Assembly (NCBI GenBank): GCA_016186625.1
Contig: JACPLG010000008.1
Location: 16,071-80,070 of the forward strand
DNA length: 64,000 bases
DNA from: Candidatus Levyibacteriota bacterium
GTDB lineage: Bacteria > Patescibacteriota > Microgenomatia > Levybacterales > UBA12049
Reading direction: 5' to 3'
Positions 1 through 64,000 of this stretch are shown here, piece by piece (positions within the stretch are counted from its first letter, which is position 1; each line of letters begins with the position of its first letter). The notes below the pieces were generated by a model. That model saw only the letters and a list, made by a program, of their open reading frames with translations. It was not told where the DNA came from and ran no database searches. Both the position numbers and the translations under genes were made by a program.

Positions 1-103
1 TCGGCTTGCCTGCATCAATTGCCGATCCTCATGAAAATTTCACAAGCTCCCCGCGCCTATTTTTACTATTTACTATTTACTATTTACTATTTACTATGAA
101 TAT

Positions 104-1777
104 GTGGGTAGTTTCTACATTGATTTAACTATTGTTATCAGCTTGGCTGCATTTACCACAATAGTTTTTAGGTTTTTAAAACAGCCTCCAATTCTTGCAT
201 ATATTTTAACAGGTGTGGTTTTGGGACCGCTTGCCCTAATTCACATCAACGACGCTGAGGCTATGAGATCGTTAGCGGAAATTGGAATAACTTTGCTTCT
301 TTTTATGCTGGGATTGGAGCTGCGGTTTTCGGAATTAAAATCTGTAGGAAAGATCTCTATCATTACAGGAATTGGGCAAATCGTTTTTACTACCATTATT
401 GGGTTTTTGATCGCAACTTTTCTTGGATTTTCCCAAATAGCATCATTTTACATTGCAATAGCTCTCACTTTTTCAAGCACAATTATTATAGTTAAGCTTT
501 TGTCGGACAAGAGGGACCTAAACAGCCTTTATGGAAAAATTTCAGTAGGGTTTTTACTTGTACAGGATTTCGTTGCCATAATTGCTCTTATTTTTCTTTC
601 CGGATTTAGCGCAGAAAGCAATGTTTCGTACAATGACTTTCTTATTATAATACTTAAGGCTGTGGTTCTTTTTGGATGGGTAATTCTCCTTTCAAAAAAA
701 TTACTGCCGTATCTCATAAATAAGATTGCCCATTCCTCAGAAACCCTCTTTTTATTCTCTCTTGCGTGGGCTTTTGGAATTGCGGCAGTTGTTAGCTCTC
801 CCTCAATCGGTTTCTCTATTGAAATTGGCGGATTTTTAGCAGGGCTTGCACTTGCAAATTCTTATGAAAGTTATCAAATTATCACTAAAATAAGACCTCT
901 AAGGGATTTTTTTATAACAATATTCTTCGTGACACTTGGGATGGGACTTCTCTTATCTGATTTTTCAACGATTCTTGTCCCAGGCATTATATTGTCTCTT
1001 TTCGTACTAATCGGAAACCCGATAATTGTAATGGTACTTATGGGATTTTTGGGCTATAAAAAAAGAACAGGTTTTCTTGCAGGGCTAACAGTTGCCCAGA
1101 TATCCGAATTTTCGCTAATCGTTATGTTTATGGGGAATAGGATTGGGCATGTTTCGGACCAACACGTGGCATTAATCACTTTTGTGGGAGCCGTAACATT
1201 TGTTATGTCAACATACATGATTCTTAACGGAAATCTGCTTTATAAAATTTTCTCACCATATCTAGATATTTTTGAACGAGAGGACGTTAGGGAGAAAAAC
1301 TTAAAAACTAAAGATTTTAAAAACCACGTCATTTTAGTCGGAGTAAGACGTATGGGGGAGGGAATACTTGAGGCGCTTCTTAAGAATAAAGAAGATTTCG
1401 TAGCGGTTGATTTTGACCCAGATGTTATTGAGAAGCTCAAAGAGAAGGGAATCGACTCATTCTTTGGAGATATTGCAGATTCAGAAATCCAGGAACTAGT
1501 ATCATTAGATAAGGCAAGACTTGTTATTTCTACGGTGTCAGACATTGAGGACAATCTTATTCTTCTTCAGAATATTAGAAAACTTACCAAAAAGCCAAAA
1601 ACAGTAATGCTTGCTCTTGAAAAGCATGAAGCGCAAGAACTCTATTCCCAAGGGGCTGACTATGTTGTTGTTCCTCATATTGCAGGCGGTCACCATCTGG
1701 CAAAGATTTTAGTTGATGAAGACCACATGGAACTAATTGAAAAATATGCAGCCAGGGAGAAAGAATACATAAATTAA
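104..1777 (+). CDS. Monovalent cation:proton antiporter (CPA2, KefB-like) fused to a C-terminal TrkA-N/RCK NAD-binding domain. The ORF starts at GTG 104, so the start is uncertain.
   Basis: There are about 11 N-terminal TM helices carrying the Na+/H+-exchanger signature (ILTGVVLGPLAL...LAEIGITLLLFMLGLEL). The C-terminal domain has an 'ILVGVRRMGEGILEAL' Rossmann motif typical of TrkA-N. Confidence 0.8.
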   Translation: MGSFYIDLTIVISLAAFTTIVFRFLKQPPILAYILTGVVLGPLALIHINDAEAMRSLAEIGITLLLFMLGLELRFSELKSVGKISIITGIGQIVFTTIIGFLIATFLGFSQIASFYIAIALTFSSTIIIVKLLSDKRDLNSLYGKISVGFLLVQDFVAIIALIFLSGFSAESNVSYNDFLIIILKAVVLFGWVILLSKKLLPYLINKIAHSSETLFLFSLAWAFGIAAVVSSPSIGFSIEIGGFLAGLALANSYESYQIITKIRPLRDFFITIFFVTLGMGLLLSDFSTILVPGIILSLFVLIGNPIIVMVLMGFLGYKKRTGFLAGLTVAQISEFSLIVMFMGNRIGHVSDQHVALITFVGAVTFVMSTYMILNGNLLYKIFSPYLDIFEREDVREKNLKTKDFKNHVILVGVRRMGEGILEALLKNKEDFVAVDFDPDVIEKLKEKGIDSFFGDIADSEIQELVSLDKARLVISTVSDIEDNLILLQNIRKLTKKPKTVMLALEKHEAQELYSQGADYVVVPHIAGGHHLAKILVDEDHMELIEKYAAREKEYIN

Positions 1778-1805
1778 TTAAAAATTAAAAGTTAAAAATT
1801 AAAAT

Positions 1806-2711
1806 TTATTGTTCGGTTGTTTTCAGTAGTTCTTGGGTTCGATTTACAACTTCGTCTAGCTCTCCATCGAGAATTGCCTCTAAATTGTGCCAGGATTTAT
1901 TAATCCTGTGATCCGTAAGTCTGTCCTGCGGGAAATTATAAGTTCTAATTTTCTCCGCTCTCATACCTCTTCCTACTTGAGTAGATTTTAGCGATGAGAT
2001 TTCTTTGTGTTGTTTCTCAACTTCCATTTCCCAGAGCTTGGCACGAAGCATATTCATTGCAATTTCTCTATTTTGCGCCTGAAATCTTTCGGTTTGAGCG
2101 GTAACAACAATACCGGTTGGAATATGCCTAAGACGCACTGCAGTTGAAACTTTATTTACATTTTGCCCTCCGTGCCCACCTGATCTAAAAGCCTCAAACT
2201 CAACATCGTCGGGCGCTATATGAAGATCAATATCCTCAAGCTCAGGAAGTACTGAGACTGTTGCGGTTGAAGTATGGACTCTCCCTCTTTTTTCTGTTTC
2301 TGGAATTCGTTGGACTCTATGTACGCCTGCTTCGTATTTGAAAATACCGAAAGGGTTTTTATTTTTTAGACTTCCTGAGATTCTCAAAACCCTCTCGTCA
2401 ACTTGTTCTGTTTTTAAGCCAACTTTTTCAGTGTAACGTTTGTACATCCTGAGTAAGTCCTCGGCCCAAAGCTTAGCTTCTTCTCCTCCTGCGGCGCCTG
2501 AAACTTGAAGAATAATGTTTCGTTCATCAAGAGAGGCTTCTTCAGTATTTTTTTCATTATTAAAATTACCCAATATCAACTCTTTTTGTTTATTTAACTC
2601 GGCAAGCTCAATCTCTGCCATTTCTTTGAGGTCCGGGTCCGTCAGAAGCTCTGAAGTCTGTTCAATTTTCCTATCAAGATCATCGATTAACGCTTTTCTG
2701 TAATTATCCAT
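1806..2711 (-). CDS. prfA: Peptide chain release factor 1
   Basis: GGQ motif region ([27 protein letters not shown]). RF1-type tripeptide region with [29 protein letters not shown] (PxT class, not the SPF of RF2). [16 protein letters not shown] near the C-terminus. Confidence 0.85.
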
Positions 2712-2723
2712 GAGGAAGTCTAG

Positions 2724-3023
2724 CTAACTTACTTGCGAGAGCATTTCGCGGAGTGTTTTTGGAGCCTCTGAAAGCCCTGCCTCTTTTTCTTTTTTCTGTT
2801 TTTTTACAACCTGGTATTTCTTGGCAGCTTCCGTTCTGTTTTGGAATTTTTGAATTCGACTCGCAGAATCTACAAACTTTTGCTCACCAGTATAGAATGG
2901 GTGGCAGTTGCTACAAAGCTCCACGTGAATTACTTCTCGGGTTGAGCCGGTTGTAAATCTGTTTCCGCAGTTACAAATAACCTGAGCATTTTCAAAATAT
3001 TGTGGGTGAACTCCTTGTTTCAT
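2724..3023 (-). CDS. rpmE: 50S ribosomal protein L31 with a C-terminal Lys-rich extension
   Basis: MKQGVHPQY...CNCGN...[10 protein letters not shown] is the classic L31 zinc-ribbon signature. Confidence 0.85.
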
Positions 3024-3079
3024 ATTCTGATTATAGCTTAATCCGAGCCTAAAAACAAGGAGCGTGGTATAATTTTTGA

Positions 3080-3664
3080 GTGAACGAGCAGGACGTCATC
3101 GATTTAATCAGAAAAGATAAATGGATGATGGATGTTTTGAGGGCTGTAGAGAAATTAAATCTTCCTGACTGGTGGATTGGTGCAGGATTTGTCCGCTCAA
3201 AAGTTTGGGACTACTCTCACAAATATAAAAAAAGAACACCGCTTCCGGATGTTGATTTAATTTATTTTGATCCAAATGATTTTTCAGAAAAAGAAGCAAA
3301 TTCTTTTAGCACAAAGGCTGAGAATAGATTTCAAAAAATTTTAAATAAACAAAAAGAGCTTTGTGTAAAATGGTCAGTTACAAATCAAGCCAGAATGCAC
3401 CTTTATCATCACCGGCTGCCTTACAAAAACTCTCAGGAGGCGCTTTCAGAATGGGCAGAGACAGCAACCTGTATTGGAGTTCGATTAAAGAATGGGAAAC
3501 TAGAGCTTGCGGCCCCACATGGTATAGGAGATTTAGTGAATTTAAAAGTCAGACGAATTCCTAATTATAAAAACAAATATAGATTTGATCCAATGGTTTT
3601 TGAGAGACGAGTTAAAGAAAAGAGATGGCTTGAAAAATGGCCAAGGTTAAAGATTGCTTTTTAA
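3080..3664 (+). CDS. Nucleotidyltransferase-family protein (PF06042-like)
   Basis: The [15 protein letters not shown]...DVDLIYFD motif resembles the nucleotidyltransferase (NTP_transf_6) family. The match is by recall only. Confidence 0.4.
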
Positions 3665-4594
3665 TTTTTGCAGTGGGTGATAGGGAATTCTTCCCTCCGC
3701 TATGAAAATTCCAAAAAACACGAGTATTGTTGCTGCAATATAGACAGGAGTTATTGATTCGCCAAGAAGAGGGACTGCAACAACAATTGTTGCCACAGGA
3801 TCAACATAGCTAAAAATTCCAACCTCGGAGGCTTTAATATATTTGACTCCATAAGTCCATAAATAGTGAGCAAGAACTGCTGCAAAAATTACTCCATAAA
3901 AAAGGCCAATAAATCCTTGGATATTAATATCTTGAACAAAATTAAATGTTTGGGCTTCAATAAGTACCAAGGGAATAATTGGTATGACCCCTATTAAAAA
4001 CATCCAAAAAGTAATAGTTAAGGGATCATTATTGACAGTAATTTTTTTAAGAAGAAGAGCTTGAGCAACACTGCAGAGAGTTGCCCCAAAAATTAAAAAA
4101 TTCCCCAAAACTCCCCCTGTGAGCCCACCCGTTTCGATTATTGGTCTAAGAATAATTGCCAAAACACCAATAAGACTAATAAGTGTTCCTGCTAAAACTT
4201 TTAATCTTAGTTTTTCATTAAGAAAAATAATAGATGCAATAATAAGAATTATAGGGCCAGATGCTATGATAATTGGTGCATTAATACTAGGGGAGAGCTT
4301 AAGCCCAAAAAATATAAGAGGAATTTGAATTGTGACGCCAATTATTGAGACTAAGATTAATTTTGGAATATCAGTCTTCGTAATTTTTAGAGATTTAAAT
4401 ATGAATGGAAGAATAAGCAGTGCTCCTCCAAAAAATCTAATAAATACAAATGTAAAAGTAGGGATAACTTCAAGGGTCCATTTAAAAATAGGAAATGCCG
4501 CGCCCCAAATAATATTGGCAAGAATTAAGGCAAGAATTGAAAGCTGGATTTTACCTAAAGACCCAAACATAGTTTGAATGGTTGCATGGTTCAA
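3647..4594 (-). CDS. DMT-superfamily (EamA-like) transporter
   Basis: 315 aa with about 10 TM helices in two repeated EamA-like halves. Confidence 0.65.
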   Translation of the reverse strand: MNHATIQTMFGSLGKIQLSILALILANIIWGAAFPIFKWTLEVIPTFTFVFIRFFGGALLILPFIFKSLKITKTDIPKLILVSIIGVTIQIPLIFFGLKLSPSINAPIIIASGPIILIIASIIFLNEKLRLKVLAGTLISLIGVLAIILRPIIETGGLTGGVLGNFLIFGATLCSVAQALLLKKITVNNDPLTITFWMFLIGVIPIIPLVLIEAQTFNFVQDINIQGFIGLFYGVIFAAVLAHYLWTYGVKYIKASEVGIFSYVDPVATIVVAVPLLGESITPVYIAATILVFFGIFIAEGRIPYHPLQKLKSNL

Positions 4595-4610
4595 TTGTTA
4601 GGCCAGTTAG

Positions 4611-5807
4611 CTATTTAACCATTTCAGCTATTTCATCTATTTCGCCCTTTTTTTGTTCTCCTGTTGTCATGTCTTTTAATTCTAGTTTATCACCCTTCAC
4701 AATTAAAACAAACGGGATTTTCCTTTTGTCAGCATATCGGAGCTGCCTGTCCAGCGGTTTTTCGTCAACAAAGAGTTCTACATTTAGATCTTTGGCTCTT
4801 AGTTCGATTGCAACTTGAGCCGATCGAGGACTGGTGTTTGTTACTAAGACTTTTGTACCACCTAGATTTTCTGGGAACAAATCTAGTTCTGCCATTGCCT
4901 CAATAACTCGATCAAATCCGAAAGAGAAGCCGACTGCAGGAATCTTGTTTCCTGAAAAAATTCCGATTAAATCATCATATCTTCCTCCGCCACCCAAAGA
5001 ACCGGCAGGATAATCCTCGCTTGCTATTTCGAAAATTAAACCAGTGTAGTAGTCCAATCCTCTTGCCAGTTTCGGATCGAACTCTAAATAATCTTCATTT
5101 ATACCAAACTTACTTATATAAGAAGCGACTTTAAAGAAAGATTCTGTTTTTTTCTGACTGTTAATCTTTTGTAAGACATTGTTGGCTGCTTTCATTCCCA
5201 TGACGGTAGAAAGCTCATCTAAAACTTTTTCTTCGCCAACTTTTTCAATTTTGTCAATAGCGCGAGCAATAACTTTTCCTTCCTTATCTGAAAATAAATT
5301 GGAAAACACTGACCGATCATTTATTTTTACATTAAAATTCTTGAATCCTAATTTTTCAAAAGACTTAACAGCAACTGCAATTATTTCTGCATCGGCAAGT
5401 AGGGAAGGGGAGCCGACGGTGTCGATATCAACTTGGAGGAATTCTCTGAAACGGCCTTTTTGAGTATTTTCTGCGCGGTAGACGTTTTGGATTTGATAGC
5501 GTTTGAAGGGAAGAGGGAGGTCGTTTGCATACTGGGCAACAACTCGGGCCAAAGGAACTGTTTGATCGTAGCGCATTGCAACTTTTCTTCCGCCATTATC
5601 GGTAAAGCGATACATTAATTTATCGCCTTCATCCCCATATTTCCCCGCGAGGATATCCTCGTATTCTAAAACAGGAGTTTCAAGTGGCTCAAAGCCATAG
5701 GACTCAAACACTTTTTTCAAAGTGTCCAAAACATAATTTCTTTTCCGCGCTTCTTTTGGTAAAAAATCACGAAAACCTTTTAGTGTTTTAGGTTGAATAG
5801 TTGACAT
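4611..5807 (-). CDS. hisS: Histidine--tRNA ligase
   Basis: Class II aaRS motifs and HisRS-specific regions (GDKLMYRFTDNGGRKVAMRYDQTVPLARV; GGGGRYDDL). Confidence 0.9.
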   Translation of the reverse strand: MSTIQPKTLKGFRDFLPKEARKRNYVLDTLKKVFESYGFEPLETPVLEYEDILAGKYGDEGDKLMYRFTDNGGRKVAMRYDQTVPLARVVAQYANDLPLPFKRYQIQNVYRAENTQKGRFREFLQVDIDTVGSPSLLADAEIIAVAVKSFEKLGFKNFNVKINDRSVFSNLFSDKEGKVIARAIDKIEKVGEEKVLDELSTVMGMKAANNVLQKINSQKKTESFFKVASYISKFGINEDYLEFDPKLARGLDYYTGLIFEIASEDYPAGSLGGGGRYDDLIGIFSGNKIPAVGFSFGFDRVIEAMAELDLFPENLGGTKVLVTNTSPRSAQVAIELRAKDLNVELFVDEKPLDRQLRYADKRKIPFVLIVKGDKLELKDMTTGEQKKGEIDEIAEMVK

Positions 5808-5872
5808 ATATCATCTTCTTTGTTATATTATATATAACGAACTTCCCCCCGAGCAATCGGGGGTGATTTTTA

Positions 5873-6409
5873 TTAGGCCTCTTTTTTTACTTCTTCCTTG
5901 ATTTTCTCCAAGGGTAAATACCTGCTCGCACATTTTATTAATTCTTGAGCTACGTGGCCGCGCGCAGATACAATAATTATCTTTTTTTGTTCGGATTTCA
6001 AATATTCTACCGCCGGTTCAAAATCACTATCTCCACTGGCCAAGACCGCGACATCAAACTCTTTTACTTTCAGAACAATATCAATTGCCAACTTTACGTC
6101 AAAATTTCCTTTATGAACTGTAGTTTTATTTCTTTTATCGTGAATAACTTTCACTTCACGAGTTATCACATCATAACCTATTTTCTTTAAGGCTTTGAAA
6201 AAATCCAGCTGCTTTTTATTAGTTGAGATAACTGCTGTGTAAAAATAAGCACCCGTTATTATGCCCTGATTGCCCCAGTAATCAAGAAATTTCTTATAAT
6301 CTAATCTCCAGCCAAGTGATTTTTGAGAATAGAAAATATTTGCCGCGTCAATAAAAATCGCTATCCTCTTTCTCCTCGTTCGTTTTTTAGTCTTCGTCGA
6401 ACTTCTCAT
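5873..6409 (-). CDS. NYN/LabA-like (PIN-fold) domain protein
   Basis: IAIFIDAANIFY...VLASGDSDF is typical of NYN/LabA. Confidence 0.7.
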   Translation of the reverse strand: MRSSTKTKKRTRRKRIAIFIDAANIFYSQKSLGWRLDYKKFLDYWGNQGIITGAYFYTAVISTNKKQLDFFKALKKIGYDVITREVKVIHDKRNKTTVHKGNFDVKLAIDIVLKVKEFDVAVLASGDSDFEPAVEYLKSEQKKIIIVSARGHVAQELIKCASRYLPLEKIKEEVKKEA

Positions 6410-6459
6410 CTTGGCAAAAAGTCTCGAAAACCTTTTAGTGTTTTTGGCTCAATTTTCAT
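6406..6459 (-). CDS. 17-codon upstream ORF (MKIEPKTLKGFRDFLPR). It is a diverged duplicate of the first 17 codons of hisS and overlaps the NYN start in an ATGA arrangement.
   Basis: A 20-nt identity (AAAACACTAAAAGGTTTTCG) to the hisS 5' end. The peptide PKTLKGFRDFLP is conserved through synonymous changes. The stop/start overlap suggests translational coupling. Confidence 0.35.
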   Translation of the reverse strand: MKIEPKTLKGFRDFLPR

Positions 6460-6488
6460 ATTCTTAATCATAGCATATATTTTTTGCA

Positions 6489-6600
6489 CAAAAAAAACCG
6501 CCTTGCGGCGGTTGCTTACTTGTTTGAAAGCTAAATACTAAGCACAAGAATCACATCCGCCTTTGAGACGAACATGATACCAATATGTTGAAATTAAAGT
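6489..6600 (-). ncRNA. Candidate small RNA or small-protein transcript of about 110 nt, with its own sigma70-like promoter and an intrinsic terminator
   Basis: Minus-strand TTGACA-N17-GATAAT at about 6640–6605. The terminator is GCAACCGCCGCAAGGCGGUUUUUUUU, ending near 6489. The transcript contains a possible 22-codon ORF (MKTLISTYWYHVRLKGGCDSCA). Confidence 0.3.
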
Positions 6601-6695
6601 TTTCATTCGCTTATTATCTCAAAAGCCTCAGCTTTTGTCAAAAATTTTGAGAATTATATTGGTTTAGCTTGCTAAATACAAATTTCCAAACAAAA

Positions 6696-6992
6696 TTAAT
6701 ATATCCAGAATATCGTAACCTCAGAACTCTCTGATGGATTTGGCGTTGGACGGCTTGCCCGTTGACGATTCAAATCCTCCCACTCAGCAAGAGCCCAAGC
6801 CGACAAAATAAGAGATAATCCCAATACTACAGTAGCTGCAGCAATTTCCCTTCGAGATGGATTTGGATTTACGAATGTTAATTTTTCTTCCCCTATTTTC
6901 TGAGAACCCGTTCCGATCTCTCCAGATATGTCAACAATTTGCTCTATTACTTCATTATTAATTCGTTCTGTTCCTGATGACATTATTCCCAC
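6696..6992 (-). CDS. Hypothetical small membrane protein. It overlaps the racemase start and is doubtful.
   Basis: An ORF with one predicted TM segment. No recognised domain. Confidence 0.25.
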   Translation of the reverse strand: MGIMSSGTERINNEVIEQIVDISGEIGTGSQKIGEEKLTFVNPNPSRREIAAATVVLGLSLILSAWALAEWEDLNRQRASRPTPNPSESSEVTIFWIY

Positions 6993-7695
6993 CTCCTTTC
7001 AAAATCTCTCTAACAGTAGCTTCTTCAAGGATTTGAGTTGTGTCTAAAACTCTTAGTTTGCTGTGTTTCTGAATAAGAAGCTGTAGATCAGTACATGCAA
7101 GTAATATGAAATCTGAAGGAAGCTTTTTTATGATTTTCTCCAAATCTTTTTTATCCTTTCGACCATGTGTTCTTTGAAGAATTCTGTTTATTATTTCCCC
7201 AATCTTATCTTGATCTTTCTTATCTGGGGTTCTTACTTTAATCCCAATTTCTTTAAGCTTAGAATCAAAAAGCTTATTTTTAATGGTGAAAGGCGTAGCC
7301 AAAAGACCAACATTTTTTGCCCTTTTCCTTTTAAGAAACATAACAGTTTCCTCAACAATACTTAAAACGGGAATATTAACGGCTTTTCTTATCTCATCAA
7401 TAAAAATATGCACGCTATTGCATGGGATAACTATAAAATCCGCTCCTCCTTTCTCTAAAACCTTAGCTGATTCAATAAGCCAGGAAAGGTATTTTTCCTT
7501 TCCTTTTGAATGCTTTATGAACTTTTCCTCTACTTCAAGCTCAACGGGAACATTTGTTATTAAGATTGATGGTCTACTTTTTTTATTTATTTTTGCACAC
7601 GATGATATAACTTCCATGTAGAAGTTAGCAGTAGTTTCTGGACCAAGCCCTCCAATAATTCCAAGCGTTTTCATATTATTTAGCTCTTCCATCAA
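6958..7695 (-). CDS. Asp/Glu/hydantoin racemase-family protein (aspartate racemase-like)
   Basis: The N-terminal LGIIGGLGPETTANFY and the later ...IVIPCNS.. / ...LLACTDL.. motifs are characteristic of the Asp/Glu racemase family. Confidence 0.7.
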   Translation of the reverse strand: MMEELNNMKTLGIIGGLGPETTANFYMEVISSCAKINKKSRPSILITNVPVELEVEEKFIKHSKGKEKYLSWLIESAKVLEKGGADFIVIPCNSVHIFIDEIRKAVNIPVLSIVEETVMFLKRKRAKNVGLLATPFTIKNKLFDSKLKEIGIKVRTPDKKDQDKIGEIINRILQRTHGRKDKKDLEKIIKKLPSDFILLACTDLQLLIQKHSKLRVLDTTQILEEATVREILKGGGNNVIRNRTN

Positions 7696-7836
7696 GTAAA
7701 GATCCGAAAGTAACTTCTGAAAGCACGCCTGAATCTTCTGCTAGAAGTAACATTAATCTTTCCAGATCTCTTCTGGCCCTTTTTAAATTCTCATCAGTAA
7801 AAGAATCTGCTCCTTTCCGCCTTGCATCCAGATCTA

Positions 7837-8616
7837 CTAGCAGCTCTCTACACATAATTCCCAGACTTTGATCAAGAGTCGGTTCTTGAACTTCTCCCGC
7901 TGGCACATATTGATAAATAAATTGGCTTGAGCACTTACTGTCGCTAAGCCCGATCCGCCATCTAAAGCTTCTTTAACTAAGCCTCTCACAGCTGAAAATT
8001 TTCTTTCAGAAGGAGGCATGGAATTTATTACAACTTCTGGAGGAGTTGTTAGAAATATAGAAGGATGATGTAAATCTGACCATCCAAAAGGATGATGTGC
8101 TGCATAAATCAGCGCATTTCTGGCTCCTTCCTCTCCGCCTCTTCGTCTTCCGCTTCCCGTTAATTTTTTTAATAGTTCCGGGTTGCAGTGGTCTGAAATT
8201 AAGCCAGATATTCCAGATAGAATTTCTAGAGCCTCATCTGTTATCTGCCCATCATCCTCAACAAAAAATGGAATTTCCGGAAAATGATTTTTAGCAAATA
8301 AGGCTAGGATTTCGCTTCCCCTAGTTATCTGCCATTGTGAGGCTTCCTCAGAAACCCCGTTTATATGTCGACTTATATTGATTGGTCTGAAAATTCTTAC
8401 AGTAGGAACTATAGCTCCTTCGGTTCTTTCTGCTATTAATTTAGCCAGCGAAAAAGTTGAAATGAAACCACTCAAAAATCGGGCAGGAAGTTGCCCTTCT
8501 TTATTTATTCCAAATACATTACTTACCCATAGCTCCTGGGTAGAATCTGGAATAACAATTTTCTCAGGATTTTTAAAATCCAAAAGTTCTGACTGTTCAA
8601 TTTCAATATCTCTCAT
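7837..8616 (-). CDS. Hypothetical protein under T-box control (ATG at 8616 with a GGAGG RBS). The ORF-track start at 8691 lies inside the riboswitch. The gene possibly continues to 7676 in another frame.
   Basis: The ATG at 8616 follows the T-box terminator and the RBS. No known domain was recognised. An overlapping 76-aa ORF (7676..7906) in the +1 frame looks protein-like. Confidence 0.5.
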   Translation of the reverse strand: MRDIEIEQSELLDFKNPEKIVIPDSTQELWVSNVFGINKEGQLPARFLSGFISTFSLAKLIAERTEGAIVPTVRIFRPINISRHINGVSEEASQWQITRGSEILALFAKNHFPEIPFFVEDDGQITDEALEILSGISGLISDHCNPELLKKLTGSGRRRGGEEGARNALIYAAHHPFGWSDLHHPSIFLTTPPEVVINSMPPSERKFSAVRGLVKEALDGGSGLATVSAQANLFINMCQREKFKNRLLIKVWELCVESC

Positions 8617-8630
8617 ATATTTCCTCCAAC

Positions 8631-8957
8631 AAAAAACCTCGCCCCAATCCCGATTTAATCGGGACAAGGGCGAGGATTCTCGCGGTACCACCTTGTTTTA
8701 CTAATTTGCCACTAAAAAATCCCCGTCGGGGGATTATTACTTGATAGCTAAAATAGCCTTATTCAAGTGCTCCGTTTCCGACACACTCTTTCTGCTGTAA
8801 CGGGCTTACCCGTAAACCTTAATTGTCTCCTTTAGGGTTTCAGCTCCGGAGGGTAATTCAAAGTTTTAAGTTCGGGGAGTCTTTCATCAGCCGCTCCCTT
8901 TCTTTTGTCACCTTAAAACTTCTACTGCGTCTCCATCAAAGCCTTTTGTTAAATTGT
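8631..8957 (-). promoter_or_regulatory. T-box riboswitch leader comprising a promoter, Stem I, a Stem III-like hairpin, and an antiterminator/terminator
   Basis: Minus-strand promoter TTGACA(8993-8988)-N17-TATTAT(8970-8965). Conserved T-box sequence AGGUGGUACCGCG (plus 8680-8693). Terminator CCUCGCCC...GGGCGAGG+U6 (8637-8679). Stem I has a K-turn (GGC-UUU-GA / GGAGC) and helix AAGUUUUAAG/CUUAAAACUU. The specifier loop has AGUA on the 5' side and UGAAUUAC on the 3' side. Confidence 0.65.
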
Positions 8958-9074
8958 TAAAGTTATAATACCACATCATTTGACTCTTGTCAAACTATGA
9001 GCCTAGCAGTTTTGTTAGCCTCATTAATCCCTATGTGTCTACCTAACACGATCCTGGTGTGTGAGCTTGGTTAT

Positions 9075-10079
9075 TTAGGACTCGCGTTCTTTGAAGTAAT
9101 GATTATAGTATTCGCGGCCTACTATTAGAATAACACTTACCACCGGGATTGCAAAGACAGCTCCTGTTGCTCCTGCAACTTTAATCCCAATCAAAAGAGA
9201 AAGTATGACTATTACTGGATTTAGGTCAAAAGCCTTGCCAATGATTTTTGGCCCTGTTACGTTAAAGATAAATTGTTGAATGACAAAAATAATTAAAAAT
9301 ATAATGATTGCCTGGTCTGGCTTATCGATGAGAGATACAAGAAGGGGAGGTAGCACCCCAATAATAGGCCCAATGACTGGAACTGCGGTTAGAATTCCGG
9401 CAATGATAGAAGTTGACGCCGCAAATGAAACTCCAAAAATTGTCAAGACTACCCAGGTAATTACGCCCCCAACAACACCCCACAAAACCTGGATTCTTAC
9501 AAATGACGCAAATGATTGATCAATCACTTTTTGGACAAAAGCAATATCATCATGATACTTTTTGGGGGTTAGGGCAAAAATTCTTCTGTTTAAATTTTGC
9601 TTATCCAAAACCAGATAAAAAGATAAAACAAGAACTATTACTAGATTCACAACAAATGCGGTGATAGAAGGAACAATATTTGTATAATTGCCAAGTGAAT
9701 TTATAAAGCTGTCCACTCCTCTTTGTAAGAGGGCAGGTGAAGACTGCATAAATGCCGGGACTACTTTTTGCAGTGTTTTAAATTGAGAGATAATATCTGG
9801 TATAAAAATAAGAAATGCAAGAATGATAAAAATCGCACTAAGAACAAATACCAAAATAGTTGAAATTACGCGGGGGATCTTTAAGTAATTAGTAAAAACA
9901 TCAACAAAAGGCTCCAGAATAAAACTAACCAGCCAGCCGAAAAATAAAATTAAAATAATGTCAGAGAAGTTTCTTAAAAATTCTAGAAAAAACTGAAGAA
10001 GGTAAATCCCAACCGCAATTATTGCCAGAGTTGTTAAAAGCTTAAGTGAAGAAAGCTCTTTTTTTATCTCATCAAACAT
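9075..10079 (-). CDS. AI-2E family transporter (PerM/UPF0118-like permease)
   Basis: 334 aa with about 8 TM helices in a typical AI-2E arrangement. Assignment by recall. Confidence 0.55.
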   Translation of the reverse strand: MFDEIKKELSSLKLLTTLAIIAVGIYLLQFFLEFLRNFSDIILILFFGWLVSFILEPFVDVFTNYLKIPRVISTILVFVLSAIFIILAFLIFIPDIISQFKTLQKVVPAFMQSSPALLQRGVDSFINSLGNYTNIVPSITAFVVNLVIVLVLSFYLVLDKQNLNRRIFALTPKKYHDDIAFVQKVIDQSFASFVRIQVLWGVVGGVITWVVLTIFGVSFAASTSIIAGILTAVPVIGPIIGVLPPLLVSLIDKPDQAIIIFLIIFVIQQFIFNVTGPKIIGKAFDLNPVIVILSLLIGIKVAGATGAVFAIPVVSVILIVGREYYNHYFKERES

Positions 10080-10086
10080 AAAGTTT

Positions 10087-11181
10087 TTATAACTCTATTA
10101 TTTCTCTATTTGAGTGGGAAATCAACTCTACCTTATTATTTGAAATAAAAACTAGATCCTCAATCCTAACTCCGCCAAAGCCAGGTATATAAATTCCCGG
10201 CTCAACAGAAAAAACCATGCCCGGCTTGATAATGTCTTTTGAAGTTGGGGAAAGGTGAGGTGGCTCATGCACTTCAATTCCAACACCATGACCAACGCTA
10301 TGGATTATGTTTGGATAGCCCTGTTTAATAATATATTGCCGGGCGATCTTGTCGATATCTTTTGCAAACAATTGACCATTGACCATTGACAATTGACCAT
10401 TGATATATTCAATTGCTTTTGTTTGTGCTTCAAGGACCGTTTTGTATATGCGTTTGAATTCTGCCGATGCAGAACCAAAAAACACTGTGCGACTCATATC
10501 CGAGCAATAATTATTTATTTTAACTCCAAAATCCAAAAGAACTATTTGGTTTGTCCTAAGCCTGTCTCTTTCAGTCATATGATGGGGAATAGAAGAGTTT
10601 TTTCCAAATGCAATAATGGGTTTAAAAGAAACGTCAGCACCTTTGGAATTGATAAAGGTTTCTAGTTTATCGACAACCTCGCGCTCAGTTATTCCTAATT
10701 TTAACTGCTGGATTATATAATCAAAAGCATCGTCACCAATTTTACAAGCCTTTCTAATATTTTCAATTTCTTTTTTTTGTTTGATTGCTCTAAAATTTCT
10801 TAGGTCAATGGGATTGGTTTTAACAATCTTTTCTAATTTTGAATACTCAGAAACAGTTAAATCATAATCTTCAAATCCAATTGTTTTTATTTTTTCTTTT
10901 TTGAAAAAGTTTTTAGCGTCTTTTGTTATAAAATTTAATGCACCGGTGTCAATTATTTCAAAATCTTTTGCAATTTCCTCTAGAGCCAGCGAATATCTTT
11001 TATCAGTAATCAAATACTGTTTACCTGCCTTGCCGGCAGGCAGGCTTCTTGTTAAAAGCAGAAAACACTCTCTTTCTGTTTCTGAAAAATTTGGATAAGT
11101 TGTTAAATAGATGATATTTGGACGCGAAGAAATAAGTAGCGCGTCAGATTTTTTAAGTAAATTTTTTAGAATTAGGTTCAT
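10087..11181 (-). CDS. pepP: Xaa-Pro aminopeptidase / M24-family metallopeptidase
   Basis: Creatinase/prolidase N-domain plus an M24 catalytic domain with HSVGHGVGIEVHEPP and the metal-binding residues. Confidence 0.8.
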   Translation of the reverse strand: MNLILKNLLKKSDALLISSRPNIIYLTTYPNFSETERECFLLLTRSLPAGKAGKQYLITDKRYSLALEEIAKDFEIIDTGALNFITKDAKNFFKKEKIKTIGFEDYDLTVSEYSKLEKIVKTNPIDLRNFRAIKQKKEIENIRKACKIGDDAFDYIIQQLKLGITEREVVDKLETFINSKGADVSFKPIIAFGKNSSIPHHMTERDRLRTNQIVLLDFGVKINNYCSDMSRTVFFGSASAEFKRIYKTVLEAQTKAIEYINGQLSMVNGQLFAKDIDKIARQYIIKQGYPNIIHSVGHGVGIEVHEPPHLSPTSKDIIKPGMVFSVEPGIYIPGFGGVRIEDLVFISNNKVELISHSNREIIEL

Positions 11182-11936
11182 TCTTGGATTTGTACTTTTT
11201 TGGTGGGAGTGGGTGTTGACTTTATATCATCATCAATAATCGGGACGTTAGGGTTGCTGGGAATGTCAGGAAATGTAATAATTCTTGTTGCTGATATTCT
11301 ATTTTTTTCTTTTGCATCCGCAAAGCCTAAAACAGTTGCGTTTTCTCGAATTTCTATTTTTGAAAAGCCGGATGAAGCAAGTCCATCTTCATCATAGGAA
11401 AAAGTTTTTGTGATCCTCTCAACGTCTACTGTATAATCCACTCCCTCCTCGGTTGTGAGAGTTATTGTGAAATCTTTCTCATTTTTTTGCGTGATTACTC
11501 CTACAACAGAGGTAGGAATTTCTATCTCATTTACAAAACGGGCAAGAAGACGTCTAGAGTCTTTGTTATAAAGACCAAGGGCTGATAAGGTTGAGCCTTT
11601 TTTAATATCTGAAATTCCGAATGATTTGCTACTTTCTTTGGAAAATTTTGTGAGCTCATCAACGTCAATTATTCTTAAATTACCGTTATGATCAGTGATA
11701 GTAATTTCGGTATCTGAAACTCTCTCAACAGTTCCTACAATTCCTCTTCTTTCGACTAGCTTTAACTGCGCTACACGTGAGGCAACCTTTTCCTTCAATT
11801 CATCAATCTTGTCACTTATTTCTTGTGCCTCAGAGCTTGTTGGGATCTTTTGAGGAGTTTTTGTTTGGGCAAAAGAAAAGTTAGGAAAGAAAATAATAAA
11901 TATTATTAAAATTGACAGAATTTTCATCACGTTAGA
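11178..11936 (-). CDS. Secreted hypothetical protein. The true start is probably MKILSILIIFIIFF..., and the ORF-track start at 12002 would include the intergenic inverted repeat.
   Basis: Canonical signal peptide MKILSILIIFIIFFPNFSFAQT. No recognised domain. Confidence 0.45.
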   Translation of the reverse strand, partial: SNVMKILSILIIFIIFFPNFSFAQTKTPQKIPTSSEAQEISDKIDELKEKVASRVAQLKLVERRGIVGTVERVSDTEITITDHNGNLRIIDVDELTKFSKESSKSFGISDIKKGSTLSALGLYNKDSRRLLARFVNEIEIPTSVVGVITQKNEKDFTITLTTEEGVDYTVDVERITKTFSYDEDGLASSGFSKIEIRENATVLGFADAKEKNRISATRIITFPDIPSNPNVPIIDDDIKSTPTPTKKVQIQE

Positions 11937-11998
11937 AATTTCCTGTATAAATATTTTTTTCTTAAAATCAATGAAATTATTTCTAACGTGATTCATAA

Positions 11999-12424
11999 TC
12001 AAAAACTTTCTGTAGTATATGTTACAATTCTTTTTACTTTCGCAATTTCTCCGTTTGGAGCAACAGCTATAACCTCAATTATATTTTCAGAAGCTTCAAG
12101 CGTTATTTCTGTTGAGAAATTTCCGTTTGAGGCAGCAATTGCCGCCTCCTCAGTTATTTGCGTCTGGACAACTATTTTTGCATTTGGAATTGTTTTTCCT
12201 GAAACTGTAATGATTCTCTCATCAACTACCTCTTCATCCCGTGGTCTATCCAAGGTAATAAAGATAGAAGAAGCCGGAGTAGGTGAAGGAGAATTTATGG
12301 CAATTTTCTTAACTTCGTCCGGGTTAATTTTTTTTGTTGACTGGTAAAAAAAGAAGCCCGCAACAGCGACTAAGATTCCAATTAGAGCAGCAGAAGCGGA
12401 AAGAATAATTTTCTCTTTTCTCAT
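11999..12424 (-). CDS. Membrane-anchored hypothetical protein
   Basis: N-terminal TM anchor followed by a Pro/Ser-rich linker and a beta-rich C-terminus. Confidence 0.4.
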   Translation of the reverse strand: MRKEKIILSASAALIGILVAVAGFFFYQSTKKINPDEVKKIAINSPSPTPASSIFITLDRPRDEEVVDERIITVSGKTIPNAKIVVQTQITEEAAIAASNGNFSTEITLEASENIIEVIAVAPNGEIAKVKRIVTYTTESF

Positions 12425-12519
12425 AAAAACGGGGATTTTCCCTTCTTAAGACCATTGATACCAACAATGACAACAGAGCGATTTTTGGTAAAGAAAATGA
12501 TACTACGCAGTCTATTCTC

Positions 12520-13080
12520 TTGTCAAGAAAGCCAACACCTGCTAGGATGTTTTGTATGGATATTCAACTTATTGGGAAGAATTCATTAAAAATAAAAGGA
12601 AGAAATGCCTCTTTTTTAATAGATCCTGATAAAACGTTAGGAAAGACCCAAGCAGATGCAATAATTTTATTAAGTCTTAGCACCAATCAAATTTCCTCAA
12701 AAATAGAAGGAAGCAGAATCACCATAACAGGGCCAGGGGAGTATGAAGTTGGAGGAGTGAAAGTCTCAGCTACCAGAGTGGATGACAGACTAGTAATAAG
12801 TGCAGATGTTGATGCGGTAAAACTTTTATTAGGAAGCGGAAAATCAATTGAAAAAATTCATGACAATATTCCGGAATGTGATATTGCCTTGGTAAATGCG
12901 ACTGATGACTTTAACCAGGCTGTTTTGACTGCAATTGAGCCGAAAGTTTTGATCCTATTTGGAGAAAATAAAAAAAGTGTTACAAAAATGCTTGGAAAAG
13001 AAGATGCTCCCAAGGCATCCAAGTATTCAGCGACTCCGGGAAAACTTCCCGCGGAAATGGAAATAGTGTTGCTTGGGTAA
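12520..13080 (+). CDS. Hypothetical protein, possibly a small MBL-fold hydrolase. The start is probably an internal ATG (MFCMD/MDIQ).
   Basis: The ORF begins at TTG. A promoter-like TTGTCA-N17-TAGGAT overlaps the start. Similarity to MBL-fold proteins is weak. Confidence 0.35.
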   Translation: MSRKPTPARMFCMDIQLIGKNSLKIKGRNASFLIDPDKTLGKTQADAIILLSLSTNQISSKIEGSRITITGPGEYEVGGVKVSATRVDDRLVISADVDAVKLLLGSGKSIEKIHDNIPECDIALVNATDDFNQAVLTAIEPKVLILFGENKKSVTKMLGKEDAPKASKYSATPGKLPAEMEIVLLG

Positions 13081-13150
13081 GAATCTTTTCTTGCTATTGT
13101 TTGAGGCATTGAATTTTTTTTTATCATAGACTATTATTCTAAAACTATTT

Positions 13151-14500
13151 ATGCCATATCTTAAAATACCCCCTCATAATGAAGAAGCAGAGCAAAGCAT
13201 TTTAGGAGCAATTCTAATTGACAAGAACTCTATTAGTTTGGTTGCAGAAAAAATAGGACCGAATGATTTTTATAATCAAATAAATGCACAGATTTTTGAA
13301 GCAATGCTTAGTCTTTTTGAAGAAGGAAAGCCGATTGACATCCTGACACTTACAAAAAAACTAAAAAAACAGAAAGCAAATAGCATTGACCCAGCGTATA
13401 TCACAGAAATTTTAAATGTAGTCCCAACAGCAGCAAATATAGAACACTACGCAGATATAGTTGCAGAAGAGTCTGTAAAACGTTCCCTCATAACTCTTGG
13501 ATCGGATATTGTGGAGATGGGCTTCATGGATGAAAAAAGCGCAGAAGAACTGTTGGATAAGACTGAAGCATCAGTTTTTAGTATTACACAAGGACGCGCC
13601 ATTAGAGGATTCGTTCCTATTAAGGAAAGTCTTGCGGAAAGCTTTGACAGAATAGATGAGTTGCACAAATCAGGCTCGGGTCTTAGAGGTGTGAAAACAG
13701 GTTTTTCGGATTTAGACAATATATTATCCGGGATGCAGGCATCAAACCTTCTAATTCTTGCAGCCCGTCCCGGTCAAGGAAAAACCGCTTTTGTAGTGAA
13801 TATTGCCCAACATATTGCGGTAAATGAAAAAAAACCGGTTGGAATTTTTTCTTTGGAAATGAGTCAAGAAGAGCTCGTGGATCGACTTCTTGTAGGCCAA
13901 GCCGATGTAGACGCATGGAGGCTGAAAACCGGAAGACTAACAGAAACCGATTTTGCAAAACTTTCTGAGGCTATGGGGGTTTTGGCAGATGCACCAATTT
14001 TTATAGATGATACTCCCGGAATTTCAGTTTCCCAGATTAGGACAAAGGCACGGCGTCTTCAGCTTGAATATAATGTCTCTATTATAATAGTTGACTATCT
14101 TCAGCTGGCTGATCCTGGCAAGCATTATGACAATAGAGTTCAGGAAGTCTCCATTGTTTCGCAGGCTTTGAAAAATTTAGCCCGGGAGCTTAAAATCCCG
14201 GTTCTTGCTGTCTCACAGCTTTCTCGGGCAGTAGAACACCGGGGAGAAAGAAAGCCTCAACTTGCAGATCTTAGAGAATCAGGAGCTATTGAGCAAGACT
14301 CAGATGTAGTCATGTTTCTTTATAGGCCAGATACTGAGTTATCTAATGTAATGCAGACAAAGTTACTTATTGCCAAACACAGAAATGGCCCGATGGGGGA
14401 GATTGACCTCTTATTTAGGGGAGATAGAATTAAATTTTATAGTGTGGAGAGGAAAAGAGAAGAGAAAGAACCAAGTCCAACAATGCCTCCGATTGTCTAA
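13151..14500 (+). CDS. dnaB: Replicative DNA helicase
   Basis: DnaB N-domain (EQSILGAILID) and a RecA-like C-domain with Walker A (ARPGQGKTAF) and the SQLSR motif. Confidence 0.9.
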   Translation: MPYLKIPPHNEEAEQSILGAILIDKNSISLVAEKIGPNDFYNQINAQIFEAMLSLFEEGKPIDILTLTKKLKKQKANSIDPAYITEILNVVPTAANIEHYADIVAEESVKRSLITLGSDIVEMGFMDEKSAEELLDKTEASVFSITQGRAIRGFVPIKESLAESFDRIDELHKSGSGLRGVKTGFSDLDNILSGMQASNLLILAARPGQGKTAFVVNIAQHIAVNEKKPVGIFSLEMSQEELVDRLLVGQADVDAWRLKTGRLTETDFAKLSEAMGVLADAPIFIDDTPGISVSQIRTKARRLQLEYNVSIIIVDYLQLADPGKHYDNRVQEVSIVSQALKNLARELKIPVLAVSQLSRAVEHRGERKPQLADLRESGAIEQDSDVVMFLYRPDTELSNVMQTKLLIAKHRNGPMGEIDLLFRGDRIKFYSVERKREEKEPSPTMPPIV

Positions 14501-14662
14501 GATTAATCAGTACCTTCTTGGTTGACAGCTGCTTTTATTTTTTAGTTAGGCGAATGGTATGGATTGATATCTTTACATTTTTTTATAAGATCGCTATGAT
14601 AAAAAGATCTATACAATCCGCCTTTGCATAAAGCTTCGGCGGACAAGAAGGAGGTGAATTGA

Positions 14663-14956
14663 ATGGACGATCCAACTAATCCAACACCAGCAACAGACCA
14701 GCCGGGTACACCAGCAGGAGGTGGATGGACTCCACCGCCAGCAGGACCAACTGCGCCGTCTGAGCCAGCACAAACACCAGGTTGGACACCTCCAGCTCCA
14801 CCTACGGAGCCTCCGCCGACAACACCAACAAGTCCTCCTCCAGGAGGAGGAGAAATACCAGGGGGAACACCTGCACCCGATCCGGGAACAGGTACGCCGT
14901 CAGGGGGATCAACTTGGGATCCAAATAAGGGTACTGGAACATCAGGAGGAGTTTAA
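14663..14956 (+). CDS. Pro/Thr/Gly-rich low-complexity protein of 97 aa
   Basis: Strong promoter TTTACA-N17-TATGAT at about 14572–14605 and an AAGGAGGTG RBS. The coding sequence is GC-rich relative to its surroundings. Repeats of GWTPP(A)P. Confidence 0.4.
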   Translation: MDDPTNPTPATDQPGTPAGGGWTPPPAGPTAPSEPAQTPGWTPPAPPTEPPPTTPTSPPPGGGEIPGGTPAPDPGTGTPSGGSTWDPNKGTGTSGGV

Positions 14957-14985
14957 CTTTTCTTGGTACGATTTCGAAACTACAA

Positions 14986-15020
14986 AATTAGACTAGCGCC
15001 ATTTGGAAGCTAGTCTAATT
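14986..15020. terminator. Bidirectional intrinsic-terminator hairpin between convergent genes
   Basis: Perfect 12-bp stem AATTAGACTAGC/GCTAGTCTAATT with an 11-nt loop. Confidence 0.55.
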
Positions 15021-15021
15021 T

Positions 15022-15369
15022 TCATGATCCAGACTGAGGATTTTCAGCTGGTTTTGTCCGCGCAGCAACAACGTGACGAGGAAACTGTGTTTCGAAGCGA
15101 ATGAAACCCTCATAAGCGAAAAAATTATCTTGTAGTTTTTTTGTAGCAGGATCAACAATAGTTCCGCTCCAAACATCAGCTCTTTCTGGGTCCCAGACCA
15201 AAAATAATCCATTTCCCCTTATTTTTGTTGATGGCCGTAAATATTCCCTTAATACCCCATCTGGTAGTAGCCATGGGCCTTTTGTGGGAATATCTACCAC
15301 TTCGAATCCATCTCTTTCAAGGGTCGGTTCACGATCAGGAATAGGAGTGGCGGTTTCTGTCATGGGCAA
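15022..15369 (-). CDS. Hypothetical protein, relatively GC-rich
   Basis: ORF only. No recognised motif. Confidence 0.35.
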   Translation of the reverse strand: MPMTETATPIPDREPTLERDGFEVVDIPTKGPWLLPDGVLREYLRPSTKIRGNGLFLVWDPERADVWSGTIVDPATKKLQDNFFAYEGFIRFETQFPRHVVAARTKPAENPQSGS

Positions 15370-15399
15370 ATTATAACTTGTTTAATCAAAAAATTAAAG

Positions 15400-15482
15400 T
15401 GGGCGAGGAGGGAGTCGAACCCACACAGCCTTGCGACTAGTAGTTTTTGAGACTACCGCGTATACCATTCCGCCACTCGCCC
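15400..15482 (-). tRNA. tRNA-Leu with anticodon CAA and a long variable arm
   Basis: The minus-strand sequence GGGCGAGUGGCGGAAUGG...GGUAGUCUCAAAAACUACU...GGGUUCGACUCCC...CUCGCCCA folds as a class II tRNA. The anticodon loop is CU-CAA-AA. Confidence 0.8.
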
Positions 15483-15649
15483 TCGTCGCGCACTATGCTT
15501 GAATTTCCATTGCTCGCTTTGTTCGCAATTTCAACTTCCCGCTTGGCGCTCCTCTTCAATCTCGCCCAATGCTCGATTGAGATTTAAAAACATGAGCATA
15601 TTATACCATGAATCTTTATTTTTCGAGCGTATGATGTTAAAATAATCAG

Positions 15650-17158
15650 ATGCAATTTGAATTCACAGGTAATCCGATATCAAATATTTCTTCGGATGTA
15701 GTGGCTGTTTTTGCATTTCAGAGCGAAAAAGATAAAAAAGAGAAATATACGCCACTTGAAGATTTCAAAAAAATTGATAAAGATTTAAATAAAAAAATTT
15801 CAAAAGCCTTAGAGGTTTCAGGATTTAGCGGAAAAAGAGGGGAGTTTTTAGATTATTTTCCGGAAGGAAAAATTTTATCAAAATGGATTGTTGTAATAGG
15901 GCTTGGTAAAAAATCGGAGTTTGACCCAAATGACTTAAGACGAGTTTTAGGGAAATCAGTAAGTCACTTAAAAGGGAAAGTTGACTCCCTTGCCCTTTCT
16001 ATTCCTTCAAAGGAATTAAGACTAGAGCCGGATTTTGCAGCCCAGCTTATTGCCGAAGGTTTGCTTTTGGGTTACTACCAGTTTAATAAATACAAAACTG
16101 AAAAAGACAAAAAGAGAGAGTTATCTTCTGTCATCTTTTCCAATAAAGGAGACGCAAAAAAAGAAAAAGTAGGAGTTGAAAAAGCAAAGGTAGCAACGGA
16201 TGCAACTATTATGGCTCGGGATCTTGTGAATGAACAATCGGCTGTTGCAACGCCGACTTTTTTAGCAGATTTAGCACTTTCTATTGCCAAAAAAGACCCA
16301 AAACATATTACATGTAAGGTATTTAGTAGGGATGAAGCAAAAAAAATGGGAATGGATGCTTTTTTAGGTATAGCAAGAGCTGCCCAGACACCGCCAAAAT
16401 TTATTTTTCTGCAATACAGGCCTGATAAGATCAAAAAGAAAGAAAAGCTTGCATTGGTGGGGAAGGGAATAACATTTGACAGTGGGGGAATAAACGTAAA
16501 AACAGGAGACCATATGTCAGATATGAAAATGGACATGTCTGGCGCTGCCGTTGTGCTTTCTGTTTTCTCAGTAATAACAAGGATTAAACCAGATTATCCA
16601 GTTATTGGTTTAATTGCCGCAACAGCCAATATGATTTCGGGAAACTCTTTAGTTCCCGGAGACGTTGTAAAAGCAATGAACGGAAAAACAATTGAAATCT
16701 TAAATACCGATGCAGAGGGAAGGGTAACATTGGCGGATAGTCTTTCATTTGCAGTGAAGGAGGGTGCGACAAAAATAATTGACCTGGCAACATTAACAGG
16801 GGCTGTTTTAGTTGCGCTGGGCACTGATATAAGCGCTCTTTTCTCAAATGATAGGAAGCTTGCCGAGCAGATCAAAGAGTCAGCCAAACGCGCAGGAGAA
16901 AAAGTCTGGGAAATGCCGCTTGAAAAAGACTACAGGGAGATGAATAAAAGTGAAGTCGCAGATGTTGCAAATATTCCAAGCTCAAGATATGGCGGAACAA
17001 TCACAGCTGCACTTTTTTTGCAAGAATTTATAGGAAAAAAGAAATGGGCGCATTTAGATATTGCGGGGCCTGCATTTTCATCCAAGGCATCTGATATTGG
17101 CCCAAAAGGAGGCACCGGGCATGGTGTAAGGACTATACTTAATTTATTGTCCCTATGA
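15650..17158 (+). CDS. pepA: Leucyl aminopeptidase (M17)
   Basis: NTDAEGRVTLAD signature and M17 metal ligands. Confidence 0.85.
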   Translation: MQFEFTGNPISNISSDVVAVFAFQSEKDKKEKYTPLEDFKKIDKDLNKKISKALEVSGFSGKRGEFLDYFPEGKILSKWIVVIGLGKKSEFDPNDLRRVLGKSVSHLKGKVDSLALSIPSKELRLEPDFAAQLIAEGLLLGYYQFNKYKTEKDKKRELSSVIFSNKGDAKKEKVGVEKAKVATDATIMARDLVNEQSAVATPTFLADLALSIAKKDPKHITCKVFSRDEAKKMGMDAFLGIARAAQTPPKFIFLQYRPDKIKKKEKLALVGKGITFDSGGINVKTGDHMSDMKMDMSGAAVVLSVFSVITRIKPDYPVIGLIAATANMISGNSLVPGDVVKAMNGKTIEILNTDAEGRVTLADSLSFAVKEGATKIIDLATLTGAVLVALGTDISALFSNDRKLAEQIKESAKRAGEKVWEMPLEKDYREMNKSEVADVANIPSSRYGGTITAALFLQEFIGKKKWAHLDIAGPAFSSKASDIGPKGGTGHGVRTILNLLSL

Positions 17159-17715
17159 TTGGAGTAACTGAGCTTAGAAGCGGAACTATATTTGAAGAAA
17201 GCGGGAATTTATATCAAGTTTTATTCTACGAACACATTAAGATGGGCAGAGGCTCAGCCAATATAAAAGTAAAAGTCAAGAATCTCAAAAACGGTGCTAC
17301 AACCGAAAAAAGTTTTATAAACGGCGCTAAGGTAAATGATGTTTCGGTCTTTAAAAGAGATGTGCAGTATTTATATAAAGATTCTTCCAAAGCCTACTTC
17401 ATGGATACTAAAAGTTTTGAGCAAATTAAAATACCACTTACTACAATTGGAAATGATGCTATCTTTCTAAAGGAAGGAGAGAGCTTTAATTTATCGTTTT
17501 TAGATAAAGAGCCACTTACTCTTAATCTATCGCCAAAAATGGACTTTGTAGTTTCTGAAACTGGCCCCGGAATTAAAGGCAATTCAGCAACTAACGTTTA
17601 CAAAGACGCAACACTTTCAAACGGGCTAAAAGTAAAGGTTCCATTATTTATCAAAACAGGAGACAAGGTTCGGATAGACACTAGAACCGGTGAGTACTCA
17701 CAAAAGATTAGCTAA
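17155..17715 (+). CDS. efp: Elongation factor P
   Basis: The N-terminus MIGVTELRSGTIFEESGNLYQVLFYEHIKMGRGSANIKVKVKNL has the KOW-like fold of EF-P. Confidence 0.9.
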   Translation: MIGVTELRSGTIFEESGNLYQVLFYEHIKMGRGSANIKVKVKNLKNGATTEKSFINGAKVNDVSVFKRDVQYLYKDSSKAYFMDTKSFEQIKIPLTTIGNDAIFLKEGESFNLSFLDKEPLTLNLSPKMDFVVSETGPGIKGNSATNVYKDATLSNGLKVKVPLFIKTGDKVRIDTRTGEYSQKIS

Positions 17716-17718
17716 TTT

Positions 17719-18975
17719 ATGCAAAATCCCTTAATTTCTGCTCTCAAAGTTCCTTCCTTTTCATTTCTTTTAATCTCCGAATTTTTTTCCCAATTTGCCA
17801 TGAATCTCTTAAACTTCATTCTTTTAATTGTTGTTTTCCAGTTGTCGAGTTCGAACCTGGCAGTAGCAGGAGTAATTCTTGCATTTACTCTTCCTTCAAT
17901 ACTTTTTGGAATTTTAGCAGGCGTTCTTGTTGACAGATGGAATAAGAAAAGAGTGCTTGTTTACACGAATATACTTCGAGCCGCTGCGGCATTTCCGCTA
18001 ATTCTTATTTCAAATGAACTTTTCTTTATTTATTTTTTGACTTTTTTGGTCTCTCTTATTACACAGTTTTTTGTACCGGCAGAAACTCCTATTATCCCGC
18101 AACTTGTCCCAAAATATTTGCTTCTTCCTGCAAATGCACTTTTTAGTATGGGAATTTTTGGATCTATAATTGTGGCATATGCTCTGTCCGGTCCTTTTCT
18201 CCTAATTTTTGGTTCAACCAACATTTTTATTTTTGTTACATTTCTTTTTATTGCTGCCTCAGTTTTTGCACTGCTCATAAAATTCAAAAATCCAAACAAC
18301 GGATCAAATCAAGGAAGAATAGAAATTTTTAAAGAGGTAAGAGATGCATTTACGCTTATGGCAAAAAAAGAGAAAATTTATCATTCTCTTTTTATTCTTA
18401 CACTTCTTCAAACACTGATTTTAGTTATTGCAGTAATTGGACCTGGTTATGCCACTAATATATTAAAGATTCAAGTAGAGAAATTCCCGCTACTTTTTGT
18501 TACTCCGGCTGTTGTTGGCATGGGTATTGGTGCTATAATAATTGGAAATTTCCTGCATCAAAAGTCCAAGCAAACTTTGGTGAAGTTTGGTCTTTTAATA
18601 ACAGGACTTATGGTACTGGCTTTCCCGCACGGAGGCTTGATCACCTCCAGGGAATTCATTCATCAGGTCAATCAAAACCTTCCAAATGTGTTGAGCATAA
18701 ATGATGTTCATATAATGATGATTATAGCCATCATAGTAGGATTTGCATTCTCGCTTGTTTTTGTACCATCAAATACAATGATTCAGGAAGAAACAACAGA
18801 CCGCCAAAGAGGTAAAATATACGGAACTCTTAATACATTTGTTGGAGCAGTTTCAATTGCACCGGTTTTAGGAGTTGGAATTGTTGCGGATTTATTTGGA
18901 GTGGGAAGAGTATTAACGCTTATTGGAATGATAATAATTCTGGCATCAGTTCTTCTTTTTTGGAAATATAAATAA
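17719..18975 (+). CDS. MFS transporter
   Basis: 12 TM segments, with the MFS motif region GVLVDRWNKKRVLV after TM2. Confidence 0.7.
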   Translation: MQNPLISALKVPSFSFLLISEFFSQFAMNLLNFILLIVVFQLSSSNLAVAGVILAFTLPSILFGILAGVLVDRWNKKRVLVYTNILRAAAAFPLILISNELFFIYFLTFLVSLITQFFVPAETPIIPQLVPKYLLLPANALFSMGIFGSIIVAYALSGPFLLIFGSTNIFIFVTFLFIAASVFALLIKFKNPNNGSNQGRIEIFKEVRDAFTLMAKKEKIYHSLFILTLLQTLILVIAVIGPGYATNILKIQVEKFPLLFVTPAVVGMGIGAIIIGNFLHQKSKQTLVKFGLLITGLMVLAFPHGGLITSREFIHQVNQNLPNVLSINDVHIMMIIAIIVGFAFSLVFVPSNTMIQEETTDRQRGKIYGTLNTFVGAVSIAPVLGVGIVADLFGVGRVLTLIGMIIILASVLLFWKYK

Positions 18976-18977
18976 TT

Positions 18978-19676
18978 ATGCAGTTTTTAATATTAGTTTT
19001 ATTTGCTTCCTTGGTTTTATTCCTATTTAGACTCTACCATTTAGCCTTTGATGATTACATTCTTGTTAAAAAGAATATAGAGCTTGATGATGTTTTTAAC
19101 GTTGCTTTTGCTTGCTCTCTTCTGGCACTTTTATTTTCAAGAATATTTTATGTAGTTATAAATCCTGAGAGGGTATTTTCGAGTCCCTTGGGATTTTTGC
19201 TATTTCCTTATTTCCCGGGTCTTTCTCTGACAGGGGGACTCTTTGGAGGAATCGTGGCTTTATTTTTCCTTAGCAGAAAGAAAAAGTTTCCAATAGGAAG
19301 AATTTTTGATTTTTTTTCAATTTCATTTATTTTTAGCCTGCCATTTGGTTTTGTTGGATATCTTCTTCTTTCCCAGGAGTTTACTTCGGGAAATCTGGTA
19401 AAGCTTATCTTATATGGTTTAATCCTTACTGCTTCAAATATTTATTTATATCCTAAAGCTAGCTTGTTTGAGATAAAAGACGGGACTATAAGCGCTTTGT
19501 TCTTAGTATTTTTTTCTTTAATCTCCCTGCTAACAAGGGCAATTGATCACCCGGGAACAATGAATTTTATAACTTATCGGGAAAACTTCGTTCTCCTTTT
19601 AATTTTAATTTCCGGAGTCTTATTTATTTTAAAACAGGAAATAATTGGGAGAATTTCAATTAAAGATGGGAAATAA
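18978..19676 (+). CDS. lgt: Prolipoprotein diacylglyceryl transferase-like membrane protein
   Basis: GLSLTGGLFGGIVALFFLSRKKK resembles the Lgt signature G(M)SFHGGLIG. The protein is polytopic. Confidence 0.45.
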   Translation: MQFLILVLFASLVLFLFRLYHLAFDDYILVKKNIELDDVFNVAFACSLLALLFSRIFYVVINPERVFSSPLGFLLFPYFPGLSLTGGLFGGIVALFFLSRKKKFPIGRIFDFFSISFIFSLPFGFVGYLLLSQEFTSGNLVKLILYGLILTASNIYLYPKASLFEIKDGTISALFLVFFSLISLLTRAIDHPGTMNFITYRENFVLLLILISGVLFILKQEIIGRISIKDGK

Positions 19677-20505
19677 GTCCAGCACCTTTTCCGGTAATAT
19701 TAATTCAAAAAGCAAAAACCCACTTAGAGGTAAAAAAGTGCTGGGTAAGCTCAAAATTATATTTGAAAATAAAGACTATTTGGTTATAGATAAACAATCA
19801 GCAGTTACGGTTAACAGATCTGACACAACCGGTGGGGAAGTGACTCTACAAGATTTGATAGATGAGTATGTTCAGAATACTCAGATAATCGGAAAATCGG
19901 AATCTCAGTTTGTTAGAAACGATTCAGATGTTGAATTTCGGAAAAGATCGGGGATTGTTCATAGGCTTGATAGAGAAACCTCAGGCATTTTGATAGTTGC
20001 CAAAAATCCTGCGTCTTTTAAGATTCTCCAATCTCAATTTAAAGAAAGAAAAGTTGAAAAAAGTTATATCGCTCTTGTTCACGGGAAACTTAGTCCTTCC
20101 CAGGGTGAGATAAATGTGCCGATAGGAAGACTTCCTTGGAATAGAAAAAGATTCGGCGTTCTGGCAGGGGGCAGAAACGCTGAAACTGCCTATCGGGTAA
20201 TTTCAAATTTAAAATTTAAAATTTCAAATGGGAGGCTAAGTCTAGTTCGTTTATTTCCAAAAACAGGAAGAACACATCAAATTAGGGTCCATCTCAAATA
20301 CATAAACCATCCAATTTTCGCAGACCCACTTTACGCAGGGAGAAAAACTTCAAGAGAAGATCGAAAACTTCTTCCAAGAATATTCTTGCATGCTGAAGGG
20401 TTGAGCTTTTTCGAACCTTCGGGAGGGGAGAAAAAAACTTTTAGAAGCGAACTTCCTTCGGAACTTAAGAGATTTCTTGATAGTTTAGAAAAGGTTGTCA
20501 ACTAA
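19645..20505 (+). CDS. RluA-family pseudouridine synthase. The start is probably internal to the ORF.
   Basis: HRLDRETSGILIVAKN catalytic-Asp motif. S4-like N-terminus. Confidence 0.8.
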   Translation: MGEFQLKMGNKSSTFSGNINSKSKNPLRGKKVLGKLKIIFENKDYLVIDKQSAVTVNRSDTTGGEVTLQDLIDEYVQNTQIIGKSESQFVRNDSDVEFRKRSGIVHRLDRETSGILIVAKNPASFKILQSQFKERKVEKSYIALVHGKLSPSQGEINVPIGRLPWNRKRFGVLAGGRNAETAYRVISNLKFKISNGRLSLVRLFPKTGRTHQIRVHLKYINHPIFADPLYAGRKTSREDRKLLPRIFLHAEGLSFFEPSGGEKKTFRSELPSELKRFLDSLEKVVN

Positions 20506-20646
20506 TGACTTTTTCGATAGGATAGATATATAAATCCTAATCTCAAAACTCTAAATCCTAAACAATACCAAAATACAAATAACAAATGTTTAAAAGAATT
20601 GGATTTTGAGATTTGAATTTATTTAGAATTTGAAAGGGGTGATAAT

Positions 20647-20781
20647 ATGCCAGGATTTGGTGGATATTATAAAGGAGAGAAGAAAAAAGCGAAAAAAGGC
20701 AAAGAAGTAAAAGGGAATGTTTATAGCTCCACCCCTACTTACGTAATGCCAGAAATTATCTCAAAAAAAAAGCCCGCTTAA
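20647..20781 (+). CDS. Small Lys-rich protein of 44 aa (MPGFGGYYKGEKKKAKKGKEVKGNVYSSTPTYVMPEIISKKKPA)
   Basis: A GAAAGGGGTG RBS lies 7 nt upstream. A palindrome/terminator-like CCGCTTAAGCGG follows the stop. Confidence 0.3.
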   Translation: MPGFGGYYKGEKKKAKKGKEVKGNVYSSTPTYVMPEIISKKKPA

Positions 20782-20785
20782 GCGG

Positions 20786-21580
20786 TTGAAAAAATTGGTA
20801 ATGAGAGCAAAAAAGAAAGAAAAACCAAAGAGTCTTAACTTAGCTTTATATTTTGGATTTTTTGTTTTTTTAATTGTTGCAGCATCATTTATCTTTAAGG
20901 TAATTGAGGAGATAGGGAAAAGTAAGTTTGATGGAGATAATAGGTTCACTGTGGCTGTACTTGGGGAGGATGGCGCCAATATCATTTCTATTTCTCCAAA
21001 AGATAATTCGCTAACCAGAGTCCATGTTTTGGGCACTGTTTCTCCTGCAACGCTTAGAAATCTGTCAATCCCAATTTATTCCTATGTAAAACCTGAATCT
21101 GAAATTTCCGGCTCTGCGAAACTCTATTTTGTAAAAATGCTTTTTAATAAAAGAAGCCTGGAAACAGATCTAGGCATATTTGATTTGTTAAAACTTTCTT
21201 TTTACTCTTTAAGAACACCCCAGGAAAAATTAAAAGAGGAAGTGTTATCGGTTGAGGAAATTGATCAGTACTTTTTATCCTCGAGTCTATTCGTAGATGA
21301 TAGGATTTCTTCTGAAAAAGTAAAAATTCAGATTACAAACGCAACCAATGTCTCAGGCCTTGGAAATAAAATTGCAAAAATTCTTACCAATATGGGAGCA
21401 AACGTCGTTTTGGTAAATTCATCGAAAGAAACAGAAAGTAAAAGTAAAATAATTTATCGGGAGGAAAGCTACAGTCTTGAAAAAACTTCACAAATTCTTG
21501 GAATAAGTACGCAAAAAGGGGAGACCGGTTCTATATCTGATATCATAATAATTGTCGGAGAAGATAAAGAGGATTTTTAA
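20786..21580 (+). CDS. LytR C-terminal (LytR_C) domain-containing membrane-anchored protein. Start TTG 20786 or ATG 20801.
   Basis: N-terminal TM segment. The C-terminal KVKIQITNATNVSGLGNKIAKILTNMGANVVLV matches the LytR_C domain pattern. Confidence 0.5.
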   Translation: MKKLVMRAKKKEKPKSLNLALYFGFFVFLIVAASFIFKVIEEIGKSKFDGDNRFTVAVLGEDGANIISISPKDNSLTRVHVLGTVSPATLRNLSIPIYSYVKPESEISGSAKLYFVKMLFNKRSLETDLGIFDLLKLSFYSLRTPQEKLKEEVLSVEEIDQYFLSSSLFVDDRISSEKVKIQITNATNVSGLGNKIAKILTNMGANVVLVNSSKETESKSKIIYREESYSLEKTSQILGISTQKGETGSISDIIIIVGEDKEDF

Positions 21581-21743
21581 TGCTTTTTTTCTGGGTTATA
21601 ATTATTGCTTTAATTTCGGTTGTCTGGGCTTTTATTGCCCTAAATCGGGAAAGGAATAAAAAAGAAATGGAGAAGGCAAAAGAGGATATTGCAAAAGACA
21701 GAGTGGTATTTCACTCCTCAGACGTATCAGACTCCTCATCCTC
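21579..21743 (+). CDS. Small single-TM protein of 54 aa, translationally coupled (TAATG) to the preceding gene
   Basis: MLFFWVIIIALISVVWAFIALNRERNKK... has one TM helix and an acidic tail. Confidence 0.3.
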
Positions 21744-22409
21744 GTAATTTGTATTTGGCTTTATTTTTGCCCTACCGTTTTTCTTAAGACTTAACTTCTT
21801 TTCAACCAGGTGCAGGAAAGAAGGTTGATCCCTGAATTTAGCAGAGCGTTTTAGTTCTCGAATAAAGATAGTGACGTTTTGATGGCTAGCGGATTTTACA
21901 AAAGCCTCATATTTATTTCCGCCTTTTATAAACTTAATAAGCCTTTTACCAATATCATCAGGAAGTGCTCCAATATATTTTTTTCCTTGAGAAATAAATA
22001 TTTTGAGTCTTTTTGCAGATAATTCAACTGACTGTCCTGTTCTAAGCGTGAGCAAAACTTCAGCTTGTGCCAGATTTATTAGATCAATCACTTTTGTTTT
22101 CCCTGTTTCTTCAAGAAAAATATTATTTACCTGAATAATTATATTGTCACTTAAGTTTTCCACTGAATCACTTTTAATTTTTTTTAAATTTTTGAGCGCA
22201 ATTGAGTTCAGAGGATCAATCTCAAGAACTTTTTGATAAGTATTTTTTGCAGATTTTGTTTTGCCAAGAATAGTATAAGCAAGACCCATTCTGTTTAAGG
22301 CTTCGACATCCTGCGGGTTGTCAAGTAGAATCGATTTATTTAATTTAACTGCTTCTTCCCAATTTCCCCCTAGTGCGGTCTTAATGGCAAGATCTGAAGT
22401 TGCTTTCAT
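21711..22409 (-). CDS. Tetratricopeptide-repeat protein
   Basis: The N-terminal region has TPR repeats (WEEAVKLNKSILLDNPQDVEALNRMGLAYTILGK...). Confidence 0.55.
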   Translation of the reverse strand: MKATSDLAIKTALGGNWEEAVKLNKSILLDNPQDVEALNRMGLAYTILGKTKSAKNTYQKVLEIDPLNSIALKNLKKIKSDSVENLSDNIIIQVNNIFLEETGKTKVIDLINLAQAEVLLTLRTGQSVELSAKRLKIFISQGKKYIGALPDDIGKRLIKFIKGGNKYEAFVKSASHQNVTIFIRELKRSAKFRDQPSFLHLVEKKLSLKKNGRAKIKPNTNYEDEESDTSEE

Positions 22410-22562
22410 GAGGATTTAGATTGAAAGATTTTACATTTTACTTTTGCAAAAGTCAATAATCAAATGATAGAATACTCATGCAATACTACCAATAAATACC
22501 AATACTACCAATAAACCAATATTGAAATATTTGTAGTATTTGAAATTGGTAGTATTTATTCT

Positions 22563-23285
22563 ATGAGTGGACATTCAAAATGGTCGACAATTAAGAGACA
22601 AAAAGGGGCAGCGGACGCGCGGCGCGGAGCCATCTTCACCAAAATTTCAAACGCAATAACCATAGCTGTTAAACAAGGGGGAGGGATAGGGGATCCCGCT
22701 CAGAACTCAAAATTACGTCTTGCAATTGAAATGGCAAGAGACGCTAACATGCCAAAAGAAAATATTGAGCGCGCAATTAAAAGAGCAAGGGAGCGTGGAG
22801 AAGGGGAGTTATCAGAGCTCACATATGAAGGTTTTGCGCCAGGCGGAATTTCCGTTTTGGTAGAGGCTATAACAGATAATGCAAATAGGACAACCTCTGA
22901 AGTTAAAAACTTGTTTAACAAATGGGGAGGAAGGCTTGCTGAGCCAAGATCTGTCGCTTACCAATTTGAACAAATAGGTGAAATTACGGTTGCCAAAAAT
23001 GAAAAATCAATTGATGATATTTTTTTAACAGCTGCTGATTTGGGAGCGCTGGATGTGGAGGATAGGGTAGATGCGGCAGCAGTTTTCACCGATATTTCTT
23101 CACTCTCTAAAATAAAAGATGGGCTCGCCACAGCCGGATTTAGGGTGTTAAGCTCGGAAATTTCCTTAAGGCCCAAAACAAAGATAAAAACGTCTCAAGA
23201 GACAAAAGACAAAACGATAAATTTTCTTTCCTCGCTTGAAGATATAGATGATGTCCAAAAAGTATATTCTAATATTGCGCTTTAA
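22563..23285 (+). CDS. yebC: YebC/PmpR-family transcriptional regulator
   Basis: MSGHSKWSTIKRQKGAADARRGAIFTK is the canonical YebC N-terminus. Confidence 0.9.
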   Translation: MSGHSKWSTIKRQKGAADARRGAIFTKISNAITIAVKQGGGIGDPAQNSKLRLAIEMARDANMPKENIERAIKRARERGEGELSELTYEGFAPGGISVLVEAITDNANRTTSEVKNLFNKWGGRLAEPRSVAYQFEQIGEITVAKNEKSIDDIFLTAADLGALDVEDRVDAAAVFTDISSLSKIKDGLATAGFRVLSSEISLRPKTKIKTSQETKDKTINFLSSLEDIDDVQKVYSNIAL

Positions 23286-24089
23286 ATGAAAATTAAAATC
23301 CCTACACTTTTTAAGAAAAATTTTTTCACAAAAAGACAGAGATTTACAGCTGGAGTTATAATTTTGTCCGCAAGTTTATTTCTGGTCGAGCATTTCTTAT
23401 CGAGGTCTGCGCTATACGCTGTATTGCTGTTAGCAATTCTTACAGATATTTTTCTTTATTGGGCTCTTCACAAAGATCTTAAAGACAATTTTTCACCTCA
23501 GGTATTTATTTTACCCTTCCTGTACACTCTGGCATTTGGTCTTTTTTATTTTTCACTGCCGCAAAGATTACTCGTAGAGATATTTCTTACAATTCTTTAT
23601 GCTGTCGGGCTTTATTCTGCTTATTTATCCCAGAATATTTTCACAATATCATCTATTAGAACTATTGCACTTCTTTCTAGTGCGAGAACTGTATCTTTTG
23701 TGCTAAGTATCTTCATATATGCTTTTTTCACAAATACGGTCTTTAGCTCACAGCTTAGTTTTTTTATAATTTTACCTCTAGTTTTTACTTACTCATTACT
23801 TTTGATAATCCATTTGTTATGGACCTATACTTTAGAGAAAAAACTAAGGACCGAGTTTTTGTGGGGGATATTATTAAGTGTCTGTCTTTCGCAAATGTCA
23901 CTCCTTCTGTGGTTTTGGCCAAGCAAACCTCTTGTAATATCTCTTTTTTTAACAGGATTTTTTTATATCATAGTTGGTCTTTCTCATCTTTGGTTTGAAA
24001 AAAGACTTTTTAAATCAGTCCTTTGGGAATACATCTGGGTGGCTGTTTTTGTATTTATAGTACTCGTTGTCTTCACTTCCTGGACATAA
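23286..24089 (+). CDS. Polytopic membrane protein, hypothetical
   Basis: About 8 TM helices. No recognised family. Confidence 0.45.
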   Translation: MKIKIPTLFKKNFFTKRQRFTAGVIILSASLFLVEHFLSRSALYAVLLLAILTDIFLYWALHKDLKDNFSPQVFILPFLYTLAFGLFYFSLPQRLLVEIFLTILYAVGLYSAYLSQNIFTISSIRTIALLSSARTVSFVLSIFIYAFFTNTVFSSQLSFFIILPLVFTYSLLLIIHLLWTYTLEKKLRTEFLWGILLSVCLSQMSLLLWFWPSKPLVISLFLTGFFYIIVGLSHLWFEKRLFKSVLWEYIWVAVFVFIVLVVFTSWT

Positions 24090-24091
24090 AA

Positions 24092-24133
24092 ATAGCAAAT
24101 AGCAAATAGCAAATAGCAAATAGCAAATAGACA
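24092..24133. repeat. Tandem heptamer (AAATAGC)x5-6. It is related to the GCTATTTACTATTT motifs at 58-98, 42447-42490 and 45753-45790.
   Basis: Direct inspection of the sequence. Confidence 0.8.
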
Positions 24134-25110
24134 AACGTTAGTAGGGAAGAGAGGTTAGTAGAAGGTATCAAAAGCATCAGAGGTATCAAAAGCATCAGAG
24201 GGAGAGCGATTCTAAAATTAATAATTTATTGCGGTTATTAAAAGAATTAAACAGGACCAAAGGTGGGGAAGAGGAGAGGGTGGAATTCTGATGATGCAGT
24301 TTGAGATACTGAATGTTGATATAGTTTGATATAGATAATGATTAAAATATTATAGGACTAAAAATTATAATTTTTAGTCTCAGATGGAGGATTTCACGAG
24401 ATTTTGCGACACTTTTCACAGCCAGGCTGGCTCGTTTGATCGGAAGCTAGAGGCGGAGCGGGTATGAGTAGAATTACATATCGGGAAATGAATGTGTATC
24501 TCTCTTATTTTCAGCCTCGAAACTAATCGTTTTCCCTGCAAAGTCAGGCTAAACGCCACTAAAAAAGAAAAAAATACGAATGTCTATTCTTACAATTCTT
24601 GAGGCTAAGAACTTACGTTTGGATTGACTAGACAAGCTAAACTCGACCTATGTGGAAAACTCGTTTCCTGGGGAAGAAAACAAGTGATAAACTTATCAAA
24701 AAGTATAATAAAATACTCAGGGAATTAAATATCAATGCCTTAAATCGAAGTACAGTGTCTTCCATTTATCTTCCCGAGCCGATCTACATAATTTTGGACA
24801 TGTGTCAGGCGCTGGGAGAGAGGAAGTGATAATGTCGTAGAATAATACTTTTACGACGTCACGGAGACTAGTCTTTCAGAGAAGACCTCTTTTAACCCCA
24901 TTTATTTTATCAGTATTTATCTGAAATTTTAAATTCGTTTAATTCCTTGTAGTATTCATCTCCCGATTTTCCTAATCGGTACAATATACCGCTATCCCCC
25001 GCTATAGGACATATGTTATTTATTTTTTCGAGGCTAAATGAAGCTAAATTTCAATTACTATCACACTCATCCAGCCTTGGAGAAGTTGTTTAGAGCCTAA
25101 GAATATAAGC

Positions 25111-25599
25111 TTATGAGTTATCTTCTTGTAAACTAGCAATTTCTCTGAGACGGTCAGGATCGACAATGCGATAAACAGTATGTTCTCCTCGCCATTCTTC
25201 CTCAGTTTGCTCTGCTTCTATAGCTCCTTCTCTAGCAAGCTGCGCAAGGGATTGGCTTAATGCGCGATAAGCAGGTGAATCTAGTCCTTTTCTCAACTGC
25301 CCCTTTGCCGAAAGAATTGTCCGTTTATCAAAAGGGTTTGCATATGGATCAAGTCCTGCGCGGTCTCTTAGGGGATTTCTAGTGATTGTAAGTATATCCT
25401 CTGCAATGCGCCTTTGAGTGTAGTCTTGAGGCTTAAAAGGTTTTATAAAAGAAACGTGATCTGCTACAGCTTCTATTAACCTGCGAACTAATGGAGTTTT
25501 AGTTGATTGACTACTTTCACTAGAACCTGGAGCTGCGTCTCTACTCGTATTTTTCCCAAGTCCTGGGGTTCTGAATTCCGAAACTCCTACTTCTGGCAT
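25111..25599 (-). CDS. Hypothetical protein; the first cassette of the island
   Basis: GC-richer ORF. Start context is TATAAATTAGTT-ATG (leaderless-type). Confidence 0.4.
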   Translation of the reverse strand: MPEVGVSEFRTPGLGKNTSRDAAPGSSESSQSTKTPLVRRLIEAVADHVSFIKPFKPQDYTQRRIAEDILTITRNPLRDRAGLDPYANPFDKRTILSAKGQLRKGLDSPAYRALSQSLAQLAREGAIEAEQTEEEWRGEHTVYRIVDPDRLREIASLQEDNS

Positions 25600-25634
25600 A
25601 ACTAATTTATATCACTTGCTTATATCCCATTCAA

Positions 25635-25874
25635 CTATGAGAAAGGTTTCATCCAGCCCCGAGTGACTCTTTGTGCTTTTCGTTTGCTCTGAAGATTTTG
25701 CTCTTCAATTATTTCAACGCCCGGAAGGCCTTTTTCTCCCATAATAAGTTTTGCCCTGACGCAAAGAAAATTCTTTGGCTCTTTCCGGATAATAACAAGA
25801 AAATATCCGCCTTCTGTTTTTCGTGCCCATTCCTTGTACTCTGGCGTGTACCACGTCACAAACCACTTCTTCAT
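25635..25874 (-). CDS. Hypothetical small protein; a cassette gene
   Basis: The start codon directly follows the conserved module CTGCTATAATTGCCTC-ATG. Confidence 0.4.
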   Translation of the reverse strand: MKKWFVTWYTPEYKEWARKTEGGYFLVIIRKEPKNFLCVRAKLIMGEKGLPGVEIIEEQNLQSKRKAQRVTRGWMKPFS

Positions 25875-25876
25875 GA

Positions 25877-25980
25877 GGCAATTATAGCAGAGTTGTGCTT
25901 AGGGTTTTTGGTGTCTGAATGTACCTTCCCACTTGGAATGTGGGAAGCAAGATTCTATCATTCATTGGGGGAATTATAGC
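25877..25980. repeat. Left copy of a roughly 105-bp direct repeat. It has module half-sites at both ends, a hairpin CTTCCCAC-N7-GTGGGAAG, and a minus-strand 27-codon ORF (MNDRILLPTFQVGRYIQTPKTLSTTLL).
   Basis: About 95% identical to 31853-31966. Confidence 0.85.
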
Positions 25981-25995
25981 AGTATAGCAGAAGAG

Positions 25996-26601
25996 TTATC
26001 TTTGAAGAATTTTAATAGCGATATCTCGCCCCAGAATCTTTGAAAGTTCCACCCAGACAATAACAATTTGCTCCATCAGTATAAATGATTCATTTCCTCC
26101 TAGATCATAGATTTTTCCAAAACCAATTTGTTTGGCAAGTTTGGTTGCTATCTTTTTCCCGCGAGTACTGTCTCCCCCAACAAACATATCTATTTTTTCA
26201 CCTTTGTAAATTGGGTTTTCCATATTTTTAAATCCGGTTGTATTAAAACACCTCACAATATCTTTTGTGTTTGTGTAAGCAAGAAGTGCCTCGGTAGTTG
26301 TACCGTAAGGTTTTGGTACTCCTCGAAATGCATTCATTACATCAATTATAACTTTGCCAGAAATATCTCCCATATGCTTGGCAATCTCCTTTGTTGCCCT
26401 AGGATCAGCAGCAGTTACAATTACGTCTGCGTTCTTTACTGCTTCAGAAATTGAATGAGCAGAGATATTTTTTGAAAGAAGCCTTTTTACTTTCGGCTTG
26501 TTTTCATCCCTAACGCCCAAGAAAACCCTATGCCCAACTTCTTCAAATCTCTTGGCAAGAGTTCCGCCCACATCACCAGCGCCAATAATTGCAATTTTCA
26601 T
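25996..26601 (-). CDS. NADP oxidoreductase, coenzyme F420-dependent family (Rossmann; ProC-like)
   Basis: MKIAIIGAGDVGGTLAKRF dinucleotide-binding motif. Length and layout fit F420_oxidored. Confidence 0.6.
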   Translation of the reverse strand: MKIAIIGAGDVGGTLAKRFEEVGHRVFLGVRDENKPKVKRLLSKNISAHSISEAVKNADVIVTAADPRATKEIAKHMGDISGKVIIDVMNAFRGVPKPYGTTTEALLAYTNTKDIVRCFNTTGFKNMENPIYKGEKIDMFVGGDSTRGKKIATKLAKQIGFGKIYDLGGNESFILMEQIVIVWVELSKILGRDIAIKILQR

Positions 26602-27092
26602 AAATTTTTATTGATATTTTTGTAAAAATCGTAGTGAGGGATTTCTTCTTCAGTCGGTGGACCAAATATTTTATGCCATTTTTTAAGATAAGCAAGGCTG
26701 ACTTTGAAAGGATAGTCTTTTTTGTTCCTCTTTTTAACTCTTTCCCAAAGAACATTAAGTGGTGCATCTAAGAAAAAAAGCTCTATCCTTAGACCAGCTT
26801 TTTTGAGTTGGACTTTGTGGTGGTCTCTATCTACTTTTGTCCAAAATCCATTTTCCAGAATTACATTTACGCCAAGATTGGCTAATATTATCGCTTGCTC
26901 GAACATGAGTTTTTCAAGTGGAGTCCTTATCCTTTTTGCCTCATCCATGTCAGTTGGGTCTTTTAGAAGGGGAATAATCCACTCATCTGGACAAAACCTA
27001 ACAGCTTTTCTTTCTTTTTCCAGTTTTTTGGCAAATGTAGTTTTTCCAGCCCCCGGAAGACCACAGACCATAATAACTGTTCCCTTTTTCAT
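26598..27092 (-). CDS. P-loop NTPase (AAA_33, zeta-toxin or kinase-like)
   Basis: VCGLPGAGKTTFAKKL Walker A. The ATG abuts the conserved module. Confidence 0.55.
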   Translation of the reverse strand: MKKGTVIMVCGLPGAGKTTFAKKLEKERKAVRFCPDEWIIPLLKDPTDMDEAKRIRTPLEKLMFEQAIILANLGVNVILENGFWTKVDRDHHKVQLKKAGLRIELFFLDAPLNVLWERVKKRNKKDYPFKVSLAYLKKWHKIFGPPTEEEIPHYDFYKNINKNL

Positions 27093-27116
27093 GGGGCAAT
27101 TATAGCAGAAGAATAA

Positions 27117-27371
27117 TTATTTTCTATAGATTTCTCGTCTGTGGCCTACCCTGAGAATTACAATGTTTTGTTTGTCTATATCAAAAACTATTCTGTAGTT
27201 TCCAACCCTGTAACGATAAGTGCCAATAGATGAGTTTATGAGTTTTTTAGAAAGTCCTTTCGGGTCCTTTGAAAGTTCTTCCAGCTTCTTTTTTATTCTT
27301 TTCTTTGCAATACTGTCAAGTTTTTGGATATCTTTGACTGCGGTTTTAGTATAGAGGAGCTTATAAGCCAT
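27117..27371 (-). CDS. Type II toxin, RelE/ParE family
   Basis: 84 aa with a C-terminal ...YRIVFDIDKQNIVILRVGHRREIY fold signature. Confidence 0.8.
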   Translation of the reverse strand: MAYKLLYTKTAVKDIQKLDSIAKKRIKKKLEELSKDPKGLSKKLINSSIGTYRYRVGNYRIVFDIDKQNIVILRVGHRREIYRK

Positions 27372-27619
27372 TAAACTTCGCCAAAAACTTTGTCGTGTGT
27401 TAAAAAGTCACCATTTTCATACTCATTTCTTGCCCTCCTTATACTTGCAAGATATTTTTTGTCTGCAAGAGCAAGTAAATCTTCAAAAAGATCAATATTT
27501 ACCAAAGCGGAGGTGATTTTACCTTTTCGTGCAACCAAAAGAAAATCTTTCTTTTTATTAACTTCTGAAAGAGTATCTGATAAATTATTTCTAAGGACTG
27601 TAGAGTTTACAATATTCAT
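27371..27619 (-). CDS. Type II antitoxin, Phd/YefM family
   Basis: 82 aa with a Phd/YefM N-domain (VNSTVLRNNLSDTLSEV...). It overlaps the toxin start. An upstream operator-like palindrome GTACAC-N5-GTGTAC lies within a second promoter. Confidence 0.8.
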   Translation of the reverse strand: MNIVNSTVLRNNLSDTLSEVNKKKDFLLVARKGKITSALVNIDLFEDLLALADKKYLASIRRARNEYENGDFLTHDKVFGEV

Positions 27620-27682
27620 GTTAAATTCAATTATACACTACAAGTGTACATTGTCAACGGGGCAATTATAGCAGAGTAAAAT

Positions 27683-28723
27683 TTAAAGAGAAAACTCTTG
27701 CTTGTAAAAATTAATTGTATTTGTTACAGCTTCTGACCAGCCGTTGGGTTGCAGATTATGATCTGCTCCTTGATATTTAAAATAAGCAGCATCTACTCCA
27801 TTTCCTTCAAGAGTCTCTACCAGTTCATCCGTCCACCAGTATGGTATTTCCTGATCCCCTGTCCCCTGGTGGACTTGAATTGGCGCTTTAATCCAGCGAT
27901 AATATTTCTCGGGAGAAAACAACTGGGTATCATAAAGCTCTTCAAAATCCGAAAGAGATTTTCGCATGGCCTTTCCCTGGTCATCTAACTCATCTGTGTA
28001 ATATAAAATGGAATAAGGAAAAGATTTGCTAACCGGTGCCCAAAGAACAGTCGGATATGTCACGCCACTAATTGCAAGTACAGATAATGCAATATGCCCT
28101 CCGTTACTATGTCCCCAAAGTCCAACATTCTCTAAATCTGCAGAAATAGTTCCTACGTAATCTGAATCAAGTCCTTTGTTTAAAGTGGGCAAAGATGATA
28201 AAAGAGTGAGCGCAGTTGTATATGTTTGAAATCTTCCCTCAAAAGGATTTGCGGATGGGCTGGCTGACTCTCCAAACCCCAAAAAATCAGACGCAAGCGT
28301 AATAAAGCCATTTTTTGAAATTTCCTCTGCTGATGGTTGAGTTCCGGCTCCGGGTTTATAAGTGTCCTGCGGGATAAAACCGCGAAACATGACAATCACA
28401 GGATACTCCCCTTCTATCTTAGGAATATTTATAAGGCCTGAAACTTTTTCCATTTTTTCACTTCCTGGAGTTTTGGGAGTTGAAAAATAGAAAATTTGAG
28501 AAAAAGAGTCTTCGTCCTCGCTGATAACGGACCCAAGTGTTATTTGATTTTGGGGGAATTTGGTATTTTTTAAATTCTCAAAAGTGTACGAAAGAAGTGG
28601 TTTTGGAATAATTTTTTCCCTTATGATATCTTTCTTAAAATAAAAGTTTTGGAAAATATAAAAAGATTCAGTGGCAATAATGGCAAACAAAACAATGAAT
28701 AACAATGCTAAAGCTTTTCTCAT
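27683..28723 (-). CDS. Secreted or membrane-anchored alpha/beta hydrolase (S9/dienelactone-hydrolase-like)
   Basis: GHSNGG nucleophile elbow with downstream Asp/His candidates. N-terminal signal/anchor. Confidence 0.65.
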   Translation of the reverse strand: MRKALALLFIVLFAIIATESFYIFQNFYFKKDIIREKIIPKPLLSYTFENLKNTKFPQNQITLGSVISEDEDSFSQIFYFSTPKTPGSEKMEKVSGLINIPKIEGEYPVIVMFRGFIPQDTYKPGAGTQPSAEEISKNGFITLASDFLGFGESASPSANPFEGRFQTYTTALTLLSSLPTLNKGLDSDYVGTISADLENVGLWGHSNGGHIALSVLAISGVTYPTVLWAPVSKSFPYSILYYTDELDDQGKAMRKSLSDFEELYDTQLFSPEKYYRWIKAPIQVHQGTGDQEIPYWWTDELVETLEGNGVDAAYFKYQGADHNLQPNGWSEAVTNTINFYKQEFSL

Positions 28724-29395
28724 TTAGGAAATTAAAGCGGTTATTGCTTCCATGAATTTAGTTGTGGAAAAGTCTGAATCGTGAAGGACTTTATAGCCAA
28801 GTGTAATACCGGCGATTTTTTCATATTTTTTTGCTCTTATCGCAAGAAGTTTGGGGTAACATCTTTCCAATGCTTCAAAATCTGTCTCATTTATTTTCTT
28901 ATTAAATGCGTTTCCCCAAATAACAGGTTTTGGATCTTGAAGATAAAGCCTATACATCTTTTTCTTAACAGAATCTGGTGTTTTAAAATAAATCACTTTC
29001 GTAAGACGGGTTAACTTCTTCAATGCACCCTCTCCTATATAAATTACGCTTCCTGTTGTATCTATCACAATATTTTTATTATTAGTAGATTTCTCAATAC
29101 CGGATAATATTTCTTCCATTACTTTTTCTTCAAGCTGTAAGTATTTTTTGCTTGTAGCGGGATACCTCCTGTCAAACGGTTGACCCATCCATTTAGATAC
29201 ATCTGCTATCCCGGAATACCCCAAATGTTTAAGCTCTCTTTCTAACTTTTCTTCAATTAAATCATCGCAACAATATCTTCTGAAGCCATAAGACCCAAGT
29301 TTTTTTGACCAATAAGTCTTGCCGCTACCAGACATGCCAACAAGCGAAATTTTCATCCTGTTAGATATCTTGTTTCTTTTGGTCATTCTTGTCAA
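28724..29395 (-). CDS. P-loop kinase (shikimate-kinase-like fold). The start may be the internal MKISLVG.
   Basis: LVGMSGSGKT Walker A, and an AroK-like N-terminal layout. Confidence 0.45.
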   Translation of the reverse strand: MTRMTKRNKISNRMKISLVGMSGSGKTYWSKKLGSYGFRRYCCDDLIEEKLERELKHLGYSGIADVSKWMGQPFDRRYPATSKKYLQLEEKVMEEILSGIEKSTNNKNIVIDTTGSVIYIGEGALKKLTRLTKVIYFKTPDSVKKKMYRLYLQDPKPVIWGNAFNKKINETDFEALERCYPKLLAIRAKKYEKIAGITLGYKVLHDSDFSTTKFMEAITALIS

Positions 29396-29496
29396 ACCCG
29401 TTAAAATCTAACGGGATTCATGGGGAAATTATAGCAGAAGGAAATTTTAATACCTAAATGTTGTATACTTATTTTGCGAAAGGAGGTGAAGTAAAA

Positions 29497-29745
29497 ATGG
29501 CTCTGTTTTTAGGTGTACATAAAATTTCTGCTGGAATGCAAGAATCAGAAATTGTGGAAGGATACAACAAATATAAGGAAAGTGCCAGAGCAAAAGGGTT
29601 AAATCCACTTTCTGCTGTATTTTCTTTAGAGAAAGGATTTGCCCATTGTCAAACCGAAGCACAAAGTGCTGATCAGGTACGGGAAGCACATACAGCAGTA
29701 GAAATTCCGCTGGAGGATGTAGTTGAAGTCAAACCTATTACTTAA
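29497..29745 (+). CDS. DUF4242-family protein
   Basis: The pattern MALFLGVHK...GL..L...FS.EKG.AHCQTEA.SADQVREAH matches DUF4242. An AGGAGGTG RBS lies 8 nt upstream. Confidence 0.6.
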   Translation: MALFLGVHKISAGMQESEIVEGYNKYKESARAKGLNPLSAVFSLEKGFAHCQTEAQSADQVREAHTAVEIPLEDVVEVKPIT

Positions 29746-29878
29746 TGGCAATATTTGTGCAGACACGAACTTTTGCCTCGGAATTTCCGGCTTCCTGTTC
29801 TAAAATCAGTATACCGCCAATAGATTTTGGGCAATTATAGTACCCCACTTCGCACTAGGCTACGAGAGACGAGGGGAA

Positions 29879-30130
29879 TTATTTGTAAATTGTTGAACGA
29901 TGGCCTGCGGTAAGTATTAAAATTATTTTATCTTTTTTATTTACTTTATAAACTATTCTATAAACCCCAATCTTGTATGAATATTTTCCAGTGAGTTCTC
30001 GCGTTAGGGGTTTTCCGATATCAGGATTTTCTTTTATATCCTCAAATATATTTGAGAGTGCAAGACGGTGGCGATAAGATATATTTTTAAGCTCTTTTTT
30101 TGCCCTTGTGGTTAGTTTTAGCCGCAACAT
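29879..30130 (-). CDS. Type II toxin, RelE/ParE family
   Basis: 83 aa with the C-terminal YRIVYKVNKKDKIILILTAGHR. Confidence 0.75.
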   Translation of the reverse strand: MLRLKLTTRAKKELKNISYRHRLALSNIFEDIKENPDIGKPLTRELTGKYSYKIGVYRIVYKVNKKDKIILILTAGHRSTIYK

Positions 30131-30398
30131 GCAAACCTAATTCTTTTTTTACATCTTCCCAATCATGAACTTTTCCCAGAGCTTCATCTTTTTCTCCTTG
30201 CCGAATTGCCTTCATTAAAGAGGGGTCTGATAAGATTTCCGTGGTTTCTTTCCATGATTCAAATTCAGCATGAGACATAATTACCGCAGCCGGAACCCCG
30301 TTTACGGTTATAATATACTCATCAAGCTTATTTTTTGCGTTATCAACGATTTGAGTTAATTCTTCTCTTGCTTTGGTGACAGGTAAAGTTTGTGTCAT
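30087..30398 (-). CDS. Type II antitoxin, Phd/YefM family
   Basis: Phd N-domain (VTKAREELTQIVDNA...YIITVNGVPAAVIMS). Confidence 0.75.
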   Translation of the reverse strand: MTQTLPVTKAREELTQIVDNAKNKLDEYIITVNGVPAAVIMSHAEFESWKETTEILSDPSLMKAIRQGEKDEALGKVHDWEDVKKELGLHVAAKTNHKGKKRA

Positions 30399-30469
30399 TA
30401 AACCATCTTACAGAATTATGTACAATTTGTCAATGGGGCAATTATAGCAAATAAGGATGGTTTACAATT

Positions 30470-31231
30470 TTAAGTATCAAGCATATCCCATTCATCTCCT
30501 AAAACCCAACGTAAAGTTGATAATTTGCCATTGATCATTCCCCATTCAAAATCTGTGTAAGGTCCCAGATTCTTTTTCCCATATTTCTTTTCTACTTTTT
30601 TTGCTGCCGACAAAGCACCTTCGACAATATCCTTAGGAGTGTTTTTACCAAGATGACCACCAGTTTTCATTAGCTGATGGCGGTCGTACCAAATTTTGTC
30701 AAAGTATTCCTCTTCTGCTTCTAGAATGATTTTAATACTCCGAATAGGACCCGAAATCAAGTCATATTTTCTAAGCAGCGAAATTTTCTTTCTAGATAAC
30801 TTTTCAAGCATCGGTCGTTCCCAGACTTTAATTTTAAAAGGTGGATTATTTGTTTTCTTGTAAGTTTCGATATAATCCTTGGCCGGATTAGATAGAAAAT
30901 TTGAAACTATAAAAATCACGCCATCTGGTCTTTCTGCTTCTGCCCATGTTAGGAGATTTCGAAGTGCTTCAGGCGGTACGCCCTTAGTATGATGCTTGCA
31001 GTCTGTGAACCATTTTTCAAAATATTTACTTTCGTCAATATCAATTCTTTCTTCTTGGAAAACGATGTCCCTGCCTCTGTCAGAAGGACTAGTATTGAGA
31101 CCAGTTCCCTTTCGCCAATCTACATTGAAATATCCTAATTTCTGAAGTAGATCAAAACAAAACTCCTCAAATTCTATTGAAGTTAGGTGTTTAAAAGATG
31201 TAGTATTCATAGCTTGGTAGGTTGGGTGCAA
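30470..31231 (-). CDS. Restriction-endonuclease-like (Mrr_cat-type) domain protein
   Basis: The N-terminal FEEFCFDLLQKLGY...DRGRDIVF resembles the Mrr catalytic domain. The C-terminus is unknown. Confidence 0.4.
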   Translation of the reverse strand: MHPTYQAMNTTSFKHLTSIEFEEFCFDLLQKLGYFNVDWRKGTGLNTSPSDRGRDIVFQEERIDIDESKYFEKWFTDCKHHTKGVPPEALRNLLTWAEAERPDGVIFIVSNFLSNPAKDYIETYKKTNNPPFKIKVWERPMLEKLSRKKISLLRKYDLISGPIRSIKIILEAEEEYFDKIWYDRHQLMKTGGHLGKNTPKDIVEGALSAAKKVEKKYGKKNLGPYTDFEWGMINGKLSTLRWVLGDEWDMLDT

Positions 31232-31378
31232 TAATATTACAAATTGAGCCTATTTGCAAATTTTGTGGTGCAATTATAGCAGAGTTAATGGATAATATTT
31301 TGTTTGCCTGAATTACAATACTACGCTATAGCGTAGTATTGTACTGCTATCTAATTATTCTATATTACCGCAGGGCAA

Positions 31379-31849
31379 TTATAGCAGAAGGAGAAAATAA
31401 CAGATTCCCAAAAAGTAAACGACTAAAAAAAGAATTATTAACAATAAATGAATTTCATGTGTGGTAAAAAATCGTGCAGGTCTAGGCATTCTGTATGGAC
31501 GATCGATCAGTACTTCTGCTCCTTCCGAATACTTTTTACCCTTTCCATTTAGCAAGTTCCAACTTGAAGGTTCAGATTCTCTTACCTGCGCCATTCGAAA
31601 TTGAAAATAGTTTGTTCTTTTTTGGTAAGAAAGCAACCAAATAAGACTAACAATAAAACCAATTATACAAAGTATTAGCAAAAACGTATTCGAACCTAAA
31701 TTTTTGTCCCAAACCACAGCAATAACTGATCCTAAAATTGTGTTAGCAATTAAAAATATATTCGAAGTTTGCCAGAAAAGACTATCTTCATTTTGTTGTA
31801 TTTTTAAAGCAATTTCATATTGCTTTATTTGCATTTCTTCTTTTGTCAT
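31379..31849 (-). CDS. Hypothetical membrane protein (3 TM)
   Basis: The ATG follows the module CTGCTATAATTACCCA. The stop codon lies inside the next module (CTTCTGCTATAA). Confidence 0.4.
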   Translation of the reverse strand: MTKEEMQIKQYEIALKIQQNEDSLFWQTSNIFLIANTILGSVIAVVWDKNLGSNTFLLILCIIGFIVSLIWLLSYQKRTNYFQFRMAQVRESEPSSWNLLNGKGKKYSEGAEVLIDRPYRMPRPARFFTTHEIHLLLIILFLVVYFLGICYFLLLL

Positions 31850-31852
31850 TGG

Positions 31853-31966
31853 GTAATTATAGCAGAGTTGTGCTTAGGGTTTTTGATGTCAGAATGTACC
31901 TTCCCACTTGGAATGTGGGAAGCAAGATTCTATCATTCATTGGGGGCAATTATAGCCCTTCGGCTC
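31853..31966. repeat. Right copy of the roughly 105-bp direct repeat (27-codon ORF variant MNDRILLPTFQVGRYILTSKTLSTTLL)
   Basis: See the left copy at 25877-25980. Confidence 0.85.
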
Positions 31967-31994
31967 TGCTCAGGGCAAGCAGAAATTATTTTCT

Positions 31995-33962
31995 TTAATT
32001 AAAAACTACGGTTGATTCGTTGGAGCAAGTAGTAGTTCCTTCTTCACAAACTTTATAAATATAGGTGCCGCTTCCTCTCTGGTTAATATTATCAGTGTAG
32101 AATCCATCATTTGCTGTAGTTGCCACTAAAACGCTGTCTCGATACACATAAACATTAGTTGTATTTGCACCAGACCAGTTAAGATCAGCCTTTTGCAGCC
32201 CTTTGACTTTATATCCTGTAGTTGTTAAAGAAATATCAGGTGCTTCAACAACAGTTATTACTACATCATCCGAGGCTGATGCTCCGTCGTTGTCTGTAAC
32301 CGTTAAAGTGACGGTATGTGTACCTAAGGCGAAATCAACGGTAAGAGTAGCGCCGCTTCCCAGCCATATCCCACCCTCGTACCAATCATAAGAAACAATA
32401 CTTCCGTCAGGATCATAAGAGCCGGAACCATCCAGAGTGACGGCTTCTGTGCCATTACCGTCATTATCAATAACTGTCTGATCTGCGCCGGCGTCGGCAA
32501 CCGGCGAATCATTAAAATTGTCTACCACTACGTTCACCTGATCGCTTTTTGTTTGAGATGCAGTATCTGTGGCAACAGCTTTTATCACGTGGCTTCCTTC
32601 TGCTGCAGTTGTTGTATCCCAGTTTGCTTCATACGGGATTTGGGTATCAGAGCTAAGCAAAACACCGTCAATATAAAAATCAACGCTAACTACCCCGTTA
32701 TCATCTGAGGCATCAGCAGTAATAAGAATTGTTCCCGAAACCGTAGCTCCTTCTGACGGACTGGTAATGGAAACAGCAGGGAGTTGATCAACCGGCCCGG
32801 GAACACTTGCTGCCGCTGCCGCGTCCACCCTGCCATAACCATAATGCTTGTCCCGGCCCGAACTGCCAAGATCTACGGCCGTACTATTCATTCTACCCCG
32901 AACATCGTCAAAACCGGCCTTTATAACTAAGGCCGCGGTACCGGCAACATGCGGACTAGCCATGGATGTTCCGCTATAGTTTCCGTAACCTCCTCCGGGA
33001 AGCGTTGACTTGATACTTACCCCGGGACCTGAAATTTCAACCGCAGGACCGGTACTTGACCAGCTTGCCCGCTTATCATCGCTGTTGGTTGCCGCAACTG
33101 CCACCAATGAATCCCAACGGGCAGGATAGATGACATTATCTCCGTTTCCGGGTGGGTTGCCGGAGTTGCCTGCCGCCGCAATATGGAGTATTCCCAAAGC
33201 CGCAGAATTGTCAAAAGCCGCCTTAACCGTAATTCCCGGGTCTCCGGAGCTCCCATAGCTGTTATTGGTGATCCCAACACCGTCATTTACCGCTTTTTCA
33301 AGCGCCGCTATAACATCGCTGTAGCTTCCGCTACCGTTTGACCCCAATACTTTATAAGCATAAACCTTAGCCTCAGGCGCTACCCCAACAACGCCTACGT
33401 CATTGTCTTCTGCTGCAATTGTTCCTGAGACATGCGTTCCATGGCCATTATCATCCATTGGATCAGCGTCATCATTATAAAAATCATAACCGCCGGCATA
33501 ATTTGCATCCAAGTCCGGATGGGTATAATCAATTCCTGAATCAATTACGCCAACCTTAACTCCCGTTCCTTTATTACCGCCGTCATGCACTGTTCCTGAG
33601 CCAATCTTTTTTACCCCCCAAGTACCGTCAAGTTCGGCATCTACGGCGTAAACTTTAATATCCGGTTCTATTACCTTAACGTTGGGGTTATTAAGAAGTG
33701 CTTCTTGGGCATTTGTCGGAATGTTTGCCGCAATTGCGGGGACTAAATTATATGTGTATTTAATTTCTCCGCCGTGTGCTTTTACCAGTGCCTGTTCATT
33801 TTTTCCAGGAGTTTTTGTAAATCCAATAATTACATCCTCCCGTGAAGATGCCTGAGGCGCCCTGGGCGTTTGTGAATTAACTTGTGCCGCAAATGGCGTA
33901 AAAACTAAACCAACAGCCAATATTGCAGCAGTTAAAATTTTGCTAAGTCTTTTTAACCACAT
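31995..33962 (-). CDS. Secreted S8 (subtilisin-like) serine peptidase with C-terminal Ig/PKD-like beta domains
   Basis: Signal peptide. Catalytic triad motifs DSGI, HGTHVSGTIAA and GTSMASPHVAG. Confidence 0.85.
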   Translation of the reverse strand: MWLKRLSKILTAAILAVGLVFTPFAAQVNSQTPRAPQASSREDVIIGFTKTPGKNEQALVKAHGGEIKYTYNLVPAIAANIPTNAQEALLNNPNVKVIEPDIKVYAVDAELDGTWGVKKIGSGTVHDGGNKGTGVKVGVIDSGIDYTHPDLDANYAGGYDFYNDDADPMDDNGHGTHVSGTIAAEDNDVGVVGVAPEAKVYAYKVLGSNGSGSYSDVIAALEKAVNDGVGITNNSYGSSGDPGITVKAAFDNSAALGILHIAAAGNSGNPPGNGDNVIYPARWDSLVAVAATNSDDKRASWSSTGPAVEISGPGVSIKSTLPGGGYGNYSGTSMASPHVAGTAALVIKAGFDDVRGRMNSTAVDLGSSGRDKHYGYGRVDAAAAASVPGPVDQLPAVSITSPSEGATVSGTILITADASDDNGVVSVDFYIDGVLLSSDTQIPYEANWDTTTAAEGSHVIKAVATDTASQTKSDQVNVVVDNFNDSPVADAGADQTVIDNDGNGTEAVTLDGSGSYDPDGSIVSYDWYEGGIWLGSGATLTVDFALGTHTVTLTVTDNDGASASDDVVITVVEAPDISLTTTGYKVKGLQKADLNWSGANTTNVYVYRDSVLVATTANDGFYTDNINQRGSGTYIYKVCEEGTTTCSNESTVVFN

Positions 33963-34289
33963 AGTAAAACTTTCAAAATTGTTCTGTTCAAATGCTATTT
34001 TACCACATAATGCAAGTCCTGTGAAATTTAATTGGAATCTGAGACAGTCTTAAGAACAAAGTTTAAAGGGGAAATTCTTCCAAAAATTTATAATTTGCGC
34101 CGCTTCTTGAGAGGTGTGACTCCATCAAAACAAAAGAATCAACTCTGTCTTGCCATAAAACTTCCTCGTCTAATTTTTTAACTTCGAACTTAGAAAATGA
34201 ACCGGGATTGAATCGAATCAAAGTCATATGTATAAGAAATTTTTTGTTTTTGTCGGCATCTCAAAGTAGACAACAGGATTCATCCCAAT

Positions 34290-34745
34290 TCAAATTTTTT
34301 CTCCATGTCTTCGGAAGCGATTTATTGCCTCTGAAATTTCCTTTGATTCATTTGTTAAATAGTCAATATTAGCAGTATCATCGCTAATGAAATCGTCAAA
34401 TCTCCCGCTTCTTGAGGTATAATACGGTTGAATCATGGGGTGATCTGCTTTAAATCCAATTCTTCCTTCCAGATCGTTAGGATCTATCATGTCAAAATAA
34501 TAAACGGAATATGGATGTTTTTTCCCATCTCTCCCGATTTCAAGAAAAACTTCCCTTCCAAACCTATAGCCGTTCCAATAAATAATTAAATTATGGGAGA
34601 TTTCTCCACTTGGGCCAATGTATATTGAATCAATAAATGAAGATATAACATCCGAGGCAGAAGTTCCGTGAGGATTGACAGGTTGCTCAATTGCTCCTCT
34701 AAATTTTTGCAAAAACCTTCGTCCTGCCTCAATCATAGTCAGCAA
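34290..34745 (-). CDS. Hypothetical protein
   Basis: ORF only. Confidence 0.35.
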   Translation of the reverse strand: MLTMIEAGRRFLQKFRGAIEQPVNPHGTSASDVISSFIDSIYIGPSGEISHNLIIYWNGYRFGREVFLEIGRDGKKHPYSVYYFDMIDPNDLEGRIGFKADHPMIQPYYTSRSGRFDDFISDDTANIDYLTNESKEISEAINRFRRHGEKI

Positions 34746-34981
34746 TTATATTCTCTTTGACTTGACAACACAAATTTCCCGGCCTAGAATAAAACCATAA
34801 AGAAGAATTATCGCAGAATTTGCGCTTATTACTGCGACGCGAGCATCGCAGAATGATCGATTCGCCTATGTATAAATCGGAACGCTCTGGTTCGAAAAAA
34901 TTTCAAATGTGGCACTCGCCTACTCTTTCTGCTAATGGACAATTTTTTGAAGATTTAGCCATTAAATTTAACTTATAGTTT

Positions 34982-35914
34982 ATGGAAACAAAACTGCCCG
35001 ACCTTATCGATGATTTTTTGGAATACCTTGAGATCGAGAAAAACTGCAGCAAGCTTACAATTAGAGACTACAGGCACTACTTGGAAGTGTTTAACGACTG
35101 GTATATTAGAACAATTCCTGACAAATCACTGGAAAAATTAGACCTCTCTGATATAAGACGCTACAGAGTTTTTCTTTCCAACAAGATTGATGAGAAAGGA
35201 GTAGGTCTAAAAAGAGTTACCCAAAATTATTACATAATAGCACTTCGTTCATTCCTCCGATTTCTTATAAAAAATGATTACAAAACCCTTGAACCGTCAA
35301 AAATCGATTTGCCAAAAACAGAAAGTAGGTCTTTGAAGTTTTTGGAAAGAGAGCATGTGGAGCGTTTGGTCACTGCACCGGATACCACAAAGGAGGAAGG
35401 GATTAGGGACAGGGCAATTATTGAATTATTATTTTCAACAGGTCTTCGCGTATCAGAATTAACCAAGTTAAACAGGGACCAAATTAATCTTGAGAGACGT
35501 GAGTTTGGTGTAATTGGAAAAGGAGGACGAGGACGAATTGTGTTCGTTTCTGATAGAGCTTCAGAATGGATAAAAAATTACCTCAATAAGAGGAAGGATA
35601 CTTTTAAGCCAATGTTTATAAGATATTCCGGAAAAGTTATTGAGGAAGATAATGGAGAGAAAATGAGACTCACTCCAAGGTCAATTGAGCGAATAGTTAA
35701 AAAATATGTCAGGGCAACTCGCCTGCCGGTGGATGCTACAGTTCACACTCTAAGACATAGTTTTGCAACAGATCTCTTGACAAACGGCGCAGACCTTCGC
35801 TCAGTCCAGGAAATGCTTGGCCACAAAAATATTGCTACAACTCAGATCTATACACATATAACAGATAAGCAACTTAGGGAGGTACACAAATCATTCCACA
35901 GCGGAAATAAATAA
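34982..35914 (+). CDS. Tyrosine site-specific recombinase (XerC/XerD-like integrase)
   Basis: The C-terminal catalytic box HTLRHSFATDLLTNGADLRSVQEMLGHKNIATTQIYTH, and an R...K...H.R..H.Y arrangement. Confidence 0.85.
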   Translation: METKLPDLIDDFLEYLEIEKNCSKLTIRDYRHYLEVFNDWYIRTIPDKSLEKLDLSDIRRYRVFLSNKIDEKGVGLKRVTQNYYIIALRSFLRFLIKNDYKTLEPSKIDLPKTESRSLKFLEREHVERLVTAPDTTKEEGIRDRAIIELLFSTGLRVSELTKLNRDQINLERREFGVIGKGGRGRIVFVSDRASEWIKNYLNKRKDTFKPMFIRYSGKVIEEDNGEKMRLTPRSIERIVKKYVRATRLPVDATVHTLRHSFATDLLTNGADLRSVQEMLGHKNIATTQIYTHITDKQLREVHKSFHSGNK

Positions 35915-36052
35915 TTAATTTCGCTCATCAAGTTTTTTTCTGTAAAAATTTACACGAGCTCGTGCGCGGGTTGCTTCGATGAAATTACCTTTTAGGGTTG
36001 CTTTTACTTGAAGTAAAAATGCTTTTTGAAATTTTCGTTCGTCTTTACTCAT
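35915..36052 (-). CDS. Candidate small basic protein of 45 aa (MSKDERKFQKAFLLQVKATLKGNFIEATRARARVNFYRKKLDERN)
   Basis: Preceded by the same 14-nt ATTTCTAACGTG-ATG context as the 11936 gene. Confidence 0.25.
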   Translation of the reverse strand: MSKDERKFQKAFLLQVKATLKGNFIEATRARARVNFYRKKLDERN

Positions 36053-36266
36053 CACGTTAGAAATTGAAATCTAAGATGTTTTATCGTTAAAATTAATAAG
36101 TTAAATCTAGCCCGACTCATATTTAAAGGGTTTCGTATGTAATTATTTTCAAGCCATTTCTGTCTCCCATAGATATATTTATCTTTCTATATCTTGGAGT
36201 AATTTGTCAAGCAGGAATGTGATTAGAATTACTACTTGGAAATGTGGGAGCGCAGTTTAAATAATT

Positions 36267-36686
36267 TTACAATGTGACACAATTAACACTAACCTTATCT
36301 TTTTGGTAAAGAGGCTTACTATCATTTTGGGCCTGGATTGATAAATAGTACTTCCCTGTTCCGCAGACTCGTTTTGAAATTTTCCAATAGCTATCGTTGT
36401 TAATAACAGTAACGTCTTGTTCAACCGCTTCTTCTACATCTTCTGTCTGGGTGGCTTTAGTGGGCTCTGGTTTTGCTTCAGAAGTGGTGACAATTTTGGT
36501 ATCAGGCTTTACTTTTAAGCTGTTGATCCCAAAGATGAGTGCTGGAAGAGCGGCGAGTACGGCCATGAACAAAAAAACTATAGCAAGTTTTTTCTTAATG
36601 CTTCTTTCACCGGATTTTGGTTCTTGATACAAGCCATTAGAATCTTTACCCCAATACTTTATTTCAAAATTCCCATCTCCATCCAT
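36267..36686 (-). CDS. Membrane-anchored protein with a C-terminal LysM-like domain
   Basis: TM anchor followed by ...VTVINNDSYWKISKRVCG... Confidence 0.4.
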   Translation of the reverse strand: MDGDGNFEIKYWGKDSNGLYQEPKSGERSIKKKLAIVFLFMAVLAALPALIFGINSLKVKPDTKIVTTSEAKPEPTKATQTEDVEEAVEQDVTVINNDSYWKISKRVCGTGKYYLSIQAQNDSKPLYQKDKVSVNCVTL

Positions 36687-36773
36687 TATGGGGGAAATTC
36701 TAACACACTATAAGTTAGAAAGTCAATTATGATTGGATTCTTTTAACAATTTATTTATATATATTGAAGAAGA

Positions 36774-37622
36774 CTATAAGGTTCTAGTTTGTTTATCTGC
36801 GGCATTAACAAGATTTTCCATTAGGCAGGCTACATTTAGCGGTCCTACTCCTCCTGGTGTTGGCGAATAATAACTTGTAATCCCTTCAACCTCGCTATCT
36901 TCATAGTCTCCTTTTAACTTGCCTTTTTTATCAGTAAAAAGCCCTACCCCTATAAGAATTACATTTTTTTTGATATCTTTTGCAGATAACACGTGTTTTC
37001 CGACAGCTGATACTACAATGTCTGAGCGCTTAAGAATTTGATCCCGATTTTTTGTTTTTGAATCTATAATGTTGGGGTTTGCTTCTTGTTTACTTAACAA
37101 TTCAATTATAGGACGGCCTGCTGTCTGACCTTTCCCAATTGCGGCAACTCTTTTACTATTTAGCCACTTTTTGAAGCCTTGTTTTTGTTTGCTCTGCCTA
37201 TAAACATACTTAAGCATTATAATTACAGCTTGGGCTACAGGTACAGGATATGCTGGGCGCGAACCAAAGCCATCGACTTCTTTACTAGGAGAAACTAAGT
37301 CAGTTAGTCTGTCTACTTCGATATTGCCTGGAGCAGGCCGCTGAAGAATAATTCCGTGGACTTTTGGATTTTTATCAAGTTTTTTAATAAGTTTTTCTAA
37401 TTCCTCATTCGTGGTTGTTTCTTTAACAGGAAGTACTTTGACTAATGCTCCAATTTCTTTAGCCTTGATCCCCTTTTGCCTTACATAAATATCCGAAGCA
37501 ACATTGTTTCCCATAAGGATTATTGCCAGAGTTGGGGTGACATTTTTTGATTTAAGACGCCTTACTCTGATTTTTAATTTGGAAAGTTTTTCGGAGGCAA
37601 GTTTTTTACCGTCAATTTTCAT
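36774..37622 (-). CDS. folD: Bifunctional methylenetetrahydrofolate dehydrogenase/cyclohydrolase
   Basis: MKIDGKKLA... N-terminus, a Rossmann region, and GGVGPLNVACLMENL. Confidence 0.85.
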   Translation of the reverse strand: MKIDGKKLASEKLSKLKIRVRRLKSKNVTPTLAIILMGNNVASDIYVRQKGIKAKEIGALVKVLPVKETTTNEELEKLIKKLDKNPKVHGIILQRPAPGNIEVDRLTDLVSPSKEVDGFGSRPAYPVPVAQAVIIMLKYVYRQSKQKQGFKKWLNSKRVAAIGKGQTAGRPIIELLSKQEANPNIIDSKTKNRDQILKRSDIVVSAVGKHVLSAKDIKKNVILIGVGLFTDKKGKLKGDYEDSEVEGITSYYSPTPGGVGPLNVACLMENLVNAADKQTRTL

Positions 37623-37751
37623 CCCGTTAAAGATAGCAAGCGTTTTAGTCTAAAACGCTTGCGTAAATCAGTAGTATAACCAGTATACCATTTGTGCTTT
37701 TCAAGCTTTGGAGAACTAAAACATAATATAATCGATCTTTAACGGGATTCA

Positions 37752-40229
37752 TTATTCAACACAGGTAATTGCTGCAACACCATCATTTTCTTTTGAAAAA
37801 CGCATTAGTATTACTCCTTGAGTGGCACGAGAAAGTTGAGGTATAGAGTTAATATCAAGTCTTACCACTAAACCCTTGCGCGAAGTTATTATTACTTCTT
37901 TACAGTTATGAGGAATGACTTGGGAAGATGCAACTTTTCCAGTTTTAGCTGTGACTTCTGCAATTTTTACACCCATTCCTCCTCTACTTTGTGCATTAAA
38001 TTCTAAAACTTTTGTTTTTTTCCCATACCCTTTTTCCATAATTGTCAGAAGCTGCGGATTCTCTCCTTTTCTAACGACATCCATTCCAACCACCAGGTCG
38101 TCTTTTGATAATTTTATCCCTCTTACTCCGCGGGTTGCTCTTCCCAAGGGTCTTACAAGTTTTTCAGGAAACCTTATGCATTTTCCGTTTCTGGTATATA
38201 CAAAAATATCATCGTTTCCTGTTGTTGGATTACTCCAGACTAATTCGTCTCCCCGGTCAAGTTTTATGGCAACAATTCCGGATTTTCTGATATTTTCAAA
38301 TTCATTTTTATCAGTTTTTTTAACAGTGCCGTTTCTTGTTGCTAGAAAGATATATTTAAATTCATCACCTTTGTTATAAGTAATAAAAGATTCGATTTTC
38401 TCATCTGATTCAATATTAATAAGATTTACTGCAGCGGTACCCTTGCTGGCTCTTGAAGATTCATCAATTTCATAAGCTTTTGTTTGATAAACCTTCCCTT
38501 TATTGGTAAAAAAAAGTATGTTGTCATGTGTCATGCAATATCTTATATTCTGAATTCCGTCCTCTTCCTTTGTGGTCATTCCTTTAACTCCTTTTCCACC
38601 GCGCTGTTGAGTCCGAAACGAAGTCAGGCTTTGTCTTTTTATATATCCAGTTGTTGTAAGCGTAATTACAGTTGGCTCATTTGGTATTAAATCTTCTTCG
38701 GAAAATTCGCCAACTTTTCCTTTATAGACTCTTGTCCTTCTCTCATCTGTAAATTTTTCTTTAAGATAATCACACTCATCTTTTATAACTTTTAGAATTT
38801 TCGAAGGATTGCCCAGGAGATCTTCTAGATATGCAATTGTTTCTTTTACCATTAGATATTCGTCTTCAATTTTTTGTTGTTCAAGTGCAGCAAGGCGGCG
38901 CAGCTGAAGATCTAATATTGCCGTTGCCTGAAGATCTGAGAGCTTAAACTTTTTCATAAGATTTTCCTTTGCATCTTCTTGAGTTTTACTTTGTCTTATC
39001 GTTTTAATAACCGCGTCAAGGTTATCAACCGCAATTTTTAATCCCTCTAAAATATGAAGCCTTGCTTTTGCTTGTGCCAGTTCAAATTCAGATCTTTTTT
39101 TGACGATCAAATAGCGATGTTTAATATATTCTTCAAGAATTGTTTTAAGATTTAGTGTCAGAGGGGTTGAGTCAACAAGGGCGACTATATTTGCCGGAAA
39201 AACAGTTTGAAGGCTTGTGTATTTGAAGAGATTATTAAGAACTCTTTTCGGCGAACTATCTCTTTTAAGCTCGACCACTATTCTTATCCCGTGCCGGTCA
39301 GATTCATCACGAAGGTCAGAAATTCCTTCCATTTTTTTTTCTTTGACAAGCTCAGCAATTCGCGCTACCAAAAGAGCCTTGTTAACCTGATATGGCAACT
39401 GCGTAATTATAATTGCGGATTTGCCCTGACCTATATCCTCAATTTCTGCTTTCCCGCGGATTAAAATTCTCCCCTTCCCCGTTGCGTAGACGTTTTTTAT
39501 CTCTGATATGTCATAAATGGCACCAGCTGTCGGGAAATCCGGGCCCTTAATAAATCCTAAAAGCTCATCAATTGTAACGTCCGATACTACGGAAAAAGAA
39601 GGCTTCTCAAGTACTTTGATTTTTTTAATCATATAGCTTATTGCATCAATTACTTCTCCGAGGTTATGAGGGGGAATCTTGGTTGCCATTCCCACGGCAA
39701 TACCCTCACTTCCCATAAGAAGCAGGTTGGGAAGGCGCGCTGGAAGAAAAGTAGGCTCAGTAATTGTTGCGTCAAAATTGGAAATAAATGTGACTGTCTC
39801 TTTCTCAATGTCGGTTAACATCTCATCAGAAATTGTGGCCATTCTTGCTTCTGTGTAACGCATTGCCGCGGGAGGATCGCCATCCATTGAGCCAAAATTT
39901 CCCTGACCGTCAATTAAGGGATAGCGCATTGAAAAATCCTGGGCAAGGCGAACAAGCGCATCGTAAATTGGCATGTCTCCATGAGGGTGGTATTTTCCCA
40001 TCACTTCTCCGACAATCTTTGCGCTTTTGGAATATTTAGAAGTGTGCCTGAGATTTAATTCATGCATTGCAAAGAGGATTCGTCTATGGACTGGTTTTAA
40101 TCCGTCTCTGACATCGGGTAGTGCTCGGGAAACAATAACGCTCATTGCGTAATCCAAATACGCCCGTTTCATCTCCCCTGTTATTTCTGTTTGTTGAAGT
40201 TTACCAATTTCAGCCATAAGACTAGTCAC
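37752..40229 (-). CDS. gyrA: DNA gyrase subunit A. The ORF start is GTG; the ATG four codons downstream is also possible.
   Basis: [26 protein letters not shown] and an active-site Tyr region, followed by a beta-pinwheel C-terminal domain. Confidence 0.95.
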
Positions 40230-40316
40230 TAGTTACTAGATATTAGATATTAGTTTGTTGAGGAATTTTGTTACTTCGAAACTCAACTAATAACTAGTAT
40301 CTATTATCTAATATCT
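40229..40316. repeat. Large imperfect palindrome (ACTAGTCACTAGTTACTAGATATTAGATA ... TATCTAATATCTAG) between hppA and gyrA. It shares a 19-nt core with 47545-47572.
   Basis: Direct inspection of the sequence. Confidence 0.75.
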
Positions 40317-42351
40317 AGACAATGAAGGAGGCTATTAACAGTGCAACTATATTTAGAACCTTAATCATTGGGTTAATTGCCGGTCCAGCCGTGTCCTTGT
40401 AAGGATCCCCTACGGTGTCGCCAGTTACTGCTGCCTGATGGGCAAAACTTCCTTTTCCCCCAAGCTTTCCTTCCTCAATGTATTTTTTCGTATTGTCCCA
40501 AGCAGCACCTCCTGTTGTCATTGAAATGGCAACAAAAAGTCCAGTTATGATTGATCCTATTAAAAGTCCTCCCAAAGCTTTTGGACCGAGCAAAAAGCCT
40601 ACAAGAATAGGCGCCACAACTGGAATTAAGGCCGGAACAATCATTTGCCTAATCGCCGCTCTTGTAACAATATCAACTGCTTTTGCGTACTCGGGTTTTT
40701 CACTTCCTTCCGTAATCCCCTTGATTTGTCGGAATTGTCTTCTTACCTCATCTACAACTGCCCCGCTTGCTTTTCCAACCGCCTCCATAGCCAGGGCTCC
40801 AAAGAAATAAGGAAGAGCCCCTCCAATAAAAAGCCCGACAATAACTCTTGGGTCTGACAGGCTAAAAACTTGGGCAAGAGCTCCACTTAGACGGGTTAGT
40901 TCCTGCGTATAACTTGCAAAAAGAACTAAGGCGGCCAGCCCGGCAGAGCCAATCGCATATGCTTTTGTTACGGCCTTTGTGGTATTGCCTACTGCATCTA
41001 AGGGGTCAGTAACCTGCCTTACCTTCTGCGGAAGACCGGTCATCTCAACTATTCCTCCGGCGTTATCTGTAATTGGTCCAAATGCATCAATAGCAACAAT
41101 AATTCCAGTGAGAGAAAGCATACTCATGGCGGCAATTGCCACTCCATAAAGCCCGGCAAATTGGTGTGCAAGAAGAGTTCCGGCTGAAATTAGAAGTATT
41201 GGAGCAAGAGTGGATTTCATTGAAACTGCAAGACCTGCGATTATATTTGTTCCGTGACCTGTTGTTGATGCATTTGCAATAGTTTTAACAGGATTAAATT
41301 TTTTTGAAGTAAAATATTCAGTAATTGAGACCATCCCGATTGTAATAATAAGCCCGATTATTGAAGAGTAAAAAAGCGAAAGAGAAGAAATATTTCCAAG
41401 TCCTTGCGGAAAGAGAAAGTTTGTTAATGCAAAAAATCCCCCAAGAGACAAAAGCGCTGAGATAGTTAGACCCTGATAAAGCGCAGACATTATACTTTTT
41501 CCTCTTACCCTCACAAACCAAGTCCCTACAATACTTGTTAATATAGAAATTGCCCCAATAAGAAGCGGGTATACTAGTACAGTCTGATTTCCTTTGAAAG
41601 TAAGATCTCCTAAGAGCATTGCAGCAACTGCTGTGATTACATAAGTTTCAAATAAGTCTGCCGCCATTCCAGCATCATCTCCAACATTGTCTCCAACAAG
41701 GTCAGCTATTACTCCCGGATTTCTTGGGTCATCCTCTGGAATTCCCTTTTCAATCTTGCCTACCATATCTGTTCCAACGTCCGCGGACTTTGTGTAAATT
41801 CCTCCCCCCAGTCTTGCAAAAACAGAAATAAGCGAGCCCCCAAAGCCCAGTGCTATTAGTGGCTGGAGATTAGGAGTAGCGTCCTGGCTTTGAAGAAAAA
41901 AATAGAACCCCGAAACAGAAATAATCGCAAGGCCAACCACCATGAGTCCTGTTACAGCACCGCCTCTAAATGCCATGTTAAATGCAGGAGCAAGGCCACT
42001 TTTTGCAGCTTGCGCTGTTCGGATGTTACTTCTTACCGCAACAACCATTCCAACAATTCCAGCAATCGCAGAAAAAATTGCACCTATCCCAAATCCAATT
42101 GTTGTAAAAGAACCGAAAACAAAATAGAGAATAGCAGCTATTACTGCCCCAATTACCAAAACAACCGTATATTGCGTGCGAAGAAAAGCCGATGCGCCCT
42201 GAGAAATTGCGTCTGCAATTTCATTCATTGCGCTGTCTCCTCTTGGGCTTTTGAGAATTAAAGCACTTAAAAATATTGCGTAAATTATAGATAGAATCCC
42301 TACTCCTAAGCAGATTTGAAGTGCATTATTGAGAATGAATGATAAATCCAT
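40315..42351 (-). CDS. hppA: Membrane-bound proton/sodium-translocating pyrophosphatase
   Basis: [17 protein letters not shown] and DNVGDDAG motifs. About 16 TM segments. Confidence 0.9.
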
Positions 42352-42493
42352 AAAAAAGTATTATAGCCTCAAGGATATTAAATATCAAATATTAAATAGT
42401 AAAAATACATATAAAAAATAAAATATAAAAAGCAGAAACTATTTAATATTTACTATGTATATTTGCTATTTACTTTTTACTATTTGATATAAT

Positions 42494-44369
<1,876 letters not shown>

Positions 44370-44419
44370 TTAGTTTGTAGCTATGCTATTTTAGCAGAAA
44401 AAACGACAATTTTCTACTG

Positions 44420-44749
44420 TTAAGGGAATTGGGTTTCAAGAATCTTGTCATAATTATTCTGTACTGAATTTATAAAGTTTATTGAATAAATAATTACAAT
44501 TCCTGTTGAAATAAAAGTAATAACAATCGCCGCAAGTCCTAGTATTTGGGCTTTTGTGTTATCTTTCAAAAGGTACCTAATGCCGGGAATTAAGCCTAAA
44601 GGAGGAAGAAAAATACTTTCCAGAACAATTACAATCGTTTTTCCCCAGGAAAATCTAAAAGGAGGCTCTTTTAACTTCTTCCCGCAATTAGGACAGAAAT
44701 AAAAAGTATCGGAAATCGGAGCCTTACAATACTTGCATGTAGGATTCAT
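44420..44749 (-). CDS. Zinc-ribbon membrane protein
   Basis: CKYCKAPISDTFYFCPNCG followed by 2 TM segments. Confidence 0.45.
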   Translation of the reverse strand: MNPTCKYCKAPISDTFYFCPNCGKKLKEPPFRFSWGKTIVIVLESIFLPPLGLIPGIRYLLKDNTKAQILGLAAIVITFISTGIVIIYSINFINSVQNNYDKILETQFP

Positions 44750-44846
44750 CTACTTTTAGCATACAACTTTTTAAAAGTTTAATCAGTATATTTCCTACCT
44801 CTACTACCTATAGCCTTCCAAGGCGTCACCTTGGAAGGCTGGGCCA

Positions 44847-45512
44847 CTATAGGTTGAGAAATAAATTTTCTAATGCCAGGCGAGTATTAACGTTTGTGGT
44901 TTTCAAGTCGTAATGGGTAAGTTCCATTTTGTGGATTAATTTCCTAAGCTTTAATGCTTCTTGTTTGTCTTCTAAATTTCGAATCATCTCTTTTCTTGCT
45001 GCAAGAATTGTTTGCTCAAGCCACTTAATTGCGCCTCTTTTGTCGCTTGAAATATCCTGGGCGAGTTTTAGTCTCTCCCCAATTTTTAACATTCTCAAAT
45101 TCTTAAGAAAATCAGAATGCTCGCCTGTATCACTGCCGATCGAAAATAAGAATTCTGTACCAAGATCTATTAATTTACACCTCGATAAAATTGTAGGTAG
45201 AAAACTTTGATAATTATCCGTGATCAAAAATATAAGAGTGCTTGGAGGTGGCTCTTCCAAAAGCTTAAGCATTGAATTTTGGGCTTCCGTTGTTGCGCTC
45301 TCCCGGATTATTACAATTACTGCCTTTTTCTCACCCCTAAACGGTTTTAGAAAAATCCTTTTCTGGATATTCCTCACCTCGTCAATTCCAAGTGCTTTCT
45401 CAAACTCCAAAATTTCAATATCAAATTTATCGATCTTATGTTGATCGATAAGGCTTTGCGCTTCCCCAGTTCCCTTTTCTAAATTCCTTGAAGAAATGAT
45501 AAAAGTCTGCAT
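44847..45512 (-). CDS. holB: DNA polymerase III delta'-like clamp-loader subunit (truncated AAA+; no Walker A)
   Basis: NSMLKLLEEPPPSTLIFLITDNYQSFLPTILSRC matches the sensor/SRC region of delta'/DnaX. Confidence 0.55.
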   Translation of the reverse strand: MQTFIISSRNLEKGTGEAQSLIDQHKIDKFDIEILEFEKALGIDEVRNIQKRIFLKPFRGEKKAVIVIIRESATTEAQNSMLKLLEEPPPSTLIFLITDNYQSFLPTILSRCKLIDLGTEFLFSIGSDTGEHSDFLKNLRMLKIGERLKLAQDISSDKRGAIKWLEQTILAARKEMIRNLEDKQEALKLRKLIHKMELTHYDLKTTNVNTRLALENLFLNL

Positions 45513-45775
45513 ATTAGATTGCTCGGAGTCCTGTTCAATCTCGGAAAACTCGGAAAACTCAGCGGACCAGATATCCTCAGGGATATCAGAAATTCAGAAC
45601 TCCGGATCTCCCGCCTGCCATGCCTGGCACTGGCGGGCAGGCTGATTATCCGATCGTCTGAGTTTTCTGGCAATCTGAGTAATCATCTGAGTATTCTTAA
45701 AAATCCTCTTGCAGGTGAACCATCCTAAAGTTCCACCCCTCGCGTATTTTACTACGTATTTTTGCTATTTACTAT

Positions 45776-47533
45776 TTGATATTTAATATTGAATTTCCTA
45801 CTATTATAGTAATGCCCGCATATCAATCAAGTTCATCAAGTCAGTCTTCACTTCTGGATGCGCTATTAGCCTCGCATTTTATATCACAGTCTCAATATAA
45901 TGAAGTCAAATTGAGAGCAATTTCTCAGGGGATACCTGAAGAAGATGTACTCGTGTCTATGGGACTGGTGAGTGAAGATAGGCTATCAGAAACTAAAGCG
46001 AAGATTCTAGGTGTTCCCTACATTTCACTTGATTCCACCTCATTTTCTCCCCAAGCATTAGGTTTTGTTTCTCAGGCTGTGGTGCAAAGATTTAATTTAA
46101 TACCGTTCTCATATGATGACAGATCAAAAACTCTTTCAATTGCTATGGCAAATCCGGTGGACTTGGATGCAATTTCTTTTGTCAGGCAAAAAACAGGACT
46201 TAACATTAAAACTTTTGCCGCTTCTCCTTCTGCCATAAAACAGGCAATTGATATTCAATACAAACAGGAATTAGTCGGCCAAGTTGGCGAAGCGCTTAAA
46301 GAAACCGAGGATGTAACAAAGACAAAAACAGTTGACGTAACCCAAATTGCCCAGATAATCAAAGAAGCTCCAATTGCCAAAATAGTATCAACTATCCTTG
46401 AATATGCTGTAAAAAGCAGGGCCTCAGATGTGCACATTGAGCCGCAGGAAGAAAGAGTAAGAGTACGCTACAGGATTGACGGAATTTTATATGACCGTCT
46501 AAGTCTTCCTAAAAGCGTACAAGAAGCAGTAGTTTCAAGAATCAAAATTCTGTCTGAAATGAAAATAGATGAACATAGAATTCCTCAGGATGGCCGTTTT
46601 AATTTTAAAATAGAAGATAAAGAAGTTGATCTTCGCATCTCTGTGCTTCCTGCTGTGCACGGTGAAAAGGTTGTAATGAGGTTACTCCGAAAAAGCGGAG
46701 GAATACCCACTCTTGAGGAGCTTGGCCTAGTGGGCACAGCACTTAGAAGTCTTGAAAATAATATGCTTCGCCCCCACGGAATAATTATTGTTTGTGGGCC
46801 TACTGGTTCAGGAAAAACAACTACCCTTTATGCGGTTCTTAGCAAACTCAACAGCCCAAAAGTTAATATTCTAACTCTTGAAGACCCAGTTGAGTATGAG
46901 ATTCCTAGCGTTAATCAGGTGCAGGTGAACCCCGCGGTAGGGCTTACTTTTGCAACAGGCCTTAGGGCTTTTCTTAGACAAGACCCTAACATAATTCTTG
47001 TTGGAGAAATACGCGATAAAGAAACTACAGACTTAGCAATTCAGGCAGCGCTCACTGGTCATTTAGTTTTTTCAACGCTTCATACTTCAAATGCTTCAGG
47101 AGCACTACCAAGACTTGTTGATTTAGGTGCTGAAACATTTCTCCTCTCCTCTACCATGAATGCAATTGTAGGGCAGCGAATTGTAAGACGTCTTTGCCAG
47201 AACTGTAAAGCCCCCTACCCTCCCCCAGAACAAATTTCTGAGATGATAAAAAAGGACCTGGGCACGCTTATGCCTCCTGGAGAATTCAAGCTTTTTAGGG
47301 CTCAGGGATGCTCTGAGTGTGATAATTCAGGCTACATTGGGAGAATCGGAATATTTGAAGTGCTTCCTGTGACAGAAAGAATAGCTGCTATGATATTAAG
47401 AAGAGCAGATAGTATCAATTTGGAAAAAGAAGCAATTTTAGAGGGAATGATAACAATGAAACAAGACGGGTACTTTAAAGCTCTAAAAGGAATAACAACG
47501 GTTGAGGAAGTTTTGCGAGTAGCGCAGGAATAA
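45776..47533 (+). CDS. pilB: Type IV pilus assembly ATPase PilB/GspE
   Basis: GSPII_E N-domain. Walker A GPTGSGKTTTLYA, Asp/His boxes and a tetracysteine motif (CQNCK...CSECDNSG). Confidence 0.9.
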   Translation: MIFNIEFPTIIVMPAYQSSSSSQSSLLDALLASHFISQSQYNEVKLRAISQGIPEEDVLVSMGLVSEDRLSETKAKILGVPYISLDSTSFSPQALGFVSQAVVQRFNLIPFSYDDRSKTLSIAMANPVDLDAISFVRQKTGLNIKTFAASPSAIKQAIDIQYKQELVGQVGEALKETEDVTKTKTVDVTQIAQIIKEAPIAKIVSTILEYAVKSRASDVHIEPQEERVRVRYRIDGILYDRLSLPKSVQEAVVSRIKILSEMKIDEHRIPQDGRFNFKIEDKEVDLRISVLPAVHGEKVVMRLLRKSGGIPTLEELGLVGTALRSLENNMLRPHGIIIVCGPTGSGKTTTLYAVLSKLNSPKVNILTLEDPVEYEIPSVNQVQVNPAVGLTFATGLRAFLRQDPNIILVGEIRDKETTDLAIQAALTGHLVFSTLHTSNASGALPRLVDLGAETFLLSSTMNAIVGQRIVRRLCQNCKAPYPPPEQISEMIKKDLGTLMPPGEFKLFRAQGCSECDNSGYIGRIGIFEVLPVTERIAAMILRRADSINLEKEAILEGMITMKQDGYFKALKGITTVEEVLRVAQE

Positions 47534-47544
47534 ATCAGTAAACT

Positions 47545-47572
47545 AGATACTAGTCACTAGTTACTAGTATCT
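47545..47572. repeat. Palindromic element AGATACTAGTCACTAGTTACTAGTATCT immediately upstream of pilT
   Basis: Shares ACTAGTCACTAGTTACTAG with 40233-40256. Confidence 0.75.
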
Positions 47573-47579
47573 GAAATGT

Positions 47580-48647
47580 ATGGATATTAAAGAACTATTA
47601 AATTTAACAGTAAAAAATAAGGCATCAGACCTTCATCTTTTGGTGGGTATTGCGCCAACTCTTAGAATTGATGGAGTACTGCATCAGCTAGCCAATTATC
47701 AGCCACTTAGAAACGAAGAAATCGAAGCAATGGTATTCTCCATAATAAGTCCACACCAAAAGCAACTTCTACTTGCCAATAAAGAACTTGATTTTTCATT
47801 TGGTTTTGGAAAAGACGCAAAAGGAAGTGAGGGGCGTTTCAGAGTAAACATTTATTATCAAAGAGGATATTTATCAGGTGCTTTCAGATACCTTGAGCCA
47901 ACAATAAGAACTGTTGAAGAACTTAGGCTTCCAAAAATCTGCAATTCATTCTCCTCTCTTAAACAGGGGTTCGTTCTAGTAACAGGTCCTACAGGACACG
48001 GAAAATCAACAACTCTTGCTGCAATGATAAATCAAATTAATCAGAGCCGAGCAGCCCATATATTAACAATCGAGGATCCTATTGAATATGTTTATCCTCT
48101 GGGAAAAAGTATTATATCTCAAAGAGAAATGGGGCTTGATTCCCATTCGTGGAGTTATGCACTCCGATCGGCTCTAAGAGAAGACCCGGACGTAGTTCTT
48201 ATTGGGGAAATGAGAGATCCAGAAACCATCTCATCAGCCATAACAATTGCCGAAACAGGACATTTGGTATTTTCCACCCTTCACACCAACTCTGCTTCTC
48301 AAACAATTGATAGGATCATAGACTCTTTTCCGCCCGGTCAGCAGTCTCAAGTCAGGATTCAGCTTGCAGCGACCCTTAAGGGAATTATTTCCCAGCGCCT
48401 CCTCCCGCAAATTAACGGAGGCAGAGTCCCTGCCGCAGAAGTTTTGATTGGGAATAATGCAGTTTCAACTAATATCCGCGACGGTAAGACCCATCTAATA
48501 GACTCAATAATTGAAACATCGCAAGAGATTGGAATGATAAGTCTTGAATCCTCGCTTTCCTCACTTGTTATGACCGGATCAATTAGCTTAGAGACTGCCA
48601 AAAGTTATGCAACAAGACCTGACGATCTTCTGAGAATGATTGTTTGA
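47580..48647 (+). CDS. pilT: Twitching-motility retraction ATPase PilT
   Basis: GPTGHGKSTTLAAMIN Walker A and a PilT-type AIRNLIRE-like region. Confidence 0.9.
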   Translation: MDIKELLNLTVKNKASDLHLLVGIAPTLRIDGVLHQLANYQPLRNEEIEAMVFSIISPHQKQLLLANKELDFSFGFGKDAKGSEGRFRVNIYYQRGYLSGAFRYLEPTIRTVEELRLPKICNSFSSLKQGFVLVTGPTGHGKSTTLAAMINQINQSRAAHILTIEDPIEYVYPLGKSIISQREMGLDSHSWSYALRSALREDPDVVLIGEMRDPETISSAITIAETGHLVFSTLHTNSASQTIDRIIDSFPPGQQSQVRIQLAATLKGIISQRLLPQINGGRVPAAEVLIGNNAVSTNIRDGKTHLIDSIIETSQEIGMISLESSLSSLVMTGSISLETAKSYATRPDDLLRMIV

Positions 48648-49855
48648 TTATGAGACTTAGATATAAAGCGGTTTCCCAAGAAGGAAAAAAAATAAGAGGG
48701 TTTGTTGAGGCTAAAGAGATTAAAGATGCTGCCTATTACCTGCGACAAAGGAATTTAATTCCAATACAAATTTCAAAAGAAACAGAATTTTTTCTGACTA
48801 AAAAAGTTCCGGGAATTGGAAGAGTTAAGTCAAAAGATGTCATTCTTTTTACAAGACAATTGTCTTCTATGCTTTCCTCAGGACTAACACTAATTAGGGC
48901 ACTTGAGATTTTAAAGGAACAGACTACAAATAAAATTCTTCAAGAAACAATCGGAGGCATTCTTCTGGATTTACAGGAAGGGAAATCTTTCTCAGAGTCC
49001 ATTGCTAAATATCCGGATATATTTTCTCCAGTTTATATATCCTTGGTAAGAGCCGGTGAATCCTCAGGATTACTAGATAAAATTTTTCTAAGACTTGCGA
49101 CCAATCTTGAAAAGCAGCGAAGACTAAGAAATACCGTAAAAGGAGCACTTATGTATCCCGCGGTTGTTGTAACGCTCATGTTTGTTGTGATTATGATACT
49201 GATGATTTTTGTTGTACCACAACTCAATACCCTTTATGAGAGTCTTAATATAGAGCTTCCTTTTGTAACAAGAGTTGTAGTTGGAATTTCAAGCTCTGTT
49301 GGGAAAATCTGGCCGCTAATTATTGGTCTTGGAGGTGTAGTTATATATGCATTTTTAAGATGGAAAAAAACGCCGAAAGGAAAAGAGACATATGATAGCC
49401 GCATCATTCAACTTCCGCTTTTTGGGAAAATCATAAAGCAGACTATTCTTACGGAGTTTTCAAGAACCTTTGGGCTTTTGGTGGGGACAGGGACTTTAAT
49501 AGTTGATGCTCTTTCTCAGAGCTCAAAAGTAACCGGGAATTATGTTTATGAAAAAGCAATTGATGAGGTAGCTGATAGAGTTGAGAAAGGTGTCCCGGTG
49601 GGAGAAGCTATGAGTTATCATCCAATATTCCCTACTCTTCTTGTCCAACTTGTAAAATCAGGCGAAGAAACAGGAAAAATGGATGAGAATTTACTTAAGG
49701 CTTCTGAATATTTTGAGGAAGAAGTAAATCAGGCTGTAAAAACCTTAACAACTGCCATGGAACCATTTATCATGATAGTTCTAGGAATTGGAGTTGGATT
49801 TTTAGTCTTTTCGGTTATTACGCCTCTTTACAGCCTTCTGTCTGCAATTCAGTAG
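48644..49855 (+). CDS. pilC: Type IV pilus platform protein PilC (GspF family)
   Basis: Two T2SSF repeats and 3 TM segments. Confidence 0.85.
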   Translation: MIMRLRYKAVSQEGKKIRGFVEAKEIKDAAYYLRQRNLIPIQISKETEFFLTKKVPGIGRVKSKDVILFTRQLSSMLSSGLTLIRALEILKEQTTNKILQETIGGILLDLQEGKSFSESIAKYPDIFSPVYISLVRAGESSGLLDKIFLRLATNLEKQRRLRNTVKGALMYPAVVVTLMFVVIMILMIFVVPQLNTLYESLNIELPFVTRVVVGISSSVGKIWPLIIGLGGVVIYAFLRWKKTPKGKETYDSRIIQLPLFGKIIKQTILTEFSRTFGLLVGTGTLIVDALSQSSKVTGNYVYEKAIDEVADRVEKGVPVGEAMSYHPIFPTLLVQLVKSGEETGKMDENLLKASEYFEEEVNQAVKTLTTAMEPFIMIVLGIGVGFLVFSVITPLYSLLSAIQ

Positions 49856-49930
49856 GCCGTACCTTTATCTTATCTAAGGCTAAAATAACACTTGACAAAA
49901 GAAAAGTTATGTGCTCATACTGAAGTATAA

Positions 49931-50428
49931 GTGAAAAAACTAATAGAACTCATTAAGAAACTTCTCGGATTAGGTGGCTCTTCATCAGACTCAAGCGGTT
50001 CAAAAGATAGCTCATCAGGCTTTACTCTCGTAGAGCTTTTAATTGTTATTGCAATTATAGGAATCCTTGCATCAGCGCTTCTAGTTGCATTAGACCCCGC
50101 TGAAAAAATAAGACTGGCAAATGATACAAGAGCAATTAATGATATAACTCAGACATCTTCCAAAATAGAGCAATACGCAATCCAAACCAGTGATGGGGTT
50201 TATCCATCTTCTCTAAGTAGTGCAACAGTTCCATTACCATCAGCACCAACTAATTACAGTTATGTATATACATATACTGCTGCAACAAATACGTTCACCC
50301 TCAGAGTAAACACCCTTCGTTCAAAAAAATACACAACAGGATCTTATGCTACCACACCGAGGTTTATATATGACTCGGTTAAAGGCAAAACTTGTCACGC
50401 AGGAGCTGCTGCGACTGTCTGTCCTTAA
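49931..50428 (+). CDS. Prepilin-type N-terminal cleavage/methylation pilin (candidate major pilin)
   Basis: ...GFTLVELLIVIAIIGILA class III signal peptide. Confidence 0.8.
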   Translation: MKKLIELIKKLLGLGGSSSDSSGSKDSSSGFTLVELLIVIAIIGILASALLVALDPAEKIRLANDTRAINDITQTSSKIEQYAIQTSDGVYPSSLSSATVPLPSAPTNYSYVYTYTAATNTFTLRVNTLRSKKYTTGSYATTPRFIYDSVKGKTCHAGAAATVCP

Positions 50429-50465
50429 CTTGACGTCTTCAAATGAATTCTCTATGCTCACCTAA

Positions 50466-51305
50466 GTGAGCATTTTTTTTGTAGTTTTTTTCTTTATCCT
50501 CGGGCTTTTCTTTGGCAGTTTTCTAAATCTTATTGCCGATAGACTTTCAAGAGGCGAAAAAATAACTGGGCGCTCCTACTGTGAGAATTGCAAAAAGATT
50601 CTTTCTTGGAAAGATCTTATTCCCCTACTCTCTTTTGTTTGGCTAAGAGGTAAGTGCAGATATTGCCACTCCCCCTTAACCTTTCAATATTTGTTTTCCG
50701 AACTTTTAACTGGGTTTTTGTTTTCGCTAACCTTTCTCTATGTGTTTAGTGTGGGAATTTTCAATTTTCAATTTTCAATTTTCAATGAAATCTTAAATCA
50801 GAAATCATTAATCATAAATCTTTTATATTATTTCTTCATTGTCTCATCAATGGTCGTCATCTTCTTTTCTGATCTTAGACATGGAATAATTCCGGATAAG
50901 ATAGTTTTTCCTGCAATTATTGCTTCACTCCTTTTCCTAACGATTTCTACTTTCTATCTTCCACCTTCAGAGATTCTACCCTCTACCCTCAACCATCTAT
51001 TGTCTGGTTTTGGCTCGTTTCTTTTTTTCCTTTTTTTATTTCTAATTACAAAAGGAAAAGGGATGGGATTTGGAGATGTTAAACTTTCCTTTTTGATTGG
51101 TCTTATCTTGGGATTGCCCGGAACAATTTATAGTATATATCTAGCATTCTTGACAGGCGGGGTCTTTGCAATCATACTTATTTTATGGAAGAAAAACAAG
51201 CTGAAATCGCAAGTTCCTTTCGGGCCTTTTTTGGTTGGAAATTTCTTTCTAGTCCTCTTTTTTCAACCCCAGATAAACAGAATAATTTTAAATTTAATAA
51301 GGTAA
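50466..51305 (+). CDS. pilD: Prepilin peptidase (A24 family)
   Basis: N-terminal CxxC...CxxC zinc motif. Polytopic A24 fold with conserved Asp residues. Confidence 0.85.
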   Translation: MSIFFVVFFFILGLFFGSFLNLIADRLSRGEKITGRSYCENCKKILSWKDLIPLLSFVWLRGKCRYCHSPLTFQYLFSELLTGFLFSLTFLYVFSVGIFNFQFSIFNEILNQKSLIINLLYYFFIVSSMVVIFFSDLRHGIIPDKIVFPAIIASLLFLTISTFYLPPSEILPSTLNHLLSGFGSFLFFLFLFLITKGKGMGFGDVKLSFLIGLILGLPGTIYSIYLAFLTGGVFAIILILWKKNKLKSQVPFGPFLVGNFFLVLFFQPQINRIILNLIR

Positions 51306-51730
51306 AAAAGCATCGGGGATTTACTTTGGTTGAGTTGCTTCTTGTTGTTGCCATACTTGGTATTTTGGTCTCAGGATTTATCACAATTATGAATCCAGCC
51401 AATCAGCTTAAAAATTCAAGAGATGCAAAAAGAAAATCAGATCTTAGACAAATTCAATCAGCTTTAGAGCTTTATAGAGCAGATTGCGGAAGCTATCCAG
51501 TAGCTCCTCCGAATCAGCTACCAAGTCCATTTACAAGTACCTGTACGGGGACAGTAGTTACTTATATGCAAAGTGTTCCTAAGGATCCAAAAGGTAATAA
51601 TTACTACTATCAAAATATAGGCTCAAGTGGATATGAGATTTCTATCTGTGCAGAAAACGCTAAGGCAGGAGAAGAAGGGGTAAAGCCACATGCAGTGTGT
51701 GGGTTTGTTTTTTTTGTAAACAATCCTTGA
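51185..51730 (+). CDS. Prepilin-like protein. The start is uncertain because there is no in-frame ATG near the KKHRGFTLVELL leader, and the ORF as given overlaps pilD.
   Basis: GFTLVELLLVVAILGIL prepilin motif. Confidence 0.65.
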   Translation: MEEKQAEIASSFRAFFGWKFLSSPLFSTPDKQNNFKFNKVKKHRGFTLVELLLVVAILGILVSGFITIMNPANQLKNSRDAKRKSDLRQIQSALELYRADCGSYPVAPPNQLPSPFTSTCTGTVVTYMQSVPKDPKGNNYYYQNIGSSGYEISICAENAKAGEEGVKPHAVCGFVFFVNNP

Positions 51731-51750
51731 TGAGATTGAATCCATAAATC

Positions 51751-52311
51751 ATGATAAATAGATATCAAAAAAATAAAGCCATTGGATTCACTCTAATTGA
51801 GGTTCTTCTGGGGATGGCAATAATTCTTATTATTGCAAGCGGCTCATACGTTGGTTTTGTCAAATTCGGCAGACAGCAAAATCTTAATATTTCCAGGGAC
51901 AATTTAGTCAACACCCTAACTGAGGCAAGAAGTAATGCCATGTCTCAAGTTATTACTACTACGCAATCCCCAAATGGATGCAAACAGCCTGGAACTTTCC
52001 GTACTCTTGAAGGCCAACGAGTTAGCTTTGATAGAACAACAGATCCCAACTCATATTTAATTCAGGAAGTTTGTAGGGATGCTTCTGGACCATACGCACC
52101 AATTGTTAAAAGAATTAGTCTTCCTTTAGGAACCGAATTCCTTTCTACTCCTCCTTTAGGGTATATTGAGTTTAAAGTTAGGACAGGTGAAGCAATTGCT
52201 TCGGAAATAGTTGTTAAAATTAAGGGAAGTACTGACCTTTCCCAAAGAAAAAAAATATGTATAAATTCCACAGGAGTAATTAAGTCAATAGAAGTAACAG
52301 AAGCATGTTAA
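51751..52311 (+). CDS. Prepilin-like minor pilin
   Basis: IGFTLIEVLLGMAIILII class III leader. Confidence 0.7.
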   Translation: MINRYQKNKAIGFTLIEVLLGMAIILIIASGSYVGFVKFGRQQNLNISRDNLVNTLTEARSNAMSQVITTTQSPNGCKQPGTFRTLEGQRVSFDRTTDPNSYLIQEVCRDASGPYAPIVKRISLPLGTEFLSTPPLGYIEFKVRTGEAIASEIVVKIKGSTDLSQRKKICINSTGVIKSIEVTEAC

Positions 52312-52790
52312 TAAAACTCATAAAAAATCAGAATGGGCAAGCCCTGATTGAGGCTCTTCTTGCCCTGGCATTTGCTGTGGTAATTATTACAGCAGTTGTA
52401 ATAGCAGTAATAAATGCACTAAGTAACACCAATTTTACCAAAAATCAGAATTTGGGTACCCAATATGCCCAGGAAGGCTTGGATTTAGCGCGCAACATGA
52501 AAGATTCCGACTATGATGGCTTTAAAGCTCTTGCAAATCCTAGTCCCAGGTATTACTGCATTACGGATGGGGATTTTCTTTATATCCCCCCGGATCAACC
52601 ATGTATTGTTGGAAATGATTTTTCAAGACACATATATATATTTCACGGGAGTCCGTTATGTGAAGCTAATTCATCTTTTGTTTCCTCAACTGTTTCCTGG
52701 ACTGATTCAAAGTGCACAGACGGAAGTAATTGTCATAAAATACAGCTGGACTCGTGTTTTAGTGATCCCAATAAGGCTTTCGGTACATAG
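52305..52790 (+). CDS. Pilin-like protein (PilV/PulG-like hydrophobic N-terminus)
   Basis: NGQALIEALLALAFAVVIIT. Confidence 0.5.
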   Translation: MLIKLIKNQNGQALIEALLALAFAVVIITAVVIAVINALSNTNFTKNQNLGTQYAQEGLDLARNMKDSDYDGFKALANPSPRYYCITDGDFLYIPPDQPCIVGNDFSRHIYIFHGSPLCEANSSFVSSTVSWTDSKCTDGSNCHKIQLDSCFSDPNKAFGT

Positions 52791-52792
52791 CA

Positions 52793-53335
52793 ATGAGATT
52801 AAAACTAAATCAGCTCGGGTTTTCTTTAATTGAAATTCTGGTTGCAATTGCCATAATTATAACTGCAACAACAGTTGTTGTGGCAATACTCTCCTCATCC
52901 TTTAGGGGTATTAGTAAATCAAATGTAGTGGAGGAAGTAAGACAGAACGGCAACCGCGCTATTACCCAAATGTCCCGAACAATTCAATTTGCTGAAAGTT
53001 TTCAGGGAGCATTTATTAACGATTCAACTTATGATTTAGCTTGCACTGCAAGCGCTGGCAAAAACTATGAATATATTAAGCTAAATTCAGGAGGAAGGCT
53101 GGTAACATTATCTTGTAATAATTTGTCCATGGGTTCAACCACTGTAACACCTCTTATAGATACAACCCGAGTAAGCGTTGTTGAGGGTAGCTGTTCTTTT
53201 ACTTGCACTCAACAAAGCGTTGACGATTCTCCTATAATCGGAATTAATTTTGAGTTATCTCAGGCTGGAGAAACTGCTCCTGAAAAAAGCGCCAAAATTC
53301 CCTTCTCAACAACTGTTAAAATGCGTAATCGCTAG
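52793..53335 (+). CDS. Prepilin-like minor pilin
   Basis: LGFSLIEILVAIAIIITATTVVVAIL. Confidence 0.65.
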   Translation: MRLKLNQLGFSLIEILVAIAIIITATTVVVAILSSSFRGISKSNVVEEVRQNGNRAITQMSRTIQFAESFQGAFINDSTYDLACTASAGKNYEYIKLNSGGRLVTLSCNNLSMGSTTVTPLIDTTRVSVVEGSCSFTCTQQSVDDSPIIGINFELSQAGETAPEKSAKIPFSTTVKMRNR

Positions 53336-53438
53336 GCCCCGTTAGGGATTTTGCTTGAAAAATTTATAAAGTTTATAGCTTGCAAACATAGCTCTAACGG
53401 GGTTGACATTTTACTCGTCTCCTTGTTAGTCTTAAAGT

Positions 53439-54287
53439 ATGGAGATTCTTGATAGTGCCAGTAGTCAAAAAGGCCAGATTCTTCTTATTGTTGTTCTTGC
53501 TGCTGTTGTTTCGTTAACAGTTGGTCTTTCTGCAGTTTCGCGGACTATTACCAATACCCGAGTTTCAACAGAGGAAGCAAACTCCCAAAAAGCGCTATCA
53601 GCCGCTGAAGCTGGGATTGAAGAGTTGGTAAACAACAGTGCTTTATTAGCCGTAAGAAATGAATCAAATCCCCTTGCGAAAAGTTTCTCAAATAATTCTA
53701 CATTTACCGCAGCATCTACTCCTATTGCCGGTTCGGAAATTTTGATTAATGATGGAAGCCAAATCCTAAAAGACGACGGAGCAGACATTTGGTTTTCATC
53801 GTACCCTAATTTTGAAGGCTCCCCCCGCTGGAGCGGGACTTTGACAGTTTTGTGGGATAACAATGATGGCTGCAGCGCAAGTGAAACCCGGGTAACTGCG
53901 GCAGTTGAAATTGTAGTAATTCAGGGAGCTAGCAAAAATGATCCTGACATGACTAGGGCGGTATATGATCCCTGCTCAGTTAGAGCTTCAAGTAATGGTT
54001 TTCAAATCCCAACAAGCCTTTCAGCTGCCAGTAAAACAGTGGATAGCCGAGTTTTTGCAAATGGAGTCAATGTAACTGTTGCAAACGGATTTATAGCAAG
54101 AGTAATCCCTTTGTACGCCAATGCTGTAATGGGTGCTCGCGTTTCTGCCGGGCCTGCGCTTCCCACCCAAGGATATGCAATAGACTCCGTTGGATCAGCA
54201 GGCAGTACTAAGCGAAGCGTTAGAGTATTCAGAGGTTTTCCCAGAGTTCCTATCGAGTACTTTCCTTATAACATTTTCCTTCCATAG
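53439..54287 (+). CDS. PilX-N-like minor pilin or tip-associated protein
   Basis: GQILLIVVLAAVVSL...ALSAAEAGIEE resembles PilX_N. Confidence 0.45.
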   Translation: MEILDSASSQKGQILLIVVLAAVVSLTVGLSAVSRTITNTRVSTEEANSQKALSAAEAGIEELVNNSALLAVRNESNPLAKSFSNNSTFTAASTPIAGSEILINDGSQILKDDGADIWFSSYPNFEGSPRWSGTLTVLWDNNDGCSASETRVTAAVEIVVIQGASKNDPDMTRAVYDPCSVRASSNGFQIPTSLSAASKTVDSRVFANGVNVTVANGFIARVIPLYANAVMGARVSAGPALPTQGYAIDSVGSAGSTKRSVRVFRGFPRVPIEYFPYNIFLP

Positions 54288-54376
54288 CTTATGAATCCCA
54301 TTAGAAAAAAAGATTTTAATCAGGAATCTAGGCATGTAAATATAATAATTAATCTTATAAGGAGTTTTCTAACGGG

Positions 54377-55420
54377 ATGAACAAAAAGTCCTTTGGTCTG
54401 GACATTGGGGTCTCAAGTATTAAGGCGGTTGAGTTGGATGCGGATAAAAATAATTTTAAACTAAAAGCCTGCATAGTGGTCCCATCTCCGCCAAAAGGTA
54501 TGCTTTCTGAATCTCCGGTTGATGAGGAAGAAATGGCTGAGGCTCTTAAAAAGGCAGTGTATGATGCCGGGATATCTGTTAAAAAAACTAACATCGCACT
54601 TCCTGAGAATCAGGTTTATACAAAAGTCGTAGAAATGCCATACCTTTCCGATAGAGAGCTTGCTTCAGCTATTTACTGGGAGGCAGAGCAGTATATTCCA
54701 ATTCCCCTTTCCTCAGTTTCTCTTTCCTGGAATGTAATAAGAAGATCCCAGAAACCCCAGCCCAATGAAAAAATGGAAGTTCTTATGGTGGGAGCACCCA
54801 CACTTATTATTAAAAAATACCAAAAAGTTATAGGAATGGCGGGTCTGGGAGTTAGCGCTATGGAAACAGAGATTATATCAACAGTTAGGGCAATAACTGC
54901 TTTTAACCCCGTAAATTATACAGCCCCTACAATTATAGTAAATATAGGAGCAATCAGCACCTCTCTTGCAATCGTTTCGGGGAATAACCTTATTTTTACC
55001 TATTCTCTTCCAATAGGAGGCGCAGCAATTAATAGAGCAATTTCAGCCGATTTTGGACTTTCAACTCTACAGGCTGAAGAATATAAAAAAACATATGGAA
55101 TTGCCAAAGGGCCCTTAGGAGCGCGAATTGGTAAAGCGACAGAGCCGATCATTTCATCAATCCTTTCCGAAGTTAAAAAAGCTATTATTTATTTCTCACA
55201 AAAATATAAAGATAGTAGAATTGAGCAAATTATTCTATCAGGAGAGTCAGCAAGGCTTCCGGGGATAGATATATATTTTGCCAACAGCACAGGAATTGAG
55301 ACGGTTATTGCAAATCCGTGGAAGTTTCTTAATCCTTCGGAAGTTCCAAAAGAAATTCTAGATCGAGCTCCTGATTACTCCATAGCGGTAGGACTTGCGC
55401 TTCGGGATTATGAGCATTGA
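54377..55420 (+). CDS. pilM: Type IV pilus assembly protein PilM (actin-like ATPase)
   Basis: FGLDIGVSSIKAVEL phosphate-1 motif and an FtsA/actin fold. Confidence 0.85.
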   Translation: MNKKSFGLDIGVSSIKAVELDADKNNFKLKACIVVPSPPKGMLSESPVDEEEMAEALKKAVYDAGISVKKTNIALPENQVYTKVVEMPYLSDRELASAIYWEAEQYIPIPLSSVSLSWNVIRRSQKPQPNEKMEVLMVGAPTLIIKKYQKVIGMAGLGVSAMETEIISTVRAITAFNPVNYTAPTIIVNIGAISTSLAIVSGNNLIFTYSLPIGGAAINRAISADFGLSTLQAEEYKKTYGIAKGPLGARIGKATEPIISSILSEVKKAIIYFSQKYKDSRIEQIILSGESARLPGIDIYFANSTGIETVIANPWKFLNPSEVPKEILDRAPDYSIAVGLALRDYEH

Positions 55421-55925
55421 TATAAATTTAATAAATAAAGCTTCGGAAGGTTTAAAAGAAAATAGGCTTAAAAAGATCAGAACTATCTCGTTTTCCGCTC
55501 TTTTTTTAGTCGGATTTTTATCAGTTGTTTTTTTCCTGATAGATTACAGATTCTCTGCAAACTACGCTAAGAAACAACAGGCAGAAATTATTTCTGCCCT
55601 ATCAGAATACGATGAGACAGCAACTAAAATTTTTTTACTGAACCAGCGGCTTTCAGACATATCGCAAATCTTATCGGATAGAAAAAAGCACCACGAAAGA
55701 GCTGGTAAAATAATTGAGAAAATTCCCACCTCTTTGGCTATTTCAGAATTTCAAATTGATGAAGCGGGTATTTCTTTGGAAGTCAGCTCATCCTCGCTTT
55801 TGGATTTAAATAATTTTCTGAATGAAATTCTAGCACTTTCTGAAGCTAAGGTTATTAGTAACGTTGTACTTGACGCTCTGTCTAGCTCAGGGTCCGAATT
55901 CAGAATGAAAATCAAAGCAGTATAG
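55395..55925 (+). CDS. pilN: PilN-like bitopic protein
   Basis: Position after pilM, with a single N-terminal TM segment and a coiled-coil region. Confidence 0.55.
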   Translation: MRFGIMSIDINLINKASEGLKENRLKKIRTISFSALFLVGFLSVVFFLIDYRFSANYAKKQQAEIISALSEYDETATKIFLLNQRLSDISQILSDRKKHHERAGKIIEKIPTSLAISEFQIDEAGISLEVSSSSLLDLNNFLNEILALSEAKVISNVVLDALSSSGSEFRMKIKAV

Positions 55926-56651
55926 ATGAATTTCAACACAAAACTTTCAAAAGAAGAAGTATTAAGTTTTTACTCAGATAATAAGGAATATGCTTTGCCA
56001 GCGCTAAGTATTGTTGCATCATTCTTTTTATTTTTTGTTTTTATTGTCCCCCAGCTAATTTCTTTTCCGTCAAAAAGACAGGAAGCAAATATTGAAAATG
56101 CTAAATTAGAAAGAATTAAAGAAGCTGAAAAGGTACTTACCGGAGCAAATGTAGATATTCTTGATTCTCAAATAAAAATTGCCACCAAAGCACTTCCTCC
56201 TGGCAAAGCATTCGAGGAAATTCTAAATGGTATTTCCTCTGCTGTATCACTGTCAAATACGCAAATTGAAAGTTATCAATTTGATACTCAGACTATTCTA
56301 TCGACCGGAAGCATTGCAAGCAAATTCTCTACGCTTCTTTTTGAAATTACAATTATTGGATCCACCCAGGAAGCAATTGAATTTACTAAAGCGCTTTATA
56401 AAACTTATCCGGCTTCTGAAGTAACAAGTATACTTACCTCATCAGGCATAACATCCGTTAAAGCGCTCTTTTACTATAAATCTTTTTCTCAGGTAAGTCC
56501 TGAAGAAAGAACACAGGTGAGAAGTATTTCTGCAAAAGAGAAAGAAACACTTGATGAAATTTCCAAATGGAATGACACTTCTGCCGTGATTTTCTTTGAG
56601 CCGGAAGTTTCTGCTACTGAATCTGCGGAGAATGATTCCTCGCCTTTTTAG
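55926..56651 (+). CDS. pilO: PilO-like bitopic protein
   Basis: Position after pilM and pilN, and matching topology. Confidence 0.45.
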   Translation: MNFNTKLSKEEVLSFYSDNKEYALPALSIVASFFLFFVFIVPQLISFPSKRQEANIENAKLERIKEAEKVLTGANVDILDSQIKIATKALPPGKAFEEILNGISSAVSLSNTQIESYQFDTQTILSTGSIASKFSTLLFEITIIGSTQEAIEFTKALYKTYPASEVTSILTSSGITSVKALFYYKSFSQVSPEERTQVRSISAKEKETLDEISKWNDTSAVIFFEPEVSATESAENDSSPF

Positions 56652-57315
56652 AATTTAGGTTTTTTCTGGTTTTTTTGACAGACTCTTTTTCTTTCCACTG
56701 CCTAATTTTCTTATGATCACCAGAAAGAAGAATTTGAGGAACACTAAGTTTCCCAAACCTCTTTGGACGGGTGTATTGAGGGTGTTCCAAGAGGCCCTGG
56801 GAAAATGATTCAGACTGCGTAACACCCTGCCTTAGGACCCCTTTAACTAGCCTTATGACGCTATCTACAATTGCCATTGCAGGAATCTCGCCTCCTGTTA
56901 GTATGAAATTACCAATAGAGACCTCTTCATCAATAAAATTTAATATCCTTTCATCAACTCCCTCATAATGACCACAAATAATTATTAAATGCTTAAGATG
57001 TGAAAAATCCTTTGCCATTTCCTGATTGTAAGTTTTCCCACCTGCGCTAAGAAGTATTACTTTTTGTTCTTTTTTTGTGAGCTTCTTATCAACTGAATGT
57101 TTAATGGCTCTTTGTAAGACATCTACCTTAAGAATCATACCCGCGCCTCCACCGTATGGCTTATCGTCCACTGTCCTATGCTTTCCTACTCCGAACTCTC
57201 TTAGGTCTATAAGATTAATTTCTACTAGTCCCTGAACCTTTGCGCGATTAATAATTGAATAGTTGAATGGGCCAATAAACATTTGGGGGAAAAGAGTGAT
57301 TACAGAAATCTTCAT
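56614..57315 (-). CDS. trmD: tRNA (guanine37-N1)-methyltransferase
   Basis: MKISVITLFPQMF and a SPOUT knot region. Confidence 0.9.
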   Translation of the reverse strand: MKISVITLFPQMFIGPFNYSIINRAKVQGLVEINLIDLREFGVGKHRTVDDKPYGGGAGMILKVDVLQRAIKHSVDKKLTKKEQKVILLSAGGKTYNQEMAKDFSHLKHLIIICGHYEGVDERILNFIDEEVSIGNFILTGGEIPAMAIVDSVIRLVKGVLRQGVTQSESFSQGLLEHPQYTRPKRFGKLSVPQILLSGDHKKIRQWKEKESVKKTRKNLNSKKARNHSPQIQ

Positions 57316-57334
57316 AAGGCTTGATTTAGAAGAT

Positions 57335-57568
57335 TCAATTTTCTGAAAGTGAAATGTAAATTTTCTTGTTTGCAGAAACTGCGGGAATTCTCATAATATT
57401 TCTTATGGCTCTGATTACCTTTCCATCTTTACCAATAACTTTTCCAATCTCATCTTGAGAGACTTTTACAGTGAAGTTAACTATACCCTGATTTTCCTCT
57501 TCCAAAATATCAACCTCTTTTTCCTTCTCAACGATGTTTTTGATAATAAAATATAGAGCGTCTTTCAT
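57335..57568 (-). CDS. KH-domain RNA-binding protein (YlqC/UPF0109)
   Basis: IGKVIGKDGKVIRAIRNI GXXG KH motif. Conserved rpsP–KH–trmD neighbourhood. Confidence 0.75.
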   Translation of the reverse strand: MKDALYFIIKNIVEKEKEVDILEEENQGIVNFTVKVSQDEIGKVIGKDGKVIRAIRNIMRIPAVSANKKIYISLSEN

Positions 57569-57795
57569 TTTTCAAAAATTCGGGCCACTGTCTCACTTGG
57601 TCTTGCCCCAACTGAAAGCCAATAATTATATCTGTCTTTCTTTAAATTTTGTTTGCCACTTTCCTTTCCTTTTTCAAAAGATCCAAGCGTTTCAATGCTA
57701 TCTCCATCTCTTCGAGATCTTTTTTCCTTAACAACGATTCTAAATTTTCTCTCGCCCCGTTTTCCCATACGGGCAAGTCTAATTACTACTGACAT
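57565..57795 (-). CDS. rpsP: 30S ribosomal protein S16
   Basis: MSVVIRLARMGKRGERKFRIVV. Confidence 0.9.
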   Translation of the reverse strand: MSVVIRLARMGKRGERKFRIVVKEKRSRRDGDSIETLGSFEKGKESGKQNLKKDRYNYWLSVGARPSETVARIFEK

Positions 57796-57834
57796 GAGGC
57801 TATCTTACCATTTTTTGTTTGTTTTTCCAAGGAA

Positions 57835-58497
57835 TCATTTCTCGAGTCCTTCAAGGGCTTTTTCTGCGGCGTTTTCTTCCGCTTCTTGCTTGCTTCTTCC
57901 CTCCCCTTTTCCGATCAACTTTTCCCCAACAAAAACCCCAACTAAAAATTGTCTTTTGTGTGCAGGTCCTTCTTCTGATAAGACTTTGTATAAAGGCGAG
58001 TTTTGTTTTCGAGCCTGTACATACTCCTGAAGTATACTTTTAGGATCTTTTAATATATTTTTTTGAATTAAGCCCTCAATTCTGAGGATTATGGTCAATT
58101 TTAGAAATTTCTCTACCTCCGAAATTCCCTGATCCAAAAAAAGAGCTCCAATAAATGCTTCAAAAGCATCGGCCAAGAGGCTTTGATTCTTTCTTCCTCC
58201 GGAGTCTTCCTCTCCCTTTGACAGTCGAAGTCTTGATCCAAGGTCACATTCATTTGCAGCTTGGGCAAGAGTCTTAGTGTTTACAAGAAGCGAACGTAAA
58301 TTTGTAAGTTTTCCCTCATTAAACTCCGGATAATTTGTAAAAAGATGAGTTGAGACTATAAAAGAAAGAATACTGTCTCCTAGAAATTCCAGTCTCTCGT
58401 TTGATAGGGTCTTTTCCCTAGATTCATTGAGGAATGACCTGTGTGTTAGAGCTTCCTGAAGTAATTTTTTATTTTTAATTTTTGGAAGATTTATCAT
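57835..58497 (-). CDS. rnc: Ribonuclease III
   Basis: [11 protein letters not shown] signature plus a C-terminal dsRBD. Confidence 0.9.
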
Positions 58498-58840
58498 GAT
58501 TTATAATTTTTCCCAATGCCCCATTTACAAATGCAGGGCTTGTTTCTCCTCCATATTCTTTTGCTAGTTCTATTGCTTCATCAATTATAACCTTTGGTGG
58601 TTCTTTTTTCGAGACTAACAATTCGTAAATTGCTAGCCGAAGTATTGCCAAATCGACTTTATTTATTTTATCAATTGGAAATTCAGGAGCCGCATATTCA
58701 ATATTTTTGTCTAGCAACTTAACATGTTTTATTATCTCCCGTGTTGAATGGGAGATTGGTTGATTGTGAAATTCTATCTTAAAAAGATCTTCAATTATTT
58801 TTTGTCGTCTCTTATGGCGAGGGTCAAGCGCGGTTTTCAT
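58475..58840 (-). CDS. nusB: Transcription antitermination factor NusB
   Basis: NusB helical fold signature ([13 protein letters not shown]...[10 protein letters not shown]). Confidence 0.8.
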
Positions 58841-59049
58841 TATTTAGCTTGTGGTATCTTTTTTTCCGGTTTTGACAATTGAATATATTCTTTCCCCCTA
58901 TAAAAACCGCAGTTTTTACAAACCGCATGAGGAAGTGTCATTGCCCCGCAGTTTGGGCAGACAATCGCATTTGGAATTAAAAGCGCAATATTTGCTCTTC
59001 TTTTTCCCTTCCTAGCCCTTGAGTGTCTTCTTTTTGGTTCTCCAGGCAT
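58840..59049 (-). CDS. rpmF: 50S ribosomal protein L32
   Basis: N-terminal basic [13 protein letters not shown] followed by a CPNCG...CKNCGFY zinc ribbon. Confidence 0.8.
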
Positions 59050-59166
59050 AAACGTTAATAGCTAAATAGTTGCATGGTTGAATAGATATTTTAGCAATTG
59101 AACCATTTTAGCTATTGGCCTTTATTTTACTTTATTTGAAGCTAGTTCGCAACCTTACGAATGAAA

Positions 59167-61215
59167 TTAATCTGGAGAAATTTCTTTAACAGTTATTTCT
59201 TCAATTTTTTGTTTGAGTTTTGGGTATTTAGTTAATTTACTGCCGATTGCCTCCGCTTCTTTTTTTGTTTGTTTAATCAAATTAAGATCCGAGAAGCTGG
59301 CAATTTTAAGTAGGTTTCTGCCGGATTGCGCTGTTCCATAGATTTCTCCAGGACCTCTTATTTTTAGGTCCAACTCTGCAAGTTCTGCTCCAAAGTTGGT
59401 TTTCTCCATAGCTTTAAGCCTTGTATTTGTTTGCGGACTTCCTGTTTCGGTAAATAACAGGCAGTATGCCTGCCTCTCACTTCTTCCAACCCTTCCTCTT
59501 AGTTGGTGTAATTGAGAAAGCCCAAATCTCTCCGATGCTTCAATCAGAATTATGTCTGCGTTTGGAATGTCTATTCCTACTTCAACTACGGGAGTGGCTA
59601 CAAGAATATCAAATTTTTTATTTTTGAATTCAGAAAGTACTCGTTCTTTTTCCTTTGATTTTAATTTACCGTGAAGAAGGGCTAATTTATAATTTTTGAA
59701 CACATTTTTTTTGAGATTTTCGAATTCTTTTGTTGCAGCTTTAACTGTAACTATAGATTCAGACTCCTCAATAAAAGGACAAATTATAAATACCTGACTC
59801 CCCTTTTCTTTGATTTGTTTTTTAATCCATTCGTAAGCACCATTTCGTTTAGCCGAAGGAACAAGCCAGGTTTTTATTATACGTCTTCCTTTCGGCATCT
59901 CATCTAAAATTGAAAGATCCAGATCGCCATACATGGTAAGAGCAATAGTTCTTGGGATTGGAGTTGCAGTCATAGTCAAGACATGGGGATTATCCCCTTT
60001 TTTCCTAAGGATTGATCTTTGTTCCACGCCGAATCTTTGTTGTTCATCAATTACCACTAAGCCAAGTTTTTCAAAATTTACGCCTTTGTGAATCACGGCA
60101 TGAGTACCAATCAGAATATCAAATTTCCAATTCGGGTACCCTTTGGGTGTTTCCAATTTCCAATTTTTTTTGCTTGAGCTGGTTCTAAGTTCGACTCTCA
60201 AGCCGAACGATTCAAGCAAGCTTGAGATAGTTTTAAAGTGTTGTTGAGCTAGAATCTCTGTTGGTGCCATCAAAACCGATTGGAATCCATTCAGATAAGC
60301 TAGATACATTGCTGCGGCTGCTACCACTGTTTTCCCGCTTCCCACATCTCCTTCTAAAAGCCTATTCATTGGTTTTTCCATTGAAAAATCAGTGAAAATT
60401 TCACTAATTGCCTTTTTTTGGGCACTTGTTAACTCAAAAGGAAGTCTTTTGATAAATTCATGAATTTGCCCATTGTATTTTTTAATATCAAAAACAAAGC
60501 CTATTAGATTTTTTTCCCACTCACCTCTTCTCTTAAGAGAAGAAAGTTGCATCAAAAATAACTCGTCAAATGACAATCTTTTCTTTGCCACTTCTGCTTC
60601 TTCCAAAGAGAGGGGAAAATGAATTTTGTAAATCGCATCAAATAAATTTTGAAGCCCATTTCGGTTTAAAATATCGCTTGGCAGGTATTCTTCGATTTCC
60701 TTTTGGTTTTCTTTTAACAACCGAAAAACTTGCCGGCGGATCCACTTTGAAGAAACACCGCGGGTTTCGGGATAGATTGGGACAAGACGCCCGGTATGAA
60801 TAAACTCGTCTTCACCTAGCTCAAAGTCAGGATTTGAAATCTGGAGTCGACTTCCCTTCTTCTCAATTTTTCCTGAGAGAGAAACTTTGTCACCTTGATT
60901 TATGCTTTTAACAATGTATGGCTGGTTAAACCAGACAACATCAATTACTCCGCTTTGGTCTTTTATTTTAGCTTTTTGAATGACAAAATACCTTCTCGTA
61001 TACTCATTTTTGATTTCCAAAACTTTCCCTCGAATTGTCACAACTTCCCCCGGCTGGACTTGAGAAATTTTTGAAATTAAAGCGTAGTCCTCATACCTAA
61101 AAGGAACGTGGTACAAAAAATCCCCTAGTCTTACTATTCCAAGTTTTTCTAAAGAGGAAGCGTATCTTTTATAAACACCACCCAGTGTTTGGATCTTTAT
61201 TGTGAGAGTTGGCAT
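59167..61215 (-). CDS. recG: ATP-dependent DNA helicase RecG
   Basis: Wedge domain, Walker A GDVGSGKT, DEQQRFG motif II, and TATPIPRT. Confidence 0.9.
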   Translation of the reverse strand: MPTLTIKIQTLGGVYKRYASSLEKLGIVRLGDFLYHVPFRYEDYALISKISQVQPGEVVTIRGKVLEIKNEYTRRYFVIQKAKIKDQSGVIDVVWFNQPYIVKSINQGDKVSLSGKIEKKGSRLQISNPDFELGEDEFIHTGRLVPIYPETRGVSSKWIRRQVFRLLKENQKEIEEYLPSDILNRNGLQNLFDAIYKIHFPLSLEEAEVAKKRLSFDELFLMQLSSLKRRGEWEKNLIGFVFDIKKYNGQIHEFIKRLPFELTSAQKKAISEIFTDFSMEKPMNRLLEGDVGSGKTVVAAAAMYLAYLNGFQSVLMAPTEILAQQHFKTISSLLESFGLRVELRTSSSKKNWKLETPKGYPNWKFDILIGTHAVIHKGVNFEKLGLVVIDEQQRFGVEQRSILRKKGDNPHVLTMTATPIPRTIALTMYGDLDLSILDEMPKGRRIIKTWLVPSAKRNGAYEWIKKQIKEKGSQVFIICPFIEESESIVTVKAATKEFENLKKNVFKNYKLALLHGKLKSKEKERVLSEFKNKKFDILVATPVVEVGIDIPNADIILIEASERFGLSQLHQLRGRVGRSERQAYCLLFTETGSPQTNTRLKAMEKTNFGAELAELDLKIRGPGEIYGTAQSGRNLLKIASFSDLNLIKQTKKEAEAIGSKLTKYPKLKQKIEEITVKEISPD

Positions 61216-61409
61216 TTTAGTTTAATAAACTAAAAATGGCAGGACTGTTGTAGCAATAAGCGAAAAAGCTATTAATCCAAAAATAATGATGAAAATTATC
61301 CTGTGTTTTTTGCTAAGGTTATACATTATTGTTTGATTGTCATTCTGAACGCAGTGAAGAATCTTTTCAGTTTGTCGTGGGATCCTTCGTTTCACTCAGG
61401 ATGACGTTA

Positions 61410-62615
61410 TCACGTCACATTTAATTTTACCACTTTTTTCCCAACCGACAAAATTAAGTCTTCTCCAGAATTTGCGGCAAAACCTTCACCAAGCTTTATT
61501 CCCGTTCCATTAAGTGAAACTCCATTTTGATCAAATAATCTTTTCGCATCCGATTTTGAACTCGCCAGCCCGTGTTCAACCAAAAAGTCATCATCGATTA
61601 CACCATCTTCGTTTACAGTAATTTCTGCAACTTTTTCCGGCAACTCTCCTTTCTGAACCACTCTTTCAAATTCTTTTTCTGCTTTTTTAGCATCTCCTTC
61701 CGAGTGAAGTTCGGAAACTATCGCAGTGGCTAACCTCTTCTTAATATTCAGCGGATTTTGTTCTATTTCTTCTTCTGTTGGAATTTTATCAATAGGTGTA
61801 TTTGTTGCAAGATTAAAGTAATTTAATATTTGGTCATCATTTATTGCCATTATTTTTCTGAACATTTCAAACGGTGTGTCATCAAGCCAGATTGCATTTC
61901 CCCAACTTTTACTCATTTTTCTTCCATCCGTTCCCATAAGAAATTCGGTTGCCAAAATGAAAGATTCTTTATTTCGAAGTTTTCTTTGAAGTATTCTTCC
62001 GGCCTGCATATTAAAGGTTTGGTCTGTGCCACCAATTTGTAGATCTGTATCCATAAAATAACTATCATAACCCTGCATGATCGGATATTCTGTTTCGTCA
62101 AGTCTTATGCTTTTTCCATCCTCCAAACGTTTTTTAATTAATTCCCGGCTTATAAAATCATTTAGTGAGAATTGTTGTTTTAACTTAAAAACATCTGCGT
62201 AGGTTAATTTAGAAAGCCACTCACTGTTGTAGCGGATATTAACTTTTGAAAAATTCAATAACTTCTGCGCCTGTGATTTATACGTCTTAAAATTTTCCTC
62301 GATTTCCTCTTTTGTTAAGATGGGTCTCTCAGAGTCCTTGTCTGAGGTATCTCCAACAAGCGCAGTAAAATCACCAATCAGAAAAGTAACATTATGTCCA
62401 AGATCTGCAAATCTTTGGAGTTTGCGAAGCGGAACTGCGTGTCCAAGGTGGATTTTAATAGCTGTTGGGTCAATCCCTAAATATACATTTAACTTTTCAC
62501 CAGATTTCAACTTTTCCTCGAGCCTGTTTTTGCTAGGGATAATATTTGCAACAGCCCGTGTCAAAAGCTCTTCAATTTGATCCATATGGCTTCGAGTATA
62601 GCATAAAAAACGCAA
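61410..62615 (-). CDS. tyrS: Tyrosine--tRNA ligase
   Basis: HLGHAVPL (HIGH), KMSKS, and a C-terminal S4-like domain. Confidence 0.9.
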   Translation of the reverse strand: MRFLCYTRSHMDQIEELLTRAVANIIPSKNRLEEKLKSGEKLNVYLGIDPTAIKIHLGHAVPLRKLQRFADLGHNVTFLIGDFTALVGDTSDKDSERPILTKEEIEENFKTYKSQAQKLLNFSKVNIRYNSEWLSKLTYADVFKLKQQFSLNDFISRELIKKRLEDGKSIRLDETEYPIMQGYDSYFMDTDLQIGGTDQTFNMQAGRILQRKLRNKESFILATEFLMGTDGRKMSKSWGNAIWLDDTPFEMFRKIMAINDDQILNYFNLATNTPIDKIPTEEEIEQNPLNIKKRLATAIVSELHSEGDAKKAEKEFERVVQKGELPEKVAEITVNEDGVIDDDFLVEHGLASSKSDAKRLFDQNGVSLNGTGIKLGEGFAANSGEDLILSVGKKVVKLNVT

Positions 62616-62640
62616 AGTTTGGTATAATTATCTCTACAAA

Positions 62641-64000
62641 ATGGTTGACTATGGCTTTCGTTCGAGAAAGCGTCGAACAAGAATCAGGGCAAGACGAATA
62701 CCAAGAATTGATAGCAAAATTTTCCTCTACTCCAAGCTTTCCCGCTGGGCCCTGTTTGGTTTAATTGGCGGCGTATTTCTTATATTCGGGATGTTTCTCT
62801 GGTTCAGCCGTGATCTTCCTGAGCCGGGAAAATTAATTGAAGCCCAAGTTGAAAATTCCACAAGGATTTACGACAGAAATGATATCCCTCTTTATTCTGT
62901 ATATGAGGATGTTAACAGAACTTATGTGACTCTTGATGAAATTCCAAAAATACTTCAGGAAGCAACAATTGCAATTGAGGACAAAGATTTTTATGAAAAC
63001 GAAGGTTTTTCCATAACAGGATACATCCGAGGACTTCTAATTGACCCGATTTTAAGACGCCGAATTAGCGGAGGCTCAACAATTACCCAACAGCTTGTTA
63101 AAAATGTACTTTTGACTTCTGAGCGATCAATTCCCCGCAAGATAAAAGAACTGGTGCTGGCAATACAAGTCGATAAAAGATATTCAAAGGATGAAATATT
63201 AGAAATGTATCTTAACGATGTTCCGTACGGAGGAACAGCTATAGGCGTTGAAGCAGCAGCAGAAACATATTTTGGGAAAAAGGTAGAAGAGCTAAACCTT
63301 GCAGAGTCGGCTCTTCTTGCCGGTCTTCCGCAAAGTCCAAGTCTCTACTCCCCGTTTGCCGGGAATAAATATTACACTGGAAGAACACAGCAGGTTCTTA
63401 AGAACATGCGTGAAGAAGATTATATTACCAAAGATGAAGAAAAACGTGCGCTTGAAGAAGTAAAAAAGATGAAATTTTCCCAAAGAGATTCCTTATCAAT
63501 GAAAGCTCCCCATTTTGTCATCTATGTTAAGCAAATCTTAGCTTCACAGTTTGGTGAAGCCGCGGTTGAGACCGGAGGACTTGCGGTAAAAACGACTCTT
63601 GATTACGAGCTTCAAAAAAAAGCGCAAGATATTGTAGCGGAGGAAGTTGAAAAACTTAAAGGCTTTAGGGTTGGAAATGGAGCCGCAGTTGTTCAGGATC
63701 CTAAGACCGGCGAAATTCTAGCAATGGTGGGAAGTAAAGATTATTTTGATACCGATGCTGATGGAAATTTTAATGTAGCACTCGCAAACCGCCAGCCCGG
63801 GTCGTCTCTTAAGCCTGTTATGTACGCAACAGCTTTTGAGAAAGGATACAGCCCCTCAACGCTTATTATGGATGTTAGAACAGACTTTCCTACAAATGAG
63901 GAGGCAAAACCAATTTATACCCCGGTAAATTATGATGGAAAATTTAGGGGGCCGGTGCAGCTTAGGTTTGCTCTTGGGAATTCTTTAAATATCCCCGCAG
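62641..64000 (+). CDS. Penicillin-binding protein 1A-like bifunctional transglycosylase/transpeptidase (5' partial; continues beyond the window)
   Basis: TM anchor, then GT51 motifs EDKDFYENEGF, GGSTITQQLVKN and RKIKELVLAIQVDKRYSKDEILEMYLN. An extended -10 TGGTATAAT lies 12 nt upstream of the ATG. Confidence 0.85.
   Translation, partial: MVDYGFRSRKRRTRIRARRIPRIDSKIFLYSKLSRWALFGLIGGVFLIFGMFLWFSRDLPEPGKLIEAQVENSTRIYDRNDIPLYSVYEDVNRTYVTLDEIPKILQEATIAIEDKDFYENEGFSITGYIRGLLIDPILRRRISGGSTITQQLVKNVLLTSERSIPRKIKELVLAIQVDKRYSKDEILEMYLNDVPYGGTAIGVEAAAETYFGKKVEELNLAESALLAGLPQSPSLYSPFAGNKYYTGRTQQVLKNMREEDYITKDEEKRALEEVKKMKFSQRDSLSMKAPHFVIYVKQILASQFGEAAVETGGLAVKTTLDYELQKKAQDIVAEEVEKLKGFRVGNGAAVVQDPKTGEILAMVGSKDYFDTDADGNFNVALANRQPGSSLKPVMYATAFEKGYSPSTLIMDVRTDFPTNEEAKPIYTPVNYDGKFRGPVQLRFALGNSLNIPA

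Follow-up and report, generated by a model that had tools for sequence, protein, structure and literature searches.

A T-box riboswitch with a tyrosine specifier precedes genes for a predicted TyrRS-fold protein and an amino-acid racemase in Candidatus Levybacteria

T-box riboswitches of the RF00230 family, such as those of Bacillus subtilis tyrS and glyQS, are built to a common plan. Stem I contains a K-turn, an S-turn specifier loop, an AG bulge and a distal loop. It is followed by Stem II, Stem IIA/B and a T-box sequence of 14 nt that carries a UGGN bulge, and an antiterminator competes with a terminator. The specifier agrees with the amino acid of the regulated pathway. A second well-known way of sensing charged tRNA is the leader-peptide attenuator, exemplified by trp, pheA and his of E. 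coli, in which clustered codons precede alternative hairpins and a terminator. We know of no Tyr-codon attenuator among the classical textbook cases. The aminoacyl-tRNA synthetase (aaRS) fold itself is also found in proteins that are not synthetases. These include the cyclodipeptide synthases (CDPSs), the isonitrile synthases PvcA and Dit1, which act on tyrosine, and MshC. HisZ, of class II, is an aaRS paralogue whose partner is an enzyme from the metabolism of the same amino acid.

A locus in a Candidatus Levybacteria (CPR) MAG touches on all of these systems. Its leader has every part of the RF00230 plan and, as in the described T-boxes, a specifier in agreement with the pathway it appears to regulate. 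However, there are differences. One extra base separates GAA from the codon, C or G takes the place of the usual A behind the codon, an additional conserved hairpin stands past Stem IIA/B, and a GC hairpin with U6-8 makes up Stem III. In addition, the cargo includes no recognised aaRS, biosynthetic or transport gene. The reading that we favour, at a probability of roughly 85%, is that a tRNATyr-specific, transcription-attenuating T-box is placed over a TyrRS-fold gene and a racemase gene and raises the supply of L-Tyr or charged tRNATyr. The literature on T-boxes in CPR, and on a TyrRS-like protein together with a racemase, was searched and nothing relevant was found.

The window, by which we mean the whole 64,000-nt stretch of DNA that was analysed, contains a single T-box match in a cmscan search with Rfam. 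It lies at 8948..8663 on the minus strand, covers the complete model (1-219) and scores 98.8 bits (E 1.6e-20), over the RF00230 gathering score of 93 bits. This bears out the T-box that the initial annotation had proposed from the letters of the sequence. The features of the leader are as follows.

8965..8993, minus strand: sigma-70-type promoter TTGACA-17-TATTAT, 11/12 matches, with TG extending the -10 element
8663..8948, minus strand: T-box leader (RF00230) with Stem I, Stem II, IIA/B, Stem III region and antiterminator, identified by its score and by covariation
8846..8934, minus strand: Stem I, with basal K-turn, specifier loop, AG bulge AGAAA and distal loop GGCUGAUGAAA, the last two being small deviations from the T-box consensus
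8853..8855, minus strand: specifier codon UAC (Tyr), invariant in 12 related T-boxes
8765..8788, minus strand: extra hairpin GAGUGUGUCGGAAACGGAGCACUU, placed after Stem IIA/B and before Stem III, outside the Rfam model
8712..8735, minus strand: GC-rich hairpin plus U6 at the place of Stem III, -9.8 kcal/mol
8684..8690, minus strand: antiterminator bulge UGGUACC, of which UGGU (8690..8687) is invariant in relatives
8631..8675, minus strand: intrinsic terminator and U6, with 19 pairs in 9-bp and 8-bp helices and a 1x1 mismatch between them

The promoter, the K-turn, the AGUA/GAA S-turn, the GC hairpin, the near-consensus T-box sequence and the terminator had all been named from the single sequence, and each was recovered. 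The parts of Stem I are found both in the model alignment and in the fold. Its helices GGAG/CUCC and GAAGUUUUAAG/CUUAAAACUUU are present and show compensatory changes among related leaders, and in its internal loop the 5' strand reads ACGCAGUA and the 3' strand GAAUUACC. Across 11 related leaders, compensatory changes occur in 26 of the 55 predicted pairs. The extra hairpin, which is kept in the lineage, also shows them (alignment columns 186-213). The hairpin in the Stem III position, AUCCCCCGACGGGGAU, is real as well. Together with its U-run it is kept in 11/11 aligned leaders, and it resembles a terminator or a pause site.

The T-box sequence AAGGUGGUACCGCG (8693..8681, minus strand) forms an antiterminator with the canonical 7-nt bulge and a predicted energy of -12.4 kcal/mol. 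Through UGGU, this bulge would base-pair with a tRNA that ends in ACCA, its discriminator base being A73. The terminator (8675..8637 plus U6) has a value of -31.5 kcal/mol (z -7.4), and none of 200 shuffles was equally stable. Antiterminator and terminator are mutually exclusive: the 3' arm of the former overlaps with the 5' arm of the latter, and CCUCGCCCUUG is common to both. Downstream, the Shine-Dalgarno (SD) sequence GGAGG (8627..8623) and the ATG at 8616 are where they had been placed, although the spacing between them is 6 nt and not 7. A translational, SD-sequestering T-box was considered and rejected, because a strong intrinsic terminator comes before the SD, which itself lies in no conserved helix. 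The leader is a genuine transcriptional T-box, ordinary apart from a few lineage-specific quirks.

What does this T-box govern? The proposed arrangement, an unrecognised ORF followed by a gene of the Asp/Glu-racemase family, is indeed a two-gene operon. The genes of interest are listed here.

7837..8616, minus strand: gene 1, N-terminal 238 codons, then 21 codons out of frame before a stop
7902..7903, minus strand: junction of a 31-bp deletion, seen as a gap at alignment columns 714-745 against an 87%-identical orthologue
7676..7906, minus strand: C-terminal 73 codons of gene 1 in another frame, aligning to residues 250-324 of homologue P0002
6958..7674, minus strand: gene 2, two-cysteine amino-acid racemase (PF01177, TIGR00035)
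61410..62585, minus strand: canonical tyrosyl-tRNA synthetase of the same genome (PF00579, 230.7 bits), outside the operon

Gene 1 corresponds to the NCBI hypothetical protein HYW63_02600. A search of 5.8 billion proteins yielded 20 homologues, and all the others are 322-335 aa long, and the 259-aa ORF is a shortened version of a ~325-aa protein. Its present length is due to the frameshifting 31-bp deletion, which takes out GTPHYILLENT and with it the conserved motif GTPHY. The possible C-terminal extension to 7676 had been foreseen, and reading does continue there in the other frame. The operon may be only half functional in this organism, or assembly may have introduced the deletion in error.

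At the sequence level it remains true that gene 1 encodes no recognisable domain. Neither Pfam nor NCBIfam matches the 259-aa ORF or the 76-aa continuation, and phmmer and profile searches against PDB sequences returned noise only. The annotation names of the 20 relatives are uninformative (one reads 'hypothetical protein'). Pfam searches with 10 distant homologues, and then with 75 superfamily members at E<=1, gave nothing recurrent and no PF00579 signal. Likewise, hhalign comparison of the family and superfamily profiles with an approximate Methanocaldococcus jannaschii TyrRS sequence gave a probability of <1%. However, the predicted structure is recognisable. The AlphaFold2 model is confident (pLDDT 92.2, pTM 0.91), and the best 50 Foldseek matches listed are all TyrRS or TrpRS. 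The likeness takes in the Rossmann-fold catalytic domain and part of the TyrRS/TrpRS C-terminal helical domain. The product of gene 1 is thus predicted to have the fold of the class Ic aaRSs.

This predicted fold is shared with TyrRS and TrpRS (PF00579) but the signatures of those enzymes are not. In place of HIGH, the strand at 29-34 is followed by GINKEGxLPARFLSGF, which has no conserved His and in which only R46 is conserved superfamily-wide. In place of KMSKS, the strand at 229-235 is followed by CGTPHY, with no Lys or Ser, and P241 and Y243 are conserved instead. Both residues, together with R46, N86, Y171 and H175, line a predicted pocket. The family has signature motifs of its own, namely LPARF, VRIFxP, RGGExG, YAAHHPFGW, NTLPPSE and GTPHY. 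The superfamily is rare and is without annotation, Pfam model or solved relative. The canonical tyrS gene has no T-box or leader that could be found ahead of it in the window. With a canonical TyrRS already encoded in the same genome, it is not obvious why a TyrRS-like protein would be required.

The second gene is more easily placed. Its product scores 127 bits against PF01177 (cut-off 31) and 154.8 bits against TIGR00035 (cut-off 93.1), and it compares with the Pyrococcus horikoshii aspartate racemase 1JFL and the RacX/YgeA types at ~31% identity (E 6e-33). All of the 12 operon racemases compared have cysteines at the positions equivalent to the catalytic C82 and C194, and the CN(T/S)xH and ACTD motifs are shared with 1JFL. 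In contrast, R48 and K164 of 1JFL, which we take to bind the Asp side-chain carboxylate, are replaced by V and Q in the window racemase and are variable in its relatives. A (V/I)Pxxxx(E)E loop stands where 1JFL has a PDR loop. The racemase ATG lies 1 nt past the upstream stop codon, and stop and start codons of the pair often overlap across loci. As judged from its sequence, the racemase appears to be catalytically intact, not aspartate-specific, and translationally coupled to gene 1.

Another difference from 1JFL is the constant coupling of this racemase gene to the TyrRS-fold gene, under Tyr control. The two adjoin in 13/13 family loci that extend far enough, with the divergent relative at L021 counted (the window, L001, L002/L003, L004, L005, L006, L007, L010, L013, L014, L015, L016 and L021). 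In L004 there are two further neighbours, of 384 and 408 aa and without assigned function, which show no relatedness to the gene 1 family. More distant relatives of gene 1 adjoin class I/II aminotransferase genes (Aminotran_1_2), not racemases, and one distant member lies near a gene with a chorismate-mutase domain. The aminotransferase neighbours fit with Tyr supply in general, not with D-Tyr racemisation specifically.

Several functions could be imagined for such a gene pair. One is that the TyrRS-fold protein acts on aminoacyl-tRNA in the manner of a CDPS, for example as a D-Tyr-tRNATyr deacylase, while the racemase recycles D-Tyr to L-Tyr. A class I aaRS-like fold without ATP signatures, as predicted for this protein, is also that of the CDPSs and PvcA. 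However, manual alignment puts Asn38 at the place of the catalytic Ser that CDPSs have in a G-x-S motif past the first strand, the T-box would take D-Tyr-tRNA as charged, and the aminotransferase neighbours of the distant relatives are unsuited to this function, which makes it unlikely. A tblastn search of the 64-kb window with an approximate E. coli Dtd sequence gave no match and is uninformative.

Perhaps the protein is instead a working, non-canonical second TyrRS that is induced by starvation, with the racemase feeding it L-Tyr. The closest folds are, after all, those of TyrRS and TrpRS, even in part of the C-terminal helical domain, and T-boxes classically control aaRS genes. A further clue comes from L022, where a paralogue with a Tyr-rich leader peptide and one with a Phe-rich leader peptide (5 Phe in 22 residues) stand side by side, which suggests amino-acid-specific versions. 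What speaks against a second TyrRS is the absence of both HIGH and KMSKS, the failure of PF00579 and hhalign to detect any relationship, and the co-occurrence with a canonical TyrRS, which this genome encodes elsewhere and some lineages encode within the operon itself. We consider it improbable.

An equally doubtful idea is that the superfamily works at branch points in the synthesis or salvage of aromatic amino acids, as a TyrA/PheA or keto-acid-forming analogue with Tyr and Phe paralogues. The adjacent paralogues of L022 would suit it, as would the Aminotran_1_2 neighbours of distant members and the one gene with a chorismate-mutase domain. Nevertheless, the predicted fold is that of an aaRS and not of a dehydrogenase or dehydratase. 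In operons of the Levybacteria type the only partner is the racemase, with no aminotransferase or chorismate mutase, and shikimate-pathway genes were not seen in any locus examined.

The case for tyrosine itself rests on comparison. In the window the specifier loop reads GAA (8859..8857), U (8856), UAC and C (8852). Among 12 related T-boxes, which are the leaders of orthologues and close relatives, the base between GAA and UAC varies (U, G or A) and UAC is unchanged in all 12. The codon that stays constant while its preceding base changes must be the specifier. Therefore, on sequence comparison, the specifier is UAC and the T-box senses tRNATyr, not tRNALeu or tRNAIle, even though the extra base runs against standard T-box geometry and the base 3' of UAC, C in the window, is not the conserved purine that usually stands there. 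It follows that the specifier of a T-box is not readable from a single sequence by fixed spacing. No tRNATyr gene for a direct pairing test is present in the window or in 16 loci.

The tyrosine reading is backed independently by two observations. First, in two lineages (L002/L003 and L021) the operon goes on past the racemase into a canonical tyrS gene. Second, orthologues that have no T-box are preceded by leader peptides with W-Y-Y, Y-Y-Y or Y-Y-Y-Y runs (...NWYYG..., ...SYWYYN..., ...NYYYP..., ...KYYYYNN...) and then a terminator. The leader ORFs have 17-23 codons, and their 2-4 adjacent Tyr codons lie ahead of alternative hairpins (GGGAGG/CCUCCC/GGGAGG-U7). A short ORF, clustered codons, hairpins and a terminator were found together at L007, L009-L012, L015, L019 and L022. 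These leaders resemble the E. coli attenuators in each of these respects. They differ in belonging to uncultivated lineages and in that one of them, a YYY leader peptide at L019, stands in tandem with a Tyr T-box.

The same comparison disposes of other codons, and two such readings were ruled out on it. ACC or ACG (Thr), one base 3' of UAC, deserves mention because the base behind UAC is only ever C (7/12 leaders) or G (5/12), which would make the two codons synonymous. However, a codon in this register would abut the CUCC helix directly, with no unpaired base in between, the leader peptides contain 0-1 Thr each and none that is conserved, in contrast to their 2-4 adjacent Tyr, and the aaRS gene of the operon is tyrS and not thrS, so a Thr specifier is very improbable. 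The UUA (Leu) and AUU (Ile) readings of the initial annotation suit the usual GAA-NNN spacing in the window (GAA-UUA-C) and a tRNALeu(CAA) gene 6.5 kb from the T-box, but hardly any credence is left to them, since the same register reads UUA, GUA or AUA (Leu, Val or Ile) in orthologous leaders with the constant codon one base 3' of it, the CAA anticodon reads UUG and not UUA, the leader peptides are rich in Tyr and not enriched in Leu or Ile, and the operon holds tyrS in two lineages.

The preferred reading, a tRNATyr-specific T-box over a gene pair for tyrosine supply, can be put as a sequence of events. RNA polymerase would start from the promoter at 8993..8965, and Stem I would offer UAC (8855..8853) to the GUA anticodon of tRNATyr. 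If the tRNATyr is uncharged, its ACCA end would pair with UGGU of the antiterminator bulge (8690..8687). The weak antiterminator would then beat the strong terminator (8675..8631), with read-through into the two-gene operon. The role of the gene pair is probably to supply L-Tyr or charged tRNATyr on shortage, although we infer the chemistry of both proteins. The most likely route would be conversion of D-Tyr to L-Tyr by the racemase, with the TyrRS-fold protein as a tyrosine- or tRNATyr-binding partner or a second enzyme.

A broader proposal can be made, if only tentatively. The proteins may form a new superfamily, derived from or convergent with the class Ic aaRSs, that has lost HIGH and KMSKS, comes in a Tyr type (under Tyr T-boxes or Tyr-codon leaders) and a Phe type (under a Phe-codon leader) and, with a dedicated racemase or, in other lineages, an aminotransferase, provides a new route to L-Tyr or Tyr-tRNATyr in reduced-genome bacteria. 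On this proposal the protein might act on D-/L-Tyr or Tyr-tRNA independently of ATP, or it might be the specificity subunit of the racemase, much as HisZ is for HisG.

Two unrelated sensors of charged tRNATyr, the T-box and the Tyr-codon leader peptide, converge on one gene pair, and this convergence assigns a response to tyrosine shortage to an unannotated superfamily. The value of the T-box thus lies in the cargo that it signposts, not in the RNA itself. New chemistry has come to light time and again in synthetase-like proteins without ATP signatures, as the CDPSs, the isonitrile synthases, HisZ and MshC attest. A Tyr/Phe-specific aaRS-like set with a racemase in CPR is a testable lead on aromatic amino-acid supply in reduced genomes, and the set bears on the diversification of the aaRS fold.

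The leader upstream of the two-gene operon is a real T-box and a member of RF00230. When the whole window was searched with Rfam, a single T-box match was found, at 8948..8663 on the minus strand, which covers the model from end to end and scores 98.8 bits (E 1.6e-20; gathering score 93). This bears out the initial annotation, which had proposed a T-box here with its own promoter, a Stem I, a T-box sequence and an intrinsic terminator, all of which were recovered. The elements are as follows.

8993..8965, minus strand: promoter TTGACA-17-TATTAT with a TG-extended -10
8788..8765, minus strand: extra hairpin GAGUGU...GCACUU between Stem IIA/B and Stem III, an insertion in the Rfam T-box model with compensatory changes in relatives
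8735..8712, minus strand: GC-rich hairpin and U-run at the Stem III position, upstream of the antiterminator (U6-8 across the window and L001-L019)
8675..8631, minus strand: terminator stem and U6 (-31.5 kcal/mol, z -7.4)
8627..8623, minus strand: Shine-Dalgarno GGAGG, 6 nt (not 7, as first described) before the ATG at 8616

The T-box is of the terminator type. In folding, the T-box sequence AAGGUGGUACCGCG forms a canonical antiterminator with a 7-nt UGGUACC bulge (-12.4 kcal/mol). The 3' arm of this structure doubles as the terminator's 5' arm, so the two are mutually exclusive. None of 200 shuffles was as stable as the terminator. Stem I folds in the way first described, with the helices GGAG/CUCC and GAAGUUUUAAG/CUUAAAACUUU and an internal loop in which ACGCAGUA faces GAAUUACC. 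Across 11 aligned leaders, compensatory changes occur in 26 of the 55 predicted pairs. The testable defining features of RF00230 are all present except a purine 3' of the specifier. The leader differs from RF00230 in three lineage-specific ways: an extra base in the specifier loop, the additional hairpin, which is kept in relatives, and the GC hairpin and U-run in place of Stem III. The last of these is kept in all 11 aligned leaders and looks like a strong pause site or an early intrinsic terminator.

Which amino acid does this T-box sense? Following the usual GAA-NNN-purine spacing, the initial annotation read the specifier as UUA (Leu), or as AUU (Ile) after a one-base shift, and neither survives comparison with related leaders. 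T-boxes precede homologues of the first gene (gene 1) in L001, L002/L003, L004, L005, L006, L008, L013, L014 and L016, and more distant relatives in L018/L019 and L021, with scores of 65-101 bits (E 1.7e-12 or better). The 3' sides of their specifier loops are:

GAAUUACC: the window, L006, L008 and L013
GAAGUACC: L001 and L019
GAAUUACG: L002, L005 and L016
GAAAUACG: L004 and L014
GAAAUACC: L021

The base following GAA may be U, G or A, but UAC is invariant, and for this reason the specifier is UAC and the T-box predicted to be specific for tyrosine. One extra base separates the S-turn GAA from the codon. The GAA-NNN register was rejected, as the leaders of orthologues would then present codons for Leu, Val and Ile. 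The base 3' of the specifier is C or G across the leaders and not a purine in the window. The UGGU of the bulge is likewise invariant and would suit a tRNA whose discriminator base is A73, as it is in bacterial tRNATyr. No tRNATyr gene was found in the window or the loci. The only tRNA in the window, tRNA-Leu(CAA) at 15399..15482 on the minus strand, has an anticodon that reads UUG and no connection with the T-box.

Some of these loci carry further regulatory RNAs. In L004, a weak second T-box (815..1043, 42.7 bits) precedes an operon for a 121-aa protein, a 384-aa protein with no Pfam match and a luciferase-like monooxygenase, and this operon immediately precedes the one under the Tyr T-box; L014 has the same gene order. 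In L013, a short T-box (676..837, 63.9 bits) with most of Stem I missing precedes a 139-aa ORF with no Pfam match, and a SAM-I/IV riboswitch (4981..5094) lies downstream on the same contig.

Independent evidence for tyrosine comes from six orthologues (proteins 40-53% identical) that have no T-box. In each, the gene is directly preceded by a promoter, a short ORF and a terminator:

L007, 4876..5003: attenuator with leader peptide MKNTFNWYYGEASSGGLLSVM
L009, 163..303: attenuator with leader peptide MKSVLNWYYGRASSGGLLSVM
L010, 965..1103: attenuator with leader peptide MKCAFNNWYYGETSSGGLLAVM
L011, 325..463: attenuator with leader peptide MKRKTIIVSYWYYNKPLGEALLS
L012, 5..138: attenuator with leader peptide MKSVNELNYWYYKEPLREALLS
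L015, 129..258: attenuator with leader peptide MLNRQNNYWYHTFLREACLS

These leaders carry W-Y-Y or Y-W-Y-Y codons, with 2-4 Tyr per leader, mostly adjacent, as against about 1% Tyr among the family's own residues. Each ORF is followed by GGGAGG...CCUCCC...GGGAGG-U7, which allows alternative hairpins, the same design as in classical attenuators. To our knowledge, a Tyr-codon class is absent from the classical examples. Both types of control occur in tandem in L019 (356..830), where a Tyr T-box and its terminator come first, then a leader, MKNRNTKSNYYYPRKGG (YYY), and a second terminator; a distant family member's gene comes next, then genes for a PPDK_N-domain protein and an aminotransferase. 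In L022, the leader MGKLINKYYYYNNFSKGGGLA (YYYY) precedes the gene of a distant relative, P0035. L007 and L008, two GTDB-representative contigs with the family, are labelled 'uncultured Gammaproteobacteria bacterium', a label that may be generic; their gene content and leaders are like those of the CPR loci.

The operon continues into canonical tyrS (PF00579) in L002/L003, where the S4 domain is only faintly on record, and in L021. A specifier of ACC or ACG (Thr) is formally possible, but the closing helix would then follow the codon with no unpaired base between, and the Tyr-rich leader peptides and tyrS contradict it. Specifier, leader peptides and tyrS, three independent lines, agree on tyrosine. 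The window's own canonical TyrRS gene lies at 62585..61410 on the minus strand (PF00579, 230.7 bits). Upstream of it there is no more than a short promoter region, in which neither a T-box nor a leader peptide was found. Therefore, in this genome the Tyr T-box governs the TyrRS-like gene and not tyrS.

The copy of gene 1 in the window is broken.

8616..7837, minus strand: 259-aa ORF from the ATG, identical to an NCBI 'hypothetical protein' from a Candidatus Levybacteria MAG
between 7903 and 7902, minus strand: exact 31-bp gap in the alignment to P0002, an intact orthologue (87% identical), and its L001 DNA
7906..7676, minus strand: ORF with the C-terminal 73 residues of the product
7674, minus strand: ATG of the racemase gene, one base after the gene 1 stop codon

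All 19 other homologues found in a search of 5.8 billion proteins have 322-335 aa. The gap deletes the conserved GTPHYILLENT segment (including GTPHY) and shifts the frame, splitting the gene in two. Either the gene has recently become a pseudogene or the MAG is misassembled at this point; that leader and racemase are both intact speaks against decay of long standing.

That the 259-aa protein has no recognisable domain, as first noted, holds at the level of sequence families, but the protein is a truncated copy of one with a TyrRS/TrpRS-like predicted fold. At the sequence level the gene 1 product matched nothing in Pfam, NCBIfam or the PDB, and 75 superfamily members scanned against Pfam at E<=1 gave no match either. 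When 1.84 billion representative proteins were searched with a profile, only 97 relatives emerged (22 with E below 1e-30), and those looked up had no informative names (one is a 'hypothetical protein'). An AlphaFold2 model of P0002 from a 19-sequence alignment is confident, with pLDDT 92.2 and pTM 0.91. Because the best 50 Foldseek matches listed from the PDB are all TyrRS or TrpRS (best E 5.6e-4; TM 0.31-0.45), the predicted fold is class Ic aaRS-like. This relationship is visible in the predicted structure only; hhalign against an M. jannaschii TyrRS sequence gave no match. Both class I signatures are absent: GINKEGxLPARFLSGF follows the first strand in place of HIGH, and CGTPHY follows the last Rossmann strand in place of KMSKS. 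Despite its fold, gene 1 should not be classed as an aminoacyl-tRNA synthetase gene, since HIGH, KMSKS and a sequence-profile match are all lacking. Y171 is invariant superfamily-wide, and R46, N86, H175, P241 and Y243 occur in at least 90% of members. Y171-x3-H175 presumably lies, judging by position in a manual reading, on the helix bearing the amino-acid-specificity residues of TyrRS/TrpRS.

The second gene encodes a two-cysteine racemase (PF01177, 127 bits; TIGR00035, 154.8 bits, cut-off 93.1), whose closest solved relative is the P. horikoshii aspartate racemase 1JFL (E 6e-33). It belongs to these families but not to the aspartate-specific type. In 12 operon racemases the two catalytic cysteines never vary, whereas the equivalents of 1JFL R48 and K164, which we take to bind the Asp side chain, are not conserved, which suggests a competent racemase of non-Asp specificity. 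It adjoins a gene 1 family member in every locus long enough to show (the window, L001, L002/L003, L004, L005, L006, L007, L010, L013, L014, L015, L016 and, with a more divergent relative, L021), in reversed order in L006, and the stop and start codons often overlap.

Beyond the racemase gene, on the minus strand, are a terminator-like hairpin (6578..6550) and a near-consensus promoter, TTGACA-17-GATAAT (6641..6613), before an NYN-domain gene (6409..5873), which is followed by a HisRS gene (5807..4611). A 98-aa ORF (6696..6992) that overlaps the end of the racemase gene may be spurious; it has two sub-threshold Pfam matches and no family above curated cut-offs.

We infer that the operon increases L-Tyr supply when charged tRNATyr is scarce. 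In the simplest reading, the racemase would turn D-Tyr into L-Tyr. The TyrRS-fold protein might be a Tyr- or tRNATyr-binding partner giving the racemase its specificity, for which HisZ/HisG is a precedent. Alternatively, it might be an enzyme that handles Tyr or Tyr-tRNA and needs no ATP, a possibility that CDPSs and PvcA illustrate for this fold. Could it instead be a D-Tyr-tRNA deacylase? This is unlikely, if slightly less so than the other alternatives. More distant relatives have other neighbours: the P0031 gene is followed by genes for a PPDK_N-domain protein and a class I/II aminotransferase, and the P0037 gene is preceded by an aminotransferase gene, with a TrpRS/TyrRS-family gene and a chorismate-mutase-domain gene in its vicinity. 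These aminotransferase neighbours of distant members fit general Tyr supply better than D-Tyr salvage specifically. There is perhaps one chance in ten that the protein is an analogue of the TyrA/PheA branch-point enzymes. A non-canonical second TyrRS is equally improbable: the fold is there, but both signatures and the sequence-profile match are lacking.

The superfamily seems to extend beyond tyrosine. In L022, a distant paralogue (hhalign probability 79%, E 1.6e-5, 209 columns) is encoded immediately upstream of P0035. Its own leader, MLRNSFLFKYFSFIFRKEGGLK, contains 5 Phe among 22 residues, and its terminator design is the same. The two paralogues lie side by side (3552..4834 and 4867..5972), one behind the Phe-rich leader and one behind the YYYY leader; MR_MLE, Peptidase_M20 and LeuA-like genes lie upstream of the pair. 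It seems that the superfamily has amino-acid-specific versions, each induced by shortage of its own charged tRNA.

No papers on the gene 1 family or on T-boxes in CPR bacteria were found in the literature searched, which does not show that none exist. What makes this T-box worth attention is its cargo, a superfamily that is very rare, lacks annotation, has a TyrRS/TrpRS-like predicted fold, is always coupled to a racemase and includes a Phe-type paralogue. Two different sensors of tRNATyr charging link this superfamily to tyrosine limitation, and it may, with a probability of roughly 35%, be a new aaRS-derived family of enzymes or partners in the aromatic amino-acid supply of reduced genomes.

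Follow-up and report, generated by a model that had tools for sequence, protein, structure and literature searches.

The window, by which we mean the whole 64-kb stretch of DNA analysed, carries a variable slot at 25093-34894 whose genes lie mostly on the minus strand. It is bounded by a conserved noncoding block on one side and the conserved upstream region of a xer gene on the other. Synteny comparison with three Levybacteria relatives (loci L125, L127 and L130) shows that homology to their backbone stops at about 25092 and restarts at 34895, and that all four share the order YebC-DUF5656-1 kb conserved noncoding-[slot]-Xer-FolD-GyrA, the right side of which reads on as Xer-FolD-GyrA-PPase-GyrB. 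Gene content of the slot differs among L125, L127, L130, L136 and the window. An earlier note on this DNA placed an accessory island at 24090-35914, with a cassette-like array inside it. The stretch from 25093 to 34894 is indeed variable, relatives holding other genes there and orthologous loci showing different gene sets in place of an identical gene order; positions 24090-25092 are the noncoding block kept in relatives and are not accessory.

Within the slot lie 11 copies of a short module, (cTT)CTGCTATAATTGCCCC or, in an alternative form, (TT)CTGCTATAATTGCCCC, all on the minus strand between 25875 and 31958. The 18-mer TTCTGCTATAATTGCCCC has nine matches at ≤3 mismatches (25875-31867, all minus strand) against 0.09 expected by chance, a number reached in none of the shuffled sequences. 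A looser scan adds two degenerate copies, at 31943-31958 (GGGCTATAATTGCCCC) and 29828-29843 (GTACTATAATTGCCCA), so that the eleven to twelve sites claimed earlier are found as 11, essentially where they had been placed. The copies are concentrated within 6.1 kb, and the remaining ~58 kb of the window contain no TATAAT-containing match to the module.

The features described next are on the minus strand unless stated, and are followed in the direction of transcription. A remnant (34065-34251) of a LigT cassette (2',5' RNA ligase family), from its 3' end, is 81% identical to L130 8519-8705; in the alignment the L130 LigT gene is followed by a module that has been lost after the window remnant. 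An S8 subtilase gene (31995-33962; 655 aa, GC 0.46), recognised by Pfam and composition, also lies inside the slot, and its stop abuts module copy 1. This copy is split by a 24-nt GC-rich hairpin mini-element (31955-31978), its 5' half TTCTGC standing at 31979-31984; this mini-element recurs, likewise fused to modules, in L029, L048, L106, L134, L138, L160 and L170. A gene-less cassette of 77 nt (31866-31942), with an 8-bp-stem hairpin and a fold z-score of -3.3, leads to copy 2 (CTGCTATAATTACCCA, 31850-31865) and, directly next, the ATG of an 8xMP membrane protein gene (31379-31849; 156 aa; Pfam PF24838, E = 8.9e-17). Copy 3 (CTGCTATAATTGCCCT, 31372-31387) has no start codon after it. It precedes a gene-less cassette of 89 nt (31283-31371) that contains a perfect 30-nt palindrome at 31314-31343 (fold z-score -4.1) and has a homologue between two modules in L133. 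Copy 4 (CTGCTATAATTGCACC, 31267-31282) stands before an Mrr_cat restriction-endonuclease-domain gene (30470-31210; PF04471, E = 2.2e-12), the ATG of which, at 31210, lies 56 nt downstream behind a promoter-like site of its own.

Copy 5 (TTGCTATAATTGCCCC, 30435-30450) is directly followed by the promoter-like site of a toxin-antitoxin pair (TTGACA, 17 nt and TAAGAT at 30433-30405, then 6 nt and ATG); the cassette (29879-30398) encodes a Phd/YefM antitoxin (30087-30398; PF02604) and a ParE toxin (29879-30130; PF05016). The degenerate copy 6 is fused to a GC-rich element (CCCCTCGT..GCGAAGTGGGG, 29844-29878), and positions 29829-29878 are 90% identical to L167 3443-3491 and L169 2595-2643. As described earlier, this copy points into a convergent gene, here identified as SCO4226-like (29458-29745, plus strand) from a DUF4242 match slightly under the Pfam cut-off. 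Directly after copy 7 (CTGCTATAATTTCCCC, 29422-29437) comes a leader (29357-29421) in which a leaderless 6-codon uORF, MNPVRF and a stop (29401-29421), overlaps a hairpin. The leader precedes the kinase ATG at 29356, the start of a two-gene cassette (27683-29356) for a P-loop kinase-like protein (28724-29356) and an alpha/beta hydrolase (27683-28723). The identity of that cassette is 82% to L136 2940-4606 and 76% to the hydrolase of L130. By alignment the leader is conserved in L130, as VNPIKY, stop and hairpin upstream of the hydrolase; L136 is without it.

Copy 8, an exact 16-mer (27659-27674), is again followed by a toxin-antitoxin pair's own promoter-like site (TTGACA, 16 nt, TATAAT; 27657-27630) and by the cassette itself (27117-27619), with a Phd antitoxin (27371-27619) and a ParE toxin (27117-27371). 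At copy 9, an exact 18-mer (27093-27108), the ATG of an AAA_33 P-loop ATPase (26598-27092) comes directly next; the second gene of this cassette (25996-27092), an F420_oxidored-type reductase (25996-26601), has its own module in L056, L140 and L170. Copy 10 occupies 25967-25992: CTGCTATAATTCCCCC (25967-25982) is preceded by a partial duplicate, TTCTGCTATA (25983-25992), and a junction-like 8-nt duplication, CTGCTATA, is directly visible here. A second copy of the gene-less hairpin cassette (25891-25966) and copy 11 (CTGCTATAATTGCCTC, 25875-25890) follow, the latter directly joined to the ATG of a 79-aa protein gene (25635-25874) with likewise module-headed homologues in L136, L167 and L169. 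Pfam upholds the cargo described earlier: two Phd/ParE pairs, P-loop proteins (AAA_33 and AAA_18-like), F420_oxidored, alpha/beta hydrolase, Mrr_cat and DUF4242.

Direct repeats bracketing the array were likewise noticed before; they span 25871-25971 and 31846-31946 (101 nt, 95% identical), and the two gene-less hairpin cassettes belong to them. Their 27-codon mini-ORF (31857-31940 in the 31846-31946 copy) had been called conserved at the protein level. The copies differ at two positions, each a substitution that alters the amino acid (L->Q, S->P), so conservation of the protein is not supported; the unit looks like a non-coding hairpin.

Among 127 distinct module instances, only positions -3 to +19 are conserved, and TG-n-TATAAT is invariant; none has a -35 element, and the module shows neither dyad symmetry nor an arm-spacer-arm layout. 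This anatomy agrees with the earlier view that the repeated unit is a predicted leaderless promoter and not an attC, and we read it as a putative -35-independent extended -10 promoter composed of TGc, TATAAT and a pyrimidine-rich 6-nt discriminator. An ATG or GTG stands 0-2 nt from the module end in 101 of 146 modules (69%; median ORF 143 aa), and a hairpin element is fused to the module in only ~18% of copies. In the window, a directly following ATG had been claimed at eight sites and is present at just six of the 11 (31943, 31850, 29422, 27093, 25967 and 25875), 6-8 nt past TATAAT; five modules head no ORF directly. Two of these ATGs start the 27-codon mini-ORFs and one the 6-codon uORF, leaving three real genes directly leaderless from a module (8xMP, the AAA_33 ATPase and the 79-aa ORF). 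The toxin-antitoxin pairs do have second promoter-like sites, as proposed, and are not fused to the module: together with Mrr they start 33-56 nt past it, behind their own -35/-10 sites. The three stop codons reported inside modules are real, the TAA of TATAAT terminating the 8xMP gene and both mini-ORFs.

Module-headed arrays recur well beyond the window. The 19-mer is present in 47 metagenome loci, many with 4-10 co-oriented copies, and the module heads arrays in many Microgenomates contigs, where cassettes swap exactly at it. These Microgenomates metagenome contigs hold 164 module copies and 112 module-bounded cassettes (median length 563 nt) in 86 clusters; 20 clusters have more than one member, and nine of the 20 have at least two different neighbours. 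The arrays occupy unrelated genomic sites, such as rpsJ-[array]-rplC in L160 and a position after typA. Contigs that match at 100% identity give way to unrelated cassettes precisely at the module. L174 1-1610 equals L167 870-2479 at 100% identity and the match ends 1 nt past a module, L169 1083-2909 equals L167 1931-3757 with identity beginning at the module's first base, and an independent contig, L137, confirms one junction and then diverges past another module. The switch falls at the module in every one of the 28 junction pairs, 18 sharing the downstream and differing in the upstream segment and 10 the reverse. Variant bases in the 5' or 3' part of the module travel variably with the upstream or the downstream segment; from these pairs no fixed crossover position within the module can be inferred, a pattern that fits homology-driven exchange.

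We therefore consider it probable that the module is a portable leaderless promoter which also provides the short homology where shuffled cassettes cross over, the chromosomal counterpart of the promoter-early stem-loop (PeSL) regulatory cassettes of T4-type phages (Arbiol et al. 2010, PMC2839356; Comeau et al. 2014, PMC4122927). Transcription would start on the A of a directly following ATG, so that module and ORF together would form a complete expression unit needing neither leader nor Shine-Dalgarno sequence. A pool of small accessory genes with this promoter would circulate among Levybacteria and related Microgenomates; since its genes would share one promoter, the opening 16-22 nt (module plus ATGAAA) would be common to all units, and new joints would form in that stretch whenever a unit is acquired, lost, duplicated or exchanged. 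The joints probably arise by short-homology recombination, in which the DNA between two direct repeats is deleted or excised, and by homology-facilitated recombination, in which a shared cassette or backbone gene next door anchors the incoming DNA. GC-rich hairpin mini-elements 5' of some modules may serve as inter-cassette terminators or attenuators, giving a composite terminator/promoter junction. For recombination by RecA, 16-22 nt is a short stretch (homology in PeSLs covers ~100 bp), so efficient cassette gain is something we infer. Also against this reading are the five window modules that head no ORF directly and the discriminator TGCCCC, which is atypical of the window's other leaderless promoters (one of 12 resembles it); copying or a second function, and not optimisation as a promoter, may therefore explain why it is identical among cassettes. 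Of the two readings offered by the earlier note, this favours a dispersed promoter repeat driving modular gene gain over integron-like capture.

It is unlikely, though the best of the alternatives, that the module is a promoter only: an optimal strong leaderless promoter under selection, transferred with genes and without a causal role in recombination. Each part of the module is interpretable as a promoter element, and leaderless promoters appear to be in general use by the host genome, where Shine-Dalgarno sequences are few (4 of 54 non-slot genes) and TAnnnT lies 5-8 nt before the ATG of 12 of 54 non-slot genes, compared with 10% of all ATG triplets. In a Saccharibacteria MAG, from a distant CPR class, a near-identical 16-mer stands 6-21 nt upstream of three tRNA genes as a putative promoter, so function can explain conservation of the module across lineages. 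Junctions would then fall at modules merely because compact arrays put every intergenic breakpoint within a few bases; stop codons lie 0-10 nt from modules, and with spacers so short any gene-level indel must break near one. That no recombinase was found at array loci also suits this explanation; this absence, the leaderless genes of the host and the 16-mer at tRNA genes support the crossover reading too. Against it, identity in the 100% identical pairs ends or starts 0-1 nt from the module edge, and all the junction pairs switch there; modules flank gene-less units of 76-89 nt and precede cassettes with complete promoters of their own; and there are a partial module duplication and target-specific hairpin insertions inside the module. 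Nor does the 19-mer behave as a genome-wide consensus promoter, which the earlier note had named as a finding that would speak against its promoter-cassette idea: it is absent from the 58 kb of flanking core and the conserved backbone of three relatives. The ~120 kb of backbone without it include highly expressed genes such as EF-P and gyrA/B, and in L160 neither tuf nor rpsJ has a module directly upstream.

Dedicated site-specific capture, integron-like in function, would make the module, alone or with the hairpin, the core site of an enzyme encoded elsewhere in the genome (either the chromosome's single Xer, working in trans, or some unrecognised protein) that excises circles of module plus cassette and reinserts them at other modules. 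Several observations are in keeping with this: junctions coincide with the module wherever visible, the module is conserved beyond the level of the window's other leaderless promoters, modules flank gene-less mini-cassettes, and 25983-25992 holds a partial module duplication, TTCTGCTATA/CTGCTATAAT. Array statistics are those of chromosomal integrons (co-oriented, small, mostly single-gene cassettes, with the median length and cluster diversity given above), as is the cargo profile of toxin-antitoxin pairs, GNATs and small hydrolases. The slot adjoins xer in the window and close relatives, and direct copies of a 19-nt motif flank it in L125 and L130. Other results count against it. The XerC/D-like tyrosine recombinase at 34982-35914 (plus strand) is by Pfam and synteny a conserved backbone neighbour, with >120 orthologues at 78-88% identity in fixed synteny with FolD, GyrA and GyrB; as suspected earlier it is Xer-like and not IntI, scoring 254 bits on XerC and 113 bits, in fragments, on IntI. 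No Xer-like tyrosine recombinase occurs in or beside ~56 other array-bearing loci, and in the relative MFOV01 the large array and Xer are on different contigs. On this evidence the integron reading is not supported. Across the array loci examined no recurrent gene family other than cargo accompanies arrays, Pfam finds no transposase or integrase among 50 cargo proteins scanned, and no circular-contig signature was found. With arrays also at unrelated sites (inside the S10 operon region, after typA), and a module that has neither dyad symmetry, an arm-spacer-arm layout nor an inferable fixed crossover position, we regard such a capture system as doubtful.

That the reshuffling is an artefact of contigs misjoined at a short repeat is very improbable. 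In its favour, the loci compared all come from metagenome contigs, where a minority of the junctions could be chimeras, and the window organism's Logan contigs break close to the repeats. Against it, the shared stretch (about 17-22 nt) is shorter than usual final assembler k-mers, one alternative junction recurs in independent contigs from different samples (L137, L174), L125, L127, L130, L136 and the window differ in the slot by diverged sequences that lie on long contigs, and four Logan contigs reproduce the window gene order.

A promoter that doubles as a crossover point shares traits with several known systems. In leaderless promoters of Deinococcus and Actinobacteria the start codon follows a -10 box by 6-7 nt, with degenerate boxes and unconserved flanks. 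The geometry of TATAAT or TANNNT, 6-7 nt and ATG, with no Shine-Dalgarno sequence, is the same and is genome-wide in the Levybacteria host, but here an identical 16-19-mer repeats and marks recombination junctions. Phage morons are autonomous promoter-gene-terminator units inserted between backbone genes, much as the L160 array would form independent accessory transcription units between rpsJ and rplC; to our knowledge morons are a phage feature with no common promoter sequence and no long arrays. The pdif (XerC/XerD-site) modules of Acinetobacter plasmids are likewise discrete gene modules, toxin-antitoxin pairs included, with short repeated boundary sites and Xer as candidate enzyme, and the window xer lies beside the slot; pdif sites are 28-bp arm-spacer-arm sites alternating in orientation, whereas the Levybacteria module is a 16-19-nt direct repeat without dyad symmetry and other arrays are not near xer. 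Integrons, especially sedentary chromosomal ones, resemble these arrays in their long co-oriented series of small cassettes, mostly with a single gene, whose functions are very diverse and often unknown, in the frequency of toxin-antitoxin pairs and acetyltransferases, in content that varies among relatives, and in a short repeat marking cassette boundaries. They differ in having IntI and attC-like imperfect palindromes; the Levybacteria boundary is a promoter at the cassette 5' end, integron cassettes being mostly promoterless and read from Pc, and Levybacteria-type arrays occur at many chromosomal sites without an adjacent integrase.

The closest conceptual precedent is provided by PeSLs, promoter/terminator repeats that mediate this kind of gene shuffling in T4-type phages and for which mini-circles and promoter/terminator activity have been shown experimentally (PMC2839356, PMC4122927). 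In both cases a repeated strong promoter motif, a predicted one in Levybacteria, lies directly upstream of small accessory ORFs clustered in hyperplastic regions, a stem-loop can be fused to or overlap the promoter (often in PeSLs, in the ~18% given above here), the motif bounds indels and replacements between close relatives, and each shuffled gene carries its own expression signals with no dedicated recombinase. PeSL conservation extends over ~100 bp (PMC2839356, PMC4122927), against 16-19 nt for the Levybacteria module, which lacks a -35 box, an AT-rich upstream region and a Shine-Dalgarno sequence and has a leaderless extended -10 layout; no sequence homology is implied. The earlier note's remark that the system is undescribed in this form holds for the literature searched, in which we found no account of module-based cassette shuffling in a bacterial chromosome, and is qualified by this phage precedent. 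Module-bounded gene shuffling, described so far in that literature only for T4-type phage PeSLs, would here act in a bacterial (CPR) chromosome, and its product would be a compact co-oriented array of (stop)-(module)-(ATG...) units in variable slots, such as 25093-34894 in the window, of an otherwise conserved chromosome.

The 18-mer TTCTGCTATAATTGCCCC has nine matches at three or fewer mismatches in the window, every one on the minus strand and between 25875 and 31867, against a chance expectation of 0.09. A looser scan with the 16-mer core of this repeat, here called the module, adds two degenerate copies (31943-31958 and 29828-29843) and returns no TATAAT-containing match across the rest of the 64-kb window. 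The eleven module positions listed in the earlier note are right to within a few bases by these scans; the direct repeat that it described as bracketing the array is confirmed at 25871-25971 and 31846-31946 (101 nt, 95% identity), and Pfam agrees with its annotation of the cargo and of a tyrosine recombinase, hereafter Xer, at 34982-35914. Its observation was largely right, with three corrections of detail. Six modules, rather than the eight claimed, carry an ATG 6-8 nt past TATAAT, and two of these ATGs start 27-codon mini-ORFs and one a 6-codon uORF; the Mrr gene and both toxin-antitoxin pairs start 33-56 nt downstream of a module, behind promoter-like sites of their own. The 27-codon ORF had been taken as conserved at the protein level, but its two copies differ by two substitutions, both non-synonymous, and a reading of this unit as a non-coding hairpin fits better.

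Among 127 non-redundant module instances from the window and related loci, the conserved stretch amounts to only about 22 nt (cTT-CTGCTATAATTGCCCC-ATG), within which TG-n-TATAAT is invariant (127/127); the -35 region holds no information. An ATG or GTG follows within 0-2 nt in 101 of 146 modules (69%), opening ORFs with a median of 143 aa, and the placing of TATAAT at -12 to -7 makes +1 the A of the ATG. Judged by this geometry, the module is a predicted extended -10 promoter with a predicted start site that would yield leaderless mRNA. The module sequence has to be distinguished here from its promoter class, which is genome-wide in the host. Of the 54 window genes outside the variable slot that holds the array, just four have a Shine-Dalgarno-like core, and 12 have TAnnnT 5-8 nt upstream of the ATG (compared with 10% of all ATG triplets), in flanks unlike the module. 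A hexamer resembling a -10 box lies 5-8 nt before the ATG of many first genes, which suggests that this Levybacteria genome makes general use of leaderless expression. That the module itself might be the genome-wide consensus promoter of core genes can be rejected: neither the 58 kb flanking the array in the window nor the backbones of three Levybacteria relatives (L125, L127 and L130) contain a copy.

Near-identical 16-mers also occur in a Saccharibacteria MAG, at 4367-4382, 5396-5411 and 6973-6988 of locus L008, lying 6-21 nt 5' of two tRNA-Pro genes and a tRNA-Gly gene. Their position near tRNA genes in so distant a MAG suggests that the module sequence approaches an optimum for promoters across the CPR, and that some tRNAs are transcribed nearly without a leader; a near-optimal promoter would give a functional reason for the conservation of the module across lineages whose cassette genes are about 70% identical. 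In the window, a tRNA-Leu(CAA) gene (15399-15482, minus strand) is followed by a gene (15022-15363) with a module-like leaderless promoter, TATAATTTGCCCATG.

The limits of the slot were set by comparing the window with 21-kb loci around the three Xer orthologues of L125, L127 and L130. The backbone order is conserved, with EF-P, MFS, LGT, pseudouridine synthase, LytR_C, TPR, YebC, DUF5656 and about 1 kb of noncoding DNA on the left, and with Xer, (SIMPL), a small ORF, FolD, GyrA, H+-PPase and GyrB to the right of the variable genes. BLASTN homology breaks at about 25092 and restarts at 34895, so that 24090-25092 is a conserved noncoding block and 25093-34894 the variable slot. In L125 the slot holds an Asp/Glu racemase, a PLD-like protein and two unknowns; in L127 a racemase and one unknown; and in L130 a racemase, SurA_N, an alpha/beta hydrolase, LigT and an unknown. 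A closer relative, L136, shares with the window a frame of a 155-aa ORF, a kinase-hydrolase, a 79-aa ORF and a 169-aa ORF, among which other cassettes are interspersed. A remnant of the LigT 3' end (187 nt, 34065-34251) persists in the window, which has lost the module present after LigT in L130. The differing slot contents and this remnant together demonstrate turnover of cassettes at the locus. The surrounding backbone is chromosomal (EF-P, YebC, FolD, GyrA/B, a tRNA, and a T-box leader, the last at 8663-8948 on the minus strand with 98.8 bits); a phage origin was rejected, the viral-contig matches being chance singletons within genes.

The noncoding block itself (about 1 kb, after DUF5656) is 65-77% conserved in the three relatives, with several invariant stretches and a conserved hairpin, GTCGTAGAATAATACTTTTACGAC, and its flanking genes converge on it. 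Rfam gives no credible family match in the block or the island, and an origin of replication was rejected for the block, which has no DnaA-box cluster; it could be a non-coding RNA or the mark of a replication terminus. Within it (24316-24334) lies a 19-nt motif, TTGATATAGTTTGATATAG, of which relatives carry a further copy about 90 nt 5' of xer in the same orientation (the two copies are at 5492-5510 and 9896-9914 in L125, and at 4926-4944 and 9894-9912 in L130), so that in these genomes the motif flanks the slot. The xer-proximal copy is absent from the window, where homology restarts exactly at its 3' end (34895). The motif is a possible operator, or a possible site of the att or dif kind; no dif-like site beside xer was identifiable by alignment. 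Tandem heptamers, (AAATAGC)n or (TATTTAC)n, occur just up- or downstream of genes in several intergenic regions (24090-24138, about 60-104 and about 45760-45776), and 24163-24198 is an exact 18-nt tandem duplication.

Evidence on how the arrays change comes from near-identical segments in other loci, all from metagenome assemblies. L174 and L167 are 100% identical over 1610 nt, up to 1 nt beyond a module, after which unrelated cassettes follow; L169 and L167 are 100% identical over 1827 nt that begin with the first base of a module, upstream of which they are unrelated. In L144, a LigT cassette 96% identical to that of L130 is joined at modules to a peptidase cassette 99.8% identical to that of L134. 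A pairwise screen of modules found 18 pairs with a common downstream and an unrelated upstream side, and 10 pairs with the reverse, the switch always being at the module; at least two different neighbours are seen for nine of the 20 multi-member cassette clusters. As far as sequence comparison can describe it, the module appears as a recombination junction. Events centred on it are also what three features of the window point to: a partial module duplication at 25983-25992 (TTCTGCTATA followed by CTGCTATAAT), a 24-nt GC-rich hairpin element (31955-31978) inserted exactly between TTCTGC and TATAAT, as at the same position in other arrays, and gene-less units flanked by modules. Variant module bases travel now with the upstream and now with the downstream segment, and no fixed crossover point is derivable from them in the pairwise screen.

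We hypothesize, as the best-supported model, that the module is primarily a portable leaderless promoter, and that it would double as a preferred short-homology recombination site because all units begin with the same 16-22 nt. Direct module repeats would permit precise loss or excision of units, and incoming DNA anchored in a common cassette or backbone gene would make its second joint at a module. The module could also be a passive passenger in arrays that are simply very compact, a reading that we regard as rather doubtful.

The shortness of the homology is the main weakness of the short-homology model, and on that account a dedicated recombinase acting in trans has to be weighed. It would make the arrays an unrecognised CPR gene-capture system, in which an enzyme, either the one Xer of the chromosome or some unknown protein, acts at a 16-19-nt core site embedded in the promoter; we hold this to be improbable. 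Equally little credence is given to its corollary, that circles of promoter plus gene are excised and inserted as in an integron counterpart whose every cassette arrives expressible as leaderless mRNA. No circular cassette contigs were found, the contigs being without a terminal-overlap signature. The Xer protein is 100% identical to that of a Candidatus Levybacteria MAG and its orthologues number more than 120 (78-88% identity), annotated mostly as XerD or tyrosine recombinase; it is a conserved backbone gene in fixed synteny in three relatives. In the Levybacteria genome MFOV01, a 12-module array of 16 kb lies on MFOV01000012.1 and Xer on a separate contig, MFOV01000017.1. Searching all ORFs of about 56 array-bearing loci with the Xer protein (phmmer) yielded no Xer-like recombinase; clustering of the ORFs in these loci revealed no recurrent non-cargo neighbour, what recurs being families of cargo and core genes like typA; and a Pfam scan of 50 cargo proteins brought up neither a transposase nor an integrase. 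Nothing indicates that Xer is part of the cassette system. Assembly chimerism is an unlikely source of the pattern; the independent contig L137 repeats one of the L174 junctions and diverges 1 nt past the next module.

The integron topology suggested in the earlier note finds no support, whereas its other proposal, a dispersed promoter repeat driving modular gene gain, is supported and can be put far more strongly, since comparison gives direct evidence that cassettes are exchanged at the predicted promoter. Co-oriented arrays, small cassettes and contents that differ between relatives are shared with integrons. An integron, however, has beside its array an IntI with an IntI-specific extra domain, and Xer is not of that type: it matches the NCBIfam models of XerC (254 bits) and XerD (253 bits) over the full length, and that of the integron integrase (TIGR02249) with 113 bits in two fragments, where the cut-off is 265. 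Integron attC sites are imperfect palindromes with an R''/L''-L'/R' structure and a GTTRRRY core at the 3' end of each cassette, whereas the boundaries here are promoter modules with neither dyad symmetry nor that core; and integron cassettes are mostly promoterless and read from a common Pc beside attI, whereas here a promoter-like module heads each cassette. With Xer a backbone gene other than IntI and boundaries that do not look attC-like in these features, we reject the integron.

Beyond the window, chance singletons made up the bulk of the matches listed by a 16-mer scan of species-representative genomes, which also include loci with several copies in Levybacteria, Gottesmanbacteria and unclassified Patescibacteria; the 19-mer (module plus ATG) marks 47 metagenome loci, many with 4-10 co-oriented copies. 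The 112 cassettes between consecutive modules have a median length of 563 nt, form 86 sequence clusters, and carry small accessory enzymes and toxin-antitoxin components (PNPOx-like proteins, alpha/beta hydrolases, LigT, GNATs, RidA, nucleases, HigB-like toxins). The arrays occupy unrelated chromosomal sites. On the 574-kb contig Ga0209726_10000004 (L160), a 5-kb array of about eight cassettes (2728-7864) lies between rpsJ and rplC and so interrupts the normally contiguous tuf-rpsJ-rplC-rplD-rplW region; in L133 an array starts 17 nt past the typA stop codon. The typA/bipA GTPase gene is found in four independent module-bearing loci (L133 5852-7541; L171 2790-4262) and may be a second conserved insertion hotspot.

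A GC-rich hairpin element is fused 5' of about 18% of modules (position 0 is G in 23 of 127), most being without one, and the fold z-score is -2.9 for 31943-31990 and only -0.7 for 29828-29880. Two families of GC-rich mini-elements, TTGCCCTGAGCnnAGnCGAAGGGC and CCCCTCGTAGCCTnnnGCGAAGTGGGG, are fused 5' of modules in fixed register, with CTGC turned into GGGC or GTGC (window 31955-31978 and 29844-29878; also L029, L048, L106, L134, L138, L160 and L170); these could represent small insertions with target specificity, or terminators between cassettes. A leader with a hairpin and an overlapping 6-codon leaderless uORF lies between module and kinase in the window (29357-29421, MNPVRF and stop) and between module and hydrolase in L130 (8427-8503, VNPIKY and stop), and is missing in L136; the two versions differ by conservative peptide substitutions and one compensatory stem change, and the leader may be an attenuator. 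A gene-less 89-nt cassette between two modules contains a perfect 30-nt palindrome (31314-31343), which is degraded in the homologous cassette of L133 (9371-9455), likewise between two modules. The S8 subtilase gene (31995-33962; Big_7 and PKD domains) was probably acquired recently from a foreign source, given its GC of 0.46, compared with about 0.36 in its surroundings; a decayed copy of the module-plus-hairpin leader lies just 5' of it.

The closest known parallel is found in the promoter-early stem-loop cassettes (PeSLs) of T4-type phages. There, as shown experimentally, ORFans in hyperplastic regions lie between copies of a promoter/terminator motif, the indels that separate close relatives are delimited by these copies, and mini-circles arise from them (PMC2839356, PMC4122927). 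Common to both are a repeated sigma-70-type promoter (here a predicted one) directly 5' of accessory ORFs, confinement to variable slots, and insertions, deletions and replacements among close relatives that are bounded by the repeat. In contrast to PeSLs, which lie in T4-type phage genomes, the window array sits in a cellular chromosome, and its motif is much shorter, without a -35 box or Shine-Dalgarno sequence and with a hairpin in only about 18% of copies. Modules at pdif or Xer sites are bounded by 28-bp XerC-spacer-XerD sites of alternating orientation, whereas the module is conserved over 16-19 nt, lacks dyad symmetry and has all its copies direct. MITE- or Correia-like elements are discrete and genome-dispersed, with terminal inverted repeats and target-site duplications; the module has no inverted-repeat partner, and the 101-nt repeat is a module-hairpin-module unit with only two copies, both within the array. 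The 24-nt GC-rich inserts do resemble small target-specific insertions in the module, as a secondary feature. Full-text searches of the literature on CPR, Patescibacteria and Microgenomates yielded no account of such arrays or of the module sequence. We rate the system as not categorically new, since its principle has a phage precedent in PeSLs and its array statistics recall chromosomal integrons.

In CPR/Patescibacteria, whose genomes are tiny, the acquisition and expression of accessory genes are poorly understood. The arrays point to a simple and general route, in which a leaderless promoter of 16-19 nt completes any ORF as an expression unit and at the same time supplies the sequence for exchange; such a route would account for compact, highly variable arrays even within ribosomal-protein operon regions. 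If confirmed, it would carry over to cellular chromosomes a principle known from the PeSLs of T4 phages, that regulatory repeats serve as recombination linkers. The 19-mer, or its six-frame peptide signature CYNCPM, would then tag the flexible gene pool of Microgenomates in metagenomes, and genetic work on Patescibacteria, a field still emerging, would gain in the module a strong promoter ready for use. A direct test would then also become possible of what drives the gene flux in these bacteria, be it recombination over short homology or a hidden recombinase.

Follow-up and report, generated by a model that had tools for sequence, protein, structure and literature searches.

A duplicated hairpin unit bounded by a promoter-like motif in a variable accessory-gene island of a Levybacteria genome

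The locus described here lies in a 64,000-nt stretch of contig JACPLG010000008.1 of Candidatus Levyibacteriota (hereafter, the window, whose own numbering is used throughout), in which a set of accessory genes occupies an otherwise syntenic neighborhood. In the syntenic relatives (L024 and L027-L033), the gene order runs from a TPR gene through YebC, DUF5656, ~1 kb of conserved gene-free DNA, and a variable set of genes to a XerC/D-like recombinase gene and SIMPL. Homology of the backbone to these relatives ends at about position 25090 and restarts at about 34865, and the array analyzed here therefore lies in a hypervariable interval of 9.8 kb (25100-34865, unstranded), extending from the conserved gene-free block to the recombinase gene. 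The same interval spans only 1-3 kb in the relatives and contains wholly different genes (10805-12750 in L024, 10805-13830 in L027, and 7798-10797 in L030). The recombinase gene (34982-35914, plus strand), recognized by profile search and synteny, encodes a XerC/XerD-type tyrosine recombinase and keeps its position in all relatives. The protein scored 254 bits against XerC and 253 bits against XerD, whereas its match to the integron-integrase model TIGR02249 (cut-off 265) was split into two pieces and reached 113 bits. The interval is a gene-content hotspot beside what is probably the housekeeping Xer gene, and no dif-like site was identified. Placement of the replication terminus from GC skew was considered and rejected, since the skew merely tracks the gene strand in such a short window.

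The minus strand encodes all genes local to the feature under study and nearly all of those located from 25.1 to 34.8 kb. The resulting one-orientation cassette array adjoins the divergent recombinase gene, with an S8 protease gene and a 151-aa gene, which lack the motif described below, located between them; no exact match to the S8 protease was on record. The cargo of the island includes two ParE/Phd pairs, a Mrr-like nuclease (the PADLOC candidate PDC-M58A), P-loop kinase-like proteins, a hydrolase, an oxidoreductase, an 8xMP protein, and several unknowns.

Between the DUF5656 gene and the island, the ~1-kb gene-free stretch (24090-25100) is kept in four relatives with a mean identity of 67%. 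It displays long invariant blocks and similarity in all reading frames, and holds no ORF over 60 aa. RNAalifold predicted long-range helices with compensatory changes in 15 of 131 pairs and no net covariation bonus, and searches of the block returned no Rfam, tRNA, or tmRNA match. The stretch may represent an undescribed large structured RNA. Tandem repeats are located just past the DUF5656 stop codon (24090-24198; AAATAGC in ~6 copies and AGGTATCAAAAGCATCAG twice), and the variable island starts right where the block ends (…CACTCATCCAGCCTTGGAG, about 25090). Elsewhere in the window, a T-box leader (8663-8948, minus strand) scored 98.8 bits, which exceeds the gathering threshold and documents this riboswitch class in a Levybacteria genome, and a tRNA-Leu(CAA) was located at 15399-15482 (minus strand).

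Within the island, a repeat finder run on the 64-kb window aligned 25871-25971 with 31846-31946 at 95% identity. Extension with blastn enlarged the alignment to 25871-25980/82 versus 31846-31956/57, with 94.6% identity over 111 columns, a single 1-nt indel, and an E value of about 2e-45, and revealed no third copy in the window. The direct repeat of about 95% identity proposed in the initial annotation is thus real, although the end that had been assigned to its second copy (31966) overshoots the homology by about 9 nt. Read on the minus strand, copy A (25871-25982) and copy B (31846-31957) each comprise a promoter-like motif, an ~82-nt interior containing a hairpin, and a second motif immediately adjoining the start ATG of the next gene. 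For copy A, this next gene encodes a 79-aa protein of unknown function (25635-25874, minus strand; from the ORF list), and for copy B, it encodes an 8xMP-family membrane protein (31379-31849, minus strand; from the ORF list and a family search), both with leaderless-type starts. The copies sit at the two ends of a run of 11 same-orientation motif copies (25875-31957) and hence bracket the array as had been suggested, apart from the motif-preceded 79-aa gene that lies beyond copy A. The plus-strand ORFs that span the copies (25671-25979 and 31820-32002) run antisense to genes with promoter-consistent starts, in agreement with their earlier dismissal as probable artefacts, and a protein-database search found no protein on record resembling the read-through of copy B in the 31820-32002 frame.

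The sequence at the unit ends had been described as a module half-site. As a sequence element, it was readily recovered: AATTATAGCAG is exact at three of the four unit ends (25880, 25972, and 31855), and the fourth (31948) reads AATTATAGCCC. On the minus strand, it corresponds to yTCTGCTATAATTGCCCC, which comprises an extended -10 hexamer (TGnTATAAT), a T, and a GC-rich, C-rich discriminator. A motif scan placed TGCTATAATTCCCCC upstream (25967-25981) and TGCTATAATTGCCTC downstream (25875-25889) in copy A, and GGCTATAATTGCCCC upstream (31943-31957), just past a hairpin that trails the S8 protease gene, and TGCTATAATTACCCA downstream (31850-31864) in copy B, all on the minus strand. In the blastn alignment, the identity between the copies starts at GCTATAATT in the upstream motif and stops at TATAATT in the downstream motif, so that both edges of the repeat fall in the motif core. 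The discriminator 3′ of the downstream motif differs between the copies (GCCTC versus ACCCA) and is therefore part of the gene that follows. At the upstream edge of copy A, a partial motif duplication, CTGCTATA at 25983-25990, produces the arrangement CTGCTATA|CTGCTATAATT on the minus strand, and may be a recombination or slippage scar.

All 11 motif copies share one orientation and are confined to 25875-31957, with no further copy at three or fewer mismatches elsewhere in the window. Nine of them contain TGCTATAAT, and the remaining two read GGCTATAAT and TACTATAAT. Between the two repeat copies, the motif at 27093-27107 is followed 6 nt on by the ATG of an AAA_33/zeta-like kinase gene, and the motifs at 27659-27673 and 30435-30449 are followed by the first and second Phd/ParE operons, which carry their own promoters (TTGACA-N16-TATAAT and TTGACA-N17-TAAGAT, respectively). 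A degenerate copy, TACTATAATTGCCCA, with a GCGAAGTGGGG flank before it, is located after the second ParE gene (29828-29842); this copy and the one at 30435-30449 were also examined by junction comparison. The copy at 29422-29436 is followed by a 6-codon ORF and a hairpin and then by a P-loop gene; all of these copies are on the minus strand. This last arrangement (29396-29436), with its MNPVRF reading frame and 7-bp hairpin CCCGTTA…TAACGGG, has a short leader-like layout. A -35/-10 pair formed by the TTGCCC of the motif and a downstream TAGAAT was rejected, as the spacing is only 10-13 nt.

In about half of the motif copies, the start codon of a real gene falls exactly 6-7 nt after the -10 hexamer, which is the geometry of a leaderless mRNA. 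Specifically, an ATG lies exactly 6 nt 3′ of TATAAT at 25874 (the 79-aa gene), 27092 (the AAA_33/zeta-like kinase gene), and 31849 (the 8xMP gene), and the 6-7-nt spacing to an ATG or GTG also occurs in other contigs (L015 1876 and 2513, L034 10541, L036 9346, L038 620, and L039 3504). A Shine-Dalgarno sequence is absent at these leaderless-type starts. Beyond the island, a count that took in 214 long ORFs from nine loci of Levybacteria and related Patescibacteria revealed 23 -10-like hexamers whose end lies exactly 6 nt upstream of a candidate start, compared with a background of about 6 for neighboring offsets. Housekeeping genes in the window display an extended -10 in the same layout (3023, minus; 3080, plus; 15369, minus; 15650, plus), and TGCTATAATT-N5/6-ATG promoters are present even in the syntenic close relatives in which the GC-tailed motif is missing. 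Together, the start-codon geometry and the lineage-wide hexamer signal indicate that the half-site core is best read as the lineage's predicted promoter for leaderless mRNAs, and we therefore re-read the half-site as a minus-strand extended -10 promoter plus discriminator. A literature search on leaderless promoters or cassette arrays in Patescibacteria found only a general promoter-architecture paper. The layout of the motif agrees with the general framework of extended -10, -10, discriminator, and YRY start (PMC12641261).

The hairpin reported in the initial annotation was also found in both copies, with the identical sequence CTTCCCAC-TTGGAAT-GTGGGAAG (copy A, 25925-25947; copy B, 31900-31922; both minus strand), an 8-bp stem, and a 7-nt loop. 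Folding revealed that this hairpin is the core of the predicted structure and that the interior holds little else that is stable. Compared with shuffled sequences, the interior alone gave z scores of -2.0 and -3.1 for the two copies, and the whole unit gave -1.0 and -3.4. No U-tract is present 3′ of the hairpin, which is therefore not a canonical terminator, and the intrinsic-terminator candidate was rejected. Rfam searches of both copies, of the third unit described below, and of the neighboring conserved block returned no match at the gathering threshold, and a permissive run (E<=1) gave chance-level matches only.

Comparable units were identified at two further places. Within the window, a third gene-less tandem-motif unit (winC; 31267-31386, minus strand), recognized by motif scan and folding, measures 105 nt from motif to motif, has an unrelated interior, and lies upstream of the Mrr-like gene. 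It holds a perfect 30-bp palindrome (15+15), TACAATACTACGCTA|TAGCGTAGTATTGTA, at 31314-31343, which could serve a dimeric regulator as its operator or form a hairpin of high stability in RNA. The second place is the contig CAZFNO010000035.1 (L015), which is syntenic with the window (YebC, DUF5656, and a TPR-like gene) and whose island contains five motif copies and a homologous Phd/ParE cassette. Here, a gene-less tandem-motif unit of 127 nt is duplicated at 99% identity (1033-1159 and 1751-1877), with the same motif bounds, a 10-bp hairpin, and an interior that is unrelated to that of the window except for a short 5′ (T)ATAGAAT. The latter segment lies 12-20 nt after the motif and is common to all three unit types. 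For the strong central hairpins of these two further unit types, z scores of -3.7 and -2.0 were obtained. The layout that recurs in the arrays thus consists of a motif, an unstructured 5′ part, a hairpin, an A-rich tail, and a motif, and in both arrays examined (window and L015), one unit type occurs twice. The L015 contig is labeled 'uncultured Gammaproteobacteria', yet its gene order and a 58-85% protein-level similarity (YebC, DUF5656, the TPR-like gene, and Phd/ParE) match the Levybacteria window, and it is probably mis-binned or mislabeled.

A wider search for the unit returned little else. A scan of the GTDB species representatives with the tandem-motif pattern yielded 16 loci, namely L015, which was the one genuine match, and 15 singletons that arose by chance in unrelated taxa. 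No match was obtained in JGI metagenomes with either the hairpin or the tandem-motif pattern, in the scanned viral contigs, or in phage genomes and plasmids by blastn in distant mode, and a proxy search for DNA copies, in which the protein database was queried with the plus-strand read-through of the unit, was likewise negative. Hence, copies of the repeat beyond the two in the window, which the initial annotation had proposed to seek by blastn, were not recovered from any of these collections. The exact proteins flanking each copy were found only in short Logan contigs from one study that end inside the repeat, as expected for a sequence that is present twice in one genome.

The boundaries of the cassettes themselves provided a further view of the motif. 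The Phd/ParE cassette was found in no fewer than five genomic settings (the window, L015, L034/35, L036-38, and L039). Its 5′ homology starts at the upstream motif in 4 of the 6 junctions compared (L039 and L041 being the exceptions), and its 3′ homology stops at the downstream motif in all 5 junctions compared, with unrelated flanks beyond. Since homology breaks at the motifs, both the cassettes and the gene-less units behave as motif-delimited modules. In more distant Levybacteria that carry the Phd/ParE cassette (L040-L059), the motif is absent and the operon keeps its own TTGACA-N17-TAATAT promoter, which limits the motif to a sub-lineage. An imperfect hairpin, CCCCTCGTAGCC-loop-GGCGAAGTGGGG, recurs at cassette 3′ ends and abuts the next TGCTATAATT motif (window 29843-29885; L015 1714-1750; L036 9280-9330; L038 545-604; L039 1530-1567). 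Combined with the motif, this hairpin gives an inverted repeat, GGGG…CCCC, that surrounds TATAAT, and it could be a terminator-like or site-like element.

The interpretation that we favor, with a confidence somewhat above even, is that the repeat is a non-coding promoter-to-promoter module with a hairpin that was copied within the variable accessory-gene island of this Levybacteria (CPR) genome. At its upstream end lies the shared predicted promoter, composed of the extended -10 TGCTATAAT, a T, and a C-rich discriminator, with a purine at the expected start site. There follow an interior of ~80 nt whose only stable predicted structure is the 8-bp hairpin, and then the second promoter copy, which sets the A of the downstream ATG at the predicted transcription start and would give rise to a leaderless mRNA. 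We infer that recombination in the 10-bp promoter core common to all cassettes produced the second copy of the module within the island, an origin that would explain why the repeat starts and stops inside this core; homologous or microhomology-driven exchange would be the simplest mechanism. By acquiring the module, the downstream gene would gain two tandem promoters. Transcription from the proximal one would yield the leaderless mRNA, and transcription from the distal one would yield a transcript with a ~92-nt hairpin-containing leader, whose 5′-proximal AUG would open an incidental 27-codon frame. In addition, recombination between the two direct copies of 111 nt could remove the 5.9 kb that separates them.

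Several parts of this proposed module have known counterparts. Leaderless extended -10 promoters have been mapped in Actinobacteria, Deinococcus, and others, and as in the island, TGnTATAAT lies 6-7 nt upstream of a start codon that lacks a Shine-Dalgarno sequence, so that transcription and translation would begin at the same A. The island differs from these in that a 15-17-nt version with a fixed C-rich discriminator is found near-identical before unrelated cassettes. The two promoters upstream of one gene likewise resemble tandem leaderless promoters, but here, the stretch between the promoters is itself duplicated as a unit.

Against the favored module, two observations stand out: the GC-rich tail TGCCCC of the motif is kept although it is superfluous for a plain promoter, and the motif precedes Phd/ParE operons that have their own complete TTGACA-N17-TAAGAT promoter. 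Both hint at an additional role of the motif as a binding or crossover site. The duplication of a gene-less unit in both arrays also runs counter to accident and suggests selection or a dedicated process. Moreover, the hairpin is kept in all three unit types despite their unrelated sequence and may have a specific structural function as RNA or DNA.

If that function resided in the RNA, the unit could be a functional structured RNA, either a small RNA that the upstream promoter would produce or a leader acting in cis, with its hairpin regulating the gene that follows. We consider this unlikely. The hairpin is identical in both copies and, as the z scores above indicate, folds better than shuffled sequences, as do the strong central hairpins of the two analogous unit types. 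That structure matters is argued most strongly by the presence of a hairpin in each of three unrelated interiors; the common 5′ (T)ATAGAAT and the retention of each unit type twice per array in two genomes add to this. However, the unit matches no Rfam family even at E<=1, the missing U-tract leaves no obvious terminator or attenuator, and the genes downstream of the units are unrelated (the 79-aa unknown, 8xMP, Mrr-like, Phd/ParE, and a 76-aa unknown). The 8-bp stem is untouched by the two substitutions between the copies, one of which disrupts an extended pairing; with n=2 near-identical copies, the unchanged stem is too small a sample to show covariation. Leader-peptide attenuators offer a partial likeness, as they too combine a short ORF that overlaps a hairpin upstream of a gene, but the unit displays no alternative terminator/antiterminator and no U-tract, its peptide is not conserved, and a second promoter is positioned between the ORF and the gene.

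The initial annotation had also considered the repeat as the recombination substrate of the island, and this reading is plausible, given that a 111-nt direct repeat flanks 5.9 kb and has its edges in a shared motif. A more specific version, in which the motif is the crossover site of a Xer-type site-specific recombinase (integron- or dif-module-like) and the units are recombinogenic spacers or attL/attR-type scars around a 5.9-kb insert, appears to us rather unlikely. On its side, the island adjoins a conserved XerC/D-type gene divergent from the cassettes, the interval is hypervariable among close relatives, cassette and unit homology breaks at the motif, and, as a promoter, the motif is redundant in front of the toxin-antitoxin operons. 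Toxin-antitoxin cassettes are, furthermore, typical cargo of Xer- and integron-like platforms. The partial duplication CTGCTATA|CTGCTATAATT at the edge of copy A is likewise compatible with a crossover site. With respect to arm symmetry, the GTGGGGTGC-TATAAT-TGCCCCAT junctions are partly palindromic, forming imperfect inverted repeats around an AT-rich center, but most motif copies are of the commoner yTTCTGC type and lack dyad symmetry. In addition, the start-codon spacing and the lineage-wide leaderless signal already account for the motif as a promoter. The bit scores given above assign the recombinase to XerC/D rather than to the integron integrases, and since it also occurs in relatives beside variable regions that lack the repeated motif, it is probably a housekeeping Xer. 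Conversely, motif-flanked cassettes are found in contigs without a nearby recombinase of this type, and some intergenic gaps in the array, at only 24 nt, leave no room for attC-like sites.

Like the ~120-bp attC repeats of the Vibrio cholerae chromosomal integron, the units are hairpin repeats of ~100 nt in a one-orientation array of accessory and toxin-antitoxin genes. A divergent tyrosine recombinase is adjacent, and the repeats resemble one another within a genome but differ from one genome to the next, as in integron arrays. We rejected an attC identity because inverted R''/R' core sites (RYYYAAC ... GTTRRRY) are absent and the unit ends are direct repeats. Unlike in integrons, most junctions hold only the 17-mer, the cassettes have their own promoters, and the recombinase is Xer-like rather than IntI-like. 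Xer modules, such as the Acinetobacter plasmid pdif modules and IMEX at dif, share with the island a nearby Xer recombinase, short sites that bound small toxin-antitoxin modules, and the occurrence of the same module in different contexts. Their sites, however, are built of 28 bp as XerC arm, spacer, and XerD arm, the two arms being inverted, 11 bp each, around a center of 6-8 bp, with pdif sites alternating in direction, whereas the motif is unidirectional in all copies, mostly asymmetric, and positioned as a promoter. There is a small chance that the motif doubles as the exchange site of an undescribed CPR cassette platform at a Xer hotspot, in which accessory and toxin-antitoxin cassettes would each be motif-first and be moved in and out, and the genome-specific hairpin units would be attC-like recombinogenic elements.

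The reading of the unit as a small-protein gene, in which a leaderless 27-aa peptide would be produced from the upstream promoter, fared worse, and we regard it as very unlikely. A 27-codon frame is indeed open in both copies (copy A, 25882-25965, MNDRILLPTFQVGRYIQTPKTLSTTLL; copy B, 31857-31940, YILTSKTLSTTLL, containing YILTSK; both minus strand, from translation), and its ATG lies 7-8 nt past the -10, near the geometry of the real leaderless genes of the island. Contrary to the claim of a conserved micro-ORF with only conservative peptide changes, the two substitutions inside the ORF are both non-synonymous (Q to L and P to S), and the 1-nt indel moves the ATG relative to the -10. The stop codon in copy A is merely the TAA within the downstream TATAAT, and about 6.8% of shuffled interiors yield an ORF of at least 27 codons starting within 12 nt of the motif. 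No gene-strand ORF of at least 10 codons is present in winC or in the two L015 units, and the 27-aa peptides have no Pfam match. The ORFs are thus probably incidental, although transcription that the upstream promoter starts at their AUG might lead to incidental translation. Overall, the repeat, its hairpin, the presence of an open frame, and the position of the copies as initially annotated were borne out by our analysis, whereas the conserved micro-ORF was not.

Finally, a small mobile repeat (MITE-like or Correia/BOX-like) that targets promoters, with the flanking motifs as a target-site duplication, is highly improbable: the motif-interior-motif layout resembles an insertion between duplicated targets, small intergenic repeat elements are of similar size (about 80-95 nt) with an internal hairpin, and the Logan contigs end within the unit in the way that assemblies stop at repeats, but the interior lacks terminal inverted repeats, only 2 copies exist in 64 kb with none among the 16 GTDB loci, JGI metagenomes, viral contigs, phages, and plasmids, and two copies in one genome suffice to explain the contig breaks. 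The Neisseria Correia, pneumococcal BOX/RUP, and REP/ERIC elements resemble the unit in being intergenic, ~100 nt long, and hairpin-forming, and in their ability to supply or modify the transcription of neighbors; the unit differs from them in its lack of terminal inverted repeats, its two copies seen in one island, and its bounds, which are a promoter core.

Taken by itself, the repeat is an ordinary feature, namely duplicated non-coding DNA bounded by predicted promoters, and a variant of tandem leaderless promoters, intergenic repeats, and island-flanking direct repeats. The surrounding array system deserves more attention, as it shows the sequence-level organization of a variable accessory island in a reduced CPR genome. 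The cassettes of this island are compact, each opens with a near-identical putative leaderless promoter, and homology between genomes breaks there. If the shared promoter core permits cassette swapping, by homologous recombination or by a recombinase, it would offer a simple route to gene-content variation in very small genomes, and would also provide a usable promoter consensus for a lineage without genetics.
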